DNA of 64,000 bases from a virus (IMGVR_UViG_3300045988_144682), one strand, 5' to 3'; shown: positions 1-64,000, counted from the first letter of the stretch. The notes: a model not told the origin generated them from the sequence alone. Made by a program: numbers and translations.

Positions 1-7
1 TTTAAAA

Positions 8-1867
8 ATGGCGTTACGTTCACAGAATCCAGGACTTGATAGAACTGATAGAATTATTAAAAACAATTATACATTTGAGTATAATGGCGATTTTACATCT
101 ATAAATGATGTTGTGTTGCAAGGCTTTTCAATGGGGCATTTTCAGTCAAAATGGATTGATAAGATCGTGAATAAAAAGCGAAAGATGTATGATATCCAGA
201 ATATGCCATTTTCTGAAATGCAACCAAACAAAAAAATAGCAAAGTGGCTTGATGAGTTCACATTGATGGATGATGAAAGAACTGTAAAGCTGAATGATGC
301 TCAGAAAGCAGATCTGAATCTATTTATTCAGAAACCGTATAGCTTCATACAGTGGGAACAAGGAAGTGGTAAAACATTCGCCGGAATTGCAATAGGTAAA
401 TATCGTTTGCAACACGATCATGTGAAAAATGTGTTTATTGTGAGTACGGCAATCTCAATCAAGAACAACTGGCAGGATGTATTGGATCAGTACGGTATTG
501 ATTTTGTTATGATTGAAAGCCTTGCAGATATTCAAAATATCAAAGAAGGTCAGTTTGTAATTATCACTTTAAATATGATGTGTAAATATCATAAATTCAT
601 CAAGCGATATGTAAAATCAATCTGCCAGAAAGCCGTTTTGATTTTTGACGAGTCGGATAATATGAGTAATCAGGACAGTAAACGGACAAAAGCCGTATTA
701 AATGCTTTTCGCCGGTTGAAGTATAAAACACTGATGACGGGTACAAGCACAAGGAATAATATCACTGAAATTTATCCTCAGTTTGAATTATTGTACAACA
801 ATTCTATCAATATGTTGTCTGAATGTGAGTATATTATGGAACGCAACAAAGATGGAGAACTGGAAGATCAGATAAATGAATATTATTTACAGCCATATCC
901 AGCATATCGTAAGGGTAGTAAGTTATTTGCAGCGAGTCATATTCCAGAGAAAATCACTGTATTTGGCGTATCTCAGTTCACACAAGATATTCTTAATGCA
1001 GACATTTTGAAACAGATGATTGATAAGACGATTATCACACGTACATTTGAAGAAATTACTGGCAAACAGCTTTATGAGATTAAACAGATTGCTTGTGAAA
1101 TGGGAGAAGAAGAGAAGCGTCTGTATAAGGTTGCATTGGATGAGTTCTATAAAATGGAATATCTGTTTGCGAAAACTGGGAACAGCCGGAAAGATGCAAT
1201 GCTGAAAATTTTGAATCAGTTGCTTGCACTTTTGAAGATTTGCGCTGCGCCTCAGACGTTGAGAGAGTACAATCAGTCGATAATGCCGGAAAAATTCAAA
1301 ACTGTATTATCACTTTTAGACGAATTTTCTGATGAAAGAGTTGCTATTGGTGTGCGTCATATTTCAGTAGTAAATGCATATGCAAAGGAAATCAGAAAAG
1401 CGTTTCCGGGCAGACCTATATTTGTGATTACTGGAAATGAAACTACATTGAAACAGAGAAAGAAAATTGTCAAAGAGTTAAAAGAAACAACAAACGGAAT
1501 TCTGATAAGCACACAGCAGAGCTTATCTGCAAGTATGAATATTGATTTTGTGAATAAGTGTATTATTCCAGAATTGCACTGGAACAACTCTAGCATGAGT
1601 CAGTATTATTTCCGCTTTATTCGTTATACTTCAACGGAATTCAAGCAAGTGTATTTTGTAACTTATGAGAATAGTATTGAAAGCAATCTGTTAAAAATGA
1701 TTCTTGTAAAAGACAAATTGAATCTGTTTATGAAGGATCAGGATTTGACAGACGATGAACTATATGAACGTTTTGGAGTGGATAGTAATATGCTGCAGAA
1801 CCTCATGTACAAAGAAAAAACGGAAGAAGGTTATGTAATAAGATGGGGAAATCAAAAAGTATCGTAA
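8..1867 (+). CDS. SNF2-family (superfamily 2) helicase/ATPase
   Basis: 619-aa ORF with Walker A-like QGSGKT, DExD-like IFDESDN, motif III MTGTS and a C-terminal helicase lobe. Motif recall only. Confidence 0.8.
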   Translation: MALRSQNPGLDRTDRIIKNNYTFEYNGDFTSINDVVLQGFSMGHFQSKWIDKIVNKKRKMYDIQNMPFSEMQPNKKIAKWLDEFTLMDDERTVKLNDAQKADLNLFIQKPYSFIQWEQGSGKTFAGIAIGKYRLQHDHVKNVFIVSTAISIKNNWQDVLDQYGIDFVMIESLADIQNIKEGQFVIITLNMMCKYHKFIKRYVKSICQKAVLIFDESDNMSNQDSKRTKAVLNAFRRLKYKTLMTGTSTRNNITEIYPQFELLYNNSINMLSECEYIMERNKDGELEDQINEYYLQPYPAYRKGSKLFAASHIPEKITVFGVSQFTQDILNADILKQMIDKTIITRTFEEITGKQLYEIKQIACEMGEEEKRLYKVALDEFYKMEYLFAKTGNSRKDAMLKILNQLLALLKICAAPQTLREYNQSIMPEKFKTVLSLLDEFSDERVAIGVRHISVVNAYAKEIRKAFPGRPIFVITGNETTLKQRKKIVKELKETTNGILISTQQSLSASMNIDFVNKCIIPELHWNNSSMSQYYFRFIRYTSTEFKQVYFVTYENSIESNLLKMILVKDKLNLFMKDQDLTDDELYERFGVDSNMLQNLMYKEKTEEGYVIRWGNQKVS

Positions 1868-2253
1868 AGAAACAACCATATATAAGGAAAGAAATATATT
1901 CCATTGATGAAGTGTATAACGCTGTAAAAGATGGACTCTTTGAAGAGAAAAAGACATTTGTTGATATGGATGGAGATATGATTAAAGCAAATAGTCAGAG
2001 ATATCAGACGTTTTTCACAAAAGGAATTAAGTGTTGCCGGTGTGGAATCGAAGGTAGATATTTTGCAAAAGAGAAAAATCCGAATGCAAGAAGATATCAT
2101 TTGAATCTGTATGCGGTAGATCAAGATGGGGAAGAAGTGATGATGACAAAAGATCATATCATCCCCGTTTCCAAAGGTGGCAAGAATACGCTTGAAAATT
2201 ACCAGACAATGTGCAGAAAATGCAACGTGCAAAAGGGGAATAAATTGGTTTGA
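1843..2253 (+). CDS. HNH endonuclease
   Basis: 136-aa ORF with HNH core DHIIPVSKGGKNTLENYQTMCRKCNVQKG and an upstream CCRCG knuckle. Overlaps the helicase 3' end by 25 nt. Confidence 0.85.
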   Translation: MGKSKSIVKKQPYIRKEIYSIDEVYNAVKDGLFEEKKTFVDMDGDMIKANSQRYQTFFTKGIKCCRCGIEGRYFAKEKNPNARRYHLNLYAVDQDGEEVMMTKDHIIPVSKGGKNTLENYQTMCRKCNVQKGNKLV

Positions 2254-2666
2254 CATATGATAGAGAAAATATGCGATGGATAGAATACACAAAACTATCT
2301 AATGGACAATCGGCGGTAATCTGTTTTGATAAGAACTATAGACATGAAATAGGAAGTGGATATGATTATGCAGTTGCTTTTGCTATTGCTAATAAAAAGA
2401 AAGTTTTAAGGCAGTGGCTTAATAGTGACGGTTACGGCGATTTAGATATGACAACAACTGGGAAATGTGGTGTTGAGGGATTATTGTGGGCTTTTAAAAT
2501 GGTTCGTGAATTTATAGGAACACATATGTATGAAAATGATAGAATCATTGTATATGGTTCAGATGCAAGAAGACAAAAGGTATATAGACATTTTCTCACT
2601 ACTAGATTAGGGTTTGAAGAAATACTTGATCCATATTGGGGAAGATGCCTTGCAAAAAACTTATAA
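2250..2666 (+). CDS. hypothetical protein
   Basis: 138-aa ORF with a TTG start in the track (first ATG at 2271). No recognisable motif. Confidence 0.55.
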   Translation: MTYDRENMRWIEYTKLSNGQSAVICFDKNYRHEIGSGYDYAVAFAIANKKKVLRQWLNSDGYGDLDMTTTGKCGVEGLLWAFKMVREFIGTHMYENDRIIVYGSDARRQKVYRHFLTTRLGFEEILDPYWGRCLAKNL

Positions 2667-2683
2667 ACAAACCAAAATAAATG

Positions 2684-2712
2684 TTGACACAATAATAAAA
2701 ATGTGGTATCTT
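2684..2712 (+). promoter_or_regulatory. sigma-70/sigA-type promoter
   Basis: TTGACA at 2684-2689, 17-nt spacer, extended -10 TGgTATCTT at 2704-2712. Lies upstream of the 2761 start. Confidence 0.6.
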
Positions 2713-2760
2713 ATATATAAAGAAAAACACAACTAATAAAAATTCACGGAGGTATTAAAA

Positions 2761-3924
2761 ATGAAGAAATCAACAATCCCTTACACAGTTATGCAGTTAA
2801 AGAAAATGTATGAGAAATCTGGAATCCTGGATTTTGATTGCCCTATTCAGAGAAGATATGGAATGTGGGACGATTATAAAAAGAGTCTGTTACCACATTC
2901 AATGCTTATCGGGTTTGTCATTCCACCATTGTATTTTACAAAAGAAAACAAAGGCACAAGAGATAAAAAGAACAGACCAGTATCTAATTATTCTTGCATT
3001 GACGGTCAGCACAGACTTTGCAGCTTATTCAGTTTTATCAATGATGAGTATGCACTGCATCCAGAAACGCCGGAAGTTGAAATTGATGGAGAAACTTATG
3101 AAATCGCTGGATTGAAATTCTCAGAGCTGCCGGAAGAAATTCAGCAGATGATTAACGGATATGTTTTCACGAATTATAACTTAGAAGAATGCACAGATGA
3201 AGAAATCGAGGAAATGTTCTTTAGACTGAATAACGGATCTGGATTAAGTAAAACTCAGATTGCCAATGTAAAACTGGGTATGAATCTGGCAAAATTTGTT
3301 AAAGAGATTCTTGCCGGAAAGTTCTTTGAAGATGTTTGTCATTTTACACCAGCTCAGTATCGTAGAGCAGCAGACGAAAAGACACTTTTACAAGCTATGA
3401 TGCTGTTAGATGTAAAAGACGGAGATTACGAACTTACTTCTATCTCAGAAGGTCAGGTAACAAAGTATGCGGAAAAACTGCATGATTCTTATACAGATGA
3501 AAAGCGTGAACGTCTTCTTAAAATTGTTAAGTATCTGGAAGACGGATTCGACCAGAAAGAAAAATTTATGAAGGTTGTAAATATTCCGATTTTCATGTAC
3601 ATGGCAGATGAGGCAATCAACAACGATATTAAAGCAGAAGATTTCTACAAATGGTTTGAGATCTTTGCAGACAAATATAACCCGGATTGTGCCTATGCAC
3701 AGTATTGTTCTACTGGATCTGTCAAGAAAGAGAAGGTGGAGGGAAGAATTTCTGTTATGAGTAAAGATTTCAGAGATTATTTCAAACTTAATGATAACAA
3801 TAATGAGGTAGAAGAAACAGAAATGGAAGAATCTGATGAATCCAGCGAACAGGTTACAGAGTCTAAAACTCCACTGACTGACGATTTCATGGATGATTTA
3901 GATAATGAACTTCCATTTTGCTAA
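2761..3924 (+). CDS. DUF262 / ParB-nuclease-superfamily protein with SSB-like acidic C-terminal tip
   Basis: 387 aa. GGAGG RBS. N-terminal signature FDCPIQRRYGMW ... IDGQHRL. C-terminus DDFMDDLDNELPFC. Confidence 0.75.
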   Translation: MKKSTIPYTVMQLKKMYEKSGILDFDCPIQRRYGMWDDYKKSLLPHSMLIGFVIPPLYFTKENKGTRDKKNRPVSNYSCIDGQHRLCSLFSFINDEYALHPETPEVEIDGETYEIAGLKFSELPEEIQQMINGYVFTNYNLEECTDEEIEEMFFRLNNGSGLSKTQIANVKLGMNLAKFVKEILAGKFFEDVCHFTPAQYRRAADEKTLLQAMMLLDVKDGDYELTSISEGQVTKYAEKLHDSYTDEKRERLLKIVKYLEDGFDQKEKFMKVVNIPIFMYMADEAINNDIKAEDFYKWFEIFADKYNPDCAYAQYCSTGSVKKEKVEGRISVMSKDFRDYFKLNDNNNEVEETEMEESDESSEQVTESKTPLTDDFMDDLDNELPFC

Positions 3925-4009
3925 AAAGATTTGAGCGGTGTATGGTAGGTAAATCCTGCCACGCCGTAAAAATAAATTAAAATCAAACGAAAATAAAGGA
4001 GAATACACA

Positions 4010-4774
4010 ATGAAATTATTTAAAAACAAGAAAACAGGGAAAATGTATGTAACACTTTCAGAGGAAAAAGATTGCCTGGTGGGATTTGATGGAATTCCGT
4101 ATACAGGATCTTCGGACGATGTTGAGGAAGTTTCGACAACAGCATCAGCACAGGATTTTCGCAGATTACATGAAGAGGCAAATGGTTTTTCTATTGGTTG
4201 TAGTGTAAATGTAGAAGATCCTACAAAAGTGACAATAGAAATTACGCATAGTGTAACAAATGAAAATAAAAGAAAATACAAAGTGGGGGATAAGTTTTCG
4301 TTTTCTTTAAAGAATGGAGAAAGTGTGACAGCACTTGCGGTTAAGGAAGAAACGGATGGAATGGTCTTCATCTTTGAAGACTGTTTAAGTAAAGCATACC
4401 CTATGAATGACAATCTGATGGATATGCTCAATAATGAGTTGTATAAATTATTTCCTGATAAGATTCGAGATGCTATGGTTTCTTTTGATGGCAATAGCAT
4501 GATTAGAATTCCAACCGAAAAAGAAATTTTTGGTGTTAATAAATATGGCGAGAAAGAATCTGATGATGTAAAGCAGTTTGAGCCGATGAAAAATAGAAGA
4601 AACAGAATTGCATTTAGGAACAATGAATTTGAATGGTACTGGTTGAAAAACCGTGGTGTTAGGAGTGCGACTCACTTCGCTCTTGTGAACTCCAACGGTA
4701 CTGCGAACATCAGCAGCGCCTCTTATTCTATTGGTGTTCGCCCGCTTTTCAAAATCAGATTTGTAGAAATCTGA
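4010..4774 (+). CDS. hypothetical protein
   Basis: 254-aa ORF with AAGGAG RBS. The C-terminal WYWLKNRGVRSATHFALVNSNG...IGVRPLF pattern resembles a repeat-associated domain of Firmicutes proteins, but this is a weak recollection. Confidence 0.6.
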   Translation: MKLFKNKKTGKMYVTLSEEKDCLVGFDGIPYTGSSDDVEEVSTTASAQDFRRLHEEANGFSIGCSVNVEDPTKVTIEITHSVTNENKRKYKVGDKFSFSLKNGESVTALAVKEETDGMVFIFEDCLSKAYPMNDNLMDMLNNELYKLFPDKIRDAMVSFDGNSMIRIPTEKEIFGVNKYGEKESDDVKQFEPMKNRRNRIAFRNNEFEWYWLKNRGVRSATHFALVNSNGTANISSASYSIGVRPLFKIRFVEI

Positions 4775-4786
4775 AATCTTTAATCT

Positions 4787-4806
4787 TACCGCCATTTATG
4801 GCGGTA
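4787..4806 (+). terminator. stem-loop after the 4010 gene (weak terminator candidate)
   Basis: TACCGCC-ATTTAT-GGCGGTA: 7-bp stem, no clear U-tract. Confidence 0.3.
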
Positions 4807-4847
4807 TGTTAAAGGCTGTAATTAAGAGAATAGGAGCGTAAAAGGAA

Positions 4848-5144
4848 ATGAAGAAAATTCGTAAAATGATTTGCATTGCAACTATTACATTGATGGCTTG
4901 TTTCGCTTGTACGGCTTGTGGGACTACATACTAGGAAGCGGTATCAGAAGAATATGCCACAGATGATAGTATATGTGGAAACTATTTCACAACTATCACG
5001 GAATGGGATGATACCACGGCATATTACAAAATCGCATATGCAAAAGATACTAAAGTGAAATACCTAATTATTGTATCTGGATATAAATTTGGAATAACAC
5101 CATTGTATAACGCCGATGGTACATTACAGGTATATGAAGAATAA
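4848..5144 (+). CDS. putative small lipoprotein interrupted by an in-frame TAG (4932-4934)
   Basis: AAAAGGA RBS. The N-terminus MKKIRKMICIATITLMAC carries a lipobox. The frame stays open through TAG for 70 more codons to TAA at 5142-5144. It is missing from the ORF track because both halves are under 60 aa. Confidence 0.5.
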
Positions 5145-5203
5145 ATAAAAGCAGTTTTTTATCTTAAAATAAATACAATATATAGTATTTTAATGTTAGT
5201 GAA

Positions 5204-5503
5204 ATGCAATATATAGAGTGCGAGGTGTACACAAATATGCAACCTTTTAAAAAATGGAAAGAGGCATCAGATAATAAGTATAAAAGAAGAATGTTCGGTG
5301 TAATCAATAGCTCTAGTGATGAGAAACTGATAGAACTTAACAAAGAATTCTATAATGGAATTGAGTTTGATAGAAGATTAGGAAAAAAGGTTTCTAAAGT
5401 GACTATCGAAATTGACGGGCTAATAAATGAAGAGATGCGTAAAAGAGGGCTTAAAACATGTGACGATATCGAGGAAGATATTTGGTTTAGTCAGCATAGA
5501 TAA
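5204..5503 (+). CDS. hypothetical protein
   Basis: 99-aa ORF with a weak RBS. Confidence 0.45.
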   Translation: MQYIECEVYTNMQPFKKWKEASDNKYKRRMFGVINSSSDEKLIELNKEFYNGIEFDRRLGKKVSKVTIEIDGLINEEMRKRGLKTCDDIEEDIWFSQHR

Positions 5504-5517
5504 TAAAGGAGAAAATT

Positions 5518-6834
5518 ATGAAGTTAGGAAGAATTGTAACAAGTTTATTAGAGAATGATCTGTATAAATTCAGTATGGGACAGGCAATTTATCATCAGTT
5601 CTCAGACTACAAGACAACATGGAGTTTTAAATGCCGGAACAAAGACGTACATTTCACAAAAGAAATGCTGGAAGAAGTCAGAGAGCAGATTAAAGCATAT
5701 TGTGAGCTGCGGTTCACAGAAGACGAACTGAGTTATCTGGACGGTATCAAGTGGATTAAAGGATCTTACGTTGATTTCCTAAGACTCTGGAAACCACGAT
5801 ATGAAGATTTCACAATTACAGATGATGCAGAATGTGGACTTGTCATTGAAACTGCCGGTACATGGTTAAATACTTCTATGTACGAAATCCCGACACTTGC
5901 TATTGTAAATGAAGTGTATTTCAGAATGCAGTATGATTATGATGAGCTGTTAAGTAGCTTCAAGAAAAGACTGGATAACAAGTATGCAAATCTTCGCAAT
6001 GGTCATTGGTATTGTGGCACATTTTCAGAGTTTGGACTTCGCCGGAGATTATCTGCAGAAGCACAGGAACTTGTTGTTGAGAAGTTCTCACACCTGAATG
6101 ATACGGCGCATTGTGCATCAAGATTTATTGGCACTTCAAACGTATTTCTTGCGAAAAAATACGGAGTTACACCAGTTGGCACAATGGCACATGAATGGAT
6201 TATGTGTGTAGGACAGGGAAATCACAAGCACAATCCGGCATATTCTAATTGGTATGCACTTGACGCATGGGTTAAGGAATATGGAGTTTTGAACGGTACA
6301 GCACTGACAGATACAATTACAACCGACTGTTTCTTGGAAGATTTCCAGCTTACATTCGCAACATTGTTTTCTGGCGTTCGTCATGATTCGGGTGATCCGA
6401 TGGTGTGGGGCGAAAAGATGATTAAGCACTATGAAAAACTGGGGATTGATACGAAAACAAAAACATTGCTTTTCTCTGATTCACTGGATTTTGAGAGAGC
6501 AGATAAGATTTGCCGACATTTTTCAAAGAAAGCAAAAGTCGCATTCGGAATCGGCACATATTTGTCAAATGATACTTGCGTAAGTCCACTCAATATCGTT
6601 ATGAAGACTACAAAATGCAATGGTCAGGATGTGGCTAAAATTTCCGATGTTGAAGGAAAGGGAATGTGTAAGAATCCAGAGTATGTGGATTATTTGAGAA
6701 GATCAATTGGTTGGAGAATGGAGTCCTCAAAGAAAGCAGAAATGGACGAAAAACTGACTTCATATTTTAAAAGCAGTTTTACAGGAGAAAAGACACCTGT
6801 TTTAATACAGGGTAGTGGGAAAAGTAGAATGTAA
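5518..6834 (+). CDS. pncB: nicotinate phosphoribosyltransferase
   Basis: 438 aa, collinear with E. coli PncB as I recall it: LLENDLYKFSMGQA, FGLRRR, GTSNV, GTMAHEW, ALTDTITTD, GVRHDSGDP..WGEK...YEKLGID, LLFSD, FGIGT, NIVMK...NG..VAK.SD. Confidence 0.92.
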   Translation: MKLGRIVTSLLENDLYKFSMGQAIYHQFSDYKTTWSFKCRNKDVHFTKEMLEEVREQIKAYCELRFTEDELSYLDGIKWIKGSYVDFLRLWKPRYEDFTITDDAECGLVIETAGTWLNTSMYEIPTLAIVNEVYFRMQYDYDELLSSFKKRLDNKYANLRNGHWYCGTFSEFGLRRRLSAEAQELVVEKFSHLNDTAHCASRFIGTSNVFLAKKYGVTPVGTMAHEWIMCVGQGNHKHNPAYSNWYALDAWVKEYGVLNGTALTDTITTDCFLEDFQLTFATLFSGVRHDSGDPMVWGEKMIKHYEKLGIDTKTKTLLFSDSLDFERADKICRHFSKKAKVAFGIGTYLSNDTCVSPLNIVMKTTKCNGQDVAKISDVEGKGMCKNPEYVDYLRRSIGWRMESSKKAEMDEKLTSYFKSSFTGEKTPVLIQGSGKSRM

Positions 6835-6852
6835 AGAAAGGCGGTATCTGAA

Positions 6853-7596
6853 ATGAGTTTTAATGCAAAAGAAGCAAAAGATAAGTGCGTAGAGTGGATC
6901 AGAGAATGGTTCAAAGAAAATGGGAATCAGTGCAAAGCTGTAATTGGAATCAGTGGAGGTGTTGACTCTTCTGTAGTAGCTGCATTATGTGTGGAAGCAT
7001 TAGGGAAAGAAAGAGTATACGGTGTGTTGATGCCACAGAACAGCCAGGATGACATTGATTATTCTTATGAGTTATGTGAACATCTGGGAATTGAACATTG
7101 TGTTATTGATATTGGTAATACTGTAGAGGATATGTTGACTCTTATGTACATTAAAAGTGGGATTAAAGTTTCTAATCAGACAGAAATAAATATTCCGGCT
7201 AGAGTGAGAATGGTAATGCTGTATGCAATTTCTCAGTCGATTGACGGGCGTGTTGCAAATACATGTAATTTGTCTGAGAACTATGTTGGTTACAGTACAA
7301 AATATGGAGATGCAGCAGGGGACTTTTCGCCACTGGAATCACTGACAAAAACAGAAGTAAAAGCGATTGGTAAAGAACTTGGACTGCCGGAACGTCTGGT
7401 TGTAAAAGTTCCAACTGACGGTTTATGTGGAAAGACAGACGAAGAAAAACTGGGATTTTCATATGATGTACTGGATAAGTATATCAGAACTGGCGAAATT
7501 GAAGACATGCCAAAGAAACGTTCGATTGACACATTGCATATGTTGAATGATTTTAAAATGAAACCTATGGCACATTTTGAGTATACAGGAGAATAG
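6853..7596 (+). CDS. nadE: NH3-dependent NAD+ synthetase
   Basis: 247 aa with PP-loop GISGGVDSS and the downstream YGDAAGDFSPL motif. Ends in TAG, in frame with the next ORF. Confidence 0.88.
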   Translation: MSFNAKEAKDKCVEWIREWFKENGNQCKAVIGISGGVDSSVVAALCVEALGKERVYGVLMPQNSQDDIDYSYELCEHLGIEHCVIDIGNTVEDMLTLMYIKSGIKVSNQTEINIPARVRMVMLYAISQSIDGRVANTCNLSENYVGYSTKYGDAAGDFSPLESLTKTEVKAIGKELGLPERLVVKVPTDGLCGKTDEEKLGFSYDVLDKYIRTGEIEDMPKKRSIDTLHMLNDFKMKPMAHFEYTGE

Positions 7597-7599
7597 CAT

Positions 7600-8001
7600 A
7601 TGAGTAAAAACCACGCAAAAGAACTTTTTGGAAAATTTAATGAGAACACAGATGATTATGACAAGTACATAGACACTGTAAAATATTGCGAATCTATAGA
7701 GGATGAAATTAGATCGGAAGAAAATGTAAAATTTCATGCTAAACTTCGTAGATTAGAAGGTTTGTTAAGTTGTCCTAATTGGAGAGAAAGAAAAAATGAT
7801 ATGTTATCACTTATTCATAAGGTACAGGCAGAGATAGAGCTTAAATATGGGGATTGCATAGCAAAAGAAAGTAAAACAATGTGTTCACAAGTCGGAAAGC
7901 ATATTAAAGGAGAAGATAATGGGAAAAATAATATACGCAGAGAAAATAACTTGTCAGAAGTTTATAAATCTGTTCAAACTTCACGCAAAAACGAAAGATG
8001 A
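7600..8001 (+). CDS. hypothetical protein
   Basis: 133-aa ORF with GGAGA RBS. Its 3' end overlaps the Nudix gene by 83 nt. Confidence 0.5.
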   Translation: MSKNHAKELFGKFNENTDDYDKYIDTVKYCESIEDEIRSEENVKFHAKLRRLEGLLSCPNWRERKNDMLSLIHKVQAEIELKYGDCIAKESKTMCSQVGKHIKGEDNGKNNIRRENNLSEVYKSVQTSRKNER

Positions 8002-8491
8002 AAAAGATATTGAATATATGGTTGCTTCAAGAGCCAAAGAAGTTGATGAACTAAAAGCGATCAATCCAAGTAAACAAGTTGATGCTGTTGCAATTCGTGC
8101 AACAACAGAAGAAGGAAAACTGGTACTTATCAGACAGTACAGATATGCAATCGGTGGTTATATCTATGAACTTCCGGCTGGACTTGTTGACGATGGAGAA
8201 AGTGTTTGTGATGCAGCAATAAGAGAAATGCATGAGGAAACAGGGTTGACACTTGAAATCACAGATTTGCCGATTGGAAATAAGGGTGGTTATTCAAGTG
8301 CCGGAATGACTGACGAAACTTGCACACTTGTAGTAGGCAAGGTAACTGGCGAAATTTCCGATAAATATAAAGAAGCGTCAGAAGAAATTGAAGTATTGCT
8401 TGTAGATAAAAAAGAAGCAGCACGTATCTTAAAAGAAGAAAACGTATGTATCAGATTAGCTCTTGTGCTTATGATGTTTATACATGAGTAG
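7919..8491 (+). CDS. Nudix hydrolase, ADP-ribose pyrophosphatase-like
   Basis: 190 aa with AAAGGAGA RBS. Nudix box GLVDDGESVCDAAIREMHEETGL. The preceding IRQYRY...ELPAG is typical of ADPRases. Confidence 0.8.
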   Translation: MGKIIYAEKITCQKFINLFKLHAKTKDEKDIEYMVASRAKEVDELKAINPSKQVDAVAIRATTEEGKLVLIRQYRYAIGGYIYELPAGLVDDGESVCDAAIREMHEETGLTLEITDLPIGNKGGYSSAGMTDETCTLVVGKVTGEISDKYKEASEEIEVLLVDKKEAARILKEENVCIRLALVLMMFIHE

Positions 8492-8500
8492 GAGGATATT

Positions 8501-8851
8501 ATGAATCTATATGATGGTTGCGAGTCAAATAAAGAAATCATTTATGGTTTTACTTCATTTGATTTTTACGATAAATTAGAAAAACGACAAAATGAAATTT
8601 TATCACAAGGAAAGAAAGTTGTGTTTGTGGAATCAAATACAAGTATTCATTCAGGTGCAAGAGTTGTTATATATTCTGATAAAATTCCCGAAATAATGCA
8701 GAACTATAAACATAGATACGTCAAAATCAATGGTAAGTGGACAAGGAACAGTCTTCTTGGATATTGTGATTGCTGCGGAATGTATACAGAACTTGTATGC
8801 TTAAGTAACAAAGGAAGAACATGTGAAAATTGTTCAGACTGGGATTTCTAA
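8501..8851 (+). CDS. hypothetical Cys-rich protein
   Basis: 116 aa with GGAGG RBS. C-terminal CDCCG...C...CENC cluster. Confidence 0.6.
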   Translation: MNLYDGCESNKEIIYGFTSFDFYDKLEKRQNEILSQGKKVVFVESNTSIHSGARVVIYSDKIPEIMQNYKHRYVKINGKWTRNSLLGYCDCCGMYTELVCLSNKGRTCENCSDWDF

Positions 8852-8942
8852 TAAAACTAAGATTTCAAGAAAAGGAGTGATACAGAAATAGTGCTGGCTC
8901 TACAGAATACAAAGAATTTTATAATTAAACCATAATAAATGG

Positions 8943-8970
8943 TTGACAAATCAAGAAAACATGATATACT
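8943..8970 (+). promoter_or_regulatory. sigA-type promoter
   Basis: TTGACA at 8943-8948, 16-nt spacer, TGaTATACT at 8962-8970. Confidence 0.55.
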
Positions 8971-8995
8971 ATAATCAGAAACGAGGTGATATGAA

Positions 8996-9247
8996 ATGTC
9001 AGGCACGAATTTGAATCGGATTAAAAACAAGCGTATGCAGAAAAATAACACTTCTGGTGTTACCGGCGTTTCTTTTCATTCAGGAATGGGACAATGGTAT
9101 GCAAGAATCTCTTTTAAAGGGAAAACGTATAGCTTGGGTTATTTTGATGAACTTGATGATGCGGTTAAAGCCAGGAGAGATGCGGAAAAGAAGTTGCATG
9201 ATGGTTTCATATCTCAAATAAGCCATAATAAAGTTATAGAAGTGTAA
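8996..9247 (+). CDS. AP2-domain DNA-binding protein
   Basis: 83 aa. SGVTGVSFHSGMGQWYARISFKGKTYSLGYFDELDDAVKARRDAE matches the AP2/integrase-type DNA-binding fold seen in phage and HNH-associated proteins. Confidence 0.75.
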   Translation: MSGTNLNRIKNKRMQKNNTSGVTGVSFHSGMGQWYARISFKGKTYSLGYFDELDDAVKARRDAEKKLHDGFISQISHNKVIEV

Positions 9248-9346
9248 AGGAGAAGAAAGATGATTAAACAGTTAATCTAGACAGAAACAAAAGTATTAAG
9301 CTCAAAGACCGTTATTGATTGTGGCAACGGCGATGTTGCTATCGGT

Positions 9347-10081
9347 ATGGCAGATGTAAAGGGTACGCCAAATGTACTTATTACATTTTCTGATATTCCA
9401 CAGCAGGAAGTCGGATCAAATGTAAAAAATAAAAACGTTATCGGTATACCGGTTGTAATATCCTTTGATTCTGTTGAGAGTATCAAGGTTCTGAATAAGT
9501 TTGTACAGGCTGCAATGAATAAGTTGAAAAAGAAAGAAGAGGTAGCAAAGAGAGCAGCTTTACCGCATTTTGTTGTAAAGACTGAAAGTATTATGATTCC
9601 GAGTTCTTTCAAATGTACAAATCCGAATGCAGAGAAGATCATGAAATGCCAGCAGTATTTCAATGAAAATGAAAAGCTGGACGAAGCCATTGACGTAACA
9701 AGTACCCTTACACTTACAGATGGATATGTGAGATATCTGGTTGCAAAATACAATAAACTGGAAAAGGTAGAAGTTGTTGCAGTAAACGGTATTGATATCA
9801 AGGTCGGAAACCAGGTTATCAAATTTACATCAGACGATATCAGACTTTCTTATGGTCTTGGAAAAGATGATGAAACAGGTGAAAAGAAGTTCTACTTATC
9901 CATTATAAATGGTGGTAAGAGATATGAAATTCCGGCAGAGGATAATGTAGAAGCTGCCACAATGGTTAAGAAGATCACAAATGTATTCGATGCAAAAATC
10001 GGGATTGCAGCAGTTAGCACAATGAACTTTGGATTAAAAGAAAGACTTGAAGAAGCCGGTATTACTGTTGCATACGCATAA
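9347..10081 (+). CDS. hypothetical protein (frame open from 9281; possible true start 9260 with in-frame TAG at 9278-9280)
   Basis: 244-aa ORF from its first ATG, which lacks an SD. A strong AAAGGAGA RBS serves an ATG at 9260 in the same frame, interrupted only by TAG. Confidence 0.6.
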   Translation: MADVKGTPNVLITFSDIPQQEVGSNVKNKNVIGIPVVISFDSVESIKVLNKFVQAAMNKLKKKEEVAKRAALPHFVVKTESIMIPSSFKCTNPNAEKIMKCQQYFNENEKLDEAIDVTSTLTLTDGYVRYLVAKYNKLEKVEVVAVNGIDIKVGNQVIKFTSDDIRLSYGLGKDDETGEKKFYLSIINGGKRYEIPAEDNVEAATMVKKITNVFDAKIGIAAVSTMNFGLKERLEEAGITVAYA

Positions 10082-10107
10082 CAAACAAAAATAAAGGACA
10101 AAACATT

Positions 10108-10584
10108 ATGATTTACAATATAGTTGGAGATTTATTAAAACAGGATAAAGTAGATATAATTTGTCATCAGACAAACTGTAAAGGTGTGATGGGTGCAGGA
10201 ATTGCATTTCAGATTAAAAGAGCTTATCCAGAAGTATTCAAAAAGTACAAAGAGTTTTGTGATGAATATGAAAACATTTTACTTGGAAGAACATTATTCG
10301 TAAATTGTAATGACGGAAAAGTTGTTGCAAATCTGTTTGGTCAGGATAGCTATGGTAGAGGATTCTGCCAGACAGATTATGTGGCACTTGAAAAGGCAAT
10401 TGCTACGGTGGCAAAAACCGCAGCCAAATATAAAAAGAGTGTCGGATTTCCGTACAAAATTGGTTGTGATTTAGCCGGTGGCGATTGGTCAATAGTAAGC
10501 AAAATCATAGAAAAATATTTTATGGATTCTGAGGTGGATTGCTACATCTGTTCGCTAACACAGGAACAGGAGCATGAATGTTAA
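10108..10584 (+). CDS. macrodomain protein (ADP-ribose binding/hydrolase)
   Basis: 158 aa. IICHQTNCKGVMGAGIAFQIKRAYPEVF and the later GCDLAGGDW are typical of phage-type macro domains. Confidence 0.8.
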   Translation: MIYNIVGDLLKQDKVDIICHQTNCKGVMGAGIAFQIKRAYPEVFKKYKEFCDEYENILLGRTLFVNCNDGKVVANLFGQDSYGRGFCQTDYVALEKAIATVAKTAAKYKKSVGFPYKIGCDLAGGDWSIVSKIIEKYFMDSEVDCYICSLTQEQEHEC

Positions 10585-10853
10585 ATAAGAAAGAATTTAT
10601 AAATGTGGTCAGTGGTACTACTGGAAAATCTAAAAAAGAGGTTGAAAGTGCCGTTGACCTGGTGCTTGAAGGTATCAAGTATGCCTACAAGTATTATGAT
10701 GGTGTAAAGTTCGTTGGTTTTGGTACTTTTAAGAAAAAGATAACGAAATCACGAATGGGTACAGATCCAAACACACTTGAACGAATTAAGATAGAGTCAA
10801 ACGTGTTACCAAAATTCATTCCGGGAGCAGAACTGAGAGGAATCTTTGCTTAG
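10578..10853 (+). CDS. HU/IHF-family DNA-binding protein
   Basis: 91 aa. MLNKKEFI...SKKEVESAVDLVLEGI...FGTFKKK..R.GTDPNT...KF.PG..L. Confidence 0.88.
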   Translation: MLNKKEFINVVSGTTGKSKKEVESAVDLVLEGIKYAYKYYDGVKFVGFGTFKKKITKSRMGTDPNTLERIKIESNVLPKFIPGAELRGIFA

Positions 10854-10887
10854 TTCCCGGAAATTCAAAAGAAAGTGCAGATAAATT

Positions 10888-11991
10888 ATGAGAGCGTTCA
10901 GGAGTGGAAAAAGAGACTTTGTAAAAGACGAGATAGTATTTGTTGTTGATAAGCTGGACAATTTTATGAATATATTGATTGGCAAAATCAATACATACGC
11001 TGGTTATGGAAAATACTATGTTGATTTATATACGGTTACGGAGAAAAAAGAAGATATTGATCCGAACCTTAATATCAGAATTGGAGATGATGCTGGTATT
11101 AGAGAGTGGATTAACAGAGGGTATTTAGTATTACGGTCAACCGTTGAACATTACCATAAAAAGCATCCAGATTCTCCATTATATATTGTTGAGCGAAAAG
11201 ATAATATTTTTCATTCTTGGAAAGATTCGGTGGATGAATTTAACCGAAGGAAAGAAGAGAAGAAAGTCGAAGAAGAACGGCGCAGCAATATGACAGAATA
11301 TCAGCTTTGCAGAGAAGACAATGCTGTATATTTGAAAAAGTGTGGTCTTTCCGATGAGGAAATTTCTGAATGTCTCAATTTGATTGATGAAAATGATTCA
11401 CTACCAGATATGGAAGATATTGATATCAGACGTTTTGGGAATGAGGTTCAGTGGAAATATCGTAGTAAATGGGAAAAGTTAATTGAACTTAACCGACCAG
11501 AGGAAGAAAAGCATAGTGAAAAATACTATGCAAATATATACCATGTGTGGGATATGGATCAAGAACCTGTTTTTAGAGGGTATACCAATGAATCGCCGAA
11601 GTCTTTGTTTGAGAAATATAGTGATTATACAGAGTATTATTTTCACGTTGCCAACAAAGAGTGGAGCATCGAAAAAGGTCTTGAAATTCCAGTGGGATAT
11701 GGTAGTTGTGTTGCAGCAGATGAAAATGGAGAGTTAAAACCGGCACTTGTTATAGAGTATTTGACAGAACATGGTTCTTTCGAGCTGGTTGGTGGGGAAC
11801 TTAGACATTTTGACATTTCCATTGATTATAAACATAGCGTAAATACTTTTTGGATTTCTGTGCTTTCAAAAACCAAACTGAGCAACCAGGAAATCCGTGA
11901 ATGGTTCTTAAAGAGAATCGGAAAAGTAACGGGGAAATATGAGGATCTTTTCAAAGAGAAAATCAATGAGCTGGACATCAGAAAAGCATAA
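10888..11991 (+). CDS. hypothetical protein
   Basis: 367-aa ORF with no recognisable motif. Confidence 0.6.
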   Translation: MRAFRSGKRDFVKDEIVFVVDKLDNFMNILIGKINTYAGYGKYYVDLYTVTEKKEDIDPNLNIRIGDDAGIREWINRGYLVLRSTVEHYHKKHPDSPLYIVERKDNIFHSWKDSVDEFNRRKEEKKVEEERRSNMTEYQLCREDNAVYLKKCGLSDEEISECLNLIDENDSLPDMEDIDIRRFGNEVQWKYRSKWEKLIELNRPEEEKHSEKYYANIYHVWDMDQEPVFRGYTNESPKSLFEKYSDYTEYYFHVANKEWSIEKGLEIPVGYGSCVAADENGELKPALVIEYLTEHGSFELVGGELRHFDISIDYKHSVNTFWISVLSKTKLSNQEIREWFLKRIGKVTGKYEDLFKEKINELDIRKA

Positions 11992-12370
11992 GGGGATGAA
12001 ATTGGATTCGATTGGGCATGGAACGGATATAATTCGCAGGAGCGACTACCTAATAGTCAAACTTAAAATAAACGCTGAAGAATTAAGAATGGTAGCGTAA
12101 GCTATATCAGTCTGTGAGATTGGGATATTGGTAACAGGCTGTATTAAGAGCTAATATCCAAAAGGAGAATGTTTTCTCTGTAAGTTGACTCTTCAAAAAA
12201 CAACAGAGTGGTGGACGTTGTAAGAAACCTTTACAAACCCAAAAACGGAGTAGTTACCTGATTCACTGGGGCAACCGTTTTCAAACAAAATGCCCGAATG
12301 AATGGTATTGCGTAAAAGATTATATAATTAGTACGTGTTTAAGACGGGGGTTCGACTCCCCCCATCTCCA
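11992..12370 (+). ncRNA. ssrA: tmRNA (SsrA)-like RNA
   Basis: 5' GGGGATGAAATTGGATTCGA. 3' GGGGGTTCGACTCCCCC-CATCTCC-A. The acceptor GGGGATG/CATCTCC includes a G3:U70 pair. No CCA is encoded. The tag frame is uncertain; the best candidate ends ...NAEELRMVA-TAA at 12098-12100. Confidence 0.75.
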
Positions 12371-12496
12371 CTGTAATAGCTGGTTATTGTTGTTACGGCT
12401 ATTACTAAAAACCTTTCTATCTAAATGGGGCGATGTAAAAATCGTCCCAAATAAAAAAATCACACAACTTTAAACAAACAATAATAAAGAAAATGC

Positions 12497-12525
12497 TTGC
12501 AAAAGTCATAAAAGTATGATAGTAT
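12497..12525 (+). promoter_or_regulatory. sigA-type promoter
   Basis: TTGCAA at 12497-12502, 17-nt spacer, TGaTAGTAT at 12517-12525. Confidence 0.5.
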
Positions 12526-12561
12526 ATATATTGTAAAGAAGAGATAAGAAAGGAATTCAAC

Positions 12562-12822
12562 ATGTCAAAGAAAAGCAAAGAAAAAGGATTGTCATTTGTA
12601 TATGACAGAAATGGTGAGAAAATGCATTGTGGTGTAACATCTATTTCTGAATTTAGAAAATTAGGAAATTCAAATAATCCTTTTGCTCCACAGATGAGCG
12701 AAGCAGTAAAGGGTGTCTTTATTTTTGGTGTGGAATTTCCGCAGTATGATGGATATACTGTAAAAGAACTTATCAAAGTTTTAGAAGAAATTGATTTTAC
12801 ATCAAAATTAACAAGAGAATAG
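12562..12822 (+). CDS. hypothetical protein
   Basis: 86-aa ORF with AAAGGA RBS. Confidence 0.55.
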   Translation: MSKKSKEKGLSFVYDRNGEKMHCGVTSISEFRKLGNSNNPFAPQMSEAVKGVFIFGVEFPQYDGYTVKELIKVLEEIDFTSKLTRE

Positions 12823-12833
12823 GAGAGTGAAAA

Positions 12834-13259
12834 ATGTATTCAATTAACAGACAGGAAACAATTAACCCAGACTTTGATATGATTAACAGAATTGTGGACA
12901 AGCTCAATTCAAAGTTTGATCCAAACGATGCATACCATCACAGTAATGCAGAATCAGAAATGTTTGAGTTCCAGATGAAGATAGACGATAAACGCCGGGA
13001 AGCATGGCAGATCGTATTCATGGGGCATCATACAGTAGCAAGTGGTAGCTTTTTTGGATTTGATTATTCAGATTGCCAGGAAGAAGAGTATATTACACTG
13101 GAAGGAAAAAATGAAAGAAAAATTTATATGCTTGCAGTGTCAAATACGGTTAATGTAATCACAAAATTCATTGAATTTATTTCAATGTCTGACACCTCTT
13201 ATCAGAACAAAAAGAAATGGATTGACACATTAAAGAAAGGTCTTGAAGACGAAGAGTAA
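12834..13259 (+). CDS. hypothetical protein
   Basis: 141-aa ORF with AGGAGAG RBS. Confidence 0.6.
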   Translation: MYSINRQETINPDFDMINRIVDKLNSKFDPNDAYHHSNAESEMFEFQMKIDDKRREAWQIVFMGHHTVASGSFFGFDYSDCQEEEYITLEGKNERKIYMLAVSNTVNVITKFIEFISMSDTSYQNKKKWIDTLKKGLEDEE

Positions 13260-13286
13260 GCCATAATAGCAGAAAGGAGCAGCATT

Positions 13287-14006
13287 ATGGAAGGATATAT
13301 TATTGATGGAACATCTGCAAGAATCATCAATTTTCCGACAGTAGAGAAGACTTTAGAAGTAGTTGAAAAACCAGAAAAGAAGGGTAACTACAAGAAAAAT
13401 TATAAAGTTGGCGAAAAACAGGAAGTATATCCGTTCCGTACTCAGGAGGATCTGGAACTGATGTATAACCATTTCGTAGAGAAAAAACAGTATCGCAATG
13501 CTTTAATGTTCGTTATTGGAATCAATGTAGGGCTTAGAGCAAGTGATTTGTTGGAATTGAAATGGAGTCAGATTTTCGATGAAGATGGTAGTATTGCGAA
13601 TGGAATTACAGTCAAAGAAGATAAGACTGAGAAGTTCCGTACATTTTATCTTAATGAATCATGTAAAACTGCCATTATTGAATATTATAACGGTTTAAAG
13701 AAAAAACCGGCAAAAAACGAATATGTTTTCAGTAGTCGAAAAGGAGATGGACATATAGAAGTTCGTCCGGCTGGTCTTATTCTGAAAAACGCTGCAAAAG
13801 CTGTAGGTATCAAGTATAATGTCGGCACTCATTCAATGAGAAAGACTTTTGGTTATTGGCAGTTACAAGCTCATAAAGATGATGCTTTGTTTTTATGTCA
13901 TTTGCAGGAGATGTTCAATCATTCAAGCCCACAGATTACATTGAGGTATTGTGGTTTGGCAGAAGAGGAAATGGAACAATATTACAATGATGTAAATTTG
14001 TTATAG
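13287..14006 (+). CDS. tyrosine recombinase (catalytic domain only, short)
   Basis: 239 aa with the catalytic set GLRASD (R), HSMRKTF (H-x-x-R), NHSS (H) and LRY (Y). No N-terminal core-binding domain is evident. Confidence 0.8.
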   Translation: MEGYIIDGTSARIINFPTVEKTLEVVEKPEKKGNYKKNYKVGEKQEVYPFRTQEDLELMYNHFVEKKQYRNALMFVIGINVGLRASDLLELKWSQIFDEDGSIANGITVKEDKTEKFRTFYLNESCKTAIIEYYNGLKKKPAKNEYVFSSRKGDGHIEVRPAGLILKNAAKAVGIKYNVGTHSMRKTFGYWQLQAHKDDALFLCHLQEMFNHSSPQITLRYCGLAEEEMEQYYNDVNLL

Positions 14007-14032
14007 TAAAATCAAACGTAAATAAAGGAGGT

Positions 14033-15010
14033 ATGATGATGATTTCGTGTAAAGAGTATGCTCAGGTTATGAAAGAAACTCTTAGAAAAAGAATTGAAAC
14101 AATGGATAAGAAACCAGCTCTTTCAATTATTCAAGTTGGTGATGACCAGGCTTCAGATGCTTATATAAGAGGTAAGATAAAAGACTGCGAAGAAGTCGGG
14201 ATTAGATATATTGTACAGAAACTTAGCGAAAATGTTAGCGAAGAAAATTTGCTGTATAATATTGAATTAGCTTCATGCGTTGCAGATGGGATTATTGTTC
14301 AGTTACCATTACCAAGACATATTAACGTAACTCATGTTAAAAATGCAATTCCTAAAGAAAAAGATGTAGATGGTTTTCGCCGGGACAGTTTGTTTGAGTG
14401 TTGCACTCCAAAAGGAATTATTGATTGGCTTGATTTTAACGAATATGAATTGTGCGGTAAAAATGCCGTTGTTCTTGGCAGGAGTGAAATTGTAGGAAAA
14501 CCACTCGTAAATATGTTGATTGATCGAGGTGCGACAGTTACATGCTGCAATAGCCACACAGATTTATTTTTAGAATCAGAATTGTCAAATAAAGCAGATA
14601 TAGTAATTTCAGCAATTGGAAAAGCAAAATTTTTAGACTGGATGAATTTTGGCACTGATTGTGATGTGATTGTTGATGTCGGAATCAACAGAGATGAAAA
14701 TGGAAAACTGTGTGGAGATGTTGATAGAGATTCTATTGAAAAATTAAAAGATGGAATCTATGTTACACCTGTTCCTGGTGGAGTTGGGTTGCTGACAAGA
14801 GTTACACTTCTGAAAAATATAGTTGAAGCGTGCGAAAATGGATATACAGAAAACACCGTAAAAGATGCAATCTCATTTCTGAAAAAGAAGGACTATTTTG
14901 TTAGAAAAATACCAAATAATTTGTGCGAGAATGCAAAAGAATGTCTTGAAACGGGACACGGAGAATGCGATTATTGTAGTTGTTTCGCATGTTTGGTTGG
15001 CAATGAGTAA
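14033..15010 (+). CDS. folD: bifunctional methylenetetrahydrofolate dehydrogenase/cyclohydrolase with Cys-rich C-terminal extension
   Basis: 325 aa. YIRGKIKDCEEVGI, VQLPLP, DVDGF, GKNAVVLGRSEIVGKP, VIDVGINR, TPVPGGVG. Extra tail CLETGHGECDYCSCFAC. Confidence 0.88.
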   Translation: MMMISCKEYAQVMKETLRKRIETMDKKPALSIIQVGDDQASDAYIRGKIKDCEEVGIRYIVQKLSENVSEENLLYNIELASCVADGIIVQLPLPRHINVTHVKNAIPKEKDVDGFRRDSLFECCTPKGIIDWLDFNEYELCGKNAVVLGRSEIVGKPLVNMLIDRGATVTCCNSHTDLFLESELSNKADIVISAIGKAKFLDWMNFGTDCDVIVDVGINRDENGKLCGDVDRDSIEKLKDGIYVTPVPGGVGLLTRVTLLKNIVEACENGYTENTVKDAISFLKKKDYFVRKIPNNLCENAKECLETGHGECDYCSCFACLVGNE

Positions 15011-15275
15011 CAGATATACAAGACTTGAAGAAAAATGCCCATTACTGGGAGATTATTGTAATCAGGAAGAAAAGGATTGCGATAAATGCATCAATCAAGA
15101 AAAAGCATGGCAAGATATACAGTGCTACATTGAATGTCACGATTATGGCATATCTTGTGGTTTTCTTGAAAAGTATTACAAGATGTTCTATTTGCCTGGA
15201 TTTTATGTGAATCCTATAATCCTTGATATTATTGAGAATAACAAGGAAGCGTGCAAATTATTATTTGAAGATTAG
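15003..15275 (+). CDS. hypothetical Cys-rich protein
   Basis: ATG at 15003 overlaps the folD stop. 90 aa with several CxxC-like pairs. Confidence 0.5.
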   Translation: MSNRYTRLEEKCPLLGDYCNQEEKDCDKCINQEKAWQDIQCYIECHDYGISCGFLEKYYKMFYLPGFYVNPIILDIIENNKEACKLLFED

Positions 15276-15285
15276 AGGTAAGAAA

Positions 15286-16059
15286 ATGGTCGGGTATAGT
15301 TACGACAAAGAAAATAAGCAAAGAGATTACACCTATATGGCAAGAGAAAAGAGGTCAAGAGATCTTGTTTGTGGGTATGTCGCAATTCATAAACCGTGGT
15401 ATGAACCAGAAAGTAACTGGACGTATTATATGTTTTATGACAGCTATCGTCCTGGTGGTTTCTGTGGTGGTGCTATAAATGAAGGACTTAAAAAGGTTGA
15501 AATTGATCCGAATACAATCGTGCCATATACTCAGGTTGCGGAGATTATAAGTGTTCTGCAGTCCGGCGATACCGTACATATAGAAGGTAAAGATTTGCCG
15601 GAAATGATGACTACAGCAATGATTGTAAGTGTTGATGATATGTACAGATATTACAACCGTAAAGACATTGATTATGTGGTCGAAAGATTTGGAGAGCCAG
15701 CCAAAGAGAAAGAATTTATAAATGTCAGAAAGATAGGGCATTTTCAGGATTTCGTTGATGGAATAATCGAAAAACAGAAAACCGCAAAAAGAAGTGAATT
15801 GCTTGCAGCTATAACAGATTTTTGGAATGCGTGGAAATCTATTTACAGTGAAGTTATCATTGGCACTGGTGGAGAATATGACTATGAGTATATCGAAGAG
15901 GAAGATGGTAAGTTTACCAGTTCTTTGTTAGATGGAGAATATGACAGTTTTGATGAAATTGTCAAAGATTTCTGCAAAGTTGTTGATCCAGATGATGTTG
16001 CCGGTTTTAATTATGGCAAGAGAAGGGTAAAAGAGCAATGCGAGAAGCAAAAGTGTTAA
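15286..16059 (+). CDS. hypothetical protein
   Basis: ATG at 15286 after AGAGGTAAG. 257 aa. Confidence 0.6.
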   Translation: MVGYSYDKENKQRDYTYMAREKRSRDLVCGYVAIHKPWYEPESNWTYYMFYDSYRPGGFCGGAINEGLKKVEIDPNTIVPYTQVAEIISVLQSGDTVHIEGKDLPEMMTTAMIVSVDDMYRYYNRKDIDYVVERFGEPAKEKEFINVRKIGHFQDFVDGIIEKQKTAKRSELLAAITDFWNAWKSIYSEVIIGTGGEYDYEYIEEEDGKFTSSLLDGEYDSFDEIVKDFCKVVDPDDVAGFNYGKRRVKEQCEKQKC

Positions 16060-16436
16060 ATAAGTACAATTTAACATTAAAAACCGCCAGAAAACTTGAA
16101 GTTGGCGATGAATCAAAAATCTGTGAACCTCTGTTTTGGCGAAACAATGTAATCAATGCATGGTGTATCAGCCGGAGTATTGGAACAGATGCAGACAGAA
16201 AGTTTTGTAACGACAATGAGATATGGATAGGAATTTACGATGAACCATATTATCGCAGGAGAGTTCATATTCATGTGAATTGTTGGGGCGGTATGGGAAA
16301 ATATGAATTTTGTGATTTCTACAATTATAAGGAAATTGAGAATGAAAGAGATTTGCAGACTCAGGAAAAACTTCTGGAAGTTCTCAATATGCTTATAGAT
16401 GAAGGAGTCTTAAAAATTTCAACAAACAAACCATAA
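16038..16436 (+). CDS. hypothetical protein
   Basis: 132-aa ORF that overlaps the upstream gene end. Confidence 0.55.
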   Translation: MREAKVLNKYNLTLKTARKLEVGDESKICEPLFWRNNVINAWCISRSIGTDADRKFCNDNEIWIGIYDEPYYRRRVHIHVNCWGGMGKYEFCDFYNYKEIENERDLQTQEKLLEVLNMLIDEGVLKISTNKP

Positions 16437-16449
16437 TAAATGTAAGGAA

Positions 16450-16671
16450 GTGATGAAAATGAATAGTGAAGAGTTCATACAGACATGCAGCTCAATGGGA
16501 TATTCGTCAAAGAAACTGGCGAAGAAATACGTTGAGAAAAACCAGAAAGATACTTATGACATGGACGATATTATAAATGTACATAGAAAAAGCGGTAATT
16601 TCAAGGGTAATCATACATGTGGATTAAGCAATATTCCAAATGGGAAAACGACAGCATTTCAGAACGCTTAA
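16450..16671 (+). CDS. hypothetical protein
   Basis: 73-aa ORF with AAGGAAG RBS. Confidence 0.5.
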   Translation: MMKMNSEEFIQTCSSMGYSSKKLAKKYVEKNQKDTYDMDDIINVHRKSGNFKGNHTCGLSNIPNGKTTAFQNA

Positions 16672-16683
16672 TAGGAGATTAAA

Positions 16684-16947
16684 ATGAAAATAGATTATTT
16701 ATACCGGCACAAGGAATTCAAGAAAGTTTTAGAGAAAGAGCTTGATAGACTAATCGAAGGGAAAATCAACCAAATAAGAATCAAAAATATTCCGTCTGAT
16801 ATATTTTGTGAAGCAACGGGATGCGAAGCCAATGATTTTAACGGCTGGCAGTGTGATTGGTGGGGACATTTCCAGTATAAAGGATATAAGTTCGGCGTTT
16901 GCGGTTGTGCCTGGGATGGAACGGTTGGCGTGAACTTAGAAAGGTAG
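16684..16947 (+). CDS. hypothetical protein
   Basis: 87-aa ORF with AGGAGA RBS. Confidence 0.55.
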   Translation: MKIDYLYRHKEFKKVLEKELDRLIEGKINQIRIKNIPSDIFCEATGCEANDFNGWQCDWWGHFQYKGYKFGVCGCAWDGTVGVNLER

Positions 16948-16953
16948 GTATGT

Positions 16954-17214
16954 ATGTCAGCATTTGAAGAGATGTTCGGAGATTATCTCAATGCATATAA
17001 AAATACATCTCAGTATAGAGATAATAGCATGTTGGATATTGCACTCAGAAAATCAGAGTTTGAGAAAAACTTAGATGAAATGTGGGCGATTTATTCAAGA
17101 GGATGTACGCAGCAGATTATTGAGTATAACAAGGGTGTTGAGCAGATTAAGAGTGCAGGATTTAAAGTGTATAGAAATTCTGTTGGGAAACACAAGATTG
17201 TAATACCTAAGTGA
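16954..17214 (+). CDS. hypothetical protein
   Basis: 86-aa ORF. Confidence 0.55.
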
Positions 17215-17519
17215 TGGAGGCAGAAATGAGAATACATAAAGGCGATGTTGTAAAACATTTTAAAAGAGAAAATCTTACAGAAGAGCAAGTAAAAAATAAC
17301 AGTGAATTATATCTGTATAAGGTTTTGGATTTTGCAAGGCATACAGAAACCGGTGAATTACTTGTGATTTATGAAGCATTGTATGATGGTAGAGAAATCG
17401 GTTGTGATGTTCATTATGGAGATAAATTTGCACGACCATTTGATATGTTCATGAGTGAAGTAGACCATGAGAAATATCCTAATATCAATAAGTGCAAATA
17501 TAGATTTGAGAAGGTATAA
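17211..17519 (+). CDS. DUF1653-like protein
   Basis: 102 aa. HFKRE...[28 protein letters not shown]...FARPFDMF...YRFEKV resembles DUF1653 as I remember it. Confidence 0.55.
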
Positions 17520-17536
17520 GAAAAGAGAGTAACGTA

Positions 17537-18061
17537 ATGGGAAAAGAAAAAATAAGTGAATTACATTTCGGTGATAAATTTATAACTCAACTCGGTGAAT
17601 TCACAGTGATTGAAAAAATGCAAAATGACACAATTAAAGTTGCATCATGTGACTATTATGGAGATTATTTGGGAAAATTTAGTTCTTCGATTATACCAGA
17701 TTATGACACAAGTAATATAAGAGGGTACATTGAGGAAAAGATTTTGCCTAAATTTGAAGATTATTTTGGTGATAATCTTGAGGATTGTGATTTGAAAAAT
17801 GGATATAGAATGAGAGCAATTTCGAGCGAAGAGTGTCTGTTGTTTAGCAGCCACTATGGACATCCAATTAGTAAAGAATGCTGGACTTCAACAGTCACAC
17901 AAGATGGGGAAAAGGTATACTATTTTAATAATTATGGAGTGATAAAAAGTTGCGAACCACATAAAAATTTCAAACGAATAATGATTGTGTTTGGTTTGAA
18001 TAAAGATACTTTTGTGGAAAAGATTAAAAAGGAAATTGGATTAGTTAAAGCAAAGATATAG
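17537..18061 (+). CDS. hypothetical protein
   Basis: 174-aa ORF. Confidence 0.6.
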   Translation: MGKEKISELHFGDKFITQLGEFTVIEKMQNDTIKVASCDYYGDYLGKFSSSIIPDYDTSNIRGYIEEKILPKFEDYFGDNLEDCDLKNGYRMRAISSEECLLFSSHYGHPISKECWTSTVTQDGEKVYYFNNYGVIKSCEPHKNFKRIMIVFGLNKDTFVEKIKKEIGLVKAKI

Positions 18062-18074
18062 GAGAGTGCATGAA

Positions 18075-18521
18075 ATGAACAAGCAAGAATTAGTAAGAAA
18101 TGAAATGGTCAAAGCCATGAAAGAAAAAGACAAACCTAAAAAGGAAACGCTTTCTCTCTTACTGGCAGCATTAAAGAATGCGGAAATTGACAAAATGGGA
18201 ATTTTATCTGAATCTGAAGAAGATGCAGTAGTCCAGAAGGAAATCAAACAGACAAAAGAAACCCTGGATCTTGCACCGGCAGATAGAACAGATATCATTC
18301 AGGAGTGTAAATATCGTATTGAAGTGCTGAGTCAGTTCGCACCGAAGATGATGACAGAAGAAGAGATTGAGGCTATAATCGCTGGTGTGCTGAGTGATTT
18401 AGGTATCGAGAATCCGACCAAAAAAGAAAAAGGTAAAATCATGAAGACACTTATGCCGATGGTCAAGGGCAAAGCTGACGGGAAATTGGTAAATCAGATT
18501 TTGGAAAAGAAACTGGCATAA
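18075..18521 (+). CDS. GatB/YqeY-domain protein
   Basis: ATG at 18075 (the track uses GTG at 18066). AMKEKDK..L..LLAALKNAEIDK...VVQKEIKQ..E........R.D...E....I.VL..FAPKMM.EEEI...I...L...G...K.KGKIMK.LMP.VKGKADGKLVNQ. Confidence 0.8.
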   Translation: MNKQELVRNEMVKAMKEKDKPKKETLSLLLAALKNAEIDKMGILSESEEDAVVQKEIKQTKETLDLAPADRTDIIQECKYRIEVLSQFAPKMMTEEEIEAIIAGVLSDLGIENPTKKEKGKIMKTLMPMVKGKADGKLVNQILEKKLA

Positions 18522-18526
18522 TTGTT

Positions 18527-19120
18527 ATGTATATTGGAAGTTATGTTTTTATCAAAGAGCGTTGTATATCAGAACTTAGAAAGAAAGATCCAGAACTGGC
18601 AAGTAGTTTGGCATATAAGGTGGGTAAAATCGTTGGGTTTGATGGTACAACATGGACATTTAATGTCAAATTTGGCGATGAAGAATATTCACTTAGAAGA
18701 TATCAGTTGGAGGAAATATCTGAAAAAGAGTTGCAATTAGTTAATTCCATTTCAGGTAATTGGAAGAAAATGAGTTCAGTGCAGAGTTATTATGTGATTG
18801 CCGGAATGGATTTATCTGCATTTAAAACAGATAAATATAAAGGATGGCAATGGTCTGAGGCATGGGAGAACTACACATGTAATCAGTCAAGAGGAAAAAT
18901 TCAGTTGTTCGATGATCCAACGTATTTATATATTGGATATATTCTGGCAGCAGGAGATGAATACGGTTTTAATACCGCTATGATAAAGCCAGAAGAAGTC
19001 AAAGAACATCAACAGCAAGTAATCGAGGAAATAAAACGACTGGTAAAAATTGGGGTTATATCTGAAAAAGTATTAGACTCTATTGATTACGGTCTGATTG
19101 TTTTTGCAGATTACAGATAG
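18527..19120 (+). CDS. hypothetical protein
   Basis: 197-aa ORF. Confidence 0.55.
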   Translation: MYIGSYVFIKERCISELRKKDPELASSLAYKVGKIVGFDGTTWTFNVKFGDEEYSLRRYQLEEISEKELQLVNSISGNWKKMSSVQSYYVIAGMDLSAFKTDKYKGWQWSEAWENYTCNQSRGKIQLFDDPTYLYIGYILAAGDEYGFNTAMIKPEEVKEHQQQVIEEIKRLVKIGVISEKVLDSIDYGLIVFADYR

Positions 19121-19127
19121 GAGTATT

Positions 19128-19667
19128 ATGAAAATAGTAAATAATTGCATTGATTGCGTATATGATTTTCAAATGAGAGAATCATGTCGTGATAAACTTG
19201 TACATGCAATGCCAACAGATTTAATAGCAAGAATGACTTCTATTTTGGTTATCAAACCGTATGGGGATAAATTCTATGTTGTAAAATCAAGATACGAGAG
19301 GGAACTTTTTTATAACAAATTACTTAAAGAAGATTTTAAGGTAATTTCCAATTCGGATTTTGAAGGTTGTAAGGATTGGATTGAATTTGCGGAAAGAGTA
19401 AGAGAGCTAATCAATCCAGGAGAATGTGTCATATATAAGATGAACAACAAGAAGTTCGATGAAAATTATAATCTGGTGCGGAATACAAATTACAGTACAA
19501 ATATCTATTCGTTGTATAAGAGGGTTATGAAACGTGATCCGAGAGCCATTGATGAAATCGAATCTCTTGAAGAAGCAAAAGAAATTATAGGTATGATGCT
19601 TGGAAACCACTATATGCATAATACGGCATATGAAATGCTCAAAATTTTTGGAGGGAAACAACGATGA
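19128..19667 (+). CDS. hypothetical protein
   Basis: ATG at 19128 after TAGGAG. 179 aa. Confidence 0.55.
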   Translation: MKIVNNCIDCVYDFQMRESCRDKLVHAMPTDLIARMTSILVIKPYGDKFYVVKSRYERELFYNKLLKEDFKVISNSDFEGCKDWIEFAERVRELINPGECVIYKMNNKKFDENYNLVRNTNYSTNIYSLYKRVMKRDPRAIDEIESLEEAKEIIGMMLGNHYMHNTAYEMLKIFGGKQR

Positions 19668-20422
19668 TTTATATTACGGGAGATATTCACGGTAGCCCGG
19701 AACGCCTGGGTATGCATTCCTTTTATGAACAGAAGGAAATGACAAGAGATGATATCGTGATTATTTGCGGAGATTTTGGTATGGTCTGGGAAAAAAGTGG
19801 AGAATCTGCATCTGAGCAGTATTGGCTGAAATGGCTAGAAGATAAGCCGTTTACAACCGTGTTCGTGTGCGGAAACCATGAAAATTTTGACAGACTATAT
19901 CAGTACCCAGTGAAAGAGTGGCATGGTGGTAAAGTTCATGAAATTCGCCCACATGTATTACATTTAATGCGTGGAGAAATTTTTGATATTGAAGGATTGA
20001 AATTTTTCGCATTTGGTGGGGCAAGCAGCCATGATATCAGAGATGGTATTATTGATCCGGCAGAAGATGAAAACTGGCGTGAGATAGCTAAAGAATGGTA
20101 TAAAGCCGGGAAGATGTATCGCATTAAAGGGATTTCATGGTGGGAACAGGAGCTTCCGACACAAAAGGAAATGGATAATGGTATTAAGAATCTTGAACGT
20201 GTTGGAAATAAAGTAGATTACATTATCACTCATTCGCCATCTGCAAGTGTGATTGCACTGTTAGGGCATGGATTGTATGAACAAGATGTACTTACAAGAT
20301 ACTTGGAAGATATTCGATCTAAGGTAGAGTATAAGAAACATTTCTGCGGTCATATGCATGTAGATAAGGCAGTTAATGAAAAAGACATTATTCTGTATGA
20401 GCAGATCATCCGGCTTGCTTGA
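19664..20422 (+). CDS. calcineurin-like metallophosphoesterase
   Basis: 252 aa. ITGDIHG, ICGDFG, GNHENF, and later GHMH. Confidence 0.82.
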   Translation: MIYITGDIHGSPERLGMHSFYEQKEMTRDDIVIICGDFGMVWEKSGESASEQYWLKWLEDKPFTTVFVCGNHENFDRLYQYPVKEWHGGKVHEIRPHVLHLMRGEIFDIEGLKFFAFGGASSHDIRDGIIDPAEDENWREIAKEWYKAGKMYRIKGISWWEQELPTQKEMDNGIKNLERVGNKVDYIITHSPSASVIALLGHGLYEQDVLTRYLEDIRSKVEYKKHFCGHMHVDKAVNEKDIILYEQIIRLA

Positions 20423-20446
20423 CAAATTTGTAATCTATGCTATAAT
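20419..20446 (+). promoter_or_regulatory. sigA-type promoter (first of tandem pair)
   Basis: TTGACA at 20419-20424, 16-nt spacer, TGcTATAAT at 20438-20446. Confidence 0.6.
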
Positions 20447-20467
20447 ATTAACATGCAAAAATAAAGG

Positions 20468-20496
20468 TTGACAGTCAACAAATAATATGATATCTT
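20468..20496 (+). promoter_or_regulatory. sigA-type promoter (second of tandem pair)
   Basis: TTGACA at 20468-20473, 17-nt spacer, TGaTATCTT at 20488-20496. Confidence 0.6.
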
Positions 20497-20512
20497 ATAG
20501 GAGAAGCAAATA

Positions 20513-20797
20513 GTGAATATAGTATTGATTATTATTTTGTTCGGCTTTATATATGGAAGCAGCTATTTCAGATTTCATGAACCATACGGATTGAATAATA
20601 CATACAATGCTTTAGGTTATTATATGTTATCAGTAAAATGGTGGAATATTGAATTCAACTGGTGTACATACAAAAACAAATGGCAAGTTGATATTAAGCT
20701 GAGATTTATAAGAAAATGGAAGCCGAGAAGATATAAAGAGGTATATGTGATATTTAATAGTGCAGGAGTAAGAACCTACACTTTAAATATATATTAA
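20513..20797 (+). CDS. hypothetical small membrane protein
   Basis: GTG start after AGGAGA. 94 aa with a hydrophobic N-terminus IVLIIILFGFIYG. Confidence 0.5.
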   Translation: MNIVLIIILFGFIYGSSYFRFHEPYGLNNTYNALGYYMLSVKWWNIEFNWCTYKNKWQVDIKLRFIRKWKPRRYKEVYVIFNSAGVRTYTLNIY

Positions 20798-20824
20798 ACA
20801 AACAATAATAAAGGAGAAAGACAA

Positions 20825-23458
20825 ATGAGAACAGGATTAACAAGCTCTCAGGTAACAAAGAACAGAGAAAAATATGGTTCAAATAAGTTACCAGAAAAGA
20901 AACTAAAAACAGGATTTCAGTTTTTCATGGAAACATTTGAAGATAGACTGAACCAGATTCTTTTAGCAATGATGATTGTGTTTACGGTTTTAGCCGTATT
21001 CGGACAAGGATCGTATTCAGAGCCGATAGGTGTTGCGGTAGTATTACTTGCAATTGCATTTATTGGAATGAATACAGGATTGAAAAGCCAGAAAAGTGCA
21101 AAAGAATTGAAAGACAGAACTTCGATTCATTATTGTAATGTAATCCGTGATGGAAAGGTTGAGCATATCAACTCAAATGATTTGGTTGTTGGCGATCTTG
21201 TAATTATTCAGTCCGGCGAAGCAATTTATGCAGACGGATATTTAGTAGAAGGAAATGTAAAAGTTGATAACTCCGTTTTAAATGGGGAATCAGATCCTTG
21301 TAAAAAGACACCGTGGGAAAATGAAGATTCATCCCCAATTATTATAGGTGGGAAACGACATGCAAATTCAAATGATTATGTAGATTCGTATTCATTATTT
21401 GCTGGCACAACAGTAACAGACGGAGAAGGAAAGATGATCGTTACAAACGTAGGTGTTAATACTGTAAACGGTCAGACAATTTCCACGATTGATGAAATCG
21501 AAGAAACAAAGACATCACTGGAAATTCAGTTAGATGATCTTGCCGGGCAGATTAGTAAATTCGGATATATTGGAGCAGCTATCATCGTTGTTGCACTGAT
21601 TGTAACAAATATCATTCAGCTTGGTGGTATTGCTGAATACCTCAATATCGGGTGGATTGGTATTTTGAAAAATGTCCTTACAGTAGCAGTTACGGCACTT
21701 ACAATTATTGTTGCAGCAGTTCCAGAAGGACTTCCATTGATTATTAACCTTATTACAGCACAGAATGCGAAAGTAATGATTAAACATAACGTGCTTGCGA
21801 AACATACAAATAAGATCCCGGAAGCCGGAAACATTCAGTTGCTTTGCACAGATAAGACAGGAACTCTTACGGTAGGTAAACTTGTACCAGTTGAAAATGT
21901 GATGGGCGATAAAAATGAAGTACCGAAAGATTCAGTAATTGAAAATATGTTTAAGTTAAACGTAGCGTTAAATAGTAGTGCTATGTATGATGAAAATAAA
22001 AATATTGTTGGTGGTAACGCTACAGAACGTGCATTACTTACAATGATTTCAGATAGAGAGTATAAAGACTTTACGGATTCTGTAGAAGTCACAAACAGAA
22101 AAATTTTCAATAGTGCAAATAAGTTTAGTGCTATTGAAACGAGTGGAAAAGATGGAAAGATTACCTATTATAAAGGTGCGCCTGAAAAATTGATTGATGC
22201 AGCAGTTTCTTATGAAACAACAGATGGAATCAAACCAATTGAAAAGGAAAAATTAAAAGAAATCGTTAAATCATATGCTACAAAAGCTATGAGGGTAATC
22301 GCAACTGGATATAGTAAATCCGTATTACCAGAGGAAGGATTCCCGGATGATTTAGTTCTTGTTTCTTTGGTTGCTATTCGTGATGATGTTCGTCCAGAAG
22401 TACCGGAAGCAGTTGCAAAAATGCATGAAGCCGGTGTACAGGTAATGATGGTAACAGGAGATGTCATTGATACTGCTAAAGCTATTGCTAAAGATGCAGG
22501 ACTTATTACAAGTGATTCTGATATCGCAATGTCAGCTATTGATTTTGATGCCTTATCAGACGAAGAAGCAAAAGAGAAACTTCCGTATATCAAAGTAATT
22601 GCAAGAGCTACGCCAAATACGAAACTGAGAATTGTAAGACTTGCACAGGAGATTGGTCTTTGCGTTGGAATGACAGGAGATGGAACAAATGATGCACCAG
22701 CTTTAAAGGCTGCAGATGTAGGATTTTCAATGGGATCTGGTACGGATGTTTGCAAAGAAGCAGGAGATATCATTATTACAGATGATAACTTTGTATCTAT
22801 TACAGATGCCGTTCTATTAGGAAGAACATTCATGCACAATGTTATGAAGTTCCTGAAATTCCAGCTACCTATCAATGTAGGGTTAGTAATTTTGAGTATT
22901 TTATATCCGATTATTATGGCAGTAGAAGCTGTGGCAGCAGTACAGATTCTTGTAATCAATATTGTAATGGACTCTCTTAATTCTCTTTCGTTTGGTGGAG
23001 AACCAGCAAAAGATGAGTATATGAAAGAAAAGCCTATTCCAAAAGGATCGAAACTTCTTTCAAGAGAAACTATTGGACAGATTGCAGTATCAGTTGTAGC
23101 ATTTATCGGAATTTTTGGAATTACATTACTGCCACCAATTCAGAAAGTATTTGGAAATGATGAAACCGTTTATGCGACAGTAAGGTTTGCGCTTCTTGTT
23201 ATGATGGCAACATTTAATGGATTTAACATCAGAACCGATGGATTCAATTTATTTAAAGGAATTGGAAAGAATAAGCTCTTTGTTGAGATTGCGGTAGCAA
23301 TTTTTGTACTGACATTTGTTCTTGCTCAGTTTGGTGGAGCAATTATGGGATGCGCAGCACTGACAGCTACACAGTGGGGCATTACAGTTGGGCTTGCATT
23401 CATGATTATCCCAATTGATCTGGTAAGAAAAGCCGTTATCAGAGTAAAAAGAAAGTAG
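20825..23458 (+). CDS. P-type (P2, Ca2+-type) cation-transporting ATPase
   Basis: 877 aa. Phosphorylation site CTDKTGTLT, actuator-like NGES, M4 VPEGLPLI, MVTGD, hinge TGDGTNDAPALK, and multiple TM helices. Confidence 0.92.
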   Translation: MRTGLTSSQVTKNREKYGSNKLPEKKLKTGFQFFMETFEDRLNQILLAMMIVFTVLAVFGQGSYSEPIGVAVVLLAIAFIGMNTGLKSQKSAKELKDRTSIHYCNVIRDGKVEHINSNDLVVGDLVIIQSGEAIYADGYLVEGNVKVDNSVLNGESDPCKKTPWENEDSSPIIIGGKRHANSNDYVDSYSLFAGTTVTDGEGKMIVTNVGVNTVNGQTISTIDEIEETKTSLEIQLDDLAGQISKFGYIGAAIIVVALIVTNIIQLGGIAEYLNIGWIGILKNVLTVAVTALTIIVAAVPEGLPLIINLITAQNAKVMIKHNVLAKHTNKIPEAGNIQLLCTDKTGTLTVGKLVPVENVMGDKNEVPKDSVIENMFKLNVALNSSAMYDENKNIVGGNATERALLTMISDREYKDFTDSVEVTNRKIFNSANKFSAIETSGKDGKITYYKGAPEKLIDAAVSYETTDGIKPIEKEKLKEIVKSYATKAMRVIATGYSKSVLPEEGFPDDLVLVSLVAIRDDVRPEVPEAVAKMHEAGVQVMMVTGDVIDTAKAIAKDAGLITSDSDIAMSAIDFDALSDEEAKEKLPYIKVIARATPNTKLRIVRLAQEIGLCVGMTGDGTNDAPALKAADVGFSMGSGTDVCKEAGDIIITDDNFVSITDAVLLGRTFMHNVMKFLKFQLPINVGLVILSILYPIIMAVEAVAAVQILVINIVMDSLNSLSFGGEPAKDEYMKEKPIPKGSKLLSRETIGQIAVSVVAFIGIFGITLLPPIQKVFGNDETVYATVRFALLVMMATFNGFNIRTDGFNLFKGIGKNKLFVEIAVAIFVLTFVLAQFGGAIMGCAALTATQWGITVGLAFMIIPIDLVRKAVIRVKRK

Positions 23459-23466
23459 GTAATAAT

Positions 23467-23697
23467 ATGGTCATGAGAGATAGAGAATACAAAACGGTTG
23501 AAAATATTGTATTGATTTGTTATACAGTTGGATTAGTCCTTACATGCGTAACAAAATTTATACCATTTATATTTTTAACGGTTGCAGCATATCCTATTTC
23601 ACTTGCTATATTAAACAATAATAAATGTGGGAACAGAACAAAAAACTGTTCCCAGAAAACAAAAAAGTTCAATAAGAAGGAGAGAACATTATGGTAA
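23467..23697 (+). CDS. hypothetical small membrane protein
   Basis: 76 aa with two hydrophobic helices and a basic tail. Confidence 0.5.
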
Positions 23698-24257
23698 GTT
23701 TGGTAAAAGGACAGAAAGTTGATCTTACAAAAGGAAACGCAGGGTTAAAGAAAATTCTTGTCGGTTTAGGATGGGACACAAATAAGTACGATGGAGATGA
23801 TTTCGATTTAGACGCATCTGCATTTCTGCTTGATAAAAATGGAAAAGTGACAACTGATAAAGACTTTGTATTCTTCAACAATCTGGTACATCCGAGTGGA
23901 GCAGTAAAACATATGGGAGATAACCTTACTGGATCTGGCGATGGAGATGATGAACAGATTATTGTTGACCTGGCAAAGATCCCGGAAAATATCGAAAAGA
24001 TTGCATTTACAGTAACAATTTATGAAGCAGACAGTAGAATGCAGAATTTCGGTATGGTGTCTAATGCGTATATTCGTATGTCAAACGAGGAAACAGGCGA
24101 AGAAATGATTAGATACGATCTTGGAGAAGATTATTCTACAGAAACATCTATGGTTCTTGGAGAGTTGTATCGTCATAATGGCGAGTGGAAATTCAATGCG
24201 ATTGGTGCTGGTTATGCTGGCGGTTTAACTGCACTTTGCAATGGATATGGATTATAA
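23691..24257 (+). CDS. TerD-family protein (paralog 1)
   Basis: 188 aa. [39 protein letters not shown]. Confidence 0.92.
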
Positions 24258-24272
24258 AGGGAGGAAACGAAA

Positions 24273-24884
24273 ATGGCAGTTAGTTTAACAAAAGGTGAAA
24301 AGGTAAATCTTTCAAAAGTGGTGGAGAAACTGGCGAATGTAACCGTTGGTCTTGGTTGGGATGCAGCGGAATACGGAGATAGTATTGATTGTGATTCTTC
24401 TGTATTTGTACTTAAAAATGTAGTTGGAAAGTCTGGAATGTTCGGCTTATTTAAGAAAGAAGAGAAAGCAAGATTAGTAAATGATGAGGATATCATTTAC
24501 TATGGTCACAAAAAACATTCAAATGGTTGTATCAAACATCATGGAGATAATTTGGTTGGTGGCAGTGTAGGTGATGATGAGCAGATTTCAATAAATTTGA
24601 AAGAAATGCCGGAAGATGTTACTAGACTGGCTGTTGTAATCAATATCTATAATTGTAGAAATAGAGGGCAACATTTTGGCATGATTAAAAACTGTTTTGC
24701 ACGTATTGTAGATGATGCGACCAAAGAAGAAATCTGCCGATATAATTTATCAAATGACTATAACGGTTGTACAGCACTGATTGTGGCTGAGTTCTACAGA
24801 GAAGATGGAGAATGGCATTTTGAAGCTGTTGGAAAAGGCACACATGATGGCAGTATTTCAGAACTTGCAAGAAGATACAAATAG
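24273..24884 (+). CDS. TerD-family protein (paralog 2, divergent with insert)
   Basis: 203 aa. GLGWD, CDSSVFVL, GDNLVGGSVGDDEQI, WHFEAVGKG. Confidence 0.88.
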   Translation: MAVSLTKGEKVNLSKVVEKLANVTVGLGWDAAEYGDSIDCDSSVFVLKNVVGKSGMFGLFKKEEKARLVNDEDIIYYGHKKHSNGCIKHHGDNLVGGSVGDDEQISINLKEMPEDVTRLAVVINIYNCRNRGQHFGMIKNCFARIVDDATKEEICRYNLSNDYNGCTALIVAEFYREDGEWHFEAVGKGTHDGSISELARRYK

Positions 24885-24900
24885 AGTGGAGGAAAAGTAG

Positions 24901-25479
24901 ATGTCAGTAAGTTTGAATAAAGGCGATAGAGTCGAACTTTCAAAGGACAGCAGAGTGAATGCAGTTTCCGTGTGTTTAGGTTGGGACACAGCTAAATACG
25001 ATGATGATGGAGATTTTGATTTGGATGCGTCTGCATTTGTTATCGGTAGAAATGGCATGACAAGAAGAGATGAGGATTTCATTTTTTACAATAATCTGCA
25101 GCATCCTAGTGGTGGTATCACTCACAGTGGAGATAACCTTACCGGCGGTGGAGATGGGGATGATGAAGTAATCAAAGTCGTTCTTGATAAACTTCCAAAA
25201 TATGCCGAAAAGGTTGTGTTCTGTGTAACAATTCACGAAGCAGAGAGAAGAATGCAGAACTTTGGAATGGTCGAAAACTCTTTTATTAGGGTGGTTGATG
25301 ACAATACTGGTTGTGAGATTACACGTTACGACTTAAAAGAGAAATTCGGAGATTCTACTGCAATTATCGCAGGTGAAATCTACAGAGATGGATCTGGTTG
25401 GAAATTCCATGCTGTAGGGGATGGATTCAATGGTGGACTTTTTGACTTATGTGAAAAATTTGGAATTGAGGTAAAGTAG
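24901..25479 (+). CDS. TerD-family protein (paralog 3)
   Basis: 192 aa. LGWD, DLDASAFVI, GDNLTGGGDGDDEVI, WKFHAVGDGF. Confidence 0.92.
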   Translation: MSVSLNKGDRVELSKDSRVNAVSVCLGWDTAKYDDDGDFDLDASAFVIGRNGMTRRDEDFIFYNNLQHPSGGITHSGDNLTGGGDGDDEVIKVVLDKLPKYAEKVVFCVTIHEAERRMQNFGMVENSFIRVVDDNTGCEITRYDLKEKFGDSTAIIAGEIYRDGSGWKFHAVGDGFNGGLFDLCEKFGIEVK

Positions 25480-25480
25480 A

Positions 25481-26248
25481 ATGACAGTAGGTACAAGTAA
25501 TTTAGTGATATTCGTTATTGCTATTATCCTGGTTGTTGGAATTATTGCACTGATTTTGAATAAGACATTTTTCAAACAGCTTGTGATTAAATACAGAGGA
25601 AGAACAGAAGAGATTGCAAGACAAGATGCAGCGACACCACAAGGTGCAACGGATTATTTCAATAATGCAATCAGAGAAAAAGAAACTTTATATGGGGATG
25701 CAGAACGTTCATATGTTGAGATTGCTGGAAAATTAGACGAGTCCGAAAAGGAACAGTATCATTTGAAGAAAGAACTCATGAAGATTGATAAATCTATCAA
25801 TGATTGTCTGGACGCAAATGACGAAAACGGTGCTAGACAGTATGCAATGAAGAAAATCACAGTTCAGCAGAAAATTGATACTCTGAAAGATACAATCGAA
25901 GAGTTTAAGAAAGCGAAAGATCAGCAGGATGAAATCAGAAAAGCGGTGAAACAGGAACTTGACGAACTCAAAGAAGAGAAAGAAAGAACCGTTTATCAGA
26001 TGGAAGCAGATCAGCAGATTATTCAGCTTCATGAAGGTATGAATGCAAGTGCAAGTTCAAGTGAAAGCGATCACATGTTGGAAAGAGTGCGTGAAGGTGC
26101 TAAAAAGACCAGAGAACGTGCAGCCGGAGCGCAGATTGCCTATGATACAAGTGCAAAAGCACAGGATCGTAGACTGGAAGCCCAGGCAAGAAACAGAGAG
26201 GCTGATGAACTTCTGGCAGAAATGAAAAGAAAAAGAGGTAACAACTAA
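25481..26248 (+). CDS. membrane-anchored coiled-coil protein, PspA/IM30-like (weak)
   Basis: 255 aa with an N-terminal TM helix followed by a long heptad-rich region. Similarity to PspA is loose (..NGARQYAMKKI.VQQKIDTLK..). Confidence 0.35.
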   Translation: MTVGTSNLVIFVIAIILVVGIIALILNKTFFKQLVIKYRGRTEEIARQDAATPQGATDYFNNAIREKETLYGDAERSYVEIAGKLDESEKEQYHLKKELMKIDKSINDCLDANDENGARQYAMKKITVQQKIDTLKDTIEEFKKAKDQQDEIRKAVKQELDELKEEKERTVYQMEADQQIIQLHEGMNASASSSESDHMLERVREGAKKTRERAAGAQIAYDTSAKAQDRRLEAQARNREADELLAEMKRKRGNN

Positions 26249-26337
26249 TGATTGTACTTAATATTGGAGTTTTCTGCTTGTGTATAGTTGTTCCGTTTGT
26301 AACTGGCTACTGCGTAGGACGCAAGAAAAGAAAGTAG
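26248..26337 (+). CDS. 29-aa hydrophobic peptide
   Basis: ATG overlaps the upstream TAA (TAATG). Sequence MIVLNIGVFCLCIVVPFVTGYCVGRKKRK. Below the track cutoff. Confidence 0.35.
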   Translation: MIVLNIGVFCLCIVVPFVTGYCVGRKKRK

Positions 26338-26343
26338 TATGAA

Positions 26344-26377
26344 GTAGTAGTTGGTGAAATATCCAACTACTATTTTT
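26344..26377 (+). terminator. Rho-independent terminator
   Basis: GTAGTAGTTGG-TGAAATAT-CCAACTACTA(T) stem followed by TTTTT. Confidence 0.7.
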
Positions 26378-26393
26378 AAAATGAGGTAAATAA

Positions 26394-26873
26394 ATGAGAG
26401 TAATTGATCCGAATTTGGACGGAATCACTCATATCAATGTGTATAGTGGAAGTAGGACAGAGCTTGGTAGAATGCTGAGTAATTTCTGTCTGGAAGAGAT
26501 ATATACAAAAGATGGGCGGTTTATGTCAGTTGAGGCATATTGGTTTTGGCTAGGTATTTCGCCGGATTGTAAAGAAAGAGAATGTATGCGTGATTTATTC
26601 GGTTATCAGGCAAAGGCAAAAGGTACATATTTGAGAGAAGTATATCCCGGAGAGCAGATAGAAGATTTTCAGGACAGAATCATTCGGGCGATATGGTACA
26701 AAGCCAAAAGACATACAGACTTATTTTTGCCGGAATATGAAAATCTGCCACTGAAACATTACTATGTCAACAGAAACGGATCAGTGAGAGATGTGTATGG
26801 CAAATACTGGTGGATGATAGAAGCTGAAGAAAAAATGAAGAAATACATTTATGAGGTTAAGAAACAGCTATGA
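26394..26873 (+). CDS. NADAR (YbiA/DUF1768)-like protein
   Basis: 159 aa. INVYSGSRTELGRMLSNFCLEEIYTKDGRFMSVEAYWFW aligns by eye with E. coli YbiA INFYSTSDDYGDFSNFAAWPIKVDGKTWPTSEHYFQ. The C-terminal half is less clear. Confidence 0.45.
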   Translation: MRVIDPNLDGITHINVYSGSRTELGRMLSNFCLEEIYTKDGRFMSVEAYWFWLGISPDCKERECMRDLFGYQAKAKGTYLREVYPGEQIEDFQDRIIRAIWYKAKRHTDLFLPEYENLPLKHYYVNRNGSVRDVYGKYWWMIEAEEKMKKYIYEVKKQL

Positions 26874-27694
26874 AGAAATTGAAAGTAGTTGCGTTATTAG
26901 TAGTTATGATGTGCGGATTGGTCGGGTGTAAGGAAGACGTAGAAGTACATACAGAATATGTCAAAGCACAGCCGTTACAATTATATACAGAGGAAGTCGT
27001 GCAAGAAACCGTAGAACAAGCAAAAGTAAGTGCTGAGATTGCTATAGAGGAAGTGGAGAAGGAATTTTCGCCATATTATGTAGCGGTCAGTTCTTTGAAT
27101 ATCAGACAAGCACCAGATACAAATTCTTCATTGGTTGGCAGCTTGGTATTTGGCGATTATATAAATGCGTATGTAGATGGAGAATGGGCAGAACTTGATA
27201 ACGGTACATATGTAAGTGCAGAGTATTTGACAAGTGAATTGCTATATACAGCTTATGCAGCACCATATACAAGCGGAATGAAAAGCTATATGCCGTATAG
27301 TGTTAGAGATAGAAGTATTTTCGTACAATCAAGTAATCAGTACAAATTACAAGAATTATGCAACACTGGGAATTACGGCATCCGGCAATATAAGGGCAGA
27401 TATTGTGTGGCAATTGGTAGTTATTTTGGAACTACAATCGGACAGTATTTTGACTTGATTTTAGAGAATGGCGTTTCAATACCTTGTATCATGGCAGATC
27501 AAAAAGCAGATTGCCATACAGATGACAGTAATATTATTACGGTTGCCAATGGTTGCATGACAGAATTTGTAGTTGATTTTGACAATCTTAATAGTGATGC
27601 AAAACGAATGGGGGATATATCCTACTGTTCCGAAGATTGGAAATCAAGAGTTGTAGAAGTAAGAGTGTATGATATGAATGCACTTTCTGAATAG
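26870..27694 (+). CDS. lipoprotein with SH3b domain (possible cell-wall-binding/hydrolase)
   Basis: 274 aa. Signal plus lipobox LVGC. SH3b-like LNIRQAPDTNSSLVGSLVFGDYINAYVDGEWAEL..GTYVSAEYL. Confidence 0.55.
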   Translation: MKKLKVVALLVVMMCGLVGCKEDVEVHTEYVKAQPLQLYTEEVVQETVEQAKVSAEIAIEEVEKEFSPYYVAVSSLNIRQAPDTNSSLVGSLVFGDYINAYVDGEWAELDNGTYVSAEYLTSELLYTAYAAPYTSGMKSYMPYSVRDRSIFVQSSNQYKLQELCNTGNYGIRQYKGRYCVAIGSYFGTTIGQYFDLILENGVSIPCIMADQKADCHTDDSNIITVANGCMTEFVVDFDNLNSDAKRMGDISYCSEDWKSRVVEVRVYDMNALSE

Positions 27695-28073
27695 GAGAAT
27701 TGAAGTGGACAAAGAAGATATTAAGAAATTATGTGAAGAACGTGGAATTATATATAAAGCGGATTTCATGGATGGATTAAGCGAAAAGCAGTTTGATGAG
27801 GGATGTATCAAGCTCTATATACCGGCAGATGGAAACGGTGGTTGTGGAGAAGGAATCTGGGGTTGGATTACGCCGGAAGATAAAGAGAAGTATATGGACG
27901 ATAATTTCTACGGAGAGATTAAAGCTGTACTTTGCAATAATCCAATTAACTATTTTGGAATCCTGTTTTGGGGTTGTGAAATCCCGATTATTTGCCAGGG
28001 AGAAGATAGACCAATACTTTCGGAAGACTACATTAAAAATGTGTTACTTCCAATCGTAAACAAGCAAAAATAA
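27678..28073 (+). CDS. hypothetical protein
   Basis: 131-aa ORF. An alternative GTG start at 27706 follows AGGAGA. Confidence 0.5.
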   Translation: MHFLNRRIEVDKEDIKKLCEERGIIYKADFMDGLSEKQFDEGCIKLYIPADGNGGCGEGIWGWITPEDKEKYMDDNFYGEIKAVLCNNPINYFGILFWGCEIPIICQGEDRPILSEDYIKNVLLPIVNKQK

Positions 28074-28076
28074 TGA

Positions 28077-29252
28077 ATGGAGAACATGATGAGTGAATTA
28101 GATATGAACTGGGAAATTTTAGCGAATAAGGATTATGCATTTTTGACAGAAAGCCCCCTCTTAGGTAATAATATTCTTCTTTTGACTTTGGGCGGTTCTC
28201 ATGCATATGGAACGAATGTGGAAACGTCAGATATTGATGTTAGAGGAATTACTTATAATCCAGTTGATTCTCTGCTTGGGAACAGAGTTTTTGAGCAGTA
28301 CGAAGACGAAGCGACAGATACCGTTGTATATGGATTAAATAAAATGTTTAAGTTGTTATTGGAGTGTAACCCAAACACTATCGAGCAGCTTGGTTCTAAA
28401 CCAGAACATTATATTATTCTCAATGATGACGGTAAAAAGCTGATTGAAAACAGGAAAATCTTTCTTTCTAAAAGAGCGATTTATACTTTTGGCGGTTACG
28501 CAAATTCACAGTTACGCCGGTTGCAGAATGCGTTGGCAAGAGACAGTTATCCACAGGCAGAGAAAGAAAAACATATTCTTGGATCAATCAGAAGTGCAAT
28601 GAACAGTATTATTGAGAAATTCCATACAGTTAATGGAAAGTTGATTGAATATAATTTTGCCAATGACAATGGAAAAATGGTTCATGCATATAAGGAATAC
28701 AACCAAAAAATGCAAGAGATGGAACAGTTTAAGGACTTTGAGTATGGATCACTCAACCTTTACCCGGATAAATCCGATAGAGAGGGGATGGACGTTGAAA
28801 TCTATATGGACGCTTGCTTACATCATTATCCATTGAGAGATTACAAGGGTATCTGGAACGGTATGAATACTATCGTAAAAGATTACGAAAAACTGGGTAA
28901 GCGAAATACGAAGAAAGATGACATGCATCTTAATAAGCACGCACAACATTTAGTCAGACTGTATCTTATGTGTATTGACATTCTTACAAAAGAAGAAATC
29001 ATTACATATCGTGCCGATGAACATGATTTGCTTATGAGCATTAGAAATGGAGAGTTCCAGAAGCCGGAAGGTGGTTATCGCCCAGAATTCTTTGAACTGG
29101 TTGATGATTTGGAAAAGAAAATGAAAGATGCAGCAGAAAACACAAGTCTGCCGGATTGCCCAGATACAGAAGCAGCTTATGAAATGCTTGTGGAAATGAA
29201 CAAAAATCATATTCTGAAGATGGAGGATTATTATGACGGAAGCACATATTAA
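28077..29252 (+). CDS. Pol-beta-fold nucleotidyltransferase, RlaP-type (RNA-repair associated)
   Basis: 391 aa. LLLTLGGSHAYGTNVETSDIDVRGI is the GS..YG...SD.D signature of this nucleotidyltransferase family. Confidence 0.65.
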   Translation: MENMMSELDMNWEILANKDYAFLTESPLLGNNILLLTLGGSHAYGTNVETSDIDVRGITYNPVDSLLGNRVFEQYEDEATDTVVYGLNKMFKLLLECNPNTIEQLGSKPEHYIILNDDGKKLIENRKIFLSKRAIYTFGGYANSQLRRLQNALARDSYPQAEKEKHILGSIRSAMNSIIEKFHTVNGKLIEYNFANDNGKMVHAYKEYNQKMQEMEQFKDFEYGSLNLYPDKSDREGMDVEIYMDACLHHYPLRDYKGIWNGMNTIVKDYEKLGKRNTKKDDMHLNKHAQHLVRLYLMCIDILTKEEIITYRADEHDLLMSIRNGEFQKPEGGYRPEFFELVDDLEKKMKDAAENTSLPDCPDTEAAYEMLVEMNKNHILKMEDYYDGSTY

Positions 29253-29640
29253 AGAAGCAACAAAAATGTTAGGTTGGTTCTTCGATAGATGCGGTAAAGT
29301 TCCGCACTATAAGGGAATGATGTACGTGAAAAACGCCGATAACTTAAAGGTATTACTTGATTCTGTTGTTGGTCGGATTGAGAAAGAAAATTCACAGCAG
29401 ATTGAGAAAATCTATAATGAAGAAAATTCATATACGGTACATTTCAAGAACGGAAGTCATTTCTCTTTTGTGGTTGTTGATACAGTGGTAGTAGTTGGAG
29501 AACATTGCCATGTACTGTTTGTGGACAGTAAAATCAGAGAACTTGAATTGAGAAGCCTTGCGCCGGTAATTGATCCGTGTACAATGCCGGAAGGAAATGT
29601 AATGCTTAATCCGAAACCACTTTATTTGAGTATGGATTAA
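29233..29640 (+). CDS. hypothetical protein
   Basis: 135-aa ORF that overlaps the upstream gene end. Confidence 0.55.
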   Translation: MTEAHIKEATKMLGWFFDRCGKVPHYKGMMYVKNADNLKVLLDSVVGRIEKENSQQIEKIYNEENSYTVHFKNGSHFSFVVVDTVVVVGEHCHVLFVDSKIRELELRSLAPVIDPCTMPEGNVMLNPKPLYLSMD

Positions 29641-29650
29641 GGAGAAAGCA

Positions 29651-30001
29651 ATGCAGATAGATAGAATTAAATATACAATGAAACATAGAAAAGCGTTCCG
29701 AGCAGTTGAAAAACAATTGCTCGGACACAATACAATTCGTGGTTACTTGCACGACCTGGATAAAGTGTTTCTGTATATGATTATGGACTATAAGCGTGCC
29801 CATAAGACACATAGAAGCCATTCTAGACACCACACTTTGAAAGCAAGGACACATGCGGATTATGTACAAATGGTTATAGACTGGGAATGTGCCAGACTTA
29901 CAAAGCCGGACAAGCAGATGAATGCCAGAGAAACACTGGATAAGCTATATCCTGAGTTAAAAGATAAGGTTTTGCCGGTAATTGAAGAACTTGGATTATA
30001 A
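29651..30001 (+). CDS. hypothetical His-rich protein
   Basis: 116 aa with AAGGAGA RBS. Contains HDLDK...HKTHRSHSRHH. Confidence 0.55.
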   Translation: MQIDRIKYTMKHRKAFRAVEKQLLGHNTIRGYLHDLDKVFLYMIMDYKRAHKTHRSHSRHHTLKARTHADYVQMVIDWECARLTKPDKQMNARETLDKLYPELKDKVLPVIEELGL

Positions 30002-30092
30002 CCAGATAAAAAGTAAATTTTATTTAGAAATAAGTGCTATATATTGTATTTTGAGATAGTTATTATACCATATATAGTATATATGTGGAGGA

Positions 30093-31013
30093 ATGATTAT
30101 GGTATTACCGATTGTGGTAAATACAGATAGGAAAATTGCCATTGATAAATCAGAATATAATCATGGTATGGAAAATGGGTTATTTCTGACAGAAGATGGT
30201 TCGCTTGGCATAAAAAGAAAAAATGGTGAGTGTTTTGATTTGTACGGAAAAGAACTGAATGTATCTGGGGAGATGGGATATAAATGTTATGTAGAAGGTG
30301 GAATTAAAGGTATTGGTATTGAAGGTCAAACTAGAGAAAGTTGGTGTGGCGATAAAATGTCAACACATTCTGGATATGGAGTAATGACTATAACACGCCA
30401 ACAAGTAAATCCACCTACAGCATTGTTCGGTAGTTCAATTAAGCATGGAAATGTTATCAATGTTACTGTTTCTCATGCAGATTTAAAACGTGGAATAAAT
30501 CACGACTGGTATCATGCCAATGGAAGAATATGTGAAATTGAATTATCTTTATCTCAATTTGCAGATATGATTACATCTATTGGAAATGGCGATGGTGTTC
30601 CTTGTACTATCCATTTTACAGAACGTGACGGATATATTCCACAAATTGATTATGAAAGCAAGATTGAACAGCATCGTGGTGAATTCAAGGATCAGTTGTC
30701 AGATGTTAAAAGTTCGATTAAAAATGCGTATGATATAGCTGAAGAATTATTTTCATCGAAGAAAACATTGAATAAAGCAGATAAGCAGAAAATTTTAGAT
30801 GTATTGGCAAAAGCAAATAGAGATATTGGTTGCAATGCCGAATATGCTCTTGATTGTTTCAATGAACAGATGGAAAAATCAGTAACAGAAGCTAGAGGCG
30901 AAATCGAAGCATTTATGCAGAATCAGATTCAAAATATAGCAATGAAAGCTATTGGAACGAATGTTGATGAAAACGGATTGCCGGATTTCAATAAGATGAT
31001 TGCAATAGAATAG
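30093..31013 (+). CDS. hypothetical protein
   Basis: 306-aa ORF with GGAGGA RBS. Confidence 0.6.
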   Translation: MIMVLPIVVNTDRKIAIDKSEYNHGMENGLFLTEDGSLGIKRKNGECFDLYGKELNVSGEMGYKCYVEGGIKGIGIEGQTRESWCGDKMSTHSGYGVMTITRQQVNPPTALFGSSIKHGNVINVTVSHADLKRGINHDWYHANGRICEIELSLSQFADMITSIGNGDGVPCTIHFTERDGYIPQIDYESKIEQHRGEFKDQLSDVKSSIKNAYDIAEELFSSKKTLNKADKQKILDVLAKANRDIGCNAEYALDCFNEQMEKSVTEARGEIEAFMQNQIQNIAMKAIGTNVDENGLPDFNKMIAIE

Positions 31014-31020
31014 GAGAAAT

Positions 31021-31260
31021 ATGAGTGTAATAATTGGAAATAGAAATTATATAAGAAATGCAGTCATTGGAGATAATGGAGAATCTATACAAAATATTGA
31101 AAATGACGGAATTATTATTGATGGGAAAAAGATTCCACCATGCCCAACGCCGATGAACAACTGTACGATTATTGATAACCATGTATTCATAGATGGATAT
31201 GAATGGAAAAATAGTAAATGGAAGAAAACTCTCAGAGCTTTATATCATAAATATTTTTAA
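31021..31260 (+). CDS. hypothetical protein
   Basis: 79-aa ORF with AGGAGA RBS. Confidence 0.5.
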   Translation: MSVIIGNRNYIRNAVIGDNGESIQNIENDGIIIDGKKIPPCPTPMNNCTIIDNHVFIDGYEWKNSKWKKTLRALYHKYF

Positions 31261-31276
31261 CATGATGGAGGAAGAT

Positions 31277-31843
31277 ATGAATAAACCATATGATGTAGGA
31301 TTTATTTGCGGACGTTTCCAAACGTTCCACAAAGGACATGAAAAATTAGTTGAAACTGGGTTAATGCTTTGTGACAGACTTTTAATTTTTATTGGAAGTT
31401 CTCAGGAAGACGGAACAGAAAGAAATCCGTTCAACATTACAACCAGAGAAAAAATGTTAAAAGAGATATACGGTGGGCGTGACGATATCATGATTTACGG
31501 CTTACCAGACTTAACCACTGAAAATGATATTACTCCGGCGTGGGGAAGTTATCTACTGGATAAGGTAGACAGATATATTTATAAGAAGCCGGATATTATG
31601 ATTTATGGGAATGATGAGAGTAGATCTGCCTGGTTCTCCAAAGAAGACCTTAAAGGAATGACAGAGCTTATTATCAATCGTTCAGATTTGCCGATTTCTG
31701 CCACAATGGTAAGAGATTATATGGTTCACGATCAGAGAAAAGAATGGATGCAACTTGTAAATCCAAAACTTCATAAGATGTATGATGAATTGCGTATGCA
31801 GCTTATGTCCGTTGAATACTACAAAAAAGTAGCGGAGGTATAA
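31277..31843 (+). CDS. nicotinamide/nicotinate mononucleotide adenylyltransferase (NadM/NadR-type)
   Basis: ATG at 31277 after GGAGGA (the track ORF starts at 31193). GFICGRFQTFHKGHEKLV is the (H/T)xGH cytidylyltransferase-fold motif in the GRFQPFH form. C-terminal ISATMVR. Confidence 0.8.
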   Translation: MNKPYDVGFICGRFQTFHKGHEKLVETGLMLCDRLLIFIGSSQEDGTERNPFNITTREKMLKEIYGGRDDIMIYGLPDLTTENDITPAWGSYLLDKVDRYIYKKPDIMIYGNDESRSAWFSKEDLKGMTELIINRSDLPISATMVRDYMVHDQRKEWMQLVNPKLHKMYDELRMQLMSVEYYKKVAEV

Positions 31844-31845
31844 AA

Positions 31846-32250
31846 TTGAAAATTTGTCAAAAATTTCATTTAAAACAGATGTATCATGAGATAACATTTT
31901 ATGCTTATGATATAGAGAAGATTGAGAAAATAACACCATATAATTTATCAAGGATATATGTGCCGGAATGCGCAGATAGAGCCAATAAAAGGTGTGATTT
32001 TTGGAAAGTAAAAGAGGTTTGTTGTCAATGTTGCGCTCCGCATTTACAAGAATTACTTTTAGATGGTTGGTATGTAGGGGATAAAAATGGATTTTTGACA
32101 GATGATTCATATTATGCTCTGTTACAGACAGGGATTAGAGTTCCCGTAAATAAAGAAATATATAGGGAATGGAAAAAAGGTTGGTCTTCCAAACCATCAA
32201 CACAAGATGATAAAGTGTATGAGTTAGGAGTAGATTATGAAAAGAAATAG
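31846..32250 (+). CDS. hypothetical Cys-rich protein
   Basis: TTG start after GGAGG. 134 aa. Confidence 0.5.
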   Translation: MKICQKFHLKQMYHEITFYAYDIEKIEKITPYNLSRIYVPECADRANKRCDFWKVKEVCCQCCAPHLQELLLDGWYVGDKNGFLTDDSYYALLQTGIRVPVNKEIYREWKKGWSSKPSTQDDKVYELGVDYEKK

Positions 32251-32527
32251 CCAGTTTTGGCATTTGAAATTTGCCGATGATTACGATAAATCAAAGGAAA
32301 CATTCCGGGAATACAGATGTAATCATGAGTTATATTACGACCATGACAAGAAAATGTGGGTACATCGTGCAGAATATACAGGCAGTTGGTATCCAGCAAC
32401 ATTCCCTTGTGGAAGTTATAAAGCTGCATTACGACATTTGAGAAAGCATGATGAGATACCAAAGGGTACACGATTTGTTTTAGTTAGTCGTTTTGTTGGT
32501 GGTGATAGAGTTTTAATGAAGAGGTAG
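32237..32527 (+). CDS. hypothetical protein
   Basis: 96-aa ORF with AGGAG RBS. Confidence 0.55.
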   Translation: MKRNSQFWHLKFADDYDKSKETFREYRCNHELYYDHDKKMWVHRAEYTGSWYPATFPCGSYKAALRHLRKHDEIPKGTRFVLVSRFVGGDRVLMKR

Positions 32528-32530
32528 AAC

Positions 32531-32902
32531 ATGAGAACGAATGATATTTTATTAGACGGATTTAATGATATCCGCACACTTCAAAGATATCTTTATATGT
32601 CAGATGAACATTATATTGAGATAGAAAATGTTATTGGAGTGAAACTGAGAATTAGAATGGGAGAAAACTTACATTATTATTGTAAGAACATGAATTTCCC
32701 AGATTTGCCAGATGCATGTTTTTCGGAATCAATGACGAATAAAACTATGTTAGGTATTATTGACCAGTTGAAAGAGAATCCGGCAACTGAATATCCAAAC
32801 AGTTTTAAGAATAGATGGGATGAGATAGTATCAATAACATCTGCAAACGTAGCTCAGAACGAATATAAATGGGCGAATGGAAGATACAGAGGGAGTGTGT
32901 AA
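32531..32902 (+). CDS. hypothetical protein
   Basis: 123-aa ORF. Confidence 0.55.
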   Translation: MRTNDILLDGFNDIRTLQRYLYMSDEHYIEIENVIGVKLRIRMGENLHYYCKNMNFPDLPDACFSESMTNKTMLGIIDQLKENPATEYPNSFKNRWDEIVSITSANVAQNEYKWANGRYRGSV

Positions 32903-32903
32903 G

Positions 32904-34136
32904 ATGAAAGACATCAAAATGCCAGAAAATGTAAAAATGATTCTTGATAAATTATCAAGTGAAGGGCATGAAGCTGTTATAATTGGTGGTTGCGTGCGTG
33001 ATTCTATCATGGGGATCGAACCGCATGATTGGGATATTGCCACATCTGCCCAACCAGAAGAAATAATGGAATGTTTCAAGAGATATAATCTAATGAAAGC
33101 TGGATTAAAACATGGGACAGTAACCGTTATTATTGACCATGAGCCGTATGAAATCACTACTTACAGAATTGATGGGGAGTATTCAGATCATCGAAGACCT
33201 GATTCTGTTGATTTTACATGTGATTTAGCAGAAGACATTATGCGCCGGGATTTCACAATCAATGCTATCGCATATGACGGAGAAAATATTATTGACTTGC
33301 ATGATGGTATTGGAGATTTGCAGAAAGGGATTATCCGTTGTGTTGGTAATGCAAATACAAGATTCAGAGAAGATCCGCTTAGAATTCTCCGGGCGATTCG
33401 ATTTGCTGCACGATTTGGCTTTGAGATTGAAGAATTAACTAAAAAAGCAATGTTTGATAATTGTGATATGTTGCGACTCATTGCAACGGAGAGAAGACAG
33501 AGTGAATTTACAAAAACACTTTGCAGTGAGCATGTCAGTATCATCAAGGATTATGCTAAAATACTGAAATATGGTTTACCATGTATTGACAGCATTAAGG
33601 ATTTTGATAAGGCAGTACGTGCAATAGAAATGTGCCAGGATATCAGTGAAAAATTGGCAATTTTGATTGACGGATTATCATTATCAGAGTATAATAAAGC
33701 TGTTAAAGCAATTTTGACAGGAATGAGATATCCGAATAAAGTAATTGTATCTGTTCAAAATATTTTTGCTGCAAAGAAAATGGTAATTACTAACTCAGAT
33801 GCGTGTATCAAAAATATGTTGTACAAGTTTTCACTGGAAGATGTGAAACATATTTTAAGATATAAACACGCTAAAATAAATGCAAGTGATAATATAAATA
33901 AAGAAACACTTGAAAAAGTAGAGGATATGATTGAACGTGCAGAAGAATTGGCTGAATCAGATGAATGCTACAACTTAAAAGGTCTTGCAATTAACGGAAA
34001 TGATTTAAAACGCCTGGGAGTGAAAGATCTTGACATTAAGTGGATGTTAGATGGACTGTTAAAATTAGTAACCACAAATCAAGTAGAAAATTCGAGGGAC
34101 GTATTGATCGAGGTGGCAAAAATTTCCATGTTATAA
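32904..34136 (+). CDS. cca: CCA-adding tRNA nucleotidyltransferase
   Basis: ATG at 32904 after GAGGGAG. IIGGCVRDSIMG..PHDWDIAT (head domain), TYR.DG.Y.DHR, RRDFTINA, DPLRILRAIRFAARF. Confidence 0.88.
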   Translation: MKDIKMPENVKMILDKLSSEGHEAVIIGGCVRDSIMGIEPHDWDIATSAQPEEIMECFKRYNLMKAGLKHGTVTVIIDHEPYEITTYRIDGEYSDHRRPDSVDFTCDLAEDIMRRDFTINAIAYDGENIIDLHDGIGDLQKGIIRCVGNANTRFREDPLRILRAIRFAARFGFEIEELTKKAMFDNCDMLRLIATERRQSEFTKTLCSEHVSIIKDYAKILKYGLPCIDSIKDFDKAVRAIEMCQDISEKLAILIDGLSLSEYNKAVKAILTGMRYPNKVIVSVQNIFAAKKMVITNSDACIKNMLYKFSLEDVKHILRYKHAKINASDNINKETLEKVEDMIERAEELAESDECYNLKGLAINGNDLKRLGVKDLDIKWMLDGLLKLVTTNQVENSRDVLIEVAKISML

Positions 34137-34151
34137 TTTGGTTTATTATTA

Positions 34152-34180
34152 TTGACTTTAGTAAGGTTGATATGTATAAT
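34152..34180 (+). promoter_or_regulatory. sigA-type promoter
   Basis: TTGACT at 34152-34157, 17-nt spacer, TATAAT at 34175-34180. Confidence 0.55.
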
Positions 34181-34240
34181 AAGAACATACGTTCTAAGTG
34201 GAACTTTCGCTACCTGGATGTCGGAAAGGGGAAAAAGATA

Positions 34241-34528
34241 ATGTTTTTTATTTACGAAAAGAATGAGTACCATGTAAATGTGAAAGATGAATTTGCAAAA
34301 GCTACGTCTGGTGATTATATAGACATGCTTGATGCATTTGGCATTGTGTTACATAGTTTATCTGACAATCCAGAATTCGGCAATTCTACTGTTATGTTAA
34401 TGATGTATAATAATGGAAGAATTACCATTGAAATTGTTGATGCAAAGGAAGATGATTGTGAAATCATTGATCCAACATACACACAGGAGGAATATAGAGA
34501 AATAGAAGAATATTTAAAACTCGAATAA
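34241..34528 (+). CDS. hypothetical protein
   Basis: ATG at 34241 lies downstream of the 34152 promoter. 95 aa. The track ORF extends upstream into the cca 3' end. Confidence 0.5.
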   Translation: MFFIYEKNEYHVNVKDEFAKATSGDYIDMLDAFGIVLHSLSDNPEFGNSTVMLMMYNNGRITIEIVDAKEDDCEIIDPTYTQEEYREIEEYLKLE

Positions 34529-34573
34529 TTGAATATCTACTATCAGATAAAAATAAAGTATTACCGGAAAAAC

Positions 34574-34602
34574 TTGACATCTCTGTTTTCTGGTGGTATT
34601 AT
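34574..34602 (+). promoter_or_regulatory. sigA-type promoter
   Basis: TTGACA at 34574-34579, 17-nt spacer, TGgTATTAT at 34594-34602. Confidence 0.6.
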
Positions 34603-34638
34603 TAAAGTACAAACAAAATATGGAAAGGGGACGCACAT

Positions 34639-35958
34639 ATGAAAGCATCTGATAGTAGAGAGCATCTAATTACTAAAATTGAGAATTTAGTTTTAAACTC
34701 AAGTCCAGATAAAATAAACAAAATTGAAGAAGAAGTTAGACATGACGGTAAAATCTCATTAGGCAGTTTTCTTAGAATAGTATCAGGGAGAGCCGATTTA
34801 GATGAACTGAGTGATGCCGAATTATATTGGCTGACTTTTGCCATATCTAAAGTATCAAAAAATTTTGGTGTGCCGGAAGATTATTTTGAAGACGTAGAAA
34901 TTCAGAATTATAAATATTATGATCCACAAACAGATAATAATAAAAAAATTGGTTATCCGTTAGTTTTTAGAAATGTTTCAAAATTGGCAGATAATCAGTA
35001 TATGTTTCCATTAAGTGTCAGAGAAATTAAAGAATTAAAGAGTGCAAATCTTTTGCAAATTATTCCAGAGCTGCAGCGTAACCACAAAAAGGATAAATAT
35101 GGAGATTTAAAAACAAAGGTTAATCGCCAAACAGCGCAACAGATTTCTAATCTTATCAATGAGGGAAGTTTTTTCTATAACGGAATTCGTTTCAATTTAA
35201 TGGATGACGGTGATAGTGATATTCCAGTTTATGACGAAGAAGCAAAAACATTAACTGTTTCAAATGGTATTATTATCGTTCCAGATGGAAACCATAGAAC
35301 AATAAGTTGTGAATTAGCAAATAAACATTTAGATGATTGTTTTGGTGTATTTTTCACATATTTCTCACCACAGAAGACGAGAGAATTGCTTAATCAGGAA
35401 TGGACAACAGTGCCGATTCCGAAACGACACAGAGAGGCGATGAAGCCTACAGTTGCAAATAAGATTGTAGATTCAATTATGAGAAGCAGTGATGCCGATG
35501 AAATCTATGTAAAAGGTATCGTGAAAGATGGAATGGAACTCCGGGCAAATAATGGATTCATTCTTTATATTGAATTGGCAACGGCAATTTCAAGATACTA
35601 TGATACAGATAATCTTACATTCAAAGCACAGCAAGATGAATTGAGAGACTGGCTGATTACTTACATGAATTATCTTACAATGTTATTGCACGATGATTTT
35701 ATGAATTATAAGAAAGCGAAGAGAACCTCTTGGTCTGTACACTATATGGCATGGCATTATTATATAATGATTAGCAGATATATAAAAGGCGATGACAACT
35801 GGCGTGAAGAGCTAAAGAGAATTATAGCTGAAACCGACTTTTCAGATCAAGAAATTAGAGAATTCTTTGTTAAAAATAATCGCAGGAAAGTATATGAATT
35901 CTGCAATGAGAAGGAGGAACAGTTATGTACAACTCTGAACAAAAACAAACTTTCTTAA
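34639..35958 (+). CDS. ParB/sulfiredoxin-fold protein of the DGQHR (DndB-like) type
   Basis: 439 aa. The central IIIVPDGNHRTISCELA follows a QR-containing segment (IPELQRNHK), resembling the DGQHR-domain layout. Confidence 0.4.
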   Translation: MKASDSREHLITKIENLVLNSSPDKINKIEEEVRHDGKISLGSFLRIVSGRADLDELSDAELYWLTFAISKVSKNFGVPEDYFEDVEIQNYKYYDPQTDNNKKIGYPLVFRNVSKLADNQYMFPLSVREIKELKSANLLQIIPELQRNHKKDKYGDLKTKVNRQTAQQISNLINEGSFFYNGIRFNLMDDGDSDIPVYDEEAKTLTVSNGIIIVPDGNHRTISCELANKHLDDCFGVFFTYFSPQKTRELLNQEWTTVPIPKRHREAMKPTVANKIVDSIMRSSDADEIYVKGIVKDGMELRANNGFILYIELATAISRYYDTDNLTFKAQQDELRDWLITYMNYLTMLLHDDFMNYKKAKRTSWSVHYMAWHYYIMISRYIKGDDNWREELKRIIAETDFSDQEIREFFVKNNRRKVYEFCNEKEEQLCTTLNKNKLS

Positions 35959-36893
35959 ATACTATTACAAATGATAATTCATATAGATCATTCCAAAGAG
36001 TTTTCAAAGCTGTACAGGATATGGAAGAAAAATTTGGAAAAGATATTTGTGAGATGAATGTTGATGAACTTCTAACTGTTCTGGATTTCAAAACGGGAGT
36101 GCGAATTACAAATACCGAACAAACAATGAGCTTATTGCGTTCATATGTTGATTGGTGTATTCAAAATGGTAAGACAACTAGCGAAAATAATTTTGATAAA
36201 ATCAGTTCTTCCGAAGTAGATAAGACTAGAACTTGTCGGGCGAGATATGTCAAATCGCCGGTAGAATTTGAGGAAATGATTAAAATTGCATTTGGTATGA
36301 ATGTTGATTACAATGAAAGCACTGAAATACCAAACGAGTTAATGGTAAGGTTATGTTATGTTGGCTTAGAGAATGAAGAGATTGTACTTTTAGAAAAGGC
36401 TAATGTAGATTACGAAGCAAAGACGATTAAAAGCCCACTTTATGATTGCGTTTATCATGTTTCCGATAGGATTCTGAAACTTTGTAAATTTTGTGCGGAG
36501 CAAGAAGAAGTATTGCTTATGGCGAAGTTCGGTATGCGAAAAGAAAGAGTATGCAGCAACAAGTATTTATTTAGAAATCGACTTGGTACATTACGTGGAA
36601 AATCTGAAGATTCTCCACTGAATAAATTAGTTATCCCTAGAAAAGTAAAGGCATTTAGCGATGCGTATGTTGAAAGTACAGGAAATTATAAAGCTATATC
36701 TTGTGATAAATTACGTGAGAGCAAGATGCTTTATAATATCTATGAATCTGGTGAAACTTTTGATGTGTATTTTAACCAAGTAATTCTTCCAGATATTAAA
36801 ATGCGCAACCCGGAATATACAGAGCGGAAAATCCAGGAGAGAAGACGTATTCTCAAAGGTATGTATGATTTATATAAGGAAACTTTCTATTAA
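35925..36893 (+). CDS. hypothetical protein
   Basis: 322-aa ORF with GGAGGA RBS that overlaps the upstream gene by 34 nt. The N-terminus looks like a SAM-like core-binding fold, but no RHRY catalytic set was found. Confidence 0.55.
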   Translation: MYNSEQKQTFLNTITNDNSYRSFQRVFKAVQDMEEKFGKDICEMNVDELLTVLDFKTGVRITNTEQTMSLLRSYVDWCIQNGKTTSENNFDKISSSEVDKTRTCRARYVKSPVEFEEMIKIAFGMNVDYNESTEIPNELMVRLCYVGLENEEIVLLEKANVDYEAKTIKSPLYDCVYHVSDRILKLCKFCAEQEEVLLMAKFGMRKERVCSNKYLFRNRLGTLRGKSEDSPLNKLVIPRKVKAFSDAYVESTGNYKAISCDKLRESKMLYNIYESGETFDVYFNQVILPDIKMRNPEYTERKIQERRRILKGMYDLYKETFY

Positions 36894-36970
36894 GGAAAGG
36901 CGAGACTGGGATCTCGCCAAAACCTTGCGATAAACAACCGAAAATAAATGAAAAAACTTTTAAAAACCTA

Positions 36971-36998
36971 TTGACATTTTCCTGAAATATGGTATTAT
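36971..36998 (+). promoter_or_regulatory. sigA-type promoter driving the RNA array
   Basis: TTGACA at 36971-36976, 16-nt spacer, TGgTATTAT at 36990-36998. Confidence 0.6.
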
Positions 36999-37024
36999 AT
37001 AATTGTTCAAAGGAACAGAGAAAA

Positions 37025-37082
37025 ACACTGGAAAAGCTAATAAGGTAGCTTAAGAAAATAGGTTCGATTCCTAATCCATGTG
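37025..37082 (+). ncRNA. D-armless mini tRNA-like element (unit 0)
   Basis: Hand fold. Acceptor ACA(C)TGGA/TCCATGT has one bulge. Single hairpin AAGCT-AATAAGGT-AGCTT. T arm (A)TAGG-TTCGATT-CCTA(A). Confidence 0.35.
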
Positions 37083-37085
37083 ATC

Positions 37086-37152
37086 GACATTTCGGGGCTT
37101 ATCTCCGTGAAAAAGTTGTGTTTGTTTGTAGAACGGACAACTCCGAAATGTC
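37086..37152 (+). ncRNA. long imperfect hairpin RNA
   Basis: GACATTTCGGGG at 37086-37097 pairs with CTCCGAAATGTC at 37141-37152. An inner TCCGT/ACGGA helix is present. Confidence 0.35.
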
Positions 37153-37186
37153 TTTAAAAATAATATAAACAAGCAATAATAAATGA

Positions 37187-37304
37187 GCTGATGTAGTTCA
37201 ACTGGTAGAACATTTGATTATGAAAAATGCACTTCGTACAATAAGTGCTAACAGCAATAGCAAAGCCACTCAAACAGTTGTTGGTTCGAGTCCAACCGTC
37301 AGCA
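37187..37304 (+). tRNA. tRNA-scaffold gene with 52-nt anticodon-loop region (unit A)
   Basis: Acceptor GCTGATG/CGTCAGC. D arm GTTC-AACTGGTA-GAAC. Stem TTTGA (37213-17) / TCAAA (37270-74). Variable CAGTT. T arm GTTGG-TTCGAGT-CCAAC. The insert holds hairpin GCACTT/AAGTGC followed by ACAGCAAT (37251-58). Confidence 0.55.
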
Positions 37305-37425
37305 TTCGGCAGAAATGCCATAAATGTATGAGAAAGACACATGCAGCAAATTCAAAAGGATAAAGCAAAACTCTACAAGTTTAGTGAAGTGGTTCAAATC
37401 CACAAAAATGAAGTGTCTTGAAAAT
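37305..37425 (+). ncRNA. structured RNA, paralog of the 40246-40330 element (unit B)
   Basis: CAGAAATGCC (37310-19). AAGACAC (37334-40) followed by AT-GCAGCAAAT. An AAACT-CTACA-AGTTT hairpin. T-arm-like GTGG-TTCAAAT-CCAC. GTGTCTT (37413-19) is complementary to AAGACAC. Confidence 0.4.
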
Positions 37426-37433
37426 GTGAATAT

Positions 37434-37549
37434 GGGAGTGATCCGGCGGTGCTTTTTAAGGCGCATCGGGTGGAGAGCGCATACAGCAATTTTACATAAA
37501 AGGAAACTCTTCAAAAGTTTTAGTTACGGTTCGACTCCGTACACTCCCA
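37434..37549 (+). tRNA. tRNA-like gene with intact UCA anticodon arm and extra sequence around the D arm (unit C)
   Basis: Acceptor GGGAGTG/CACTCCC. D-arm-like GCGC-ATCGGGTGGAGA-GCGC (37461-80) followed by AT-ACAGCAAT. Anticodon arm AAACT-CTTCAAA-AGTTT (37504-20, anticodon TCA at 37511-13). T arm TACGG-TTCGACT-CCGTA. Confidence 0.55.
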
Positions 37550-37570
37550 CAATTCCACCAATTAAAAAAT

Positions 37571-37706
37571 GGGTAAGTGGCGAAATAGGCACACGCAACG
37601 GCAATTTTTATACACATGTGTTTAGTTGACAAACACATACAGCAATTTATTTAAGTAGAAGAAATCAGGAAGCCGTGTCTTGCAGGTTCGAGTCCTGTCT
37701 TACCCG
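37571..37706 (+). tRNA. tRNA-scaffold gene with 69-nt anticodon-loop region (unit D)
   Basis: Acceptor GGGTAAG/CTTACCC. Leu-like D arm TG-GCG-AAATAGGCACA-CGC. Stem ACGGC (37598-602) / GCCGT (37672-76). T arm GCAGG-TTCGAGT-CCTGT. Insert hairpin ATGTGTTT-AGTTGAC-AAACACAT followed by ACAGCAAT (37639-46). Confidence 0.55.
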
Positions 37707-37862
37707 TTAGCACCATGAAAGTATGCAACTTTGTTTAGTTGGAAATGAAAGAATATCGCACCACAAGAATCGTATGTTTTGTGTGATTAAATGTAGCGAA
37801 AAGGTATCGTGAAAGGCTAATCCATTGGAGGTCGTGCATGGCTTCGCTTTATGGTGCAACCA

Positions 37863-37936
37863 GGATCATTAGCTCAGTTGGTTAGAGCATCCGGCTCATA
37901 ACCGGGCGGTCACTGGTTCGAGTCCAGTATGATCCA
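37863..37936 (+). tRNA. tRNA with CAT anticodon (Met, or Ile2 if lysidinylated)
   Basis: Canonical cloverleaf GGATCAT-TA-GCTC-AGTTGGTTA-GAGC-A-TCCGG-CTCATAA-CCGGG-CGGTC-ACTGG-TTCGAGT-CCAGT-ATGATCC-A. No CCA is encoded. Confidence 0.9.
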
Positions 37937-38068
37937 TTTGAGCAATTTCAAACGCTCAACATTTTGATTTTTGTAGCTTGGTTTTAGCGAAAGCTGTGGA
38001 AACTATCTGTAAAATAGGGAGATAGTGTGTCTCATATGTGAGGTTTGTATGAGAAAAATTAAATATTT

Positions 38069-38194
38069 GCCACCGTAGCTCAACTAGATAGAGCAACGTA
38101 AATCGAAAAACGTGTCTAGTATTAGACACAGACAGCAATTTTTCAAGATAGCATGTTAAGCCGTAGGTTATAGGTTCGACTCCTATCGGTGGCG
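38069..38194 (+). tRNA. tRNA-scaffold gene with about 74 nt replacing the anticodon arm (unit F)
   Basis: Acceptor GCCACCG/CGGTGGC. D arm GCTC-AACTAGATA-GAGC. T arm ATAGG-TTCGACT-CCTAT. Internal hairpin GTGTCT-AGTATT-AGACAC followed by AG-ACAGCAAT (38132-39). No clean anticodon stem found. Confidence 0.5.
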
Positions 38195-38197
38195 TTG

Positions 38198-38332
38198 GCG
38201 AGAGTATGCAAGAGGCTTAAGCAAATGATACAAAAATGTGCTTAGTTCTAGCACACACAGCAAAATTCTCAGAAGAAAACATTGATTCAAAATTGTAAGT
38301 TGAATTCGTGGGTTCAAATCCCACCTCTCGCC
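38198..38332 (+). tRNA. class-II-like tRNA-scaffold gene with insert (unit G)
   Basis: Acceptor GCGAGAG/CTCTCGC. Ser/Leu-like D arm TGC-AAGAGGCTTAA-GCA. T arm GTGGG-TTCAAAT-CCCAC. Long arm ATTCAA-AATTGTAAG-TTGAAT. Hairpin GTGCT-TAGTTCT-AGCAC followed by AC-ACAGCAAA (38257-64). Confidence 0.5.
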
Positions 38333-38333
38333 C

Positions 38334-38418
38334 TGGTGAAATGGTAATGGATTAGAATGGCAGCAATTCATATAGTTCCCCTGTAAAAACAAGGTTGCCA
38401 CTGATTCTTGCCACACCA
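38334..38418 (+). ncRNA. small structured RNA without T arm (unit H)
   Basis: TGGTG (38334-38) / CACCA (38414-18) closing helix. Contains CAGCAAT (38361-67). Has GGCAG/TTGCC internal pairing. Confidence 0.3.
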
Positions 38419-38421
38419 TAA

Positions 38422-38557
38422 GCGTATGTAGCTCAGTAGGTTAGAGCGTCCACAAAAATTTTATAGAGCCTTGTATAAGGCTTGAACCGCAAATATTTTT
38501 AAAGAATTTGAAATTGAGGAAGGTGGAAGGTCACAAGTTCAAGTCTTGTCATACGCA
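38422..38557 (+). tRNA. tRNA-scaffold gene with 69-nt anticodon-loop region (unit I)
   Basis: Acceptor GCGTATG/CATACGC. D arm GCTC-AGTAGGTTA-GAGC. Stem TCCAC (38449-53) / GTGGA (38523-27). Variable AGGTC. T arm ACAAG-TTCAAGT-CTTGT. Insert hairpin AGCCTT-GTAT-AAGGCT followed by TGAA-CCGCAAAT. Confidence 0.55.
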
Positions 38558-38651
38558 CTTATTCTAATTTTTATATACTTACAGCATAATCAAACAATAA
38601 TAAAGTATGTAGGAATTATGAAATATAATTCAAAATTAGGAGGAATTGAAC

Positions 38652-40205
38652 ATGGGTTTCATGAATTCAATGAAAAGTACGTTGAATGAAGATTTCAACG
38701 AAAGCTACACAGAAAACGGCGCACTTGGATATAGAACAACAGGTAAACACTTGCTTGATTTGAATTTCAAGGTCGCATCTCTGAGAAAAGCTGATGCAGA
38801 AACAATCATTTCTGGATTCGATAAAGCGTTTTCAGAAGACCATATTCACGCACTCAAATGGTTATTCTATTTGCGTGATGCGAGAGAAGGTCTGGGGGAA
38901 CGTAGATCATTCAGAATCATCATGTCTCATTTGGCAAATGTTGAGCCGGAAATCAGTAAAGTGCTGATTGGTTTAATCGCTGAATACGGACGTAGTGATG
39001 ATCTTCTCTCCCTGTTAGGTACAGAGTGTGAAAAAGACACACTGGAACTTATCAAAAATCAGCTAATGAAAGATTTAGAAGCAAAAAAAGCGAACAAACC
39101 AGTATCATTGTTTGCTAAGTGGTTGCCAAGTTGTAATGCAACTTCCCACAAAACAAGAGAAAATGCTGCAGTAATTCGTAAGTATTTGGGATTCACAGAA
39201 AGACAATATCGTAAGATTCTTTCGGAACTGAGAGAGTATATTGATGTTGTTGAAAGAAAGATGTCTGCTAAGAAATGGGGCGAAATCAATTACGAAGCCG
39301 TTCCGTCAAAAGCAAATCTTATTTACAACAATGCATTCCTCAAAAACGATGAGGAACGCAGACGAGAGTATCTGGATAAGCTGGAAAAGGGAGAGGCGAA
39401 AATCAACTCTTCTACAAACTTCCCACATGATATCGTACATAGTTATCTGAAAGGTCGTAGCTATTACAGATCCAATATAAAAGAGAACAAAGCTCTGGAA
39501 GCATTATGGAAAGCACTTCCTGATACAGTACAGGGTGATGGAAATACTCTTGTTGTCAGAGATGGTTCTGGAAGTATGATGTGTAGTGTTGATCCAAACA
39601 GCAGCATTACTGCACTGGAAGTCGCAACAGCACTTGCTATTTACTTCTCTGAGAGATGTTCTGGCGAATTCAAAGATAACTTTATCACATTCAGTTCAAG
39701 ACCTGAGTTGATTGATCTTTCAGCGTGTAGTTCACTGGCAGAAAAAATCAGAAGATGTTATGCAGAAAATGACTGTTCTAACACAGACATTGAAAAAACA
39801 TTTGATCTTATTCTGCAGACAGCTATCAATACTAATATGAAACAGGAAGACATGCCAAAGAATATCCTGATTATCAGTGATATGGAATTTGACCAGGCAA
39901 CCTATTCATATGGATGGGGAGGTAGCGCAAGCACAGTAAATGAAACACTGTTCAAGACAATTGGCAGAAAATTTGAGAAAGCTGGATATCAGCTTCCGAG
40001 ACTTGTGTTCTGGAATGTAAACTCACGTACCGGCACAATCCCTGTCAAGGAAAACGCTTTGGGTGTTGCTCTTGTAAGTGGATTCTCAGTCAATGTTGCG
40101 AAAATGGTATTAAGCGGAGAACTTGATCCGTATAAATGTCTGATTGAGCAGCTTGACACAGAGAGATATGCACCGATTGAGGCAGCAATCAAAGATTTAA
40201 AATAA
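38652..40205 (+). CDS. vWA-domain protein of the DUF2828 / TROVE (Ro60)-like architecture
   Basis: ATG at 38652 after AGGAGGA. A helical N-terminal about 300 aa beginning ..YTENGALGY.TTGK.LLDLNF. C-terminal vWA with MIDAS VVRDGSGSM and ISDMEFD. The family assignment is from memory. Confidence 0.6.
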   Translation: MGFMNSMKSTLNEDFNESYTENGALGYRTTGKHLLDLNFKVASLRKADAETIISGFDKAFSEDHIHALKWLFYLRDAREGLGERRSFRIIMSHLANVEPEISKVLIGLIAEYGRSDDLLSLLGTECEKDTLELIKNQLMKDLEAKKANKPVSLFAKWLPSCNATSHKTRENAAVIRKYLGFTERQYRKILSELREYIDVVERKMSAKKWGEINYEAVPSKANLIYNNAFLKNDEERRREYLDKLEKGEAKINSSTNFPHDIVHSYLKGRSYYRSNIKENKALEALWKALPDTVQGDGNTLVVRDGSGSMMCSVDPNSSITALEVATALAIYFSERCSGEFKDNFITFSSRPELIDLSACSSLAEKIRRCYAENDCSNTDIEKTFDLILQTAINTNMKQEDMPKNILIISDMEFDQATYSYGWGGSASTVNETLFKTIGRKFEKAGYQLPRLVFWNVNSRTGTIPVKENALGVALVSGFSVNVAKMVLSGELDPYKCLIEQLDTERYAPIEAAIKDLK

Positions 40206-40245
40206 AACAACTTCATACGTGGCAAAACAACCAAAGTAAAAAGTA

Positions 40246-40330
40246 CAGAAATGCCTTGTAAGACACGTACAGCAAATAATAATGCAATCAACTTTTAATT
40301 GATAACCGCAAACTAAGTGTCTTGAAGAAC
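40246..40330 (+). ncRNA. structured RNA, paralog of unit B (unit J)
   Basis: CAGAAATGCC (40246-55). AAGACAC (40260-66) followed by GT-ACAGCAAAT (40269-77). Inner hairpin ATCAA-CTTTTAA-TTGAT. GTGTCTT (40317-23) followed by GAAG. Followed by a strong terminator. Confidence 0.45.
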
Positions 40331-40344
40331 GTATATTCCATAAT

Positions 40345-40391
40345 GGTTAGACGAAGTGGCAGTGGTTGTAAGCACTTCTTCTAACCTTTTT
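40345..40391 (+). terminator. Rho-independent terminator
   Basis: GGTTAGACGAAGTG / CACTTCTTCTAACC: a 14-bp stem with one mismatch, followed by TTTTT. Confidence 0.75.
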
Positions 40392-40422
40392 GAATAGATA
40401 TTTTTCAACATAGAGGTTATAC

Positions 40423-41517
40423 ATGAGAAAGTTAGCAACAATTCGTGAAATCGCAGAAATCAAGCCGATTCCTGATGCTGACAGAATCGAAGTAGCAAGA
40501 ATTGATGGTTGGGAAGTTGTCGTGTCAAAGAAAGACAATTTTCATGTTGGCGATAGAGTGGTATATGTCGAGATTGACAGTAAGATGCCGGAAACGCCAG
40601 AGTATGAATTCTTGAAATCAAGAAAGTATGTTGTAAAGACTATCGTAATGAGAGGACAGGTTTCACAAGGATTAGTGATGCCGTTATCCATTCTTCCGGT
40701 AGGTGAATACAAACTTGGTCAGGATGTTACGGATGTCTTAGGAATCATTAAGTATGATCCACAGCTTGAAGAAGAAAATGCGGTTTTCGAGGAAAACAGA
40801 AAGAAAACCAGGAATCCAGTTGTGAAATTTTTAATGAGATATGCATGGTTCAGAAAAATCTATCTCAAGAAGAATACGCACACAGAGTTTCCAAACTTTA
40901 TTAAAAAGACAGATGAAGAAAGAATTCAGAATATGCCTGAGTTATACGAAAGGCTGAAGAATGAACAAACCAATCTGATAGTGACAGAAAAAGTTGACGG
41001 ATGTTCCGGCACTTATTTTTTACGCAAAATTCCGAGAAAATTCGGAAAAGCGAAGTACGAATTCGGAGTTTGCAGCAGAAATAGGAGATTGCCACAGCCG
41101 GATAACAGCTACTATTGGAAAATCGCCAACAAATACAAAATTCGCAGCGTTCTTGAAAAATTGATAGACGATGAGGATTATATAGTATTACAAGGCGAAA
41201 TTACTGGTGCAAAAATCCAGGGAAACAAATATCATGAGAAAGATTGCCAGTTATGGGCATTCAACCTCATAGCCCCCTCAAAGAAATATAATACCATTGA
41301 GATGCAAGACATTCTCATTAAGCATGGTATTCATACAGTACCAATTGTTGAGATTGGTTACAATGTAAAAGGTGATATACAAGATATTGTAAAGTATGTG
41401 AAAGGCAAGTCACAAATTGTAGATAGGGAAAGAGAAGGATGTGTTTTTAGAAATACTGATAAGAATATCAGTTTCAAATGTATTAACCCAAACTTCTTAA
41501 TCAAGAATAATGAGTAG
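40423..41517 (+). CDS. ATP-dependent RNA ligase (Rnl5/DraRnl-like, N-terminal OB-type extension)
   Basis: 364 aa. The N-terminus MRKLATIREI.EIKPIPDADRIEVA.IDGW.VV is typical of this ligase clade. Nucleotidyl-lysine motif TEKVDG. Confidence 0.72.
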   Translation: MRKLATIREIAEIKPIPDADRIEVARIDGWEVVVSKKDNFHVGDRVVYVEIDSKMPETPEYEFLKSRKYVVKTIVMRGQVSQGLVMPLSILPVGEYKLGQDVTDVLGIIKYDPQLEEENAVFEENRKKTRNPVVKFLMRYAWFRKIYLKKNTHTEFPNFIKKTDEERIQNMPELYERLKNEQTNLIVTEKVDGCSGTYFLRKIPRKFGKAKYEFGVCSRNRRLPQPDNSYYWKIANKYKIRSVLEKLIDDEDYIVLQGEITGAKIQGNKYHEKDCQLWAFNLIAPSKKYNTIEMQDILIKHGIHTVPIVEIGYNVKGDIQDIVKYVKGKSQIVDREREGCVFRNTDKNISFKCINPNFLIKNNE

Positions 41518-41612
41518 CCTTGAAAATATAATATCTTTTGCAATATGTCTTCTTGTTTTGGTCGTGTGTTTACGATTCTTAATTGTAGAAACACGGGAAG
41601 CAAGAAAATTTT

Positions 41613-42518
41613 ATGGGAAGGGAAATGAGAATGGATCGGAGCAGTATTGGTACGAGAATGAAATCTTATGAAGATGCTCAGAAAACGTACTTAACAAGAA
41701 GAATGCCAGTAATGATTAGAGTGGATGGAAATGCTTTTCATACATTCACCAGAGGTTTTGAAAGACCTTTTGACAGCATTATGGCAGAATCAATGCAGCG
41801 CACAATGAAATATATGTGCGAAAACATTTCTGGATGTGTCTTAGGATATACACAGAGCGATGAAATCACATTACTTCTGATTGATTACAAGAAAAAGAAT
41901 CAGGGAGCATGGTTTGGATATGTAAAGCGAAAGGTAGAAACTATCGCAGCGAGTATGGCAACAATGGCTTTCAATGAGGCTTTTTCAGATGTAATTACGG
42001 AAAAGATATCAGAAGACATTATGAAAGTTCAGAATGATGAAGAAGCCGAAAAAGTAAAGGATTACTATTTCAAATATGTAAAGAAATGTGGAAGGGCAAT
42101 GTTTGATGCTAGAGCATTTAATATCCCAGAATTTGAAGTAGTCAATGAATTTATTTGGAGGCAGCAGGATTGTACAAGAAATTCAATTCAGTCAGTTGGT
42201 CATGCAAATTTTTCAGATAAGAAAATGCATAAGAAAAATATGAGTCAGATTCAAGACATGCTCATGTTGAAGAAAGGAATCAACTGGAATGATTTTCCGA
42301 CTTTTCTGAAAAGAGGATCTTGTTGTATCAAAGAAGATTATTTCATTCCAGAAAATGAGCTTCCAGAAAATCACAGAAACAATTTATCCCCACGGACATT
42401 AGATCCAGAAGAAGATGAATATGGTGTGTGGAGATCACGTTGGGTTATCGACAAAGAAATTCCAATTTTCACACAGAACAAAAACTATGTTAATAATTTG
42501 TTTTTAAACAAGTATTAA
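41613..42518 (+). CDS. Thg1-like protein (tRNA 3'-5' nucleotidyltransferase/5'-end repair)
   Basis: 301 aa. RMKSYE....YL.RRMPVMIRVDGNAFHTFTRGFERPFD and GYTQSDEITLLL. The start may be the ATG at 41631. Confidence 0.82.
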   Translation: MGREMRMDRSSIGTRMKSYEDAQKTYLTRRMPVMIRVDGNAFHTFTRGFERPFDSIMAESMQRTMKYMCENISGCVLGYTQSDEITLLLIDYKKKNQGAWFGYVKRKVETIAASMATMAFNEAFSDVITEKISEDIMKVQNDEEAEKVKDYYFKYVKKCGRAMFDARAFNIPEFEVVNEFIWRQQDCTRNSIQSVGHANFSDKKMHKKNMSQIQDMLMLKKGINWNDFPTFLKRGSCCIKEDYFIPENELPENHRNNLSPRTLDPEEDEYGVWRSRWVIDKEIPIFTQNKNYVNNLFLNKY

Positions 42519-42550
42519 ACAAGCAATAATAAAGGAGAAAACAAAGCAAG

Positions 42551-43456
42551 ATGAAAACAAGTTATTCAGAAATCGTAAATGAAAACTACATCGGCAAAAC
42601 TGAAAATCCCATTCCGATGAATGAAATTCTGAAAAAAGCAAACGAAGAAAAGTTAGAGCCATCTTCAAGCAGTCTTGAAAAAGTGCTGTTTTTGGGAATT
42701 GATGTGCAGCAGGACTTCATGGATAACGGAGCGTTAGGTGTTCCCGGCGCACATGAAGATGTTGCTAGAATGACTAAGTTCATTTATAACAACATGGAGA
42801 AAATCTCGCACATTTCAGTATCTATTGATACTCACATTCCACACCAGATTTTCCATCCGTGTTGGTGGATTGATGAAAACGGCAATAATCCAGCACCTTA
42901 CACTGTTATTACATTAGCAGATTTGGATTCTGGAAAATGGCGTCCTATTGTTGAACCAATTAAGAGCCGTGAGTATGTAGAGAATCTGGAAAAGAACTCT
43001 AAAAAGAAACTTTGCATTTGGACATATCACTGCTTACAGGGTACAGAAGGTGCAGCACTGGAAAATCAGTTTGCAAATATGATTTACTTCCACAGTGTAG
43101 CAAGAAAATACGCACTGAACCCTATCGTAAAAGGTCAAGATCCACTGTCGGAGATGTACGGTATTATCAAGCCGGAATATGACAGAAGAGGATATGTGAA
43201 CCAGGCACTATTAAACAAGTTCGCAAAATTTGACAAAATCATCATCGGCGGTGAAGCAAGAGATTATTGCGTATACGAATCTCTCTGCCAGATGCTTGAA
43301 TTTTACAAAGATGACACTGATATGCTGAAAAAGTTCTACATTCTGGAAGATTGTATGTCTGCCATTGGTGATAAAGCCGAAGTTGACAAGATGTATGCAG
43401 ATCTTCAGAAAAAGTACAAATTCAACATTGTACGCAGCACTGAATTCAAACTGTAA
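42551..43456 (+). CDS. pncA: isochorismatase-family hydrolase, nicotinamidase-like
   Basis: 301 aa. FLGIDVQQDFMDNGALGVPGA, WTYHCLQGTEGA, IIGGEARDYCV (catalytic Cys context). Confidence 0.65.
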   Translation: MKTSYSEIVNENYIGKTENPIPMNEILKKANEEKLEPSSSSLEKVLFLGIDVQQDFMDNGALGVPGAHEDVARMTKFIYNNMEKISHISVSIDTHIPHQIFHPCWWIDENGNNPAPYTVITLADLDSGKWRPIVEPIKSREYVENLEKNSKKKLCIWTYHCLQGTEGAALENQFANMIYFHSVARKYALNPIVKGQDPLSEMYGIIKPEYDRRGYVNQALLNKFAKFDKIIIGGEARDYCVYESLCQMLEFYKDDTDMLKKFYILEDCMSAIGDKAEVDKMYADLQKKYKFNIVRSTEFKL

Positions 43457-43467
43457 GGAGTAGAAAG

Positions 43468-44127
43468 ATGGAAGAAATTATTATTGATGGATTAGACGAA
43501 ATCGAAATGCAGAATACAGCCGTTGATGATATCGACAGTGAAAATGTCAATCTGATTTTCATTGGAATTGACAAATCTGGATCAATGTCCCCATACAGAG
43601 GTGATATGGTTTCTTGTCTGAAAGAGTTCAAACAGGCATTAACCGACTCTAAAGAGGCAGATGAAATTTTAGTAGCAAGAGCAGACTTTAACAGCTCAAT
43701 CAACGTGGGTGGTTACAAGAAAATCACAGAGTTTGATACAAACTACGATGCCAGTGGTATGACAGCACTGTACAATGTCATTGAAGATGGTACACAGAAA
43801 CTTACTGACTACATGGAATATCTGAAACAGCAGGGAGTACGTGTAAAAGCGGTATTTGCAATTTTCAGTGATGGTGAGGATACAGTTTCCAATGATCCGA
43901 GTGAAGCAAAACACAGAATTCAGGATCTAAACAATAAAGAAATTACAACAGCTTTCATTAGTTTTGGTGGTACAGCTACAGGTATTGCAAAGAGCCTGGG
44001 ATTTAGAAATATTCTGGATGTATCAAGTTCTGCATCTGAGCTGAGAAAAGCGTTCGATTGTCTGAGTAAATCTGTAATCGAAAGCTCAAAGAGTGTTGTA
44101 GCCGATGGAGATAACTTCTTCATTTAA
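43468..44127 (+). CDS. vWA-domain protein (TerY-like)
   Basis: 219 aa. MIDAS IGIDKSGSM, later T.L and FSDGEDT. Confidence 0.78.
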   Translation: MEEIIIDGLDEIEMQNTAVDDIDSENVNLIFIGIDKSGSMSPYRGDMVSCLKEFKQALTDSKEADEILVARADFNSSINVGGYKKITEFDTNYDASGMTALYNVIEDGTQKLTDYMEYLKQQGVRVKAVFAIFSDGEDTVSNDPSEAKHRIQDLNNKEITTAFISFGGTATGIAKSLGFRNILDVSSSASELRKAFDCLSKSVIESSKSVVADGDNFFI

Positions 44128-44181
44128 GAATAACAGAATTCGCCCCATTCATTAAGGGTGGGGCGATACACGGAGAAAAAT

Positions 44182-44820
44182 ATGTTTGTAAACAAAATAG
44201 GTTACGATCATTTATCTATCGGAATGAACTGCCAGGATTACGGATTTGAATTGTCGGATTATAAAGTGAAAGTTGTAGCAGATGGTTGTTCTGAGGGATT
44301 ACATTCAGAAGTAGGAGCAAAGACATTTTGCCACCTGTTGTCAAAAGGATATGATATCGAACAGGCTTTTTCTTCTTTGGTTGCTGTATATGGGCAGACA
44401 ATTGAGGATATGAAGAATTTCTTGTGCTTTACATATCTTTCGGTAACAGAAAGTAATGAATATTTCATTACATCAAATTGTGGCGATGGTTTCCTTATTT
44501 TGGAAGATAACGAAGGTAATATATCGTTTGTTGAATTAACCGATGGCGAATATCCGAAATACTATATCTACAACTATATTGACAAAAAATATCTTAATCA
44601 TTATGCAGATGGTGTTTCTGTAGAAAATAAGCTATTCAGCAAGGAAGAATACAAGAATGTAGGTATTGCTTCCGATGGATTGAGATTTATTGTAAATGCA
44701 GATGAAGATATCAAACAGGAATTTATTGAATGTTTAAAGTCTGGGAAAGCAGTGAAAATAAAAAGATTTATTAACCGTAACCAGAAATTATTCAGAGATG
44801 ATATTACAATTGTTTTTTAA
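44182..44820 (+). CDS. PP2C-family protein phosphatase-like
   Basis: ATG at 44182 after GGAG. NCQDYG......VVADGCSEG.HSEVGA, NCGDGF, IASDG. Confidence 0.65.
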   Translation: MFVNKIGYDHLSIGMNCQDYGFELSDYKVKVVADGCSEGLHSEVGAKTFCHLLSKGYDIEQAFSSLVAVYGQTIEDMKNFLCFTYLSVTESNEYFITSNCGDGFLILEDNEGNISFVELTDGEYPKYYIYNYIDKKYLNHYADGVSVENKLFSKEEYKNVGIASDGLRFIVNADEDIKQEFIECLKSGKAVKIKRFINRNQKLFRDDITIVF

Positions 44821-44834
44821 GAAAGGGACATATA

Positions 44835-45800
44835 ATGGGAAAAATTACTGAGAAATCAACAAAAGCACAGATTATGGACGCATATACTCAGGCATTAGCT
44901 GAGTTGGAGAAACTTAAAGCTATGAGCGATTCGCCGGTTGAAAATGCAAAGAAAGAGGCATTGGAAGCATCTATGCAGAATGCAGAAATAGCAGCAAGCA
45001 ATGAAGTATTTTCAGATACGATTGTAAAACAGTACAATGATCTGAAAATTGCGATTGACGAATATCAGAAAGAGTTAGAAGGACTCTACGGTATCAAAGC
45101 TGAAGCTGACGGTCTGGCAGCAGCTATCAATGCTCATAGAGCGAAAGTAGCTGAAATGAACGATGAGTATAAACAGAAGAAAGCGGATCTCGATGCAGAG
45201 CTGGCACGGAAGACAGTAGAAGTAAAAGAAAAGATTGCAGATTTGGAAAAGAGTGTTCAGAAAGCTAAGAAACAGGCTGATGAAGAAGTAAAAGAGTATA
45301 ATACCGATATCAACAAGAAACGTAATCGTGAGAAAGATGAGTATGACTACAATCTGAAGATGGATCGTAAGGCAGATGCCGACACTTGGGCAGAAGAAAA
45401 AGAAAAGCGTGAAGCAGAAATTCAGGCAAAAGATGATGCCGTAACAGAGCGTGAAGAAGCGATTGCTGCGAAAGAAGAAGAAATCCAGGCTATGAAAGCA
45501 CAGATTGAAGCATTCCCGGATAAACTGGCAGAAGCCAAAGAGGACGCAGCGAAAGAGGCAAAGGCTAAAGCGGACAAGAGTTTTGCATTTGAAAAACGTG
45601 CGTTAGAATCTGATAAAAAACATGCAGAGGAAATGGCAGATGCAAAAATCAAGAATCTGGAATCTCAGGTTGAAGCACTGACACAGAGCAATGCGGAACT
45701 TTCCAATAAACTTGATGCAGCATATGCTCAGATGAAAGACATGGCAACCGCTACTGTCCAGGCTGGCGCAACTGTAAAGGTCGTATCAAGCGACAAGTAA
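44835..45800 (+). CDS. Ala/Glu/Lys-rich coiled-coil protein
   Basis: 321-aa low-complexity heptad-rich ORF sitting between the phosphatase and the kinase. Confidence 0.6.
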   Translation: MGKITEKSTKAQIMDAYTQALAELEKLKAMSDSPVENAKKEALEASMQNAEIAASNEVFSDTIVKQYNDLKIAIDEYQKELEGLYGIKAEADGLAAAINAHRAKVAEMNDEYKQKKADLDAELARKTVEVKEKIADLEKSVQKAKKQADEEVKEYNTDINKKRNREKDEYDYNLKMDRKADADTWAEEKEKREAEIQAKDDAVTEREEAIAAKEEEIQAMKAQIEAFPDKLAEAKEDAAKEAKAKADKSFAFEKRALESDKKHAEEMADAKIKNLESQVEALTQSNAELSNKLDAAYAQMKDMATATVQAGATVKVVSSDK

Positions 45801-45823
45801 AATAAAAGAAAGCCGATAGAGAA

Positions 45824-47515
45824 ATGATTTTAAAAAGTAACATAACAAGATTGCCGGTATTAGCCGAAGGTGGAGAAGGAATTATATATGAATATGGAGA
45901 TAAGCTGATAAAGGCTTATAAATCCCATGTGAATATGCCAACCAAAGAGAAAAAGATTAAACTCTTAATGGCGAAGAATTTACCGGCAGAAGTCATTTCT
46001 CCGATTGATATTGTCTATGACAGCCGGAATAAATTTGTTGGTTACATCATGGACAAAGTAGACGGAGAAGAATTCAAGAAATTGTCAAATAAAAAATTCG
46101 TGAAAGCGAATGGAATTACAAAGAAAGAGATTCTTGCCATGCTTGACAGATTGTTTGATGTTTTGGCTGATTTGCATAAGCAGGGCATATACATTGGCGA
46201 TTTGAACGATCAGAACATTTTGTTTGATAAGCACTATAATATCTCTATCATTGACTGCGATAGTTGGTCAATTGATTCTGAGAAATGTGATGTTGCTATG
46301 GATTTATTCAAAGATCCGTTACTGGTTTCAAATAACTTTGACCAAAAAACAGATACATATGCATTCAGTGTATTGAGTTGGAAATCTCTGACACGAATTC
46401 ATCCGTTTGGTGGGACAATGCAGCCGGATATGAATATTATGGAACGTATGAAGAAAGGTATATCCGTGATAGACAATCTGGCGGTAAAGATTCCGAAAAC
46501 AATCGGATCATGGGCTGGTCTATCGCCAGAGCTTATCAGTGCGCTCAAAGCAGTTTTCGAGAATAAAAGCCGGGAACTTCACGGTGAAATTCATGAGCTA
46601 AGTTGTCATTTGAAATACTGTGATACAGATAAGGATTATTACTATGATAAATACAATGTCTGCCCAGTATGTGATAACTCTGCAAGGATCAATAGAAAGC
46701 CGATAAATCAGGGCGTACAGTCTGGATTACAGCTTGTAGAACTGTTGGTTAAATCAAGCATTAAAGCGGTTGTCGATGAGAATATGTACATTGATACCGA
46801 TGATAATGTTGTAGATATCAAGAGTGGCAAGAAATATAAGCACAAAAACTTGATAAAATATCATTTTCATTCAGATGGATATTTGATTGAGGATGATAAT
46901 AATACGATTGTCATTCACAGCGAAAAAGATTATGAGCTTGATAAAAAGTTCAAATCAAGAGTAGTTGTTGATGGGGATAAGATGTATTACATTTCAAAGC
47001 AGAACACCTTGACAGAAGTGACTATTACGAAGGATGGGAATAGCTTTAGAAATCTTTGTAAATGCAGCGATAGTTGTTATTTTGAAGTAAGCAATGGAAA
47101 GTATTTCGTTGTCAACTATTATCAGAGCAAAATAATCTTTGATATCAATGGCATAAACCACATTTATAAATATGACGGAAGGATTACAAATTATGGTATT
47201 CACTATGATGTTGCCACTGATAAGTGGTTAGTAGTCTTGGAAAATGAAACTGGAAGTTTCTTAACTCTTGTATTTAAAGGAAATGATATTCAATATGAAT
47301 GTAATGAAATTAAGTATGAGTGTTCGCTTGGAAACATGTGTATGAGTAATAACACAATCTTTTTCCCGATTGATGGAAAAATAAGAGGTTTTGCTTATGC
47401 AAAAGATATGTTTAAAGATTTTCAGTGTGGTGTTGTAAATTATGATAGCAAATTGATTAAGAGTGGCAAAAAAATCATTATCGTCAACGATGAAAATATA
47501 TATGCTCTATCATAG
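45824..47515 (+). CDS. Ser/Thr protein kinase-like protein with C-terminal beta-rich domain
   Basis: 563 aa. Gly-loop-like GGEGIIYEY, IKAYK, catalytic-loop-like LHKQGIYIGDLNDQNILF, IIDCDSW (DFG-equivalent), and a CPVC zinc knuckle. Confidence 0.7.
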   Translation: MILKSNITRLPVLAEGGEGIIYEYGDKLIKAYKSHVNMPTKEKKIKLLMAKNLPAEVISPIDIVYDSRNKFVGYIMDKVDGEEFKKLSNKKFVKANGITKKEILAMLDRLFDVLADLHKQGIYIGDLNDQNILFDKHYNISIIDCDSWSIDSEKCDVAMDLFKDPLLVSNNFDQKTDTYAFSVLSWKSLTRIHPFGGTMQPDMNIMERMKKGISVIDNLAVKIPKTIGSWAGLSPELISALKAVFENKSRELHGEIHELSCHLKYCDTDKDYYYDKYNVCPVCDNSARINRKPINQGVQSGLQLVELLVKSSIKAVVDENMYIDTDDNVVDIKSGKKYKHKNLIKYHFHSDGYLIEDDNNTIVIHSEKDYELDKKFKSRVVVDGDKMYYISKQNTLTEVTITKDGNSFRNLCKCSDSCYFEVSNGKYFVVNYYQSKIIFDINGINHIYKYDGRITNYGIHYDVATDKWLVVLENETGSFLTLVFKGNDIQYECNEIKYECSLGNMCMSNNTIFFPIDGKIRGFAYAKDMFKDFQCGVVNYDSKLIKSGKKIIIVNDENIYALS

Positions 47516-48032
47516 GGATCTTGTATTGCCGACAGAAAAATATTATGTGTATATCCACAGAAATCCTTTAACACACAAAATATTTTATGTTGGTTCTGCA
47601 AAAGGAAACCCATTGAGAGCATATGAATTTGGAAAACATAGAAATCAATCTTGGAAGAATGAGGTAATATCATTTGGAGGGACATGCAATATCATAGTTG
47701 AAATAGTACAGTATTGTGAAGATCCAATCCAGGCGCAAGAGGCTGAGTTTCAACTGATTTATAAATTGAAAAAATGTGGTGAAGCATATTGTTGTAATGA
47801 AGGAGATACGTCTTTTAAGAGAAAATATCCAAAATTACAGTACCATTTATTCATCGGAAGTACACATATAAAATTCACAAGAAAAATGGAATTATTTTCG
47901 TATTGTAAGAAAGAGTATGGTCTTAGTAGAAATATAGTGAATCTTCTGATTGAAAACGATGGTGAATACAACGGTTCACACCAACAGGCGTGTGGGCTGA
48001 AAATCATAAGAGAAGGAAAGGAACATCAATAA
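47490..48032 (+). CDS. GIY-YIG homing endonuclease
   Basis: YYVYIHRNPLTHKIFYVGSAKGNPLRAYE (GIY...YVG...R) followed by E in QEAEF. The start overlaps the kinase 3' end. Confidence 0.7.
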   Translation: MKIYMLYHRDLVLPTEKYYVYIHRNPLTHKIFYVGSAKGNPLRAYEFGKHRNQSWKNEVISFGGTCNIIVEIVQYCEDPIQAQEAEFQLIYKLKKCGEAYCCNEGDTSFKRKYPKLQYHLFIGSTHIKFTRKMELFSYCKKEYGLSRNIVNLLIENDGEYNGSHQQACGLKIIREGKEHQ

Positions 48033-48349
48033 TGGAAGAATTATTGTTAAGATTATTAAAGGAGTCACCAGAGAGCTTTGTAGGGCTTGTTCATGGATAT
48101 ATTGAAAAATATAAACCGGCAGTCTATGAAGTTGGTAAAGAAATTGTAAACGTAGCAAGAGACTATGCAAATAACACAGAGATTTGTGAAATTGCTGCAA
48201 TCAAAAAGAAAAACCAGTTTGATGCATATGTTAAAGTCGGTTTTACAGAAGAACAGGCAACTGCATTCATTCTGAGTGATAATCTGCAGCTTGTTAAGAA
48301 CATGGAAAAATTAAGTTCAAATTCTTCTGCAAAAGTTAATGCAAAGTAG
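48032..48349 (+). CDS. hypothetical protein
   Basis: ATG at 48032 overlaps the upstream stop. 105 aa. Confidence 0.5.
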   Translation: MEELLLRLLKESPESFVGLVHGYIEKYKPAVYEVGKEIVNVARDYANNTEICEIAAIKKKNQFDAYVKVGFTEEQATAFILSDNLQLVKNMEKLSSNSSAKVNAK

Positions 48350-48377
48350 TTGACAAATTTGGAAATCGTGGTACTAT
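48350..48377 (+). promoter_or_regulatory. sigA-type promoter
   Basis: TTGACA at 48350-48355, 16-nt spacer, TGgTACTAT at 48369-48377. Immediately followed by the AAACAAGCAATAATAAA motif. Confidence 0.6.
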
Positions 48378-48413
48378 AAACAAGCAATAATAAATGAAGA
48401 AAGGAATAAAGAA

Positions 48414-49034
48414 ATGGACGAAAAGAATTATTTCCAGGAATTGTACGATGTGGATGTTCGTGAGAAGACAAAACAGAAAAACGGTCTGAACTACCTGTCA
48501 TGGGCTGCAGCTTGGGCAGAAGTAAAAAAGAAATTCCCAGATGCAACATTCAAAATCTATGAACAGACAATGGATGACAAGGGGAACACAAGACCGTGGT
48601 TTGATGACGGACGTACTGGTTGGGTTAAGACTGGTGTAACGATCAATGGCATGGAATTGATTGAAGAACTTCCTATTATGGATTTTCGCAATAAATCTAT
48701 TCCAGCAGATTCTATTACATCAACGGATGCTAATAAATCTATTCAAAGATCACTCACAAAAGCGTGTGCCCGTCACGGATTGGGATTATATATCTACGAG
48801 GGAGAGGATCTTCCTGAAGAAGAAAAGAAGAAAGAAGCAAAAAAACAGGCTGAAAAATCAGAACTTGATAAAGTAAACCTTGAATGTTTCAATCTTGCAA
48901 AAGAGAAATCCAAGACTCATAACGATGCAGTGACAGAACTTTGTAAGAAGTATGTAGCTAATGGAAACCCGAAGAGAATCACAAATATTGATGATTCCAA
49001 AGCACTGTTAGAAGAGTTAAAAGCACTTAAATAA
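48414..49034 (+). CDS. Rad52-like single-strand annealing protein (Sak/DUF1071-type)
   Basis: 206 aa. KNGLNYLSWAAAWAEVKKKFPDATFKIYE. Position directly upstream of ssb. Confidence 0.6.
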   Translation: MDEKNYFQELYDVDVREKTKQKNGLNYLSWAAAWAEVKKKFPDATFKIYEQTMDDKGNTRPWFDDGRTGWVKTGVTINGMELIEELPIMDFRNKSIPADSITSTDANKSIQRSLTKACARHGLGLYIYEGEDLPEEEKKKEAKKQAEKSELDKVNLECFNLAKEKSKTHNDAVTELCKKYVANGNPKRITNIDDSKALLEELKALK

Positions 49035-49052
49035 AAAAGGAGATATTACAGA

Positions 49053-49496
49053 ATGAATAATGTAAATTTAGTAGGTCGTTTAGCAAGAGATCCAGAGGTT
49101 CGTTATTCCCAGGGCGGTAACGCAACATGTGTAGCAAGATATACGCTTGCCGTATCACGCCCATTTAAAAACGGAGAAGGTAAGCAGGAAGCAGATTTTA
49201 TTTCTTGTGTTGCATTCGGTAAAGCCGGAGAGTTTGCAGAAAAGTATCTTACAAAAGGAATGATGATCGGTGTTACTGGTAGAATTCAGACAGGAAGCTA
49301 CGATGATAAAGACGGTAAAAAAGTCTATACAACAGATGTAATCGTGGCAACTCAGGAGTTCTGTGAGAAAAAAGGAAGTACAGATAATGGGAATTCTTCT
49401 GCTGCACCTAAATCAAACAATAATAAAGGAAAGAAAACAGATGACGGTTTCATGAACATTCCAGACGATGTGGATGACGAACTTCCATTTAACTAA
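49053..49496 (+). CDS. ssb: single-stranded DNA-binding protein
   Basis: 147 aa. MNNVNLVGRLARDPEVRY...FI.CVAFGK.AE....YL.KG..I.V.GR.QTGSY, and an acidic tip DDVDDELPFN. Confidence 0.93.
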   Translation: MNNVNLVGRLARDPEVRYSQGGNATCVARYTLAVSRPFKNGEGKQEADFISCVAFGKAGEFAEKYLTKGMMIGVTGRIQTGSYDDKDGKKVYTTDVIVATQEFCEKKGSTDNGNSSAAPKSNNNKGKKTDDGFMNIPDDVDDELPFN

Positions 49497-49510
49497 GCCG
49501 GAGGATATAA

Positions 49511-50131
49511 ATGAGCGAAAATAAAGACAGGTTTGTTAGTCTTGTACGCTCAATAAACAGAGAAGGGATAAACGAATTAGTGGAATTCTTGGAAAAATCG
49601 GACTTTTACACAGCACCAGCAAGTACAAGATTCCACTGTTCAATCCCAGAAGGGTTATTGATACATAGTTTGAATGTGTATAACATGTTCGAGCAAAAAC
49701 GCAAGACAGAACCATATAAAACAGTTTTAGGCAATATTTCAGATGATTCCAGCAAAATAATCACTCTTTTCCATGATATTTGCAAGACATACATGTATGA
49801 AACTGATTATAAGAACAAGAAAATTTACAGTGAAACAGGTTCTAAGAAGGACGAAAAAGGTAGATTCGATTGGCAAGCGGTAGAGTTTTACAAAGTAAAT
49901 GATCTTGTTCCTTATGGTCACGGCGAAAAGAGCGTCATGATGCTTGAAGAGTTTATTAAATTACAACCGATTGAAAGATATGCTATCCGATGGCATATGG
50001 GGTTCACAGAGCCTAAAGAAAACTGGAACACTCTTGGTTCAGCGATTGAAAAATATCCAGTGATTTTAGCTCTCCATGAATCTGATCTGGAAGCCACATA
50101 TCTTTTAGAAAAAGATATGAAGTCAGAATAA
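49511..50131 (+). CDS. HD-domain phosphohydrolase
   Basis: 206 aa. H..(IHSL) ... LFHDICK ... GHGEKS ... W-H. Confidence 0.6.
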   Translation: MSENKDRFVSLVRSINREGINELVEFLEKSDFYTAPASTRFHCSIPEGLLIHSLNVYNMFEQKRKTEPYKTVLGNISDDSSKIITLFHDICKTYMYETDYKNKKIYSETGSKKDEKGRFDWQAVEFYKVNDLVPYGHGEKSVMMLEEFIKLQPIERYAIRWHMGFTEPKENWNTLGSAIEKYPVILALHESDLEATYLLEKDMKSE

Positions 50132-50135
50132 CAAC

Positions 50136-50167
50136 AGAGGGAGGGCAATAGCTTTCCCTCTTTTATT
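50136..50167 (+). terminator. Rho-independent terminator
   Basis: AGAGGGAGGGC-AATA-GCTTTCCCTCT: an 11-bp stem with two G:U pairs, followed by TTTTATT. Confidence 0.8.
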
Positions 50168-50185
50168 ATAGAAAGGAACTTGAAA

Positions 50186-50725
50186 ATGAAACATTATAAA
50201 TGCGGATTTTCCCACTGCGCACATGCTGATGGAAAAGTGCCAGAAAATGAAGCTGTGAAAATTGGCACACGTTACTGGCATAAAGATTGTTATGAGATAT
50301 CTGAAACAATCAAGGATATCAGAGAAACTTATCTTGATAAAATTAGCAGCTCTGTGGTTGTCAGTGCCTTAAACAAGATAATCAATAATATTGTTTTTGG
50401 TAAGAAACTGGAAAATAAAAAACTCACAAAAGCACAGTCAAATTTGGAAGCAGCAAGATATCTGCAGTTCTGTATTGACTATGCATTGGAGCATAAAATT
50501 CCAATCACACATGCGCCGGGATTATATTATCTGATTGATAACGTAAGAGTTAAAAAAGCATACGAGAAAAAGAATGAATTGGAAATGCAAAAAGAAATGA
50601 AAAAGCAAATGGATGTTGGTATCGAATCAAAGCCAGTTGATACAACGGTTAAGCCAACTACTAATTTTTCTGCTGGTGGCGGTAACTTTGGATTTGGAAA
50701 CATTCTGGGAGGCATGAATGAATAA
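50186..50725 (+). CDS. hypothetical protein with N-terminal Cys/His cluster
   Basis: ATG at 50186. HYKCGFSHCAH....YWHKDC. Its position before dnaB suggests a replication accessory role (inference). Confidence 0.5.
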   Translation: MKHYKCGFSHCAHADGKVPENEAVKIGTRYWHKDCYEISETIKDIRETYLDKISSSVVVSALNKIINNIVFGKKLENKKLTKAQSNLEAARYLQFCIDYALEHKIPITHAPGLYYLIDNVRVKKAYEKKNELEMQKEMKKQMDVGIESKPVDTTVKPTTNFSAGGGNFGFGNILGGMNE

Positions 50726-52061
50726 CGAGTTAGAAAAACTGTCTGATACACAAGCGGAAGCCGGGATTATTGCCACATTGGTTTATCATCCAGATTTTAT
50801 TTTACATTCTGATGTTCTAAAGGCAGGGTATTTCTATCATAAGGATAATGGTTGTTTATACTGGGCAATTGATGAGCTTATCAAGGCTGGTGTAGATAAT
50901 ATTGATGCATTCAACATTTCAAATATGTTACAGTCAAACAATGCTGTTAAGAAGACACTTGAAAGCGTCAATATGCCAGATATGGACGAATTCATTGAAC
51001 TTTGTAGCGATGCTGCCCGTCATACAATTGCAGAATATCAGCTCTTAGTTATCAGTGTTGTAACCCTTGCATTCAAAAGAGATTTGTATAAATTACTCAA
51101 CAAACTGCAAAAACAGACTCTTACACAAGAACTTGATTTAAACCAGCTTAACAAAATAGTATACGACAGTTTGGAAGATTTAACTGGAAGGTATATGTTT
51201 GATAGTGATTTTCAGATGTTCGGTGAAAAAGTGCCTGGACTCTGGGAAGAAGTTTGTGAGCGAAGAAATAATGATGGAACTATTGGAGTACCATCAAAAT
51301 TTCCACATCTTGCAAGATATTTTTCATACGAAAGTGGAGAGCTTGTTATGGTTTCTGGTCGTATGAAAATGGGTAAGAGTGCATTTATGCTCAATGAAGC
51401 GATGGACAAGATCCAGAGAGGAATCCCGACTATTTATTTCGACACTGAAATGAATGATAGGCTTTTCTATCTTCGTATGTTGGCTAATTTAACTGGAATA
51501 GATCAGAAGAAAATAAAGAGCGGAAATCTTTTGCCGGAAGAACAGAAGATTATTGACGATACAAATGAATGGCTCAAAAAACAGCCATTTGTACATGAGT
51601 TTATTCCAAACGCTACAAATGAGGAATTGTTTAATAAGTGCCGAATGATGAAATACAAAATGGGATTACAGTTTGTAATCTATGATTATTTCAAGAGTGC
51701 AGAAACAGACAGTAGTAATCAGTATAATGACTTAGGTGCAAAATGTGATTTTTTAAAAAACAGAATCGCCGGAGAACTGGATGTCGCTGTTTTGGCTGGT
51801 GCGCAGCTCAACCGTGAAGATAGGGTTGCTGATTCTGATAAATTGGAAAGATATGCCAGCGTGAGTGCAAAATGGAGAAAGAAAACAGCCGATGAAATGG
51901 CTAATGATGGAAAAGAATGCGGAAATTATGCATTCCATATTGCTCTTAACAGACTTGGCGAAGGAATGTTTGAGGACGAATATATAGACTTCAAATTTTC
52001 AGGGGCACAAATGAGGATTGAAGAAGCAAAACAACATGAGGAACAGCAAGTTCCATATTAG
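50718..52061 (+). CDS. dnaB: DnaB-family replicative helicase
   Basis: 447 aa. N-terminal AEAGIIATL..., Walker A SGRMKMGKSAF, and RecA-like C-terminal domain motifs. Confidence 0.85.
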   Translation: MNNELEKLSDTQAEAGIIATLVYHPDFILHSDVLKAGYFYHKDNGCLYWAIDELIKAGVDNIDAFNISNMLQSNNAVKKTLESVNMPDMDEFIELCSDAARHTIAEYQLLVISVVTLAFKRDLYKLLNKLQKQTLTQELDLNQLNKIVYDSLEDLTGRYMFDSDFQMFGEKVPGLWEEVCERRNNDGTIGVPSKFPHLARYFSYESGELVMVSGRMKMGKSAFMLNEAMDKIQRGIPTIYFDTEMNDRLFYLRMLANLTGIDQKKIKSGNLLPEEQKIIDDTNEWLKKQPFVHEFIPNATNEELFNKCRMMKYKMGLQFVIYDYFKSAETDSSNQYNDLGAKCDFLKNRIAGELDVAVLAGAQLNREDRVADSDKLERYASVSAKWRKKTADEMANDGKECGNYAFHIALNRLGEGMFEDEYIDFKFSGAQMRIEEAKQHEEQQVPY

Positions 52062-52072
52062 GAGCGAAACAC

Positions 52073-53083
52073 ATGAAAGAATACAGCGATGACCTGATCG
52101 AAGAAATAAAAGAGAATATTGACATCGTTGATTTCATCGGAGAGTATGTTGACCTTACAAGAAAAGGGAAGGAATATTTTGGGAAATGCCCATTACACGA
52201 TGAAAGAACTGGTTCGTTCAGTGTTACACCAAGTAAAAATATGTATTACTGCTTTGGTTGCAAAAAGGGTGGAGATGTAATTACTTTCTGCCAGGAACAT
52301 TTGAATATGTCATATGAGCGTGCTGTTTCATATTTGTGTGGGGTTGCTGGATTGAGTGATGAAAAGACAGAGATATCAACTACAGTTAGGTATCTCAAAA
52401 AAGCAGCCAGAAAAAAGAAAAAGCAACAACTGCCGGTAACACATCCAATTCTGGACGAAAAAATCTTAAATGATTTTGAACACCGGCGAATAACAAAATG
52501 GATTGAAGAGGGAATACCACAAAGCATCATGGAAAAATATGGTGTTCGGTATGATAAAAGAGCCAATCGTATTGTATATCCTGTATATGATAATGACGGA
52601 AATTTGATAAATGTAAAGGGGAGAACTCTTTACGATGGTTATAAAGACTTTGATCCACCGATTCCAAAATACATGAATTATTATCCTGTGGGCGATTTAG
52701 ATTACCTTCAAGGATTTTGTTTTAAGAAAGATATCATACAGCAGTACAAGGAAATCATTATTTTTGAATCACTGAAATCTGTTATGAAACTTGATAGTTA
52801 TGGTCAACCCAATTCAGTTTCATCAGAAACCAGTGAGCTTACAATTTTTCAGATAAAGACGATTATTAGTCTACATTGCGATGTGGTAATTGCTTTTGAT
52901 AATGACGTTTCACTTGAAAAAATATTAGAGAAAGAGACAATTCAGTTACTTATGAGATTTGTGAATGTGTATGTTGTGATTGATAAAAATGAATTACTGG
53001 GGAAAGTGAGTGATAAAAATTCGCCCGTAGATAAAGGGAAAGATATTTGGGATCGCCTATATCAAACTAAAATAAAGTTATGA
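52073..53083 (+). CDS. dnaG: DNA primase
   Basis: 336 aa. CHC2 zinc finger CPLHDERTGSFSV.....YYCFGCKKGGD, followed by a TOPRIM-like region. Confidence 0.88.
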   Translation: MKEYSDDLIEEIKENIDIVDFIGEYVDLTRKGKEYFGKCPLHDERTGSFSVTPSKNMYYCFGCKKGGDVITFCQEHLNMSYERAVSYLCGVAGLSDEKTEISTTVRYLKKAARKKKKQQLPVTHPILDEKILNDFEHRRITKWIEEGIPQSIMEKYGVRYDKRANRIVYPVYDNDGNLINVKGRTLYDGYKDFDPPIPKYMNYYPVGDLDYLQGFCFKKDIIQQYKEIIIFESLKSVMKLDSYGQPNSVSSETSELTIFQIKTIISLHCDVVIAFDNDVSLEKILEKETIQLLMRFVNVYVVIDKNELLGKVSDKNSPVDKGKDIWDRLYQTKIKL

Positions 53084-53091
53084 GGTAAATA

Positions 53092-53880
53092 ATGTCAGAA
53101 TATAACTTTTTGATAGATAACATGATTTGGTCTTTTAGTAGACTGAATTCATTTTGCATCTGCAAATATGAATGGTATTTGCAGTATATAGAAGAGGCAG
53201 AAGGAACAAACAACTTCTATGCGGAGTTTGGAAAGTTCTGTCACAAGATTCTTGAAATGTATGCAAAAGGTGAGCTTGGCTTATTTGAACTGTCTGACTA
53301 CTTTGTTGAACACTATGATGAAGAAGTAAAAGAGTTCGTATACCACAAAACCGCAGACATCAGAGAGAATTACAAACAGAAAGCAATTGAATATTTCGAT
53401 AACATTGATATTGATTTCAGTAAGTATGAGATTCTTGGTATCGAAAAGAAATGTGATTTTGAAATCAATGGGTATAAATTCACTGGATATATTGACTTGC
53501 TTTTAAGAGAGAAAGATACAGGAAAAATTATTCTCATTGACCATAAATCGTCAAAATATCCCTATGGGAAGAAAGGAAAGCTACTGAAATCTGAAAAGGA
53601 TAAATTTCAGCAGTACAAAAGGCAGCTATATCTCTATTCAATACAGGTATTCAATGAGTACGGTGTATTCCCAGACCGTATAGGTTGGAATTACTTTGGA
53701 GATAGAAAGTGGGATTTTCTTGATTTTAACAAAGAAGATTATGAAGAAGCTAAGAAATGGGCGATAGATACCCTGGAAGAAGTCAGAAATACAAGTGAAT
53801 TTCCACCGACTGTAGATTTCTATTACTGCCACAATCTGTGTAAATTCAGAAATTCATATTGCGAATATAAGAATTACTAG
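53092..53880 (+). CDS. PD-(D/E)XK nuclease, Cas4/RecB-like
   Basis: 262 aa. GYIDLLLRE...IILIDHKS (D...D.K) and Q..LY. One N-terminal Cys plus a C-terminal YYCHNLCKFRNSYC cluster. Confidence 0.68.
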   Translation: MSEYNFLIDNMIWSFSRLNSFCICKYEWYLQYIEEAEGTNNFYAEFGKFCHKILEMYAKGELGLFELSDYFVEHYDEEVKEFVYHKTADIRENYKQKAIEYFDNIDIDFSKYEILGIEKKCDFEINGYKFTGYIDLLLREKDTGKIILIDHKSSKYPYGKKGKLLKSEKDKFQQYKRQLYLYSIQVFNEYGVFPDRIGWNYFGDRKWDFLDFNKEDYEEAKKWAIDTLEEVRNTSEFPPTVDFYYCHNLCKFRNSYCEYKNY

Positions 53881-53889
53881 GAGGTAGGT

Positions 53890-56800
53890 ATGGACAATTA
53901 TGTAGTATATCATCTCCATAGTGATCTCTCAAATGGAGTAACCAATGTAGATAGCGTTACAAAGTTTGGTGAATACATAGAGGCAGCAAAAAAAATGGGA
54001 ATGAAAGCTATGGCTTTTAGCGAACACGGCAATATCTTTGAGTGGTTTCACAAAAAAGAAGCCATTGAAAATGCCGGAATGAAATATATTCATGCGGTGG
54101 AAGCCTATATAACAGAAGACAATAACTCTGACCACAAACGAACAGTATATAGTGCCATTGATTTGTTCACTTCGAGTACGGCTAAGAAAGATGTGAGAAT
54201 ATCTTTTGAAAATTATTACAAAAGAGAAGATGGCATGTATTTGGCAAAATGCATAGATGATGATAAGACATATCCGATAGATCCAGAAAGTATCAGAGAA
54301 GAAAAAGTTGTAAAGACGAGGGACAACTATCACTGTGTTTTAATCGCAAAAAATCATGCTGGTGTTAGAGAAATCAATAGATTGACTTCACAATCATTTT
54401 GCAGAACAGACAGTCATTTTTATTACATGCCGAGAATATATCTTGACGATCTATTGAATACCTCTGATAACGTGATAGTTACGTCTGCTTGTCTTGGTGG
54501 TATCTTATCGAAAGGTACAGATGAAGTAAAAGAGAGATTTTTGGATTTCTGTATAAAAAATAAGCATAGGTGCTACTTGGAAATTCAGCACCATAATGTT
54601 GAAGACCAAAAAAACTATAATAAAGAATTATATGCATTAAGCAGGGAGTACGGTATTCCGTTAATTGCTGGAACAGACACACATGCATTGAATGATACAC
54701 ATATGGAAGGTAGAAAGATTCTACAGCTCAGTAAGGGTGTTCATTTTGCAGAAGAAGACGCATGGGATTTAACATTTAAGTCTTTTGAAACGTTGTGTGA
54801 AGCATATAAGAGGCAAGATTCATTGCCGGAAGAAGTGTGGATGGAAGCCATTATGAATACAAACAGAATGGCAGATTGTGTTGAAACATTTGAGTTGGAT
54901 AGGAATACAAAATATCCGAAGATATACGATCATCCACTCCAAACTTATAAACAAAAAATCAATCAGGCATATAAGGTACATCCATATGTCCGTAAGAGGT
55001 ATAAGTCGGAAGAAATCAATCCAATCATAAGAGATGAGGTTGATGTATACGAAAAAACTAAATCCATTGACTTTATGTTGCTGCAGACCTATTTGAGAGA
55101 ATGGGAAACAAAACATGATATCTTTTGTGGATATGGTCGTGGATCTGTATCTGGAAGCGAAGTTGCATACATACTTGGAATCACTCAAATGGACAGTAAA
55201 AAATTCGGATTGAACTTCTTCCGTTTTATGAATCCAAGCCGTGTTACAAATGCTGATATTGATACAGATTATTCTTCCAGAGATAGAGATATTATTAAGC
55301 AATTCATTCTGAGGGATCACATGGATCTTCCGAACATTCGAGCGAGTGAGATTATCACGTTCAACACGATTGCATTAAAAGGCGCAATTAAAGATGTGGG
55401 ACGAGCATTGAGAATGTCCATCGTAGAAACGTCTGCGATATCAGAAGCAGTGTATTTGGAAGATGGCAAATGGATTATTGATGATGTATTTCGTGAACGA
55501 TATCCAGACTTATTCAAATATGTAGATATCGTAAGTGGAACAATCGTTTCTATCGGATCACATCCGTCTGGCGTTTTGGTAAGTGATTTAAACATTGATG
55601 AAGAAGTCGGAATGTGTAGTTTGTCAACATCTGACTATCCAGTGTCCGTATTAAATATGAAGGAACTGGATGCACTTATGTATGTCAAGTTGGATATTCT
55701 TGGACTTGATAATATTGGTGTAATCAATGAAACATGTAAACTTGCCGGAATTGAACGAATGACACCAGATAATGTTGATTTGGATGATGAAGATGTGTGG
55801 AGAGATATTAGGGAAGATACGACCTTGATATTCCAGTGGGAGTCAGCTTCAGCCCAAGCATATCTTAAAAGATTCATGTCGGACGAAACTATTGCAATTG
55901 CGAAAAGTAATAACAAAGACTTTTCCTATATTAAATGGTTTTCATTTGGAAATGGTCTGCTTAGACCAGGGTGTGCAAGTTTCCGTGATGACGTTGCGGA
56001 AGGTCATGTGTTGGTTACTGGATTCAAAGAGTTGGATGATTTCTTATCAACAACTTCCGGGCGAATCACCATGCAGGAAGATATCATGAAATTCTTGGTA
56101 AACTTCTGTGGCTATTCGGATGCAGAGTCAGATACAGTCCGGCGAGGAATTGCAAAGAAATATGGAACTGAAAAATTCATTGATGAAATACATGACAGAT
56201 TTATAAGCTATTCCAATGAAACATACGGTGCGCCAAAAGAACAGCTTGAAGAAATTTTCCCACCAATTAAACAGGGTATTCTTGATGCAACACGATACGC
56301 TTTCTCATGGAATCATTCAGACGCTTATTCATGTGTTGGATATATATGCGGATATTTGCGGTATTATTACCCATTGGAATTCTTGACAGCAGCGTTGAAT
56401 ACATTCGAGGGTAAAGAAGAAAAGACACTAAATATCACCAATTATACTAAGAAAAAAGGTATAAAGGTCGAAGGTGTTAAATTCCGGCATTCCACAAGTG
56501 AGTATACATTTAATAAGGAAGAAAATGTGATTTATAAGGGAATTGCTTCTATAAAATATCTTAACTCAAAAGTAGCAGATGCTTTTCAGTCTATAAAAGA
56601 TATGAAATTTCAGGACTTTATTCATTTGTTGGCTGTTGTAAAAGAAAAATCGTTGCCGGTCAATTCAAAGCAGATGAAAATTCTGATACAACTAAACTTC
56701 TTTGAAGAATTTGGAGAAGTAAAATATCTGTTGAAACAGTATGATTACTTTGATTTGCTATACGGTAAAAAACAGATGAAAAAGGATAAAGCTAATTCGC

Positions 56801-57252
56801 TTGGTATTCCGTATGAAATTATCAAACGTAATTCCGAAAAGGAAAGTGAAAAAACATTTACGAAAGTAAATATGATGGGTGTTTTACATGATTATATAAA
56901 TGTAATGCCATATGATAGGACAACATTCGTTGATCGTGTGGGATATCAGCTTGAGAACTTAGGATATATCGACATCGTGGATAATCAGTATAAAGGATAT
57001 GTAGTCGTTCTGGAAACTGAAACTAAGTATACTCCAAAAGTCAAGGTATATGCATTGGCAAATGGAAACACGCTGACAGTTAAAGTTGCCAAAAAGGACT
57101 TTAACAGAAATCCGCTGCAAAAAGGTGACATTGTACATATCACCAACCAAAAGAAAAAAGCAAGGATGAAAATGTCGGCAGAAGGAAAGTTTGTGCCAGT
57201 TGAAGGTGAATTTGATTGGTGGGCTACAAAATATGAAATGGTAGGTAAGTAA
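53890..57252 (+). CDS. dnaE: DNA polymerase III alpha subunit (DnaE-type)
   Basis: 1120 aa. PHP start HLHSDLSNG, SEHGN, GTDTH. Palm and fingers region GRGS..GS.VAY.LGIT and DID.D. Confidence 0.88.
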   Translation: MDNYVVYHLHSDLSNGVTNVDSVTKFGEYIEAAKKMGMKAMAFSEHGNIFEWFHKKEAIENAGMKYIHAVEAYITEDNNSDHKRTVYSAIDLFTSSTAKKDVRISFENYYKREDGMYLAKCIDDDKTYPIDPESIREEKVVKTRDNYHCVLIAKNHAGVREINRLTSQSFCRTDSHFYYMPRIYLDDLLNTSDNVIVTSACLGGILSKGTDEVKERFLDFCIKNKHRCYLEIQHHNVEDQKNYNKELYALSREYGIPLIAGTDTHALNDTHMEGRKILQLSKGVHFAEEDAWDLTFKSFETLCEAYKRQDSLPEEVWMEAIMNTNRMADCVETFELDRNTKYPKIYDHPLQTYKQKINQAYKVHPYVRKRYKSEEINPIIRDEVDVYEKTKSIDFMLLQTYLREWETKHDIFCGYGRGSVSGSEVAYILGITQMDSKKFGLNFFRFMNPSRVTNADIDTDYSSRDRDIIKQFILRDHMDLPNIRASEIITFNTIALKGAIKDVGRALRMSIVETSAISEAVYLEDGKWIIDDVFRERYPDLFKYVDIVSGTIVSIGSHPSGVLVSDLNIDEEVGMCSLSTSDYPVSVLNMKELDALMYVKLDILGLDNIGVINETCKLAGIERMTPDNVDLDDEDVWRDIREDTTLIFQWESASAQAYLKRFMSDETIAIAKSNNKDFSYIKWFSFGNGLLRPGCASFRDDVAEGHVLVTGFKELDDFLSTTSGRITMQEDIMKFLVNFCGYSDAESDTVRRGIAKKYGTEKFIDEIHDRFISYSNETYGAPKEQLEEIFPPIKQGILDATRYAFSWNHSDAYSCVGYICGYLRYYYPLEFLTAALNTFEGKEEKTLNITNYTKKKGIKVEGVKFRHSTSEYTFNKEENVIYKGIASIKYLNSKVADAFQSIKDMKFQDFIHLLAVVKEKSLPVNSKQMKILIQLNFFEEFGEVKYLLKQYDYFDLLYGKKQMKKDKANSLGIPYEIIKRNSEKESEKTFTKVNMMGVLHDYINVMPYDRTTFVDRVGYQLENLGYIDIVDNQYKGYVVVLETETKYTPKVKVYALANGNTLTVKVAKKDFNRNPLQKGDIVHITNQKKKARMKMSAEGKFVPVEGEFDWWATKYEMVGK

Positions 57253-57254
57253 AA

Positions 57255-57791
57255 ATGATGTTAGGAAAGTATAAGTATACTGAAGCCGAAGAAAAAGAGC
57301 TTCTATCATCAATTGTCATTCTGGTTGATACGAAAGAAAAGGTCAACAACCATATCACTGATTACTTCGATGCTCACGGTATTCCGTACAAGAAGAAAGC
57401 ATTGCAGAATGGCGATTACAGTTTTTACGTTCCAAAAAATGAGAAGTTATCAATTATGAGAGATACCTATTTCAATGATGAAATATTCATTGAGAGAAAG
57501 GCGAATCTTGAAGAGTTGTCTGCAAATCTCTCAGCCGAAAGAGCTAGATTTGAAAAAGAAATGGCAACGGCAAAAGCGAAGAAGAAGTATTTGCTTATTG
57601 AAAATGCAGGATATGAAGATGTGGTAAATGGAAATTATGACACTCAGTACAATAAGAAAAGTTATCTTGGAAGTATTCATAGTTTTAACCACAAATATGA
57701 TCTTCAGATCGTTTTCATGAAGGAACGTGCATACACTCCAATTTATATTTATGGGGTTATGCAGTATTATTTGAGAGGTCAAATTAGATAG
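57255..57791 (+). CDS. ERCC4-type (XPF/Mus81-like) nuclease
   Basis: 178 aa. GDYSF .... ERKANLEELSANL signature. Confidence 0.65.
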   Translation: MMLGKYKYTEAEEKELLSSIVILVDTKEKVNNHITDYFDAHGIPYKKKALQNGDYSFYVPKNEKLSIMRDTYFNDEIFIERKANLEELSANLSAERARFEKEMATAKAKKKYLLIENAGYEDVVNGNYDTQYNKKSYLGSIHSFNHKYDLQIVFMKERAYTPIYIYGVMQYYLRGQIR

Positions 57792-57848
57792 TACAAAAAC
57801 AAACAATAATAAAGTGGGTGCGTAAAGTGCCCACTTATAGGAGGAAAA

Positions 57849-59831
57849 ATGTCAAGACAAGATGATTTAAAAGAGATACGAGAACTAACCATTAAATTAA
57901 ATCAATGGTGTTATGAGTATTATGCACTCTCAAAACCGTCTGTTTCTAATGATGTGTTCGATCAAAATTTTGACCGGCTCAAATATTTAGAAGATAAAAC
58001 AGGGTTCTTTTTCTCTGGTAGTCCAGTAAGAACCGTTGGATTCAGAGTAAGTTCGGAACTTCCTAAAATTAAACACAGTTCTCCATTGTTGAGTCTGGAT
58101 AAGACGAAAGATAGAAAGGTTGCAATGGATTTTACTAAAAATCGGGAAGCACTTCTTATGTATAAACTGGATGGATTAACAATTTGCCTGGAATATGAAG
58201 ATGGTAAATTGGTAAGAGCAGCAACAAGAGGAAACGGCGAAGAAGGAAGCATTATTACCGATAATGCAAAAACGTTTGTAAATGTGCCACTTCAAATAGA
58301 ATATGAAGGGTACTTAAAAGTTACCGGCGAAGGAATCATTCATAGAGATGATTTTGAAGCCATAAATGCTCAGATTCCTAATGCGGATGACAGATATAAG
58401 ACACCACGAAATTTGGCAAGTGGATCAGTGCAACAACTTGATTCAGGTGTTTGTGCAAAGAGAAAAGTATATTTTTATGCGTTCAATGTTCTTGAAGGAT
58501 TAGAAGAGATCAATTCTCTGAATGGTAGATTGACACGGATTAAAGAGTTTGGTTTCGATGTGTGCAAATACAGAATGTTCAACCCAAAAGATATTGAATT
58601 TGAAACATTTGACTTTATGATGGATAGCATGGTAATGGAAGCTCAAAAAGAGAACATACCCATTGATGGTCTTGTTGTTATGTATGACGATATTGAGTAT
58701 GGAAAGAAACAGGGCAGAACAGGACACCATTATAGAAATGGTATCGCATTCAAATTTAAGGAAGAAGAGGAAGAGAGTGTAATCCATAGCATTGATTGGC
58801 AAGTTGGAAGAACGGGAAAGATTACGCCGGTTGCAGTTTTCGATACAGTTATTCTTGATGGTACAGACGTTAGTAGAGCATCATTACACAATCTCAGTAT
58901 CATTAAAGAACTTGGAATTAAAAATGGTGCAAAAGTAACTATTGTCAAGAAGAATGAAATCATACCGCAAATAATAAAAGCCACTGGTGGAACAGAAGAT
59001 TTTGAAGTGCCAAAAGTATGCCCTATTTGTGGAGGTACTACAACTCAGTGTTCAGATGGTGGAAGCGTATCATTATATTGCAGAAATATTGATTGTGCAG
59101 CACAAAATATTAGAAAGATTGCTTATTTTGCATCAAAAGAATGTATGAACATAGATGGTCTTTCTGAAAAAACGGTAGAGAAATTCATTGATGCCGGGAT
59201 TATCAAGAATATTTTAGATATCTACAAACTGGAAAACCACCATGATGAAATCGTTGGTTTTGAAGGTATGGGAGAAAAATCATTTGCAAAATTACTTTCT
59301 GCCATTGAGAAGAGTAAAAATGTGAAATTGGAAAATTTCATTGCCGGACTTGGAATACAGAATATCGCATTAAGCAAAGCAAAGATTATTAGCAGACGGT
59401 TTGACGGTGACTGGGATTTATTTGAAAATGCGTTGAAATCAAGATTTGATTTTACAGAATTGGAGTCATTTGGAACAGAAGTAAATAAGTGTATCTATGA
59501 GTTTTTCGATAATGTATTTTTAAAGAACGATATGTATTCCGAGTTGGTATCGTATATGCATTTTGTAAAAGAAGAGAAAAATTCCGATGTCTTTGCCGGA
59601 AATATCTTTGTAATTACTGGTAGCCTTAATATCTTCTCAAACAGAAAAGAGCTACAAGAAAAGATCGAATCACTTGGAGGAAAGGTAGCTGGTGGAGTTT
59701 CAAAGAAAACAACGTATTTAATCAATAATGATATTGAAAGTTCTTCGAGTAAGAATCGTGATGCTAAAAAGAATAATGTGCCGATTATTACAGAAGAAGA
59801 ATTTTTAAATATGATAAACAGACAAAAATAA
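57849..59831 (+). CDS. ligA: NAD+-dependent DNA ligase
   Basis: 660 aa. Adenylation YKLDGL, TRGNG..G, Zn finger CPICGG...C....C, HhH region, and a C-terminal BRCT (FVITGSL). Confidence 0.93.
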   Translation: MSRQDDLKEIRELTIKLNQWCYEYYALSKPSVSNDVFDQNFDRLKYLEDKTGFFFSGSPVRTVGFRVSSELPKIKHSSPLLSLDKTKDRKVAMDFTKNREALLMYKLDGLTICLEYEDGKLVRAATRGNGEEGSIITDNAKTFVNVPLQIEYEGYLKVTGEGIIHRDDFEAINAQIPNADDRYKTPRNLASGSVQQLDSGVCAKRKVYFYAFNVLEGLEEINSLNGRLTRIKEFGFDVCKYRMFNPKDIEFETFDFMMDSMVMEAQKENIPIDGLVVMYDDIEYGKKQGRTGHHYRNGIAFKFKEEEEESVIHSIDWQVGRTGKITPVAVFDTVILDGTDVSRASLHNLSIIKELGIKNGAKVTIVKKNEIIPQIIKATGGTEDFEVPKVCPICGGTTTQCSDGGSVSLYCRNIDCAAQNIRKIAYFASKECMNIDGLSEKTVEKFIDAGIIKNILDIYKLENHHDEIVGFEGMGEKSFAKLLSAIEKSKNVKLENFIAGLGIQNIALSKAKIISRRFDGDWDLFENALKSRFDFTELESFGTEVNKCIYEFFDNVFLKNDMYSELVSYMHFVKEEKNSDVFAGNIFVITGSLNIFSNRKELQEKIESLGGKVAGGVSKKTTYLINNDIESSSSKNRDAKKNNVPIITEEEFLNMINRQK

Positions 59832-59843
59832 AGGAGAAACAAT

Positions 59844-60263
59844 ATGAAGATTGCAGAGTTAGAAATCAACATTATGGCAGTACCACAGGGATATTACTTA
59901 GCACAAGGAATTTCCAGAGATCTCAATTTTAAGGTTGGTCTTCCGGCAGTATTTGAGAAGACATACAATCTGAAAGAAAAGTTGACTGATAAGTACGATG
60001 AGATTGAGTGTGGAGAAACATATCTTATTGATAATGTTTATTCTCTGGTTGTAAAAGATAGCAGCTATGACAGCCCGGATAGAGATCTTCTTATGGAAGC
60101 ACTGGTTAATCTGAGAGATCAGATGGAAGAAAACAAGGTTACAAAACTTGCCATTCCACGACTTTGTTGTGGTAGAGGTGGTCTTGACTGGGACGATGTG
60201 AAAGCAATGATTGGATTTGTTTTCGGAGATGCGGATATTCAGATTCTTGTTTGTGTGCAATAG
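59844..60263 (+). CDS. macrodomain protein, TARG1/OARD1-like
   Basis: 139 aa. Aligns by eye to human TARG1: ..LAQGISRDLNFKVGLPAVF.., YSLVVKDSSYDSP, L..AL..L.......VTKLAIPRLCCGRGGLDWDDVKAMI..VF. Confidence 0.7.
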   Translation: MKIAELEINIMAVPQGYYLAQGISRDLNFKVGLPAVFEKTYNLKEKLTDKYDEIECGETYLIDNVYSLVVKDSSYDSPDRDLLMEALVNLRDQMEENKVTKLAIPRLCCGRGGLDWDDVKAMIGFVFGDADIQILVCVQ

Positions 60264-60272
60264 GAGGTAACT

Positions 60273-60575
60273 ATGGAAGAGAAATCACCAGTTTACCTTG
60301 TTATGGTAACAACAAACAATAATAATAAATATTATCGCATGATTCCACATGGTGATACTTTCGAGGCTGAATATGGTCGTGTTGGTGCAAGTTGCCAGCA
60401 CGCCTCCTATTCAATGTCACAGTGGAATAAGAAGTACAATGAGAAAATTAAAAAAGGATATGTGGATCAGACACATCTTGTACAGGATTTGATTCAGAAA
60501 GAAAAACCAAAAGGAAAAGACGGTTATAAAGAAATTGAAAATAAAGTAATTGCAGAAATCGTTCAAAGACTTTAA
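60273..60575 (+). CDS. WGR-domain protein
   Basis: 100 aa. KYYRM......FEAEYGRVGA......Y....W...Y.EKIKKGY. Ends with TAA, in frame with the next ORF. Confidence 0.78.
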   Translation: MEEKSPVYLVMVTTNNNNKYYRMIPHGDTFEAEYGRVGASCQHASYSMSQWNKKYNEKIKKGYVDQTHLVQDLIQKEKPKGKDGYKEIENKVIAEIVQRL

Positions 60576-60578
60576 GAT

Positions 60579-61487
60579 ATGGCTCATCAGAAAATCCAGG
60601 CGAACTATAAGGTTTCATCTCAGCAAGTAACGCAAGCTATGGTGGACGAAGCACAGAAGGTAATTGATAAGCTCATGCAGCGAGAAGAAGTAGAGGACTT
60701 CAATAATACTTTGCTAGAGTTGTTTAGTGTAATTCCACGAAAAATGGGAAATGTCAATGATTATCTTTCCAGAAGCAAAGAAGATTTCGCACGCATTCTC
60801 AAAGATGAACAGGATCTACTTGATGTAATGAGAGGTCAGGTTGTTACACATACAGTACAGGATGAGCCAGACACCGATGATGTGGAAGAGAAGCAAGAAA
60901 CCATTATTGAAGCAATGGGGCTTGAATTTGAGGAAGTAACAGAAGACGATGTGCGAATGATTAAGAGTCTGCTTGGAGATTGTCGAGATAAATTCTATAG
61001 AGCATGGCGTGTCAAGAATATTAAGACACAAAAACGATTTGATGAGTTTGTCAACAAAGAACATATTTCAAAAACTAAGCTGTTATGGCATGGAAGTAGA
61101 AATGAGAACTGGTGGTCAATCATCAATACTGGTCTTGTTTTACGTCCGACAAATGCGGTTATTACAGGGAAGATGTTTGGATTTGGTATTTACTATGCCC
61201 CAAAAGCAAGAAAATCGTTAGGTTATACATCTTTGAGCGGATCATACTGGGCGAGAGGAAATTCAAATTCGGCATTTATGGCACTTATGGATGTGGCATA
61301 TGGAAAGCCATATGATGTACATTCTTTTGATAGTAAATATTATGATTTCAATTATGAACGATTACAGAAGACATGCCCAGGTGCGAATTGCTTACATGCT
61401 CATGCTGGTAGTATGTTGAGAAATGATGAAATTATCGTATATAAAGAAGACCAGTGTACAATCAAATATTTAGTTGAACTGAGATAA
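60579..61487 (+). CDS. PARP-family ADP-ribosyltransferase (helical regulatory + catalytic domain, H-Y-E intact)
   Basis: 302 aa. LLWHGSRNENWWSIINTGL, GKMFGFGIYYAP, NDEIIVY...IKYLVEL (compare PARP1 LLWHGSR / GKGIYFA / YNEYIVY). No SD. The ATG lies 3 nt after the WGR stop, in the same frame. Confidence 0.88.
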   Translation: MAHQKIQANYKVSSQQVTQAMVDEAQKVIDKLMQREEVEDFNNTLLELFSVIPRKMGNVNDYLSRSKEDFARILKDEQDLLDVMRGQVVTHTVQDEPDTDDVEEKQETIIEAMGLEFEEVTEDDVRMIKSLLGDCRDKFYRAWRVKNIKTQKRFDEFVNKEHISKTKLLWHGSRNENWWSIINTGLVLRPTNAVITGKMFGFGIYYAPKARKSLGYTSLSGSYWARGNSNSAFMALMDVAYGKPYDVHSFDSKYYDFNYERLQKTCPGANCLHAHAGSMLRNDEIIVYKEDQCTIKYLVELR

Positions 61488-61499
61488 GGAGAGATGATT

Positions 61500-61646
61500 A
61501 TGGTAGTAAAAAATTGTAGAGAATGCGAACACACAAATAACTGTAGATCATATTATAGTGGACTCGGCTGTAAAAAGCGTGATGAAATTCTCAAACATAT
61601 TGCAGAGTTAGAAGCTGAAAAGAAAGAAGGTAAAGCAAATGATTAA
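61500..61646 (+). CDS. 48-aa Cys-rich peptide
   Basis: AAGGAGAG RBS. MVVKNCRECEHTNNCRSYYSGLGCKKR... Below the track cutoff. Confidence 0.4.
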   Translation: MVVKNCRECEHTNNCRSYYSGLGCKKRDEILKHIAELEAEKKEGKAND

Positions 61647-61758
61647 AATAGGATTGGCTTTAATTGGTGTAGCGGTAGTTGTAGGTTTGTATTCTTGTGT
61701 TGTGGCTGGTAAAAATACAGACAATGCGATGCATGATTACTTTGAAAAATATAAATAA
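61639..61758 (+). CDS. 39-aa membrane peptide
   Basis: MIKIGLALIGVAVVVGLYSCVVAG... Overlaps the upstream stop. Confidence 0.4.
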   Translation: MIKIGLALIGVAVVVGLYSCVVAGKNTDNAMHDYFEKYK

Positions 61759-61799
61759 AATATGTTTTTTATTTTGTTGAGAAATATCCCCACTTTTAG

Positions 61800-61828
61800 T
61801 TGATATATTGCCGTTATTTTGGTATAAT
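61800..61828 (+). promoter_or_regulatory. sigA-type promoter with about 140-nt leader
   Basis: TTGATA at 61800-61805, 17-nt spacer, TGgTATAAT at 61820-61828. Confidence 0.6.
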
Positions 61829-61971
61829 TCACCATTTTCAATAGTATTCTCTGCCATAATACAATCTATTCCTCCACTATTTAAACGCATTTGCATGAAC
61901 TTATCTTAGAACCACCGATATTTAGCTGATTTGCGGTATAAGATAAAAAACATATTCACACAGAAAGTAGT

Positions 61972-62892
61972 TTGAAATTACTTCAAGCACTTCCTTTGGA
62001 TTTGAAGATTGCGAAGACTCAGAATAGAATCAGAGAGTGGTATAATTATTATGGTGGAGAAGTATATGTAAGTTTTTCTGGTGGAAAAGACAGTACAGTA
62101 TTATTGGATATTGTAAGAGGATTATACCCAGATATAGATGCGGTATATGTAGACACTGGACTTGAATATCCAGAATTGAGAGATTTTGTGAAAACGATTG
62201 ATAATGTCACATGGTTAAAACCAAAAAAGAATTTCAAGAGTGTTATTCAAGAATATGGATATCCAATCGTCAGTAAAGAAGTGGCAAATAAGGTTCATGG
62301 TGCGAAACCTGGAAATACAAGGTGGCAGCAACTTCATGGTACATACATTGATAATAATACCGGCAAGTTATCTACGCATTATAATTATAAGAAATGGGAG
62401 TATTTGCTTGATGCTGACTTTAAGATATCAGATCAGTGTTGTGCAATTATGAAAAAACGCCCATCTCTACAGTATGAGAAACAAACTGGTAAAAAACCAA
62501 TCTTGGGACTCATGGCAGCAGAAAGCCAAAAGAGAAAAACAGATTATATGAAAACTGGTTGCAATGCTTTTGATAAAGAGCGTCCACAGAGTCAACCTAT
62601 GGGATTTTGGACTGAACAAGACGTTTTACAATATCTGTATGAAAAGAAAATTCCGTATGCATCAGTCTATGGAGATATAGTATTGGAAGATGGAAAATAT
62701 CGCACGACTGGATGTAACAGAACCGGCTGTATTTTTTGTGGCTTTGGCTGCCACCTCGAAAAAGAACCAAACAGATTCCAAATGTTAAAGCAAACACACC
62801 CGAAATTATGGGAATATTGTATGAAACCGATTGAATCTGGTGGATTGGGAATGAGAAACGTAATGGAATATATCAATGTTCCTATAGAATAA
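61972..62892 (+). CDS. PAPS-reductase-family (PP-loop ATPase) protein
   Basis: 306 aa. TTG start in the track. VSFSGGKDSTVLLD PP-loop. C-terminal CNRTGCIFCGFGC cluster. Confidence 0.78.
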   Translation: MKLLQALPLDLKIAKTQNRIREWYNYYGGEVYVSFSGGKDSTVLLDIVRGLYPDIDAVYVDTGLEYPELRDFVKTIDNVTWLKPKKNFKSVIQEYGYPIVSKEVANKVHGAKPGNTRWQQLHGTYIDNNTGKLSTHYNYKKWEYLLDADFKISDQCCAIMKKRPSLQYEKQTGKKPILGLMAAESQKRKTDYMKTGCNAFDKERPQSQPMGFWTEQDVLQYLYEKKIPYASVYGDIVLEDGKYRTTGCNRTGCIFCGFGCHLEKEPNRFQMLKQTHPKLWEYCMKPIESGGLGMRNVMEYINVPIE

Positions 62893-62909
62893 ACAAGCAA
62901 AAATAAATG

Positions 62910-62937
62910 TTGACATTTACAAGAATGATGATATAAT
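62910..62937 (+). promoter_or_regulatory. sigA-type promoter
   Basis: TTGACA at 62910-62915, 16-nt spacer, TGaTATAAT at 62929-62937. Confidence 0.6.
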
Positions 62938-63010
62938 GTAAGGGAAAAGTGAATAGAGTCTATTTTTCTTTTATATTATAATCAAACAATAATAAAGGAA
63001 ACAACCAATA

Positions 63011-63671
63011 ATGAAAACAAATGAAATATATAATATGGATTGCATGTCATTCCTCCATAGCGTAGATGGGGGGGCAATTTGACTTAACACTAACAGATAT
63101 CCCATATGGTGAAGTGAATCGTTCCAGTAATGGGCTGAGGAATCTGGATAAAGAGGATGCTGATATATTGACCTTTAACCTACAAGACTTCTTAAAAGAG
63201 ATTTATGAGGTTACAAAAAGTACGATCATAATATTTTGTGGGAAAGAACAGATGTCGGAAATTCATAAATTTTTTTCTGAAAAACAGAAGAAAGGAAAAG
63301 GAACAGTCCGGCAGCTTGTATGGAAGAAAACGAATCCTTCACCTATGAATGGGCAGAATATCTATCTTTCCGGCATTGAAAATGCTGTGTGGTTCAAGAA
63401 GCGTGGCGGTACATTCAATGCTCACTGCAAAAATACAGTGTTTGAATATCCGTGTGGAAGAAACAAATTACACCCTACAGAAAAGAACCATGAGTTATTG
63501 CGAGAGCTGATAAGAGATAACAGTAATGAGGGCGATATAGTTTTTGATCCATGTTGCGGAAGTGGCGCACACTGTTTAGTTGCGAAGGAAGAGAATAGAA
63601 ATTACATAGGTGTTGAGCTGAAAAATCAATATTATGAAATTGCAAAGGAAAGGTTGAAAAATGTCTCATAA
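63011..63671 (+). CDS. DNA methyltransferase (beta-class, N6A/N4C type) frameshifted at a G7 tract
   Basis: ATG at 63011 gives MKTNEIYNMDCMSFLHSVDGGAI-stop. The ORF 63066-63671 continues in another frame with FDLTLTDIPYG (motif IV) ... FDPCCGSGAH (motif I). Removing one G from 63068-63074 fuses them. Confidence 0.75.
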
Positions 63672-63867
63672 ACATAACGACTTTGAAATGTCTAATGAGT
63701 TTAAAGGCATATACAAAGGAATGATAGGAATGCCAATGAACGAAATAGAAGAACGATTTAGAAAACATGGCAAAAAGTTATACCATGTAAATTTTGCTAA
63801 AATTGTGAGGATAATGTATGAGAAACAGAGCTTGGCGAAGAAAGAAGAACTTTTCAAAAGGTCGTAG
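63661..63867 (+). CDS. hypothetical protein
   Basis: 68-aa ORF that overlaps the methyltransferase stop. Confidence 0.45.
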   Translation: MSHKHNDFEMSNEFKGIYKGMIGMPMNEIEERFRKHGKKLYHVNFAKIVRIMYEKQSLAKKEELFKRS

Positions 63868-64000
63868 AAAGAAACGTATTGCAATAGCGGTTTGCCGGAA
63901 CTGGTGGTATGAACATGATGGGCAGTATATTAAGGGTAAAATCCATTGCTCATGTCCTTCATGTAGCCCAAAGACAAATAATCATGGACATGGAGCTGCA
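63818..64000 (+). CDS. hypothetical basic/Cys-rich protein, 3'-truncated by the window edge
   Basis: ATG at 63818 after TGAGGA. The frame is open to the end of the window (MRNRAWRRKKNFSKGRRKKR...CSCPSC...). Not in the track because there is no stop. Confidence 0.35.
   Translation, partial: MRNRAWRRKKNFSKGRRKKRIAIAVCRNWWYEHDGQYIKGKIHCSCPSCSPKTNNHGHGAA

Follow-up and report, generated by a model that had tools for sequence, protein, structure and literature searches.

A probable natural knock-out of a single-polypeptide WGR-PARP gene in a human-gut phage lineage

How should a phage PARP be read when a single in-frame stop codon separates its WGR domain from its catalytic part: as a two-component enzyme, as a protein completed by decoding of the stop, or as one gene that has been broken? 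The question is raised by a 64,000-nt stretch of viral DNA (the window), in which three adjacent genes on the plus strand encode, in this order, a macrodomain, a WGR domain and a PARP ORF with a helical and a catalytic domain. Catalogues of phage and bacterial PARPs go back more than 10 years, but, to our knowledge, a biological role has been demonstrated for none of these enzymes.

Gene layout and domain identity

The genes and fragments of the region are as follows.

57849-59831, plus strand: NAD+-dependent DNA ligase LigA, 660 aa (Pfam DNA_ligase_aden, 6e-45; OB, BRCT)
59844-60263, plus strand: TARG1/OARD1-like macrodomain, 139 aa, TAG-terminated, putative ADP-ribose eraser
60273-61487, plus strand: ancestral single WGR-helical-ART PARP gene, 404 aa, broken at codon 101 in the window
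60273-60575, plus strand: WGR fragment ORF, 100 aa, TAA-terminated, with the WGR core at residues 8-67 and a Lys/Glu-rich linker
60573-60575, plus strand: premature stop TAA (Q101*), from CAA via one C-to-T change at 60573
60579-61487, plus strand: PARP helical-domain and catalytic ORF, 302 aa, from the pre-existing Met103
61972-62892, plus strand: PAPS-reductase-family gene (Pfam PAPS_reduct), 3' of the invertible switch described below
63066-63671, plus strand: N6/N4 DNA methyltransferase, next after the PAPS reductase (PF01555 in related loci; NCBIfam DNA methyltransferase, 6.6e-21)

The earlier note had described the macrodomain, WGR and PARP as consecutive ORFs, exactly as found here. Its further statements, that WGR and PARP share a reading frame, that only TAA-GAT-ATG lies between them and that the PARP ORF has no Shine-Dalgarno sequence, were all borne out by inspection of the ORFs and the upstream sequence. 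The junction reads GTT CAA AGA CTT TAA GAT ATG GCT (VQRL-stop-D-MAHQ), and the 20 nt 5' of the PARP ATG, tcgttcaaagactttaagat, contain no GGAGG-like motif, unlike the starts of the macrodomain, WGR and orf50 genes and of LigA, the gene upstream of the macrodomain (59844).

The WGR and PARP helical and catalytic assignments proved right by Pfam, PDB alignment and collinearity with PARP2. The catalytic domain matches the Pfam PARP profile with 86 bits (3.1e-24), and the WGR fragment, which matches Pfam WGR with 26.8 bits (cutoff 22), aligns to the WGR domain of PARP2. In the PARP ORF, the first 130 residues (11-130) match the helical domain of PDB PARP1 catalytic fragments (E = 5e-13); Pfam PARP_reg has no match in the PARP ORF, the helical domain being seen through the PDB alignment only, and PARP_reg is likewise undetected by Pfam in Clostridiales PARPs (PMC5966428). 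The His-Tyr-Glu triad, which had been called intact, corresponds residue for residue to H862/Y896/E988 of PARP1 and is invariant in the alignment of 18 relatives; in the numbering of the fused protein, its codons are located as follows.

61089-61091: H273
61191-61193: Y307
61428-61430: E386

The nicotinamide-site residues (K-S...Y) are also conserved in the alignment to PARP1. PADLOC and NCBIfam searches with the PARP gave no match. The protein is assigned to the PARP1-3 type.

The fused PARP is collinear with PARP2 across the WGR domain, the catalytic core and the C-terminus, and the top Foldseek match of a model of the fused protein is PARP2 WGR-CAT on DNA (7AEO). This AlphaFold model is of moderate confidence (mean pLDDT 64.5, pTM 0.39) and served solely to show the secondary structure around residue 101 and to obtain the supporting Foldseek match. 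It places the WGR beta-sheet at residues 7-47 (pLDDT 72-92), helices at 121-189 and the stop at codon 101 in an inter-domain linker helix. The WGR domain is a separate ORF in the window because of the TAA at codon 101; its presence on the same polypeptide as the helical domain, absent in the window, is a feature of all intact relatives.

The putative eraser macrodomain and its neighborhood

The Pfam Macro match of the upstream protein is borderline (22.7 bits, cutoff 22). Its best solved structure is human TARG1/OARD1 (4j5r/4j5q), with a full-length match (E = 7e-12 (7.3e-12), residues 7-136 against 12-143) that upholds its description as a TARG1-like macrodomain. The catalytic lysine of TARG1, K84 ('YLITKKR'), is kept as K71 ('SLVVKDS'), whereas the position of the catalytic Asp125 is occupied by Gly112 ('CGRGGLDW' vs 'CGLDRLQW'), with an Asp 3 residues later.

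The next PDB matches are DarG macrodomains (5m3i/5m31), in which K80 corresponds to K71. The PADLOC DarG match (2.9e-11) covers profile positions 90-142 of 329 only, and the NCBIfam DarG match (2e-10) is far below threshold (40.5 vs a cutoff of 250 bits). In PADLOC and NCBIfam searches, neither a DarT-type partner nor the C-terminal DarT-binding domain of DarG was detected: unlike DarG, the 139-aa phage protein ends without a toxin-binding domain, and its partner is a PARP, not DarT.

The PARP gene is set among replication and repair genes, with the ligase adjoining. The earlier note had drawn attention to a writer next to an eraser and directly after the ligase; the pairing with the eraser is real, since in 65 of 74 related IMG/VR loci the macrodomain gene directly precedes PARP, whereas adjacency to LigA is clade-specific (22 of the 74). 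In vitro, TARG1 undoes PARP3-type ADP-ribosylation at DNA ends, and the reactions by which PARP1-3 write and TARG1 erases at such ends have been described (PMC8385414). Separately, an ARH-family hydrolase is encoded ~4 kb downstream of PARP in related loci.

The stop codon is a minor allele of a fused gene

All 120 relatives with 70-99% identity, including a 99% cluster of 869 sequences, are fused proteins of ~404 aa. Fusion spans relatives from 35% to 99% identity and extends to the distant phage proteins LR756500.1 (424 aa) and Cellulophaga phi4:1 gp031 (383 aa); no lineage with a fixed split was found among the relatives.

The column of codon 101 holds Gln in nearly all relatives, and Met103 is already present in the fused proteins. 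At the DNA level, codon 101 is CAA in 20 of 30 aligned close alleles and in 11 of 11 contigs recovered by DNA-pattern scans, and an intact allele (L110) differs from the window by CAA versus TAA alone, the other 1214 positions being identical. This comparison confirms that a single stop interrupts the canonical WGR-regulatory-catalytic order, and of the explanations offered in the earlier note it strongly supports a recent nonsense mutation. The exact 100-aa and 302-aa products are each encoded on at least 20 contigs from varied samples and assemblers, and Q101* was seen in at least nine directly inspected independent samples (ENA MEGAHIT and SPAdes assemblies, Logan). The allele resides on at least two, and up to five, haplotypes. 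One carrier (L015) is otherwise the same as an intact allele (L024) on a haplotype 62 differences away; because the nearest flanking differences lie 10 and 23 nt from the site, independent recurrence is likelier than recombination.

These comparisons of sequences strongly support a real, recent and minor nonsense allele, Q101*, and identify the 'split WGR + PARP' as a disrupted allele of one gene, with no architecture of its own. In annotation, it should be recorded as one disrupted gene, neither as two genes nor as a new architecture.

Recurrent lesions in the PARP gene

At least 13 independent nonsense alleles of PARP were found in codons 42-208, at Q42, Y63, Q71, Q75, Q98, Q106, Q109, Q118, Q136, R137, Q196 and Q208 besides Q101, together with a frameshift (ins1 at codon 78) and two deletions (del17 at codon 96, del26 at codon 128). 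A Gln codon was lost at 11 of the 13 sites, the exceptions being R137 (CGA to TGA) and Y63 (TAT to TAG). Of the 20 C-to-T changes that could create a stop in codons 42-208, 12 were observed in this catalogue, whose alleles were in part found by way of broken products. Transitions dominate the mutation spectrum, an ordinary one with a single transversion and no hotspot motif. A cytidine-deaminase hotspot behind the C-to-T stops was considered and rejected, given that the mutated cytosines have no flanking motif in common and that a T-to-G nonsense allele exists. Linker-specific severing was ruled out by the stops at Q42, Y63, Q136, R137, Q196 and Q208; lesions had clustered in the linker early on because fragments were found through look-up of the exact 302-aa product.

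Several stops recur across haplotypes (Q71* on three; Q106*, Q109* and Q118* on two each), and single alleles reach dozens of index blocks, Q71* being found in 46. The broken alleles are young, located at tree tips, and constitute a minority, a few percent to about 10% overall (~10% in total by index block counts). An intact PARP is present in ~75 of 80 diverse IMG/VR loci, and none of 27 loci not selected on PARP state carries a nonsense allele. The intact gene evolves with dN/dS of ~0.05 overall and 0-0.01 in the linker.

Neighboring genes were surveyed for comparison. There are no lesions of LigA in 51 related loci (~80 kb surveyed), of the PAPS reductase in 45 loci, or of ERCC4, orf50 and orf39 in the same loci as the PARP lesions, and no in-frame stop in neighboring genes across 34-51 loci. 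The macrodomain gene is frameshifted in one lineage only, within PARP Q196* genomes, and cluster members of the neighboring genes are almost all full length. The inactivation is recurrent and PARP-specific, and this is the new part; the cassette is of a known kind.

A three-site invertible switch

The catalytic half of PARP sits within a three-site invertible DNA switch with the core AACATATT. Its parts are as follows.

61053-61068, plus strand: recombination site A (AACAAAGAACATATTT), PARP codons 261-266 (NKEHI), inverted repeat with site B
61758-61775, minus strand: recombination site B (reverse complement AAAATAAAAAACATATTT)
61940-61956, plus strand: recombination site C (AAGATAAAAAACATATT), half-site exchange at the core
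61069-61757: invertible segment A-B, containing PARP codons 267-404 (the whole H-Y-E core), orf50 and a 39-aa ORF
61494-61646: orf50, within segment A-B
61639-61758: 39-aa membrane-like ORF, at segment A-B
61776-61939: invertible segment B-C, holding the best promoter-like site of the region

The promoter-like site (61800-61828, plus strand) consists of TTGATA, a 17-nt spacer and a TG-extended TATAAT (11 of 12 matches in the scan) and, in the orientation of the window, faces the PAPS-reductase and methylase genes. Segment A-B is inverted in L085, L161 and L162, bounded exactly by the repeat arms, and was found flipped in 3 of the 27 loci not selected on PARP state. Inversion of segment B-C was seen in L004/L012, which match the window at 100% elsewhere, and in L006, L023 and L162. 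All four switch states were observed, with a clean reciprocal half-site exchange at AACATATT in every recombinant, and the chimeric products (P0168, P0171 and P0174; P0127, P0128 and P0130) occur on multiple contigs. Seven contigs, L018, L118 and L166 at site A and L010/L017 and L022 at site B among them, stop exactly at a recombination site, as graph branching would give, this being an observation on contig ends rather than reads. The called length of the PAPS reductase varies with the switch state, from 296 to 357 aa, and site A is confined to the closest clade.

No cognate recombinase was recognized among the larger ORFs scanned in the window, and ~110 kb of the genome lies beyond it. One candidate, the protein encoded at 35925-36893, has a recombinase-like core-binding domain (MrpR_N_CB) and was set aside as the invertase, since in the PDB it matches the SPbeta master repressor MrpR/YopR and since it has no catalytic-domain match. 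A 46-codon minus-strand 'head' ORF (61896 down to 61760), which inversion joins in frame with the PARP C-terminus or with the PAPS reductase, is probably no gene, because its ATG has no promoter-like site upstream, because the ORF lies antisense to the strong plus-strand promoter, and because its tail is antisense to the better 39-aa ORF. The earlier note had no view of the switch or of the many independent knock-outs.

Proposed explanation and alternatives

With a probability of roughly 0.6, we read the window as carrying a natural knock-out or strong hypomorph of a single-polypeptide PARP, one of many recurrent inactivations of which the inversion is another form; the basis is the comparison of sequences. 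The ancestral gene (60273-61487) encodes a 404-aa PARP2/PARP3-type protein whose WGR, helical regulatory and ART domains come with a complete H-Y-E/NAD+ site, and is paired with the TARG1-like putative eraser gene directly upstream. A single C-to-T change turned Gln101 (CAA) into TAA and would abolish the full-length protein, leaving at most a free 100-aa WGR domain and an inefficiently reinitiated helical-plus-catalytic protein starting at Met103; by analogy with PARP1-3, the latter would be auto-inhibited and could not sense nucleic acid. Near-identical phages show this gene hit by other nonsense mutations, a frameshift, deletions and the A-B inversion, which detaches the catalytic core; inversion of the second switch segment, B-C, flips the promoter facing the PAPS-reductase and methylase genes. 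Neither domain ORF is damaged by the stop, a start codon follows 3 nt on, and some split function of the Q101* allele is physically possible. Site A may be a chance pseudo-site for a recombinase whose actual function is to switch the B-C promoter.

The full-length PARP is probably useful in the long term, because it is under strong purifying selection, and may be conditionally costly, so that off variants would keep arising and be transiently tolerated or favored. The cost could stem from a drain on NAD+ or toxicity in lysogens, or from being recognized by host defense. When on, the PARP may sense DNA or RNA ends in phage replication and repair and ADP-ribosylate itself, other proteins or phosphorylated nucleic-acid ends, with reversal by the macrodomain and, in related loci, the ARH-family hydrolase.

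Near-neutral decay is unlikely, if far from negligible. Under this account, the PARP is a weakly selected accessory gene, the broken alleles are a mutation-selection balance seen through deep sampling, the off state brings no advantage, and the inversion at site A is an accident of the recombinase behind the B-C promoter switch. The youth and tip position of all broken alleles, the absence of nonsense in the 27 loci not selected on PARP state, the ordinary, transition-dominated spectrum with one transversion and no hotspot motif, and the confinement of site A to the closest clade would all fit. Harder to accommodate are the same nonsense mutations on several haplotypes (two to five for Q101*, three for Q71*, two each for Q106*, Q109* and Q118*), the dozens of index blocks that individual alleles reach (46 for Q71*), far above the per-site mutation-selection expectation, the near absence of lesions from neighboring genes of similar or larger size, and the A-B inversion, which is common (3 of 27).

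Rather doubtful, in our view, is a reading in which the PARP is a deliberately switchable, conditionally dangerous effector, with a dedicated recombinase acting on the three sites to toggle its catalytic core and the promoter of the adjacent PAPS-reductase and methylase DNA-modification genes, and with the swarm of nonsense alleles representing parallel adaptive escapes. Candidate pressures would be host immunity sensing PARP activity, its product or NAD+ depletion, or toxicity in lysogens. If true, phase variation would become known for an ADP-ribosylation writer for the first time, and the pattern would hint at what phage PARPs do.

A functional split enzyme, in which reinitiation after the TAA yields a free WGR sensor plus a helical-plus-catalytic subunit, the two combining non-covalently as a selected two-component PARP, is improbable. 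Such an enzyme would be served by the 3-nt gap between stop and start, by the integrity of both ORFs and by the location of the stop in the linker helix between domains; the allele also has 20 or more contigs and several haplotypes (at least two) to its name, and 7 of the 13 nonsense sites fall in the linker (codons 71-118), a clustering that is partly an artefact of fragment discovery. However, Met103 is ancestral in the fused proteins and has no Shine-Dalgarno sequence, the split is fixed in no lineage, and the allele is identical to an intact haplotype bar one base. The stops at Q42 and Y63 in the WGR domain and at Q136, R137, Q196 and Q208 in the helical domain, or the frameshift, cannot yield the same parts, and the linker is under strong purifying selection as part of one protein (dN/dS 0-0.01). 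The termination-reinitiation coupling put forward in the earlier note may occur as a by-product of the 3-nt spacing, whereas a conserved design is contradicted by the pre-existing Met103 and the unfixed split.

Suppression or recoding, with in-frame TAA and TAG read as Gln by a phage suppressor tRNA so that the full-length protein is made, is hardly credible. It is suggested by the 11 of 13 nonsense sites that replace Gln codons and by five tRNA genes in the window with interrupted anticodon loops, whose anticodons are not confidently readable. However, CAA-to-TAA and CAG-to-TAG are simply the transitions that most often create a stop, the R137 and Y63 alleles clash with a Gln code, and neither standard nor intron-aware tRNA scans found a tta, cta or tca anticodon. 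TAA terminates the polIII, LigA, PARP, orf50, PAPS-reductase and methylase genes and TAG the ERCC4 and macrodomain genes, each of these stops in neighboring genes preceding a spacer or the ribosome-binding site of the next gene, and the neighboring genes are free of in-frame stops, whereas PARP also has frameshifts, deletions and inversions. Programmed stop-codon readthrough, likewise proposed earlier, is not supported, given the same use of TAA and TAG as terminators, the minority status of the allele, and the frameshifts and stops elsewhere in the gene in other strains. Finally, a sequencing or assembly error in the window, one base away from the commonest haplotype, is practically dismissed by the identical allele in at least nine inspected independent samples, from different assemblers, and on at least 20 indexed contigs.

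The lineage offers a natural allelic series of intact alleles, 13 nonsense alleles, one frameshift, two deletions and a reversible inversion, found across hundreds of human-gut samples in genomes that are nearly identical. Strong purifying selection over the long term says that the enzyme matters; the pattern also points to a cost of the PARP under some conditions and makes the purpose of phage PARPs a testable question.

Comparison with known systems

Human PARP2 and PARP3 are DNA-break-activated PARPs with WGR, helical and ART domains. The phage protein shares with these members of the PARP1 clade the collinear WGR-helical-ART order, the H-Y-E triad and the nicotinamide-site residues, but is limited to 404 aa and lacks an N-terminal extension, zinc fingers and a BRCT domain; moreover, the gene in the window is phage-encoded, truncated at codon 101 and known here from its sequence.

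Bacterial and phage PARPs with the minimal WGR(-helical)-catalytic architecture and an H-Y-E triad have been described (PMC4245714, PMC5966428). Those of the same architecture include the Herpetosiphon aurantiacus PARP, CdPARP of C. difficile CD160 and the Clostridiales WGR-PARP_cat clade, as well as the PARPs of Cellulophaga phage phi4:1 (gp031), Aeromonas phage Aeh1 and Xanthomonas XacN1. Gp031 is 31% identical to the PARP of the window over its full length, and in phi4:1 the DNA ligase is likewise one gene away from PARP; however, the intervening gp030 has no Macro match, whereas in the window the macrodomain gene lies directly upstream. Gp030 was rejected as a macrodomain for want of Pfam support. 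Gut 'NAD-jumbo phages' with PARP plus LigA have also been described (PMC11662467). Unlike the listed bacterial and phage carriers, the lineage of the window is an SPbeta-like phage of Lachnospiraceae with a genome of ~175 kb. Megablast of the region against INPHARED phages gave no match, indicating no deposited phage, and therefore relatives were compared at the protein level.

A literature search found neither recurrent inactivation nor an invertible switch of any PARP. The switch resembles invertons and shufflons (fimS, hin, the R64 shufflon) in its short inverted repeats, the occurrence of both orientations in nature and the conservative exchange at a common core; heterogeneity within a single sample may be reflected in the contig ends. 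A further comparison is with the partial-intergenic invertons of the PhaVa study (bioRxiv 10.1101/2023.03.11.532203): here, too, there is a promoter-bearing segment, and another inversion breaks a gene with an outcome of the premature-stop type. Unlike these systems, the switch described here is located in a phage genome and has three sites, four observed states and a breakpoint inside an ADP-ribosyltransferase gene.

The PARP cassette and its relatives

Directly after a complete gene for the NAD+-dependent ligase LigA (57849-59831; Pfam), where the earlier note had placed them, lie three ORFs, at exactly the positions it gave:

59844-60263, macrodomain ORF, 139 aa, stop TAG
60273-60575, WGR ORF, 100 aa, stop TAA
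60579-61487, PARP ORF, 302 aa, stop TAA

Its labels, TARG1-like, WGR and H-Y-E PARP (His-Tyr-Glu triad), all hold by Pfam, PDB, profile and Foldseek matches. Pfam scores were 22.7 bits for Macro, barely over the cutoff, 26.8 bits for WGR and 86 bits for the PARP catalytic domain. In PDB searches, the first ~130 residues of the PARP ORF align with the helical regulatory domain of PARP1 catalytic fragments, and WHGS, GIYYA and NDEIIVY align onto PARP1 H862, Y896 and E988, respectively. Compared with full-length PARP2, a profile of 18 relatives gave three collinear matches, over the WGR, the catalytic core and the C-terminus; the best Foldseek match of the modelled protein (moderate confidence, mean pLDDT 64.5) is PARP2 WGR-CAT on DNA, 7AEO. 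The best solved relative of the macrodomain is human TARG1/OARD1 over the whole length (E = 7e-12), followed by DarG antitoxin macrodomains; the catalytic Lys84 of TARG1 is kept as K71 in the alignment, whereas Asp125 is replaced by Gly.

The cassette belongs to an already known, uncharacterised group of minimal-type phage and bacterial PARPs, including those of Cellulophaga phi4:1, Aeromonas Aeh1 and jumbo phages, for which no function is demonstrated in the cited literature (PMC4245714, PMC7824862, PMC11662467, PMC5966428). Further examples are gut 'NAD-jumbo phages' with PARP and LigA (PMC11662467) and a Clostridiales PARP clade whose helical domain escapes Pfam (PMC5966428). A more distant relative at ~66% identity to the query (IMGVR_UViG_3300032167_003270, a 290-kb contig) carries two full-length PARP homologues in tandem on the same strand (2113-3306 and 4001-5200 of locus L079).

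A recent nonsense mutation in a fused gene

As the earlier note had observed, WGR and PARP share a reading frame, with the junction VQRL-TAA-GAT-ATG(MAHQ), and on inspection the 20 bases preceding the PARP ATG hold no GGAGG-like motif; clear ribosome-binding sites precede the macrodomain, WGR, LigA and orf50 (61494-61646) genes. With the conceptual readthrough product of WGR and PARP as query, a large protein database yielded 120 relatives at 70-99% identity, essentially all of ~404 aa and fused, among them a 99%-identical cluster of 869 member sequences. Distant phage relatives are likewise fused (LR756500.1, 424 aa; phi4:1 gp031, 383 aa). In the alignment, the stop falls on the Gln of a conserved motif, VQRL-Q-DMAHQK, and Met103, with which the PARP ORF starts, is simply an internal Met of the fused proteins. 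The intact locus L110 has CAA where the window has TAA and is identical at the other 1214 gene positions, so that a single C-to-T change at 60573 created the stop. Thus, among the explanations raised in the earlier note, a recent nonsense mutation (Q101*) in a normally fused PARP accounts for the TAA, and orthologs, compared as that note had proposed, are fused. Judged from these alignments, the split is not an architecture, and annotation should record a disrupted allele of a single gene.

Sequencing or assembly error does not explain the stop: TAA was directly inspected in at least nine independent samples from different assembly pipelines, and at least 20 indexed contigs carry each of the two exact products (100 and 302 aa). 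Stop-codon suppression and a functional two-part enzyme, both minor alternatives, are also disfavoured by specific tests. If helical-plus-catalytic protein were reinitiated, it would be without its sensor and, by analogy with PARP1-3, would stay auto-inhibited; Q101* is probably a null allele or a strong hypomorph. It is a minority allele: all 11 IMG/VR and metagenome contigs recovered by DNA-pattern scans that allowed either base had CAA, nonsense alleles were absent from 27 loci chosen without regard to PARP state, and index counts were ~21 blocks for Q101* versus 616 for the neighbouring macrodomain allele.

Recurrent inactivation specific to PARP

Looking up broken products revealed further broken alleles in near-identical phages:

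Nonsense alleles: Q42, Y63, Q71, Q75, Q98, Q101, Q106, Q109, Q118, Q136, R137, Q196, Q208
Frameshift allele: +1 within an A-run, codon 78
Deletion alleles: 17 nt at codon 96; 26 nt at codon 128

Protein fragments hint at more deletions and a frameshift within the catalytic domain. The nonsense changes are C-to-T in 12 cases and T-to-G in one, covering 12 of the 20 C-to-T nonsense positions possible in codons 42-208; no flanking motif common to the mutated cytosines was found. In a distance tree, several broken alleles equal an intact haplotype apart from the stop, and Q71*, Q106*, Q109* and Q118* each occur on two or three haplotypes. Q101* itself recurs in L015, a locus 62 differences from the window and otherwise identical to intact L024; since the closest flanking differences are only 10 and 23 nt from the stop, independent recurrence is likelier than recombination.

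The neighbours show little of this. In the same loci, no lesions were found in ERCC4 (34 loci), no real ones in LigA across ~80 kb surveyed, and none in orf50, orf39 (a 39-aa ORF, 61639-61758) or PAPS reductase (61972-62892); cluster members of neighbouring genes are almost all full length. One macrodomain frameshift lineage was found, in genomes also carrying PARP Q196*: in L122 and L124, a 1-nt indel in the gene (129-461) leaves 110 aa versus 139, the only macrodomain lesion found. This single lineage fits an eraser dispensable after loss of the writer. Among intact PARP alleles dN/dS is ~0.05 (0-0.01 in the linker), and about 75 of 80 diverse IMG/VR loci have an intact PARP; the full-length protein is therefore strongly constrained in the long term, with short-lived knock-outs recurring. 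In a clade at ~80% identity, the PARP of IMGVR_UViG_3300045988_156620 (4006-5209 of locus L037) is heavily decayed, with several indels and stops, a true pseudogene as opposed to the single-hit alleles of the close clade.

A three-site invertible switch

Some products are chimeras: P0168, P0171 and P0174 run from PARP residues 1-265 into the tail of a minus-strand ORF, and P0127, P0128 and P0130 from the head of the same ORF into PARP residues 266-404. They arise from three short sites that share the core A(A/G)AACATATT:

61053-61068, +, site A, inside PARP codons 261-266
61758-61775, inverted, site B, after orf39
61940-61956, +, site C, before the PAPS-reductase start

Segment A-B is inverted, with the arms as exact bounds, in L085, L161 and L162, and B-C in L004/L012 (otherwise 100% identical to the window), L006, L023 and L162, so that all four switch states occur. 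At the junctions, half-sites are exchanged cleanly and reciprocally at AACATATT. Seven contigs terminate exactly at site A or site B, as would be expected of an assembler if one sample held both junctions. Inversion of A-B, seen in 3 of 27 loci not selected on PARP state, takes the whole H-Y-E core out of the gene; site A is limited to the closest clade, in alleles with 'KEHI'. Mutation and site-specific inversion have thus each contributed to a disruption that is specific to the PARP gene and recurrent. This recurrent inactivation, including a switch that breaks the catalytic domain, is new here, and the alleles provide a natural series for learning what phage PARPs do.

The best promoter-like site in the region (61800-61828; TTGATA, 17 nt, TG-extended TATAAT) sits on segment B-C and, in the window, faces the PAPS-reductase and methyltransferase genes; B-C therefore looks like a classical promoter inverton. 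The segment (61758-61956; 7181-7378 in L004; also in L006, L023 and L162) immediately precedes the genes for PAPS reductase and an N6/N4 methyltransferase, and the called PAPS-reductase product is 296-306 or 344-357 aa according to its orientation; its inversion may represent phase-variable DNA modification in a phage. The region is structurally polymorphic beyond inversions: some strains have a variable 0.65-1.3 kb insertion with 74-79-aa ORFs between orf39 and site B:

L006, 7182-7829
L023, 5488-6786
L119, 2545-3190

No cognate recombinase was recognised among the larger ORFs scanned; the only recombinase-like protein in the window (35925-36893) is homologous to MrpR/YopR, the master repressor of the SPbeta prophage (Pfam MrpR_N_CB 3.5e-20; PDB 8a0a/8bj6).

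Possible role and cost of the phage PARP

The earlier note had set a writer beside an eraser and a ligase. The first pairing is a conserved module, with the macrodomain gene immediately upstream of PARP in 65 of 74 loci, whereas LigA adjacency is clade-specific (22 of 74). In the unrelated marine phage phi4:1 (L002, 2977-6759), gp031, the fused PARP, has a tRNA nucleotidyltransferase (gp032) next to it and lies one gene from an ATP-dependent DNA ligase (gp029), unlike the NAD+-dependent LigA of the window; this association is independent and involves a different ligase family. Past the window end, ~4 kb downstream of PARP in related loci, a conserved ADP-ribosylglycohydrolase of the ARH family (L004 10559-11613, 262 aa, Pfam 4e-26), followed by a crAss001_48-related 88-aa protein (PF21825), is by its sequence a further candidate eraser from this part of the genome. 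When on, the PARP would sense nucleic-acid ends and write ADP-ribosyl during phage replication and repair, with the macrodomain and the ARH-family hydrolase probably serving as erasers; these roles match what PARP1-3 and TARG1 do in vitro to phosphorylated DNA ends (PMC8385414).

Full-length PARP is probably conditionally costly. The main alternative is that knock-outs are merely weakly deleterious and made visible by deep sampling. However, identical stops recur on different haplotypes, single alleles reach tens of index blocks, and the A-B inversion is common, which argues for at least a transient advantage of knock-outs.

Phage, host and other genes

The MrpR/YopR homologue suggests a temperate SPbeta-like phage, and contig sizes suggest a genome of ~175 kb, at times embedded in 0.4-1.4 Mb contigs. 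Polymerase III alpha is closest to those of the Clostridioides phage-plasmid pCD1602_4 and Bacillus phages Kirov and PBC2 (42-47% identity); the names carried by identical neighbour proteins indicate hosts among the Lachnospiraceae (Fusicatenibacter saccharivorans, Ruminococcus sp.). Other genes include:

8-1867, SNF2 helicase
2761-3924, GmrSD-like nuclease
5518-6834, nicotinate phosphoribosyltransferase (NAPRTase, Pfam 8e-68)
14033-15010, FolD
20825-23458, P-type cation ATPase
28077-47515, large RNA-repair and signalling block: RlaP nucleotidyltransferase, CCA-adding enzyme, DUF2828/DUF7788 protein, RNA ligase, Thg1-like guanylyltransferase, PP2C phosphatase, Ser/Thr protein kinase

With NAPRTase, NAD+ salvage is thus carried beside two NAD+ consumers, LigA and PARP. 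The RNA-repair-type genes (CCA-adding enzyme, RlaP, RNA ligase, Thg1-like) flank an array of six tRNA genes (37187-38558, +), five with 32-70 nt anticodon-loop insertions, four of which share a hairpin followed by ACAGCAA(T/A). Rfam calls two of the interrupted genes tRNA (58 and 54 bits), standard ARAGORN misses all five, and their anticodons are not reliably readable. The inserts fall short of group I intron length; possibly, phage tRNAs are interrupted here in an unusual intron-like way. The phage also encodes a tmRNA (11992-12373, Rfam 80 bits) with the predicted tag peptide AEELRMVA (ARAGORN).
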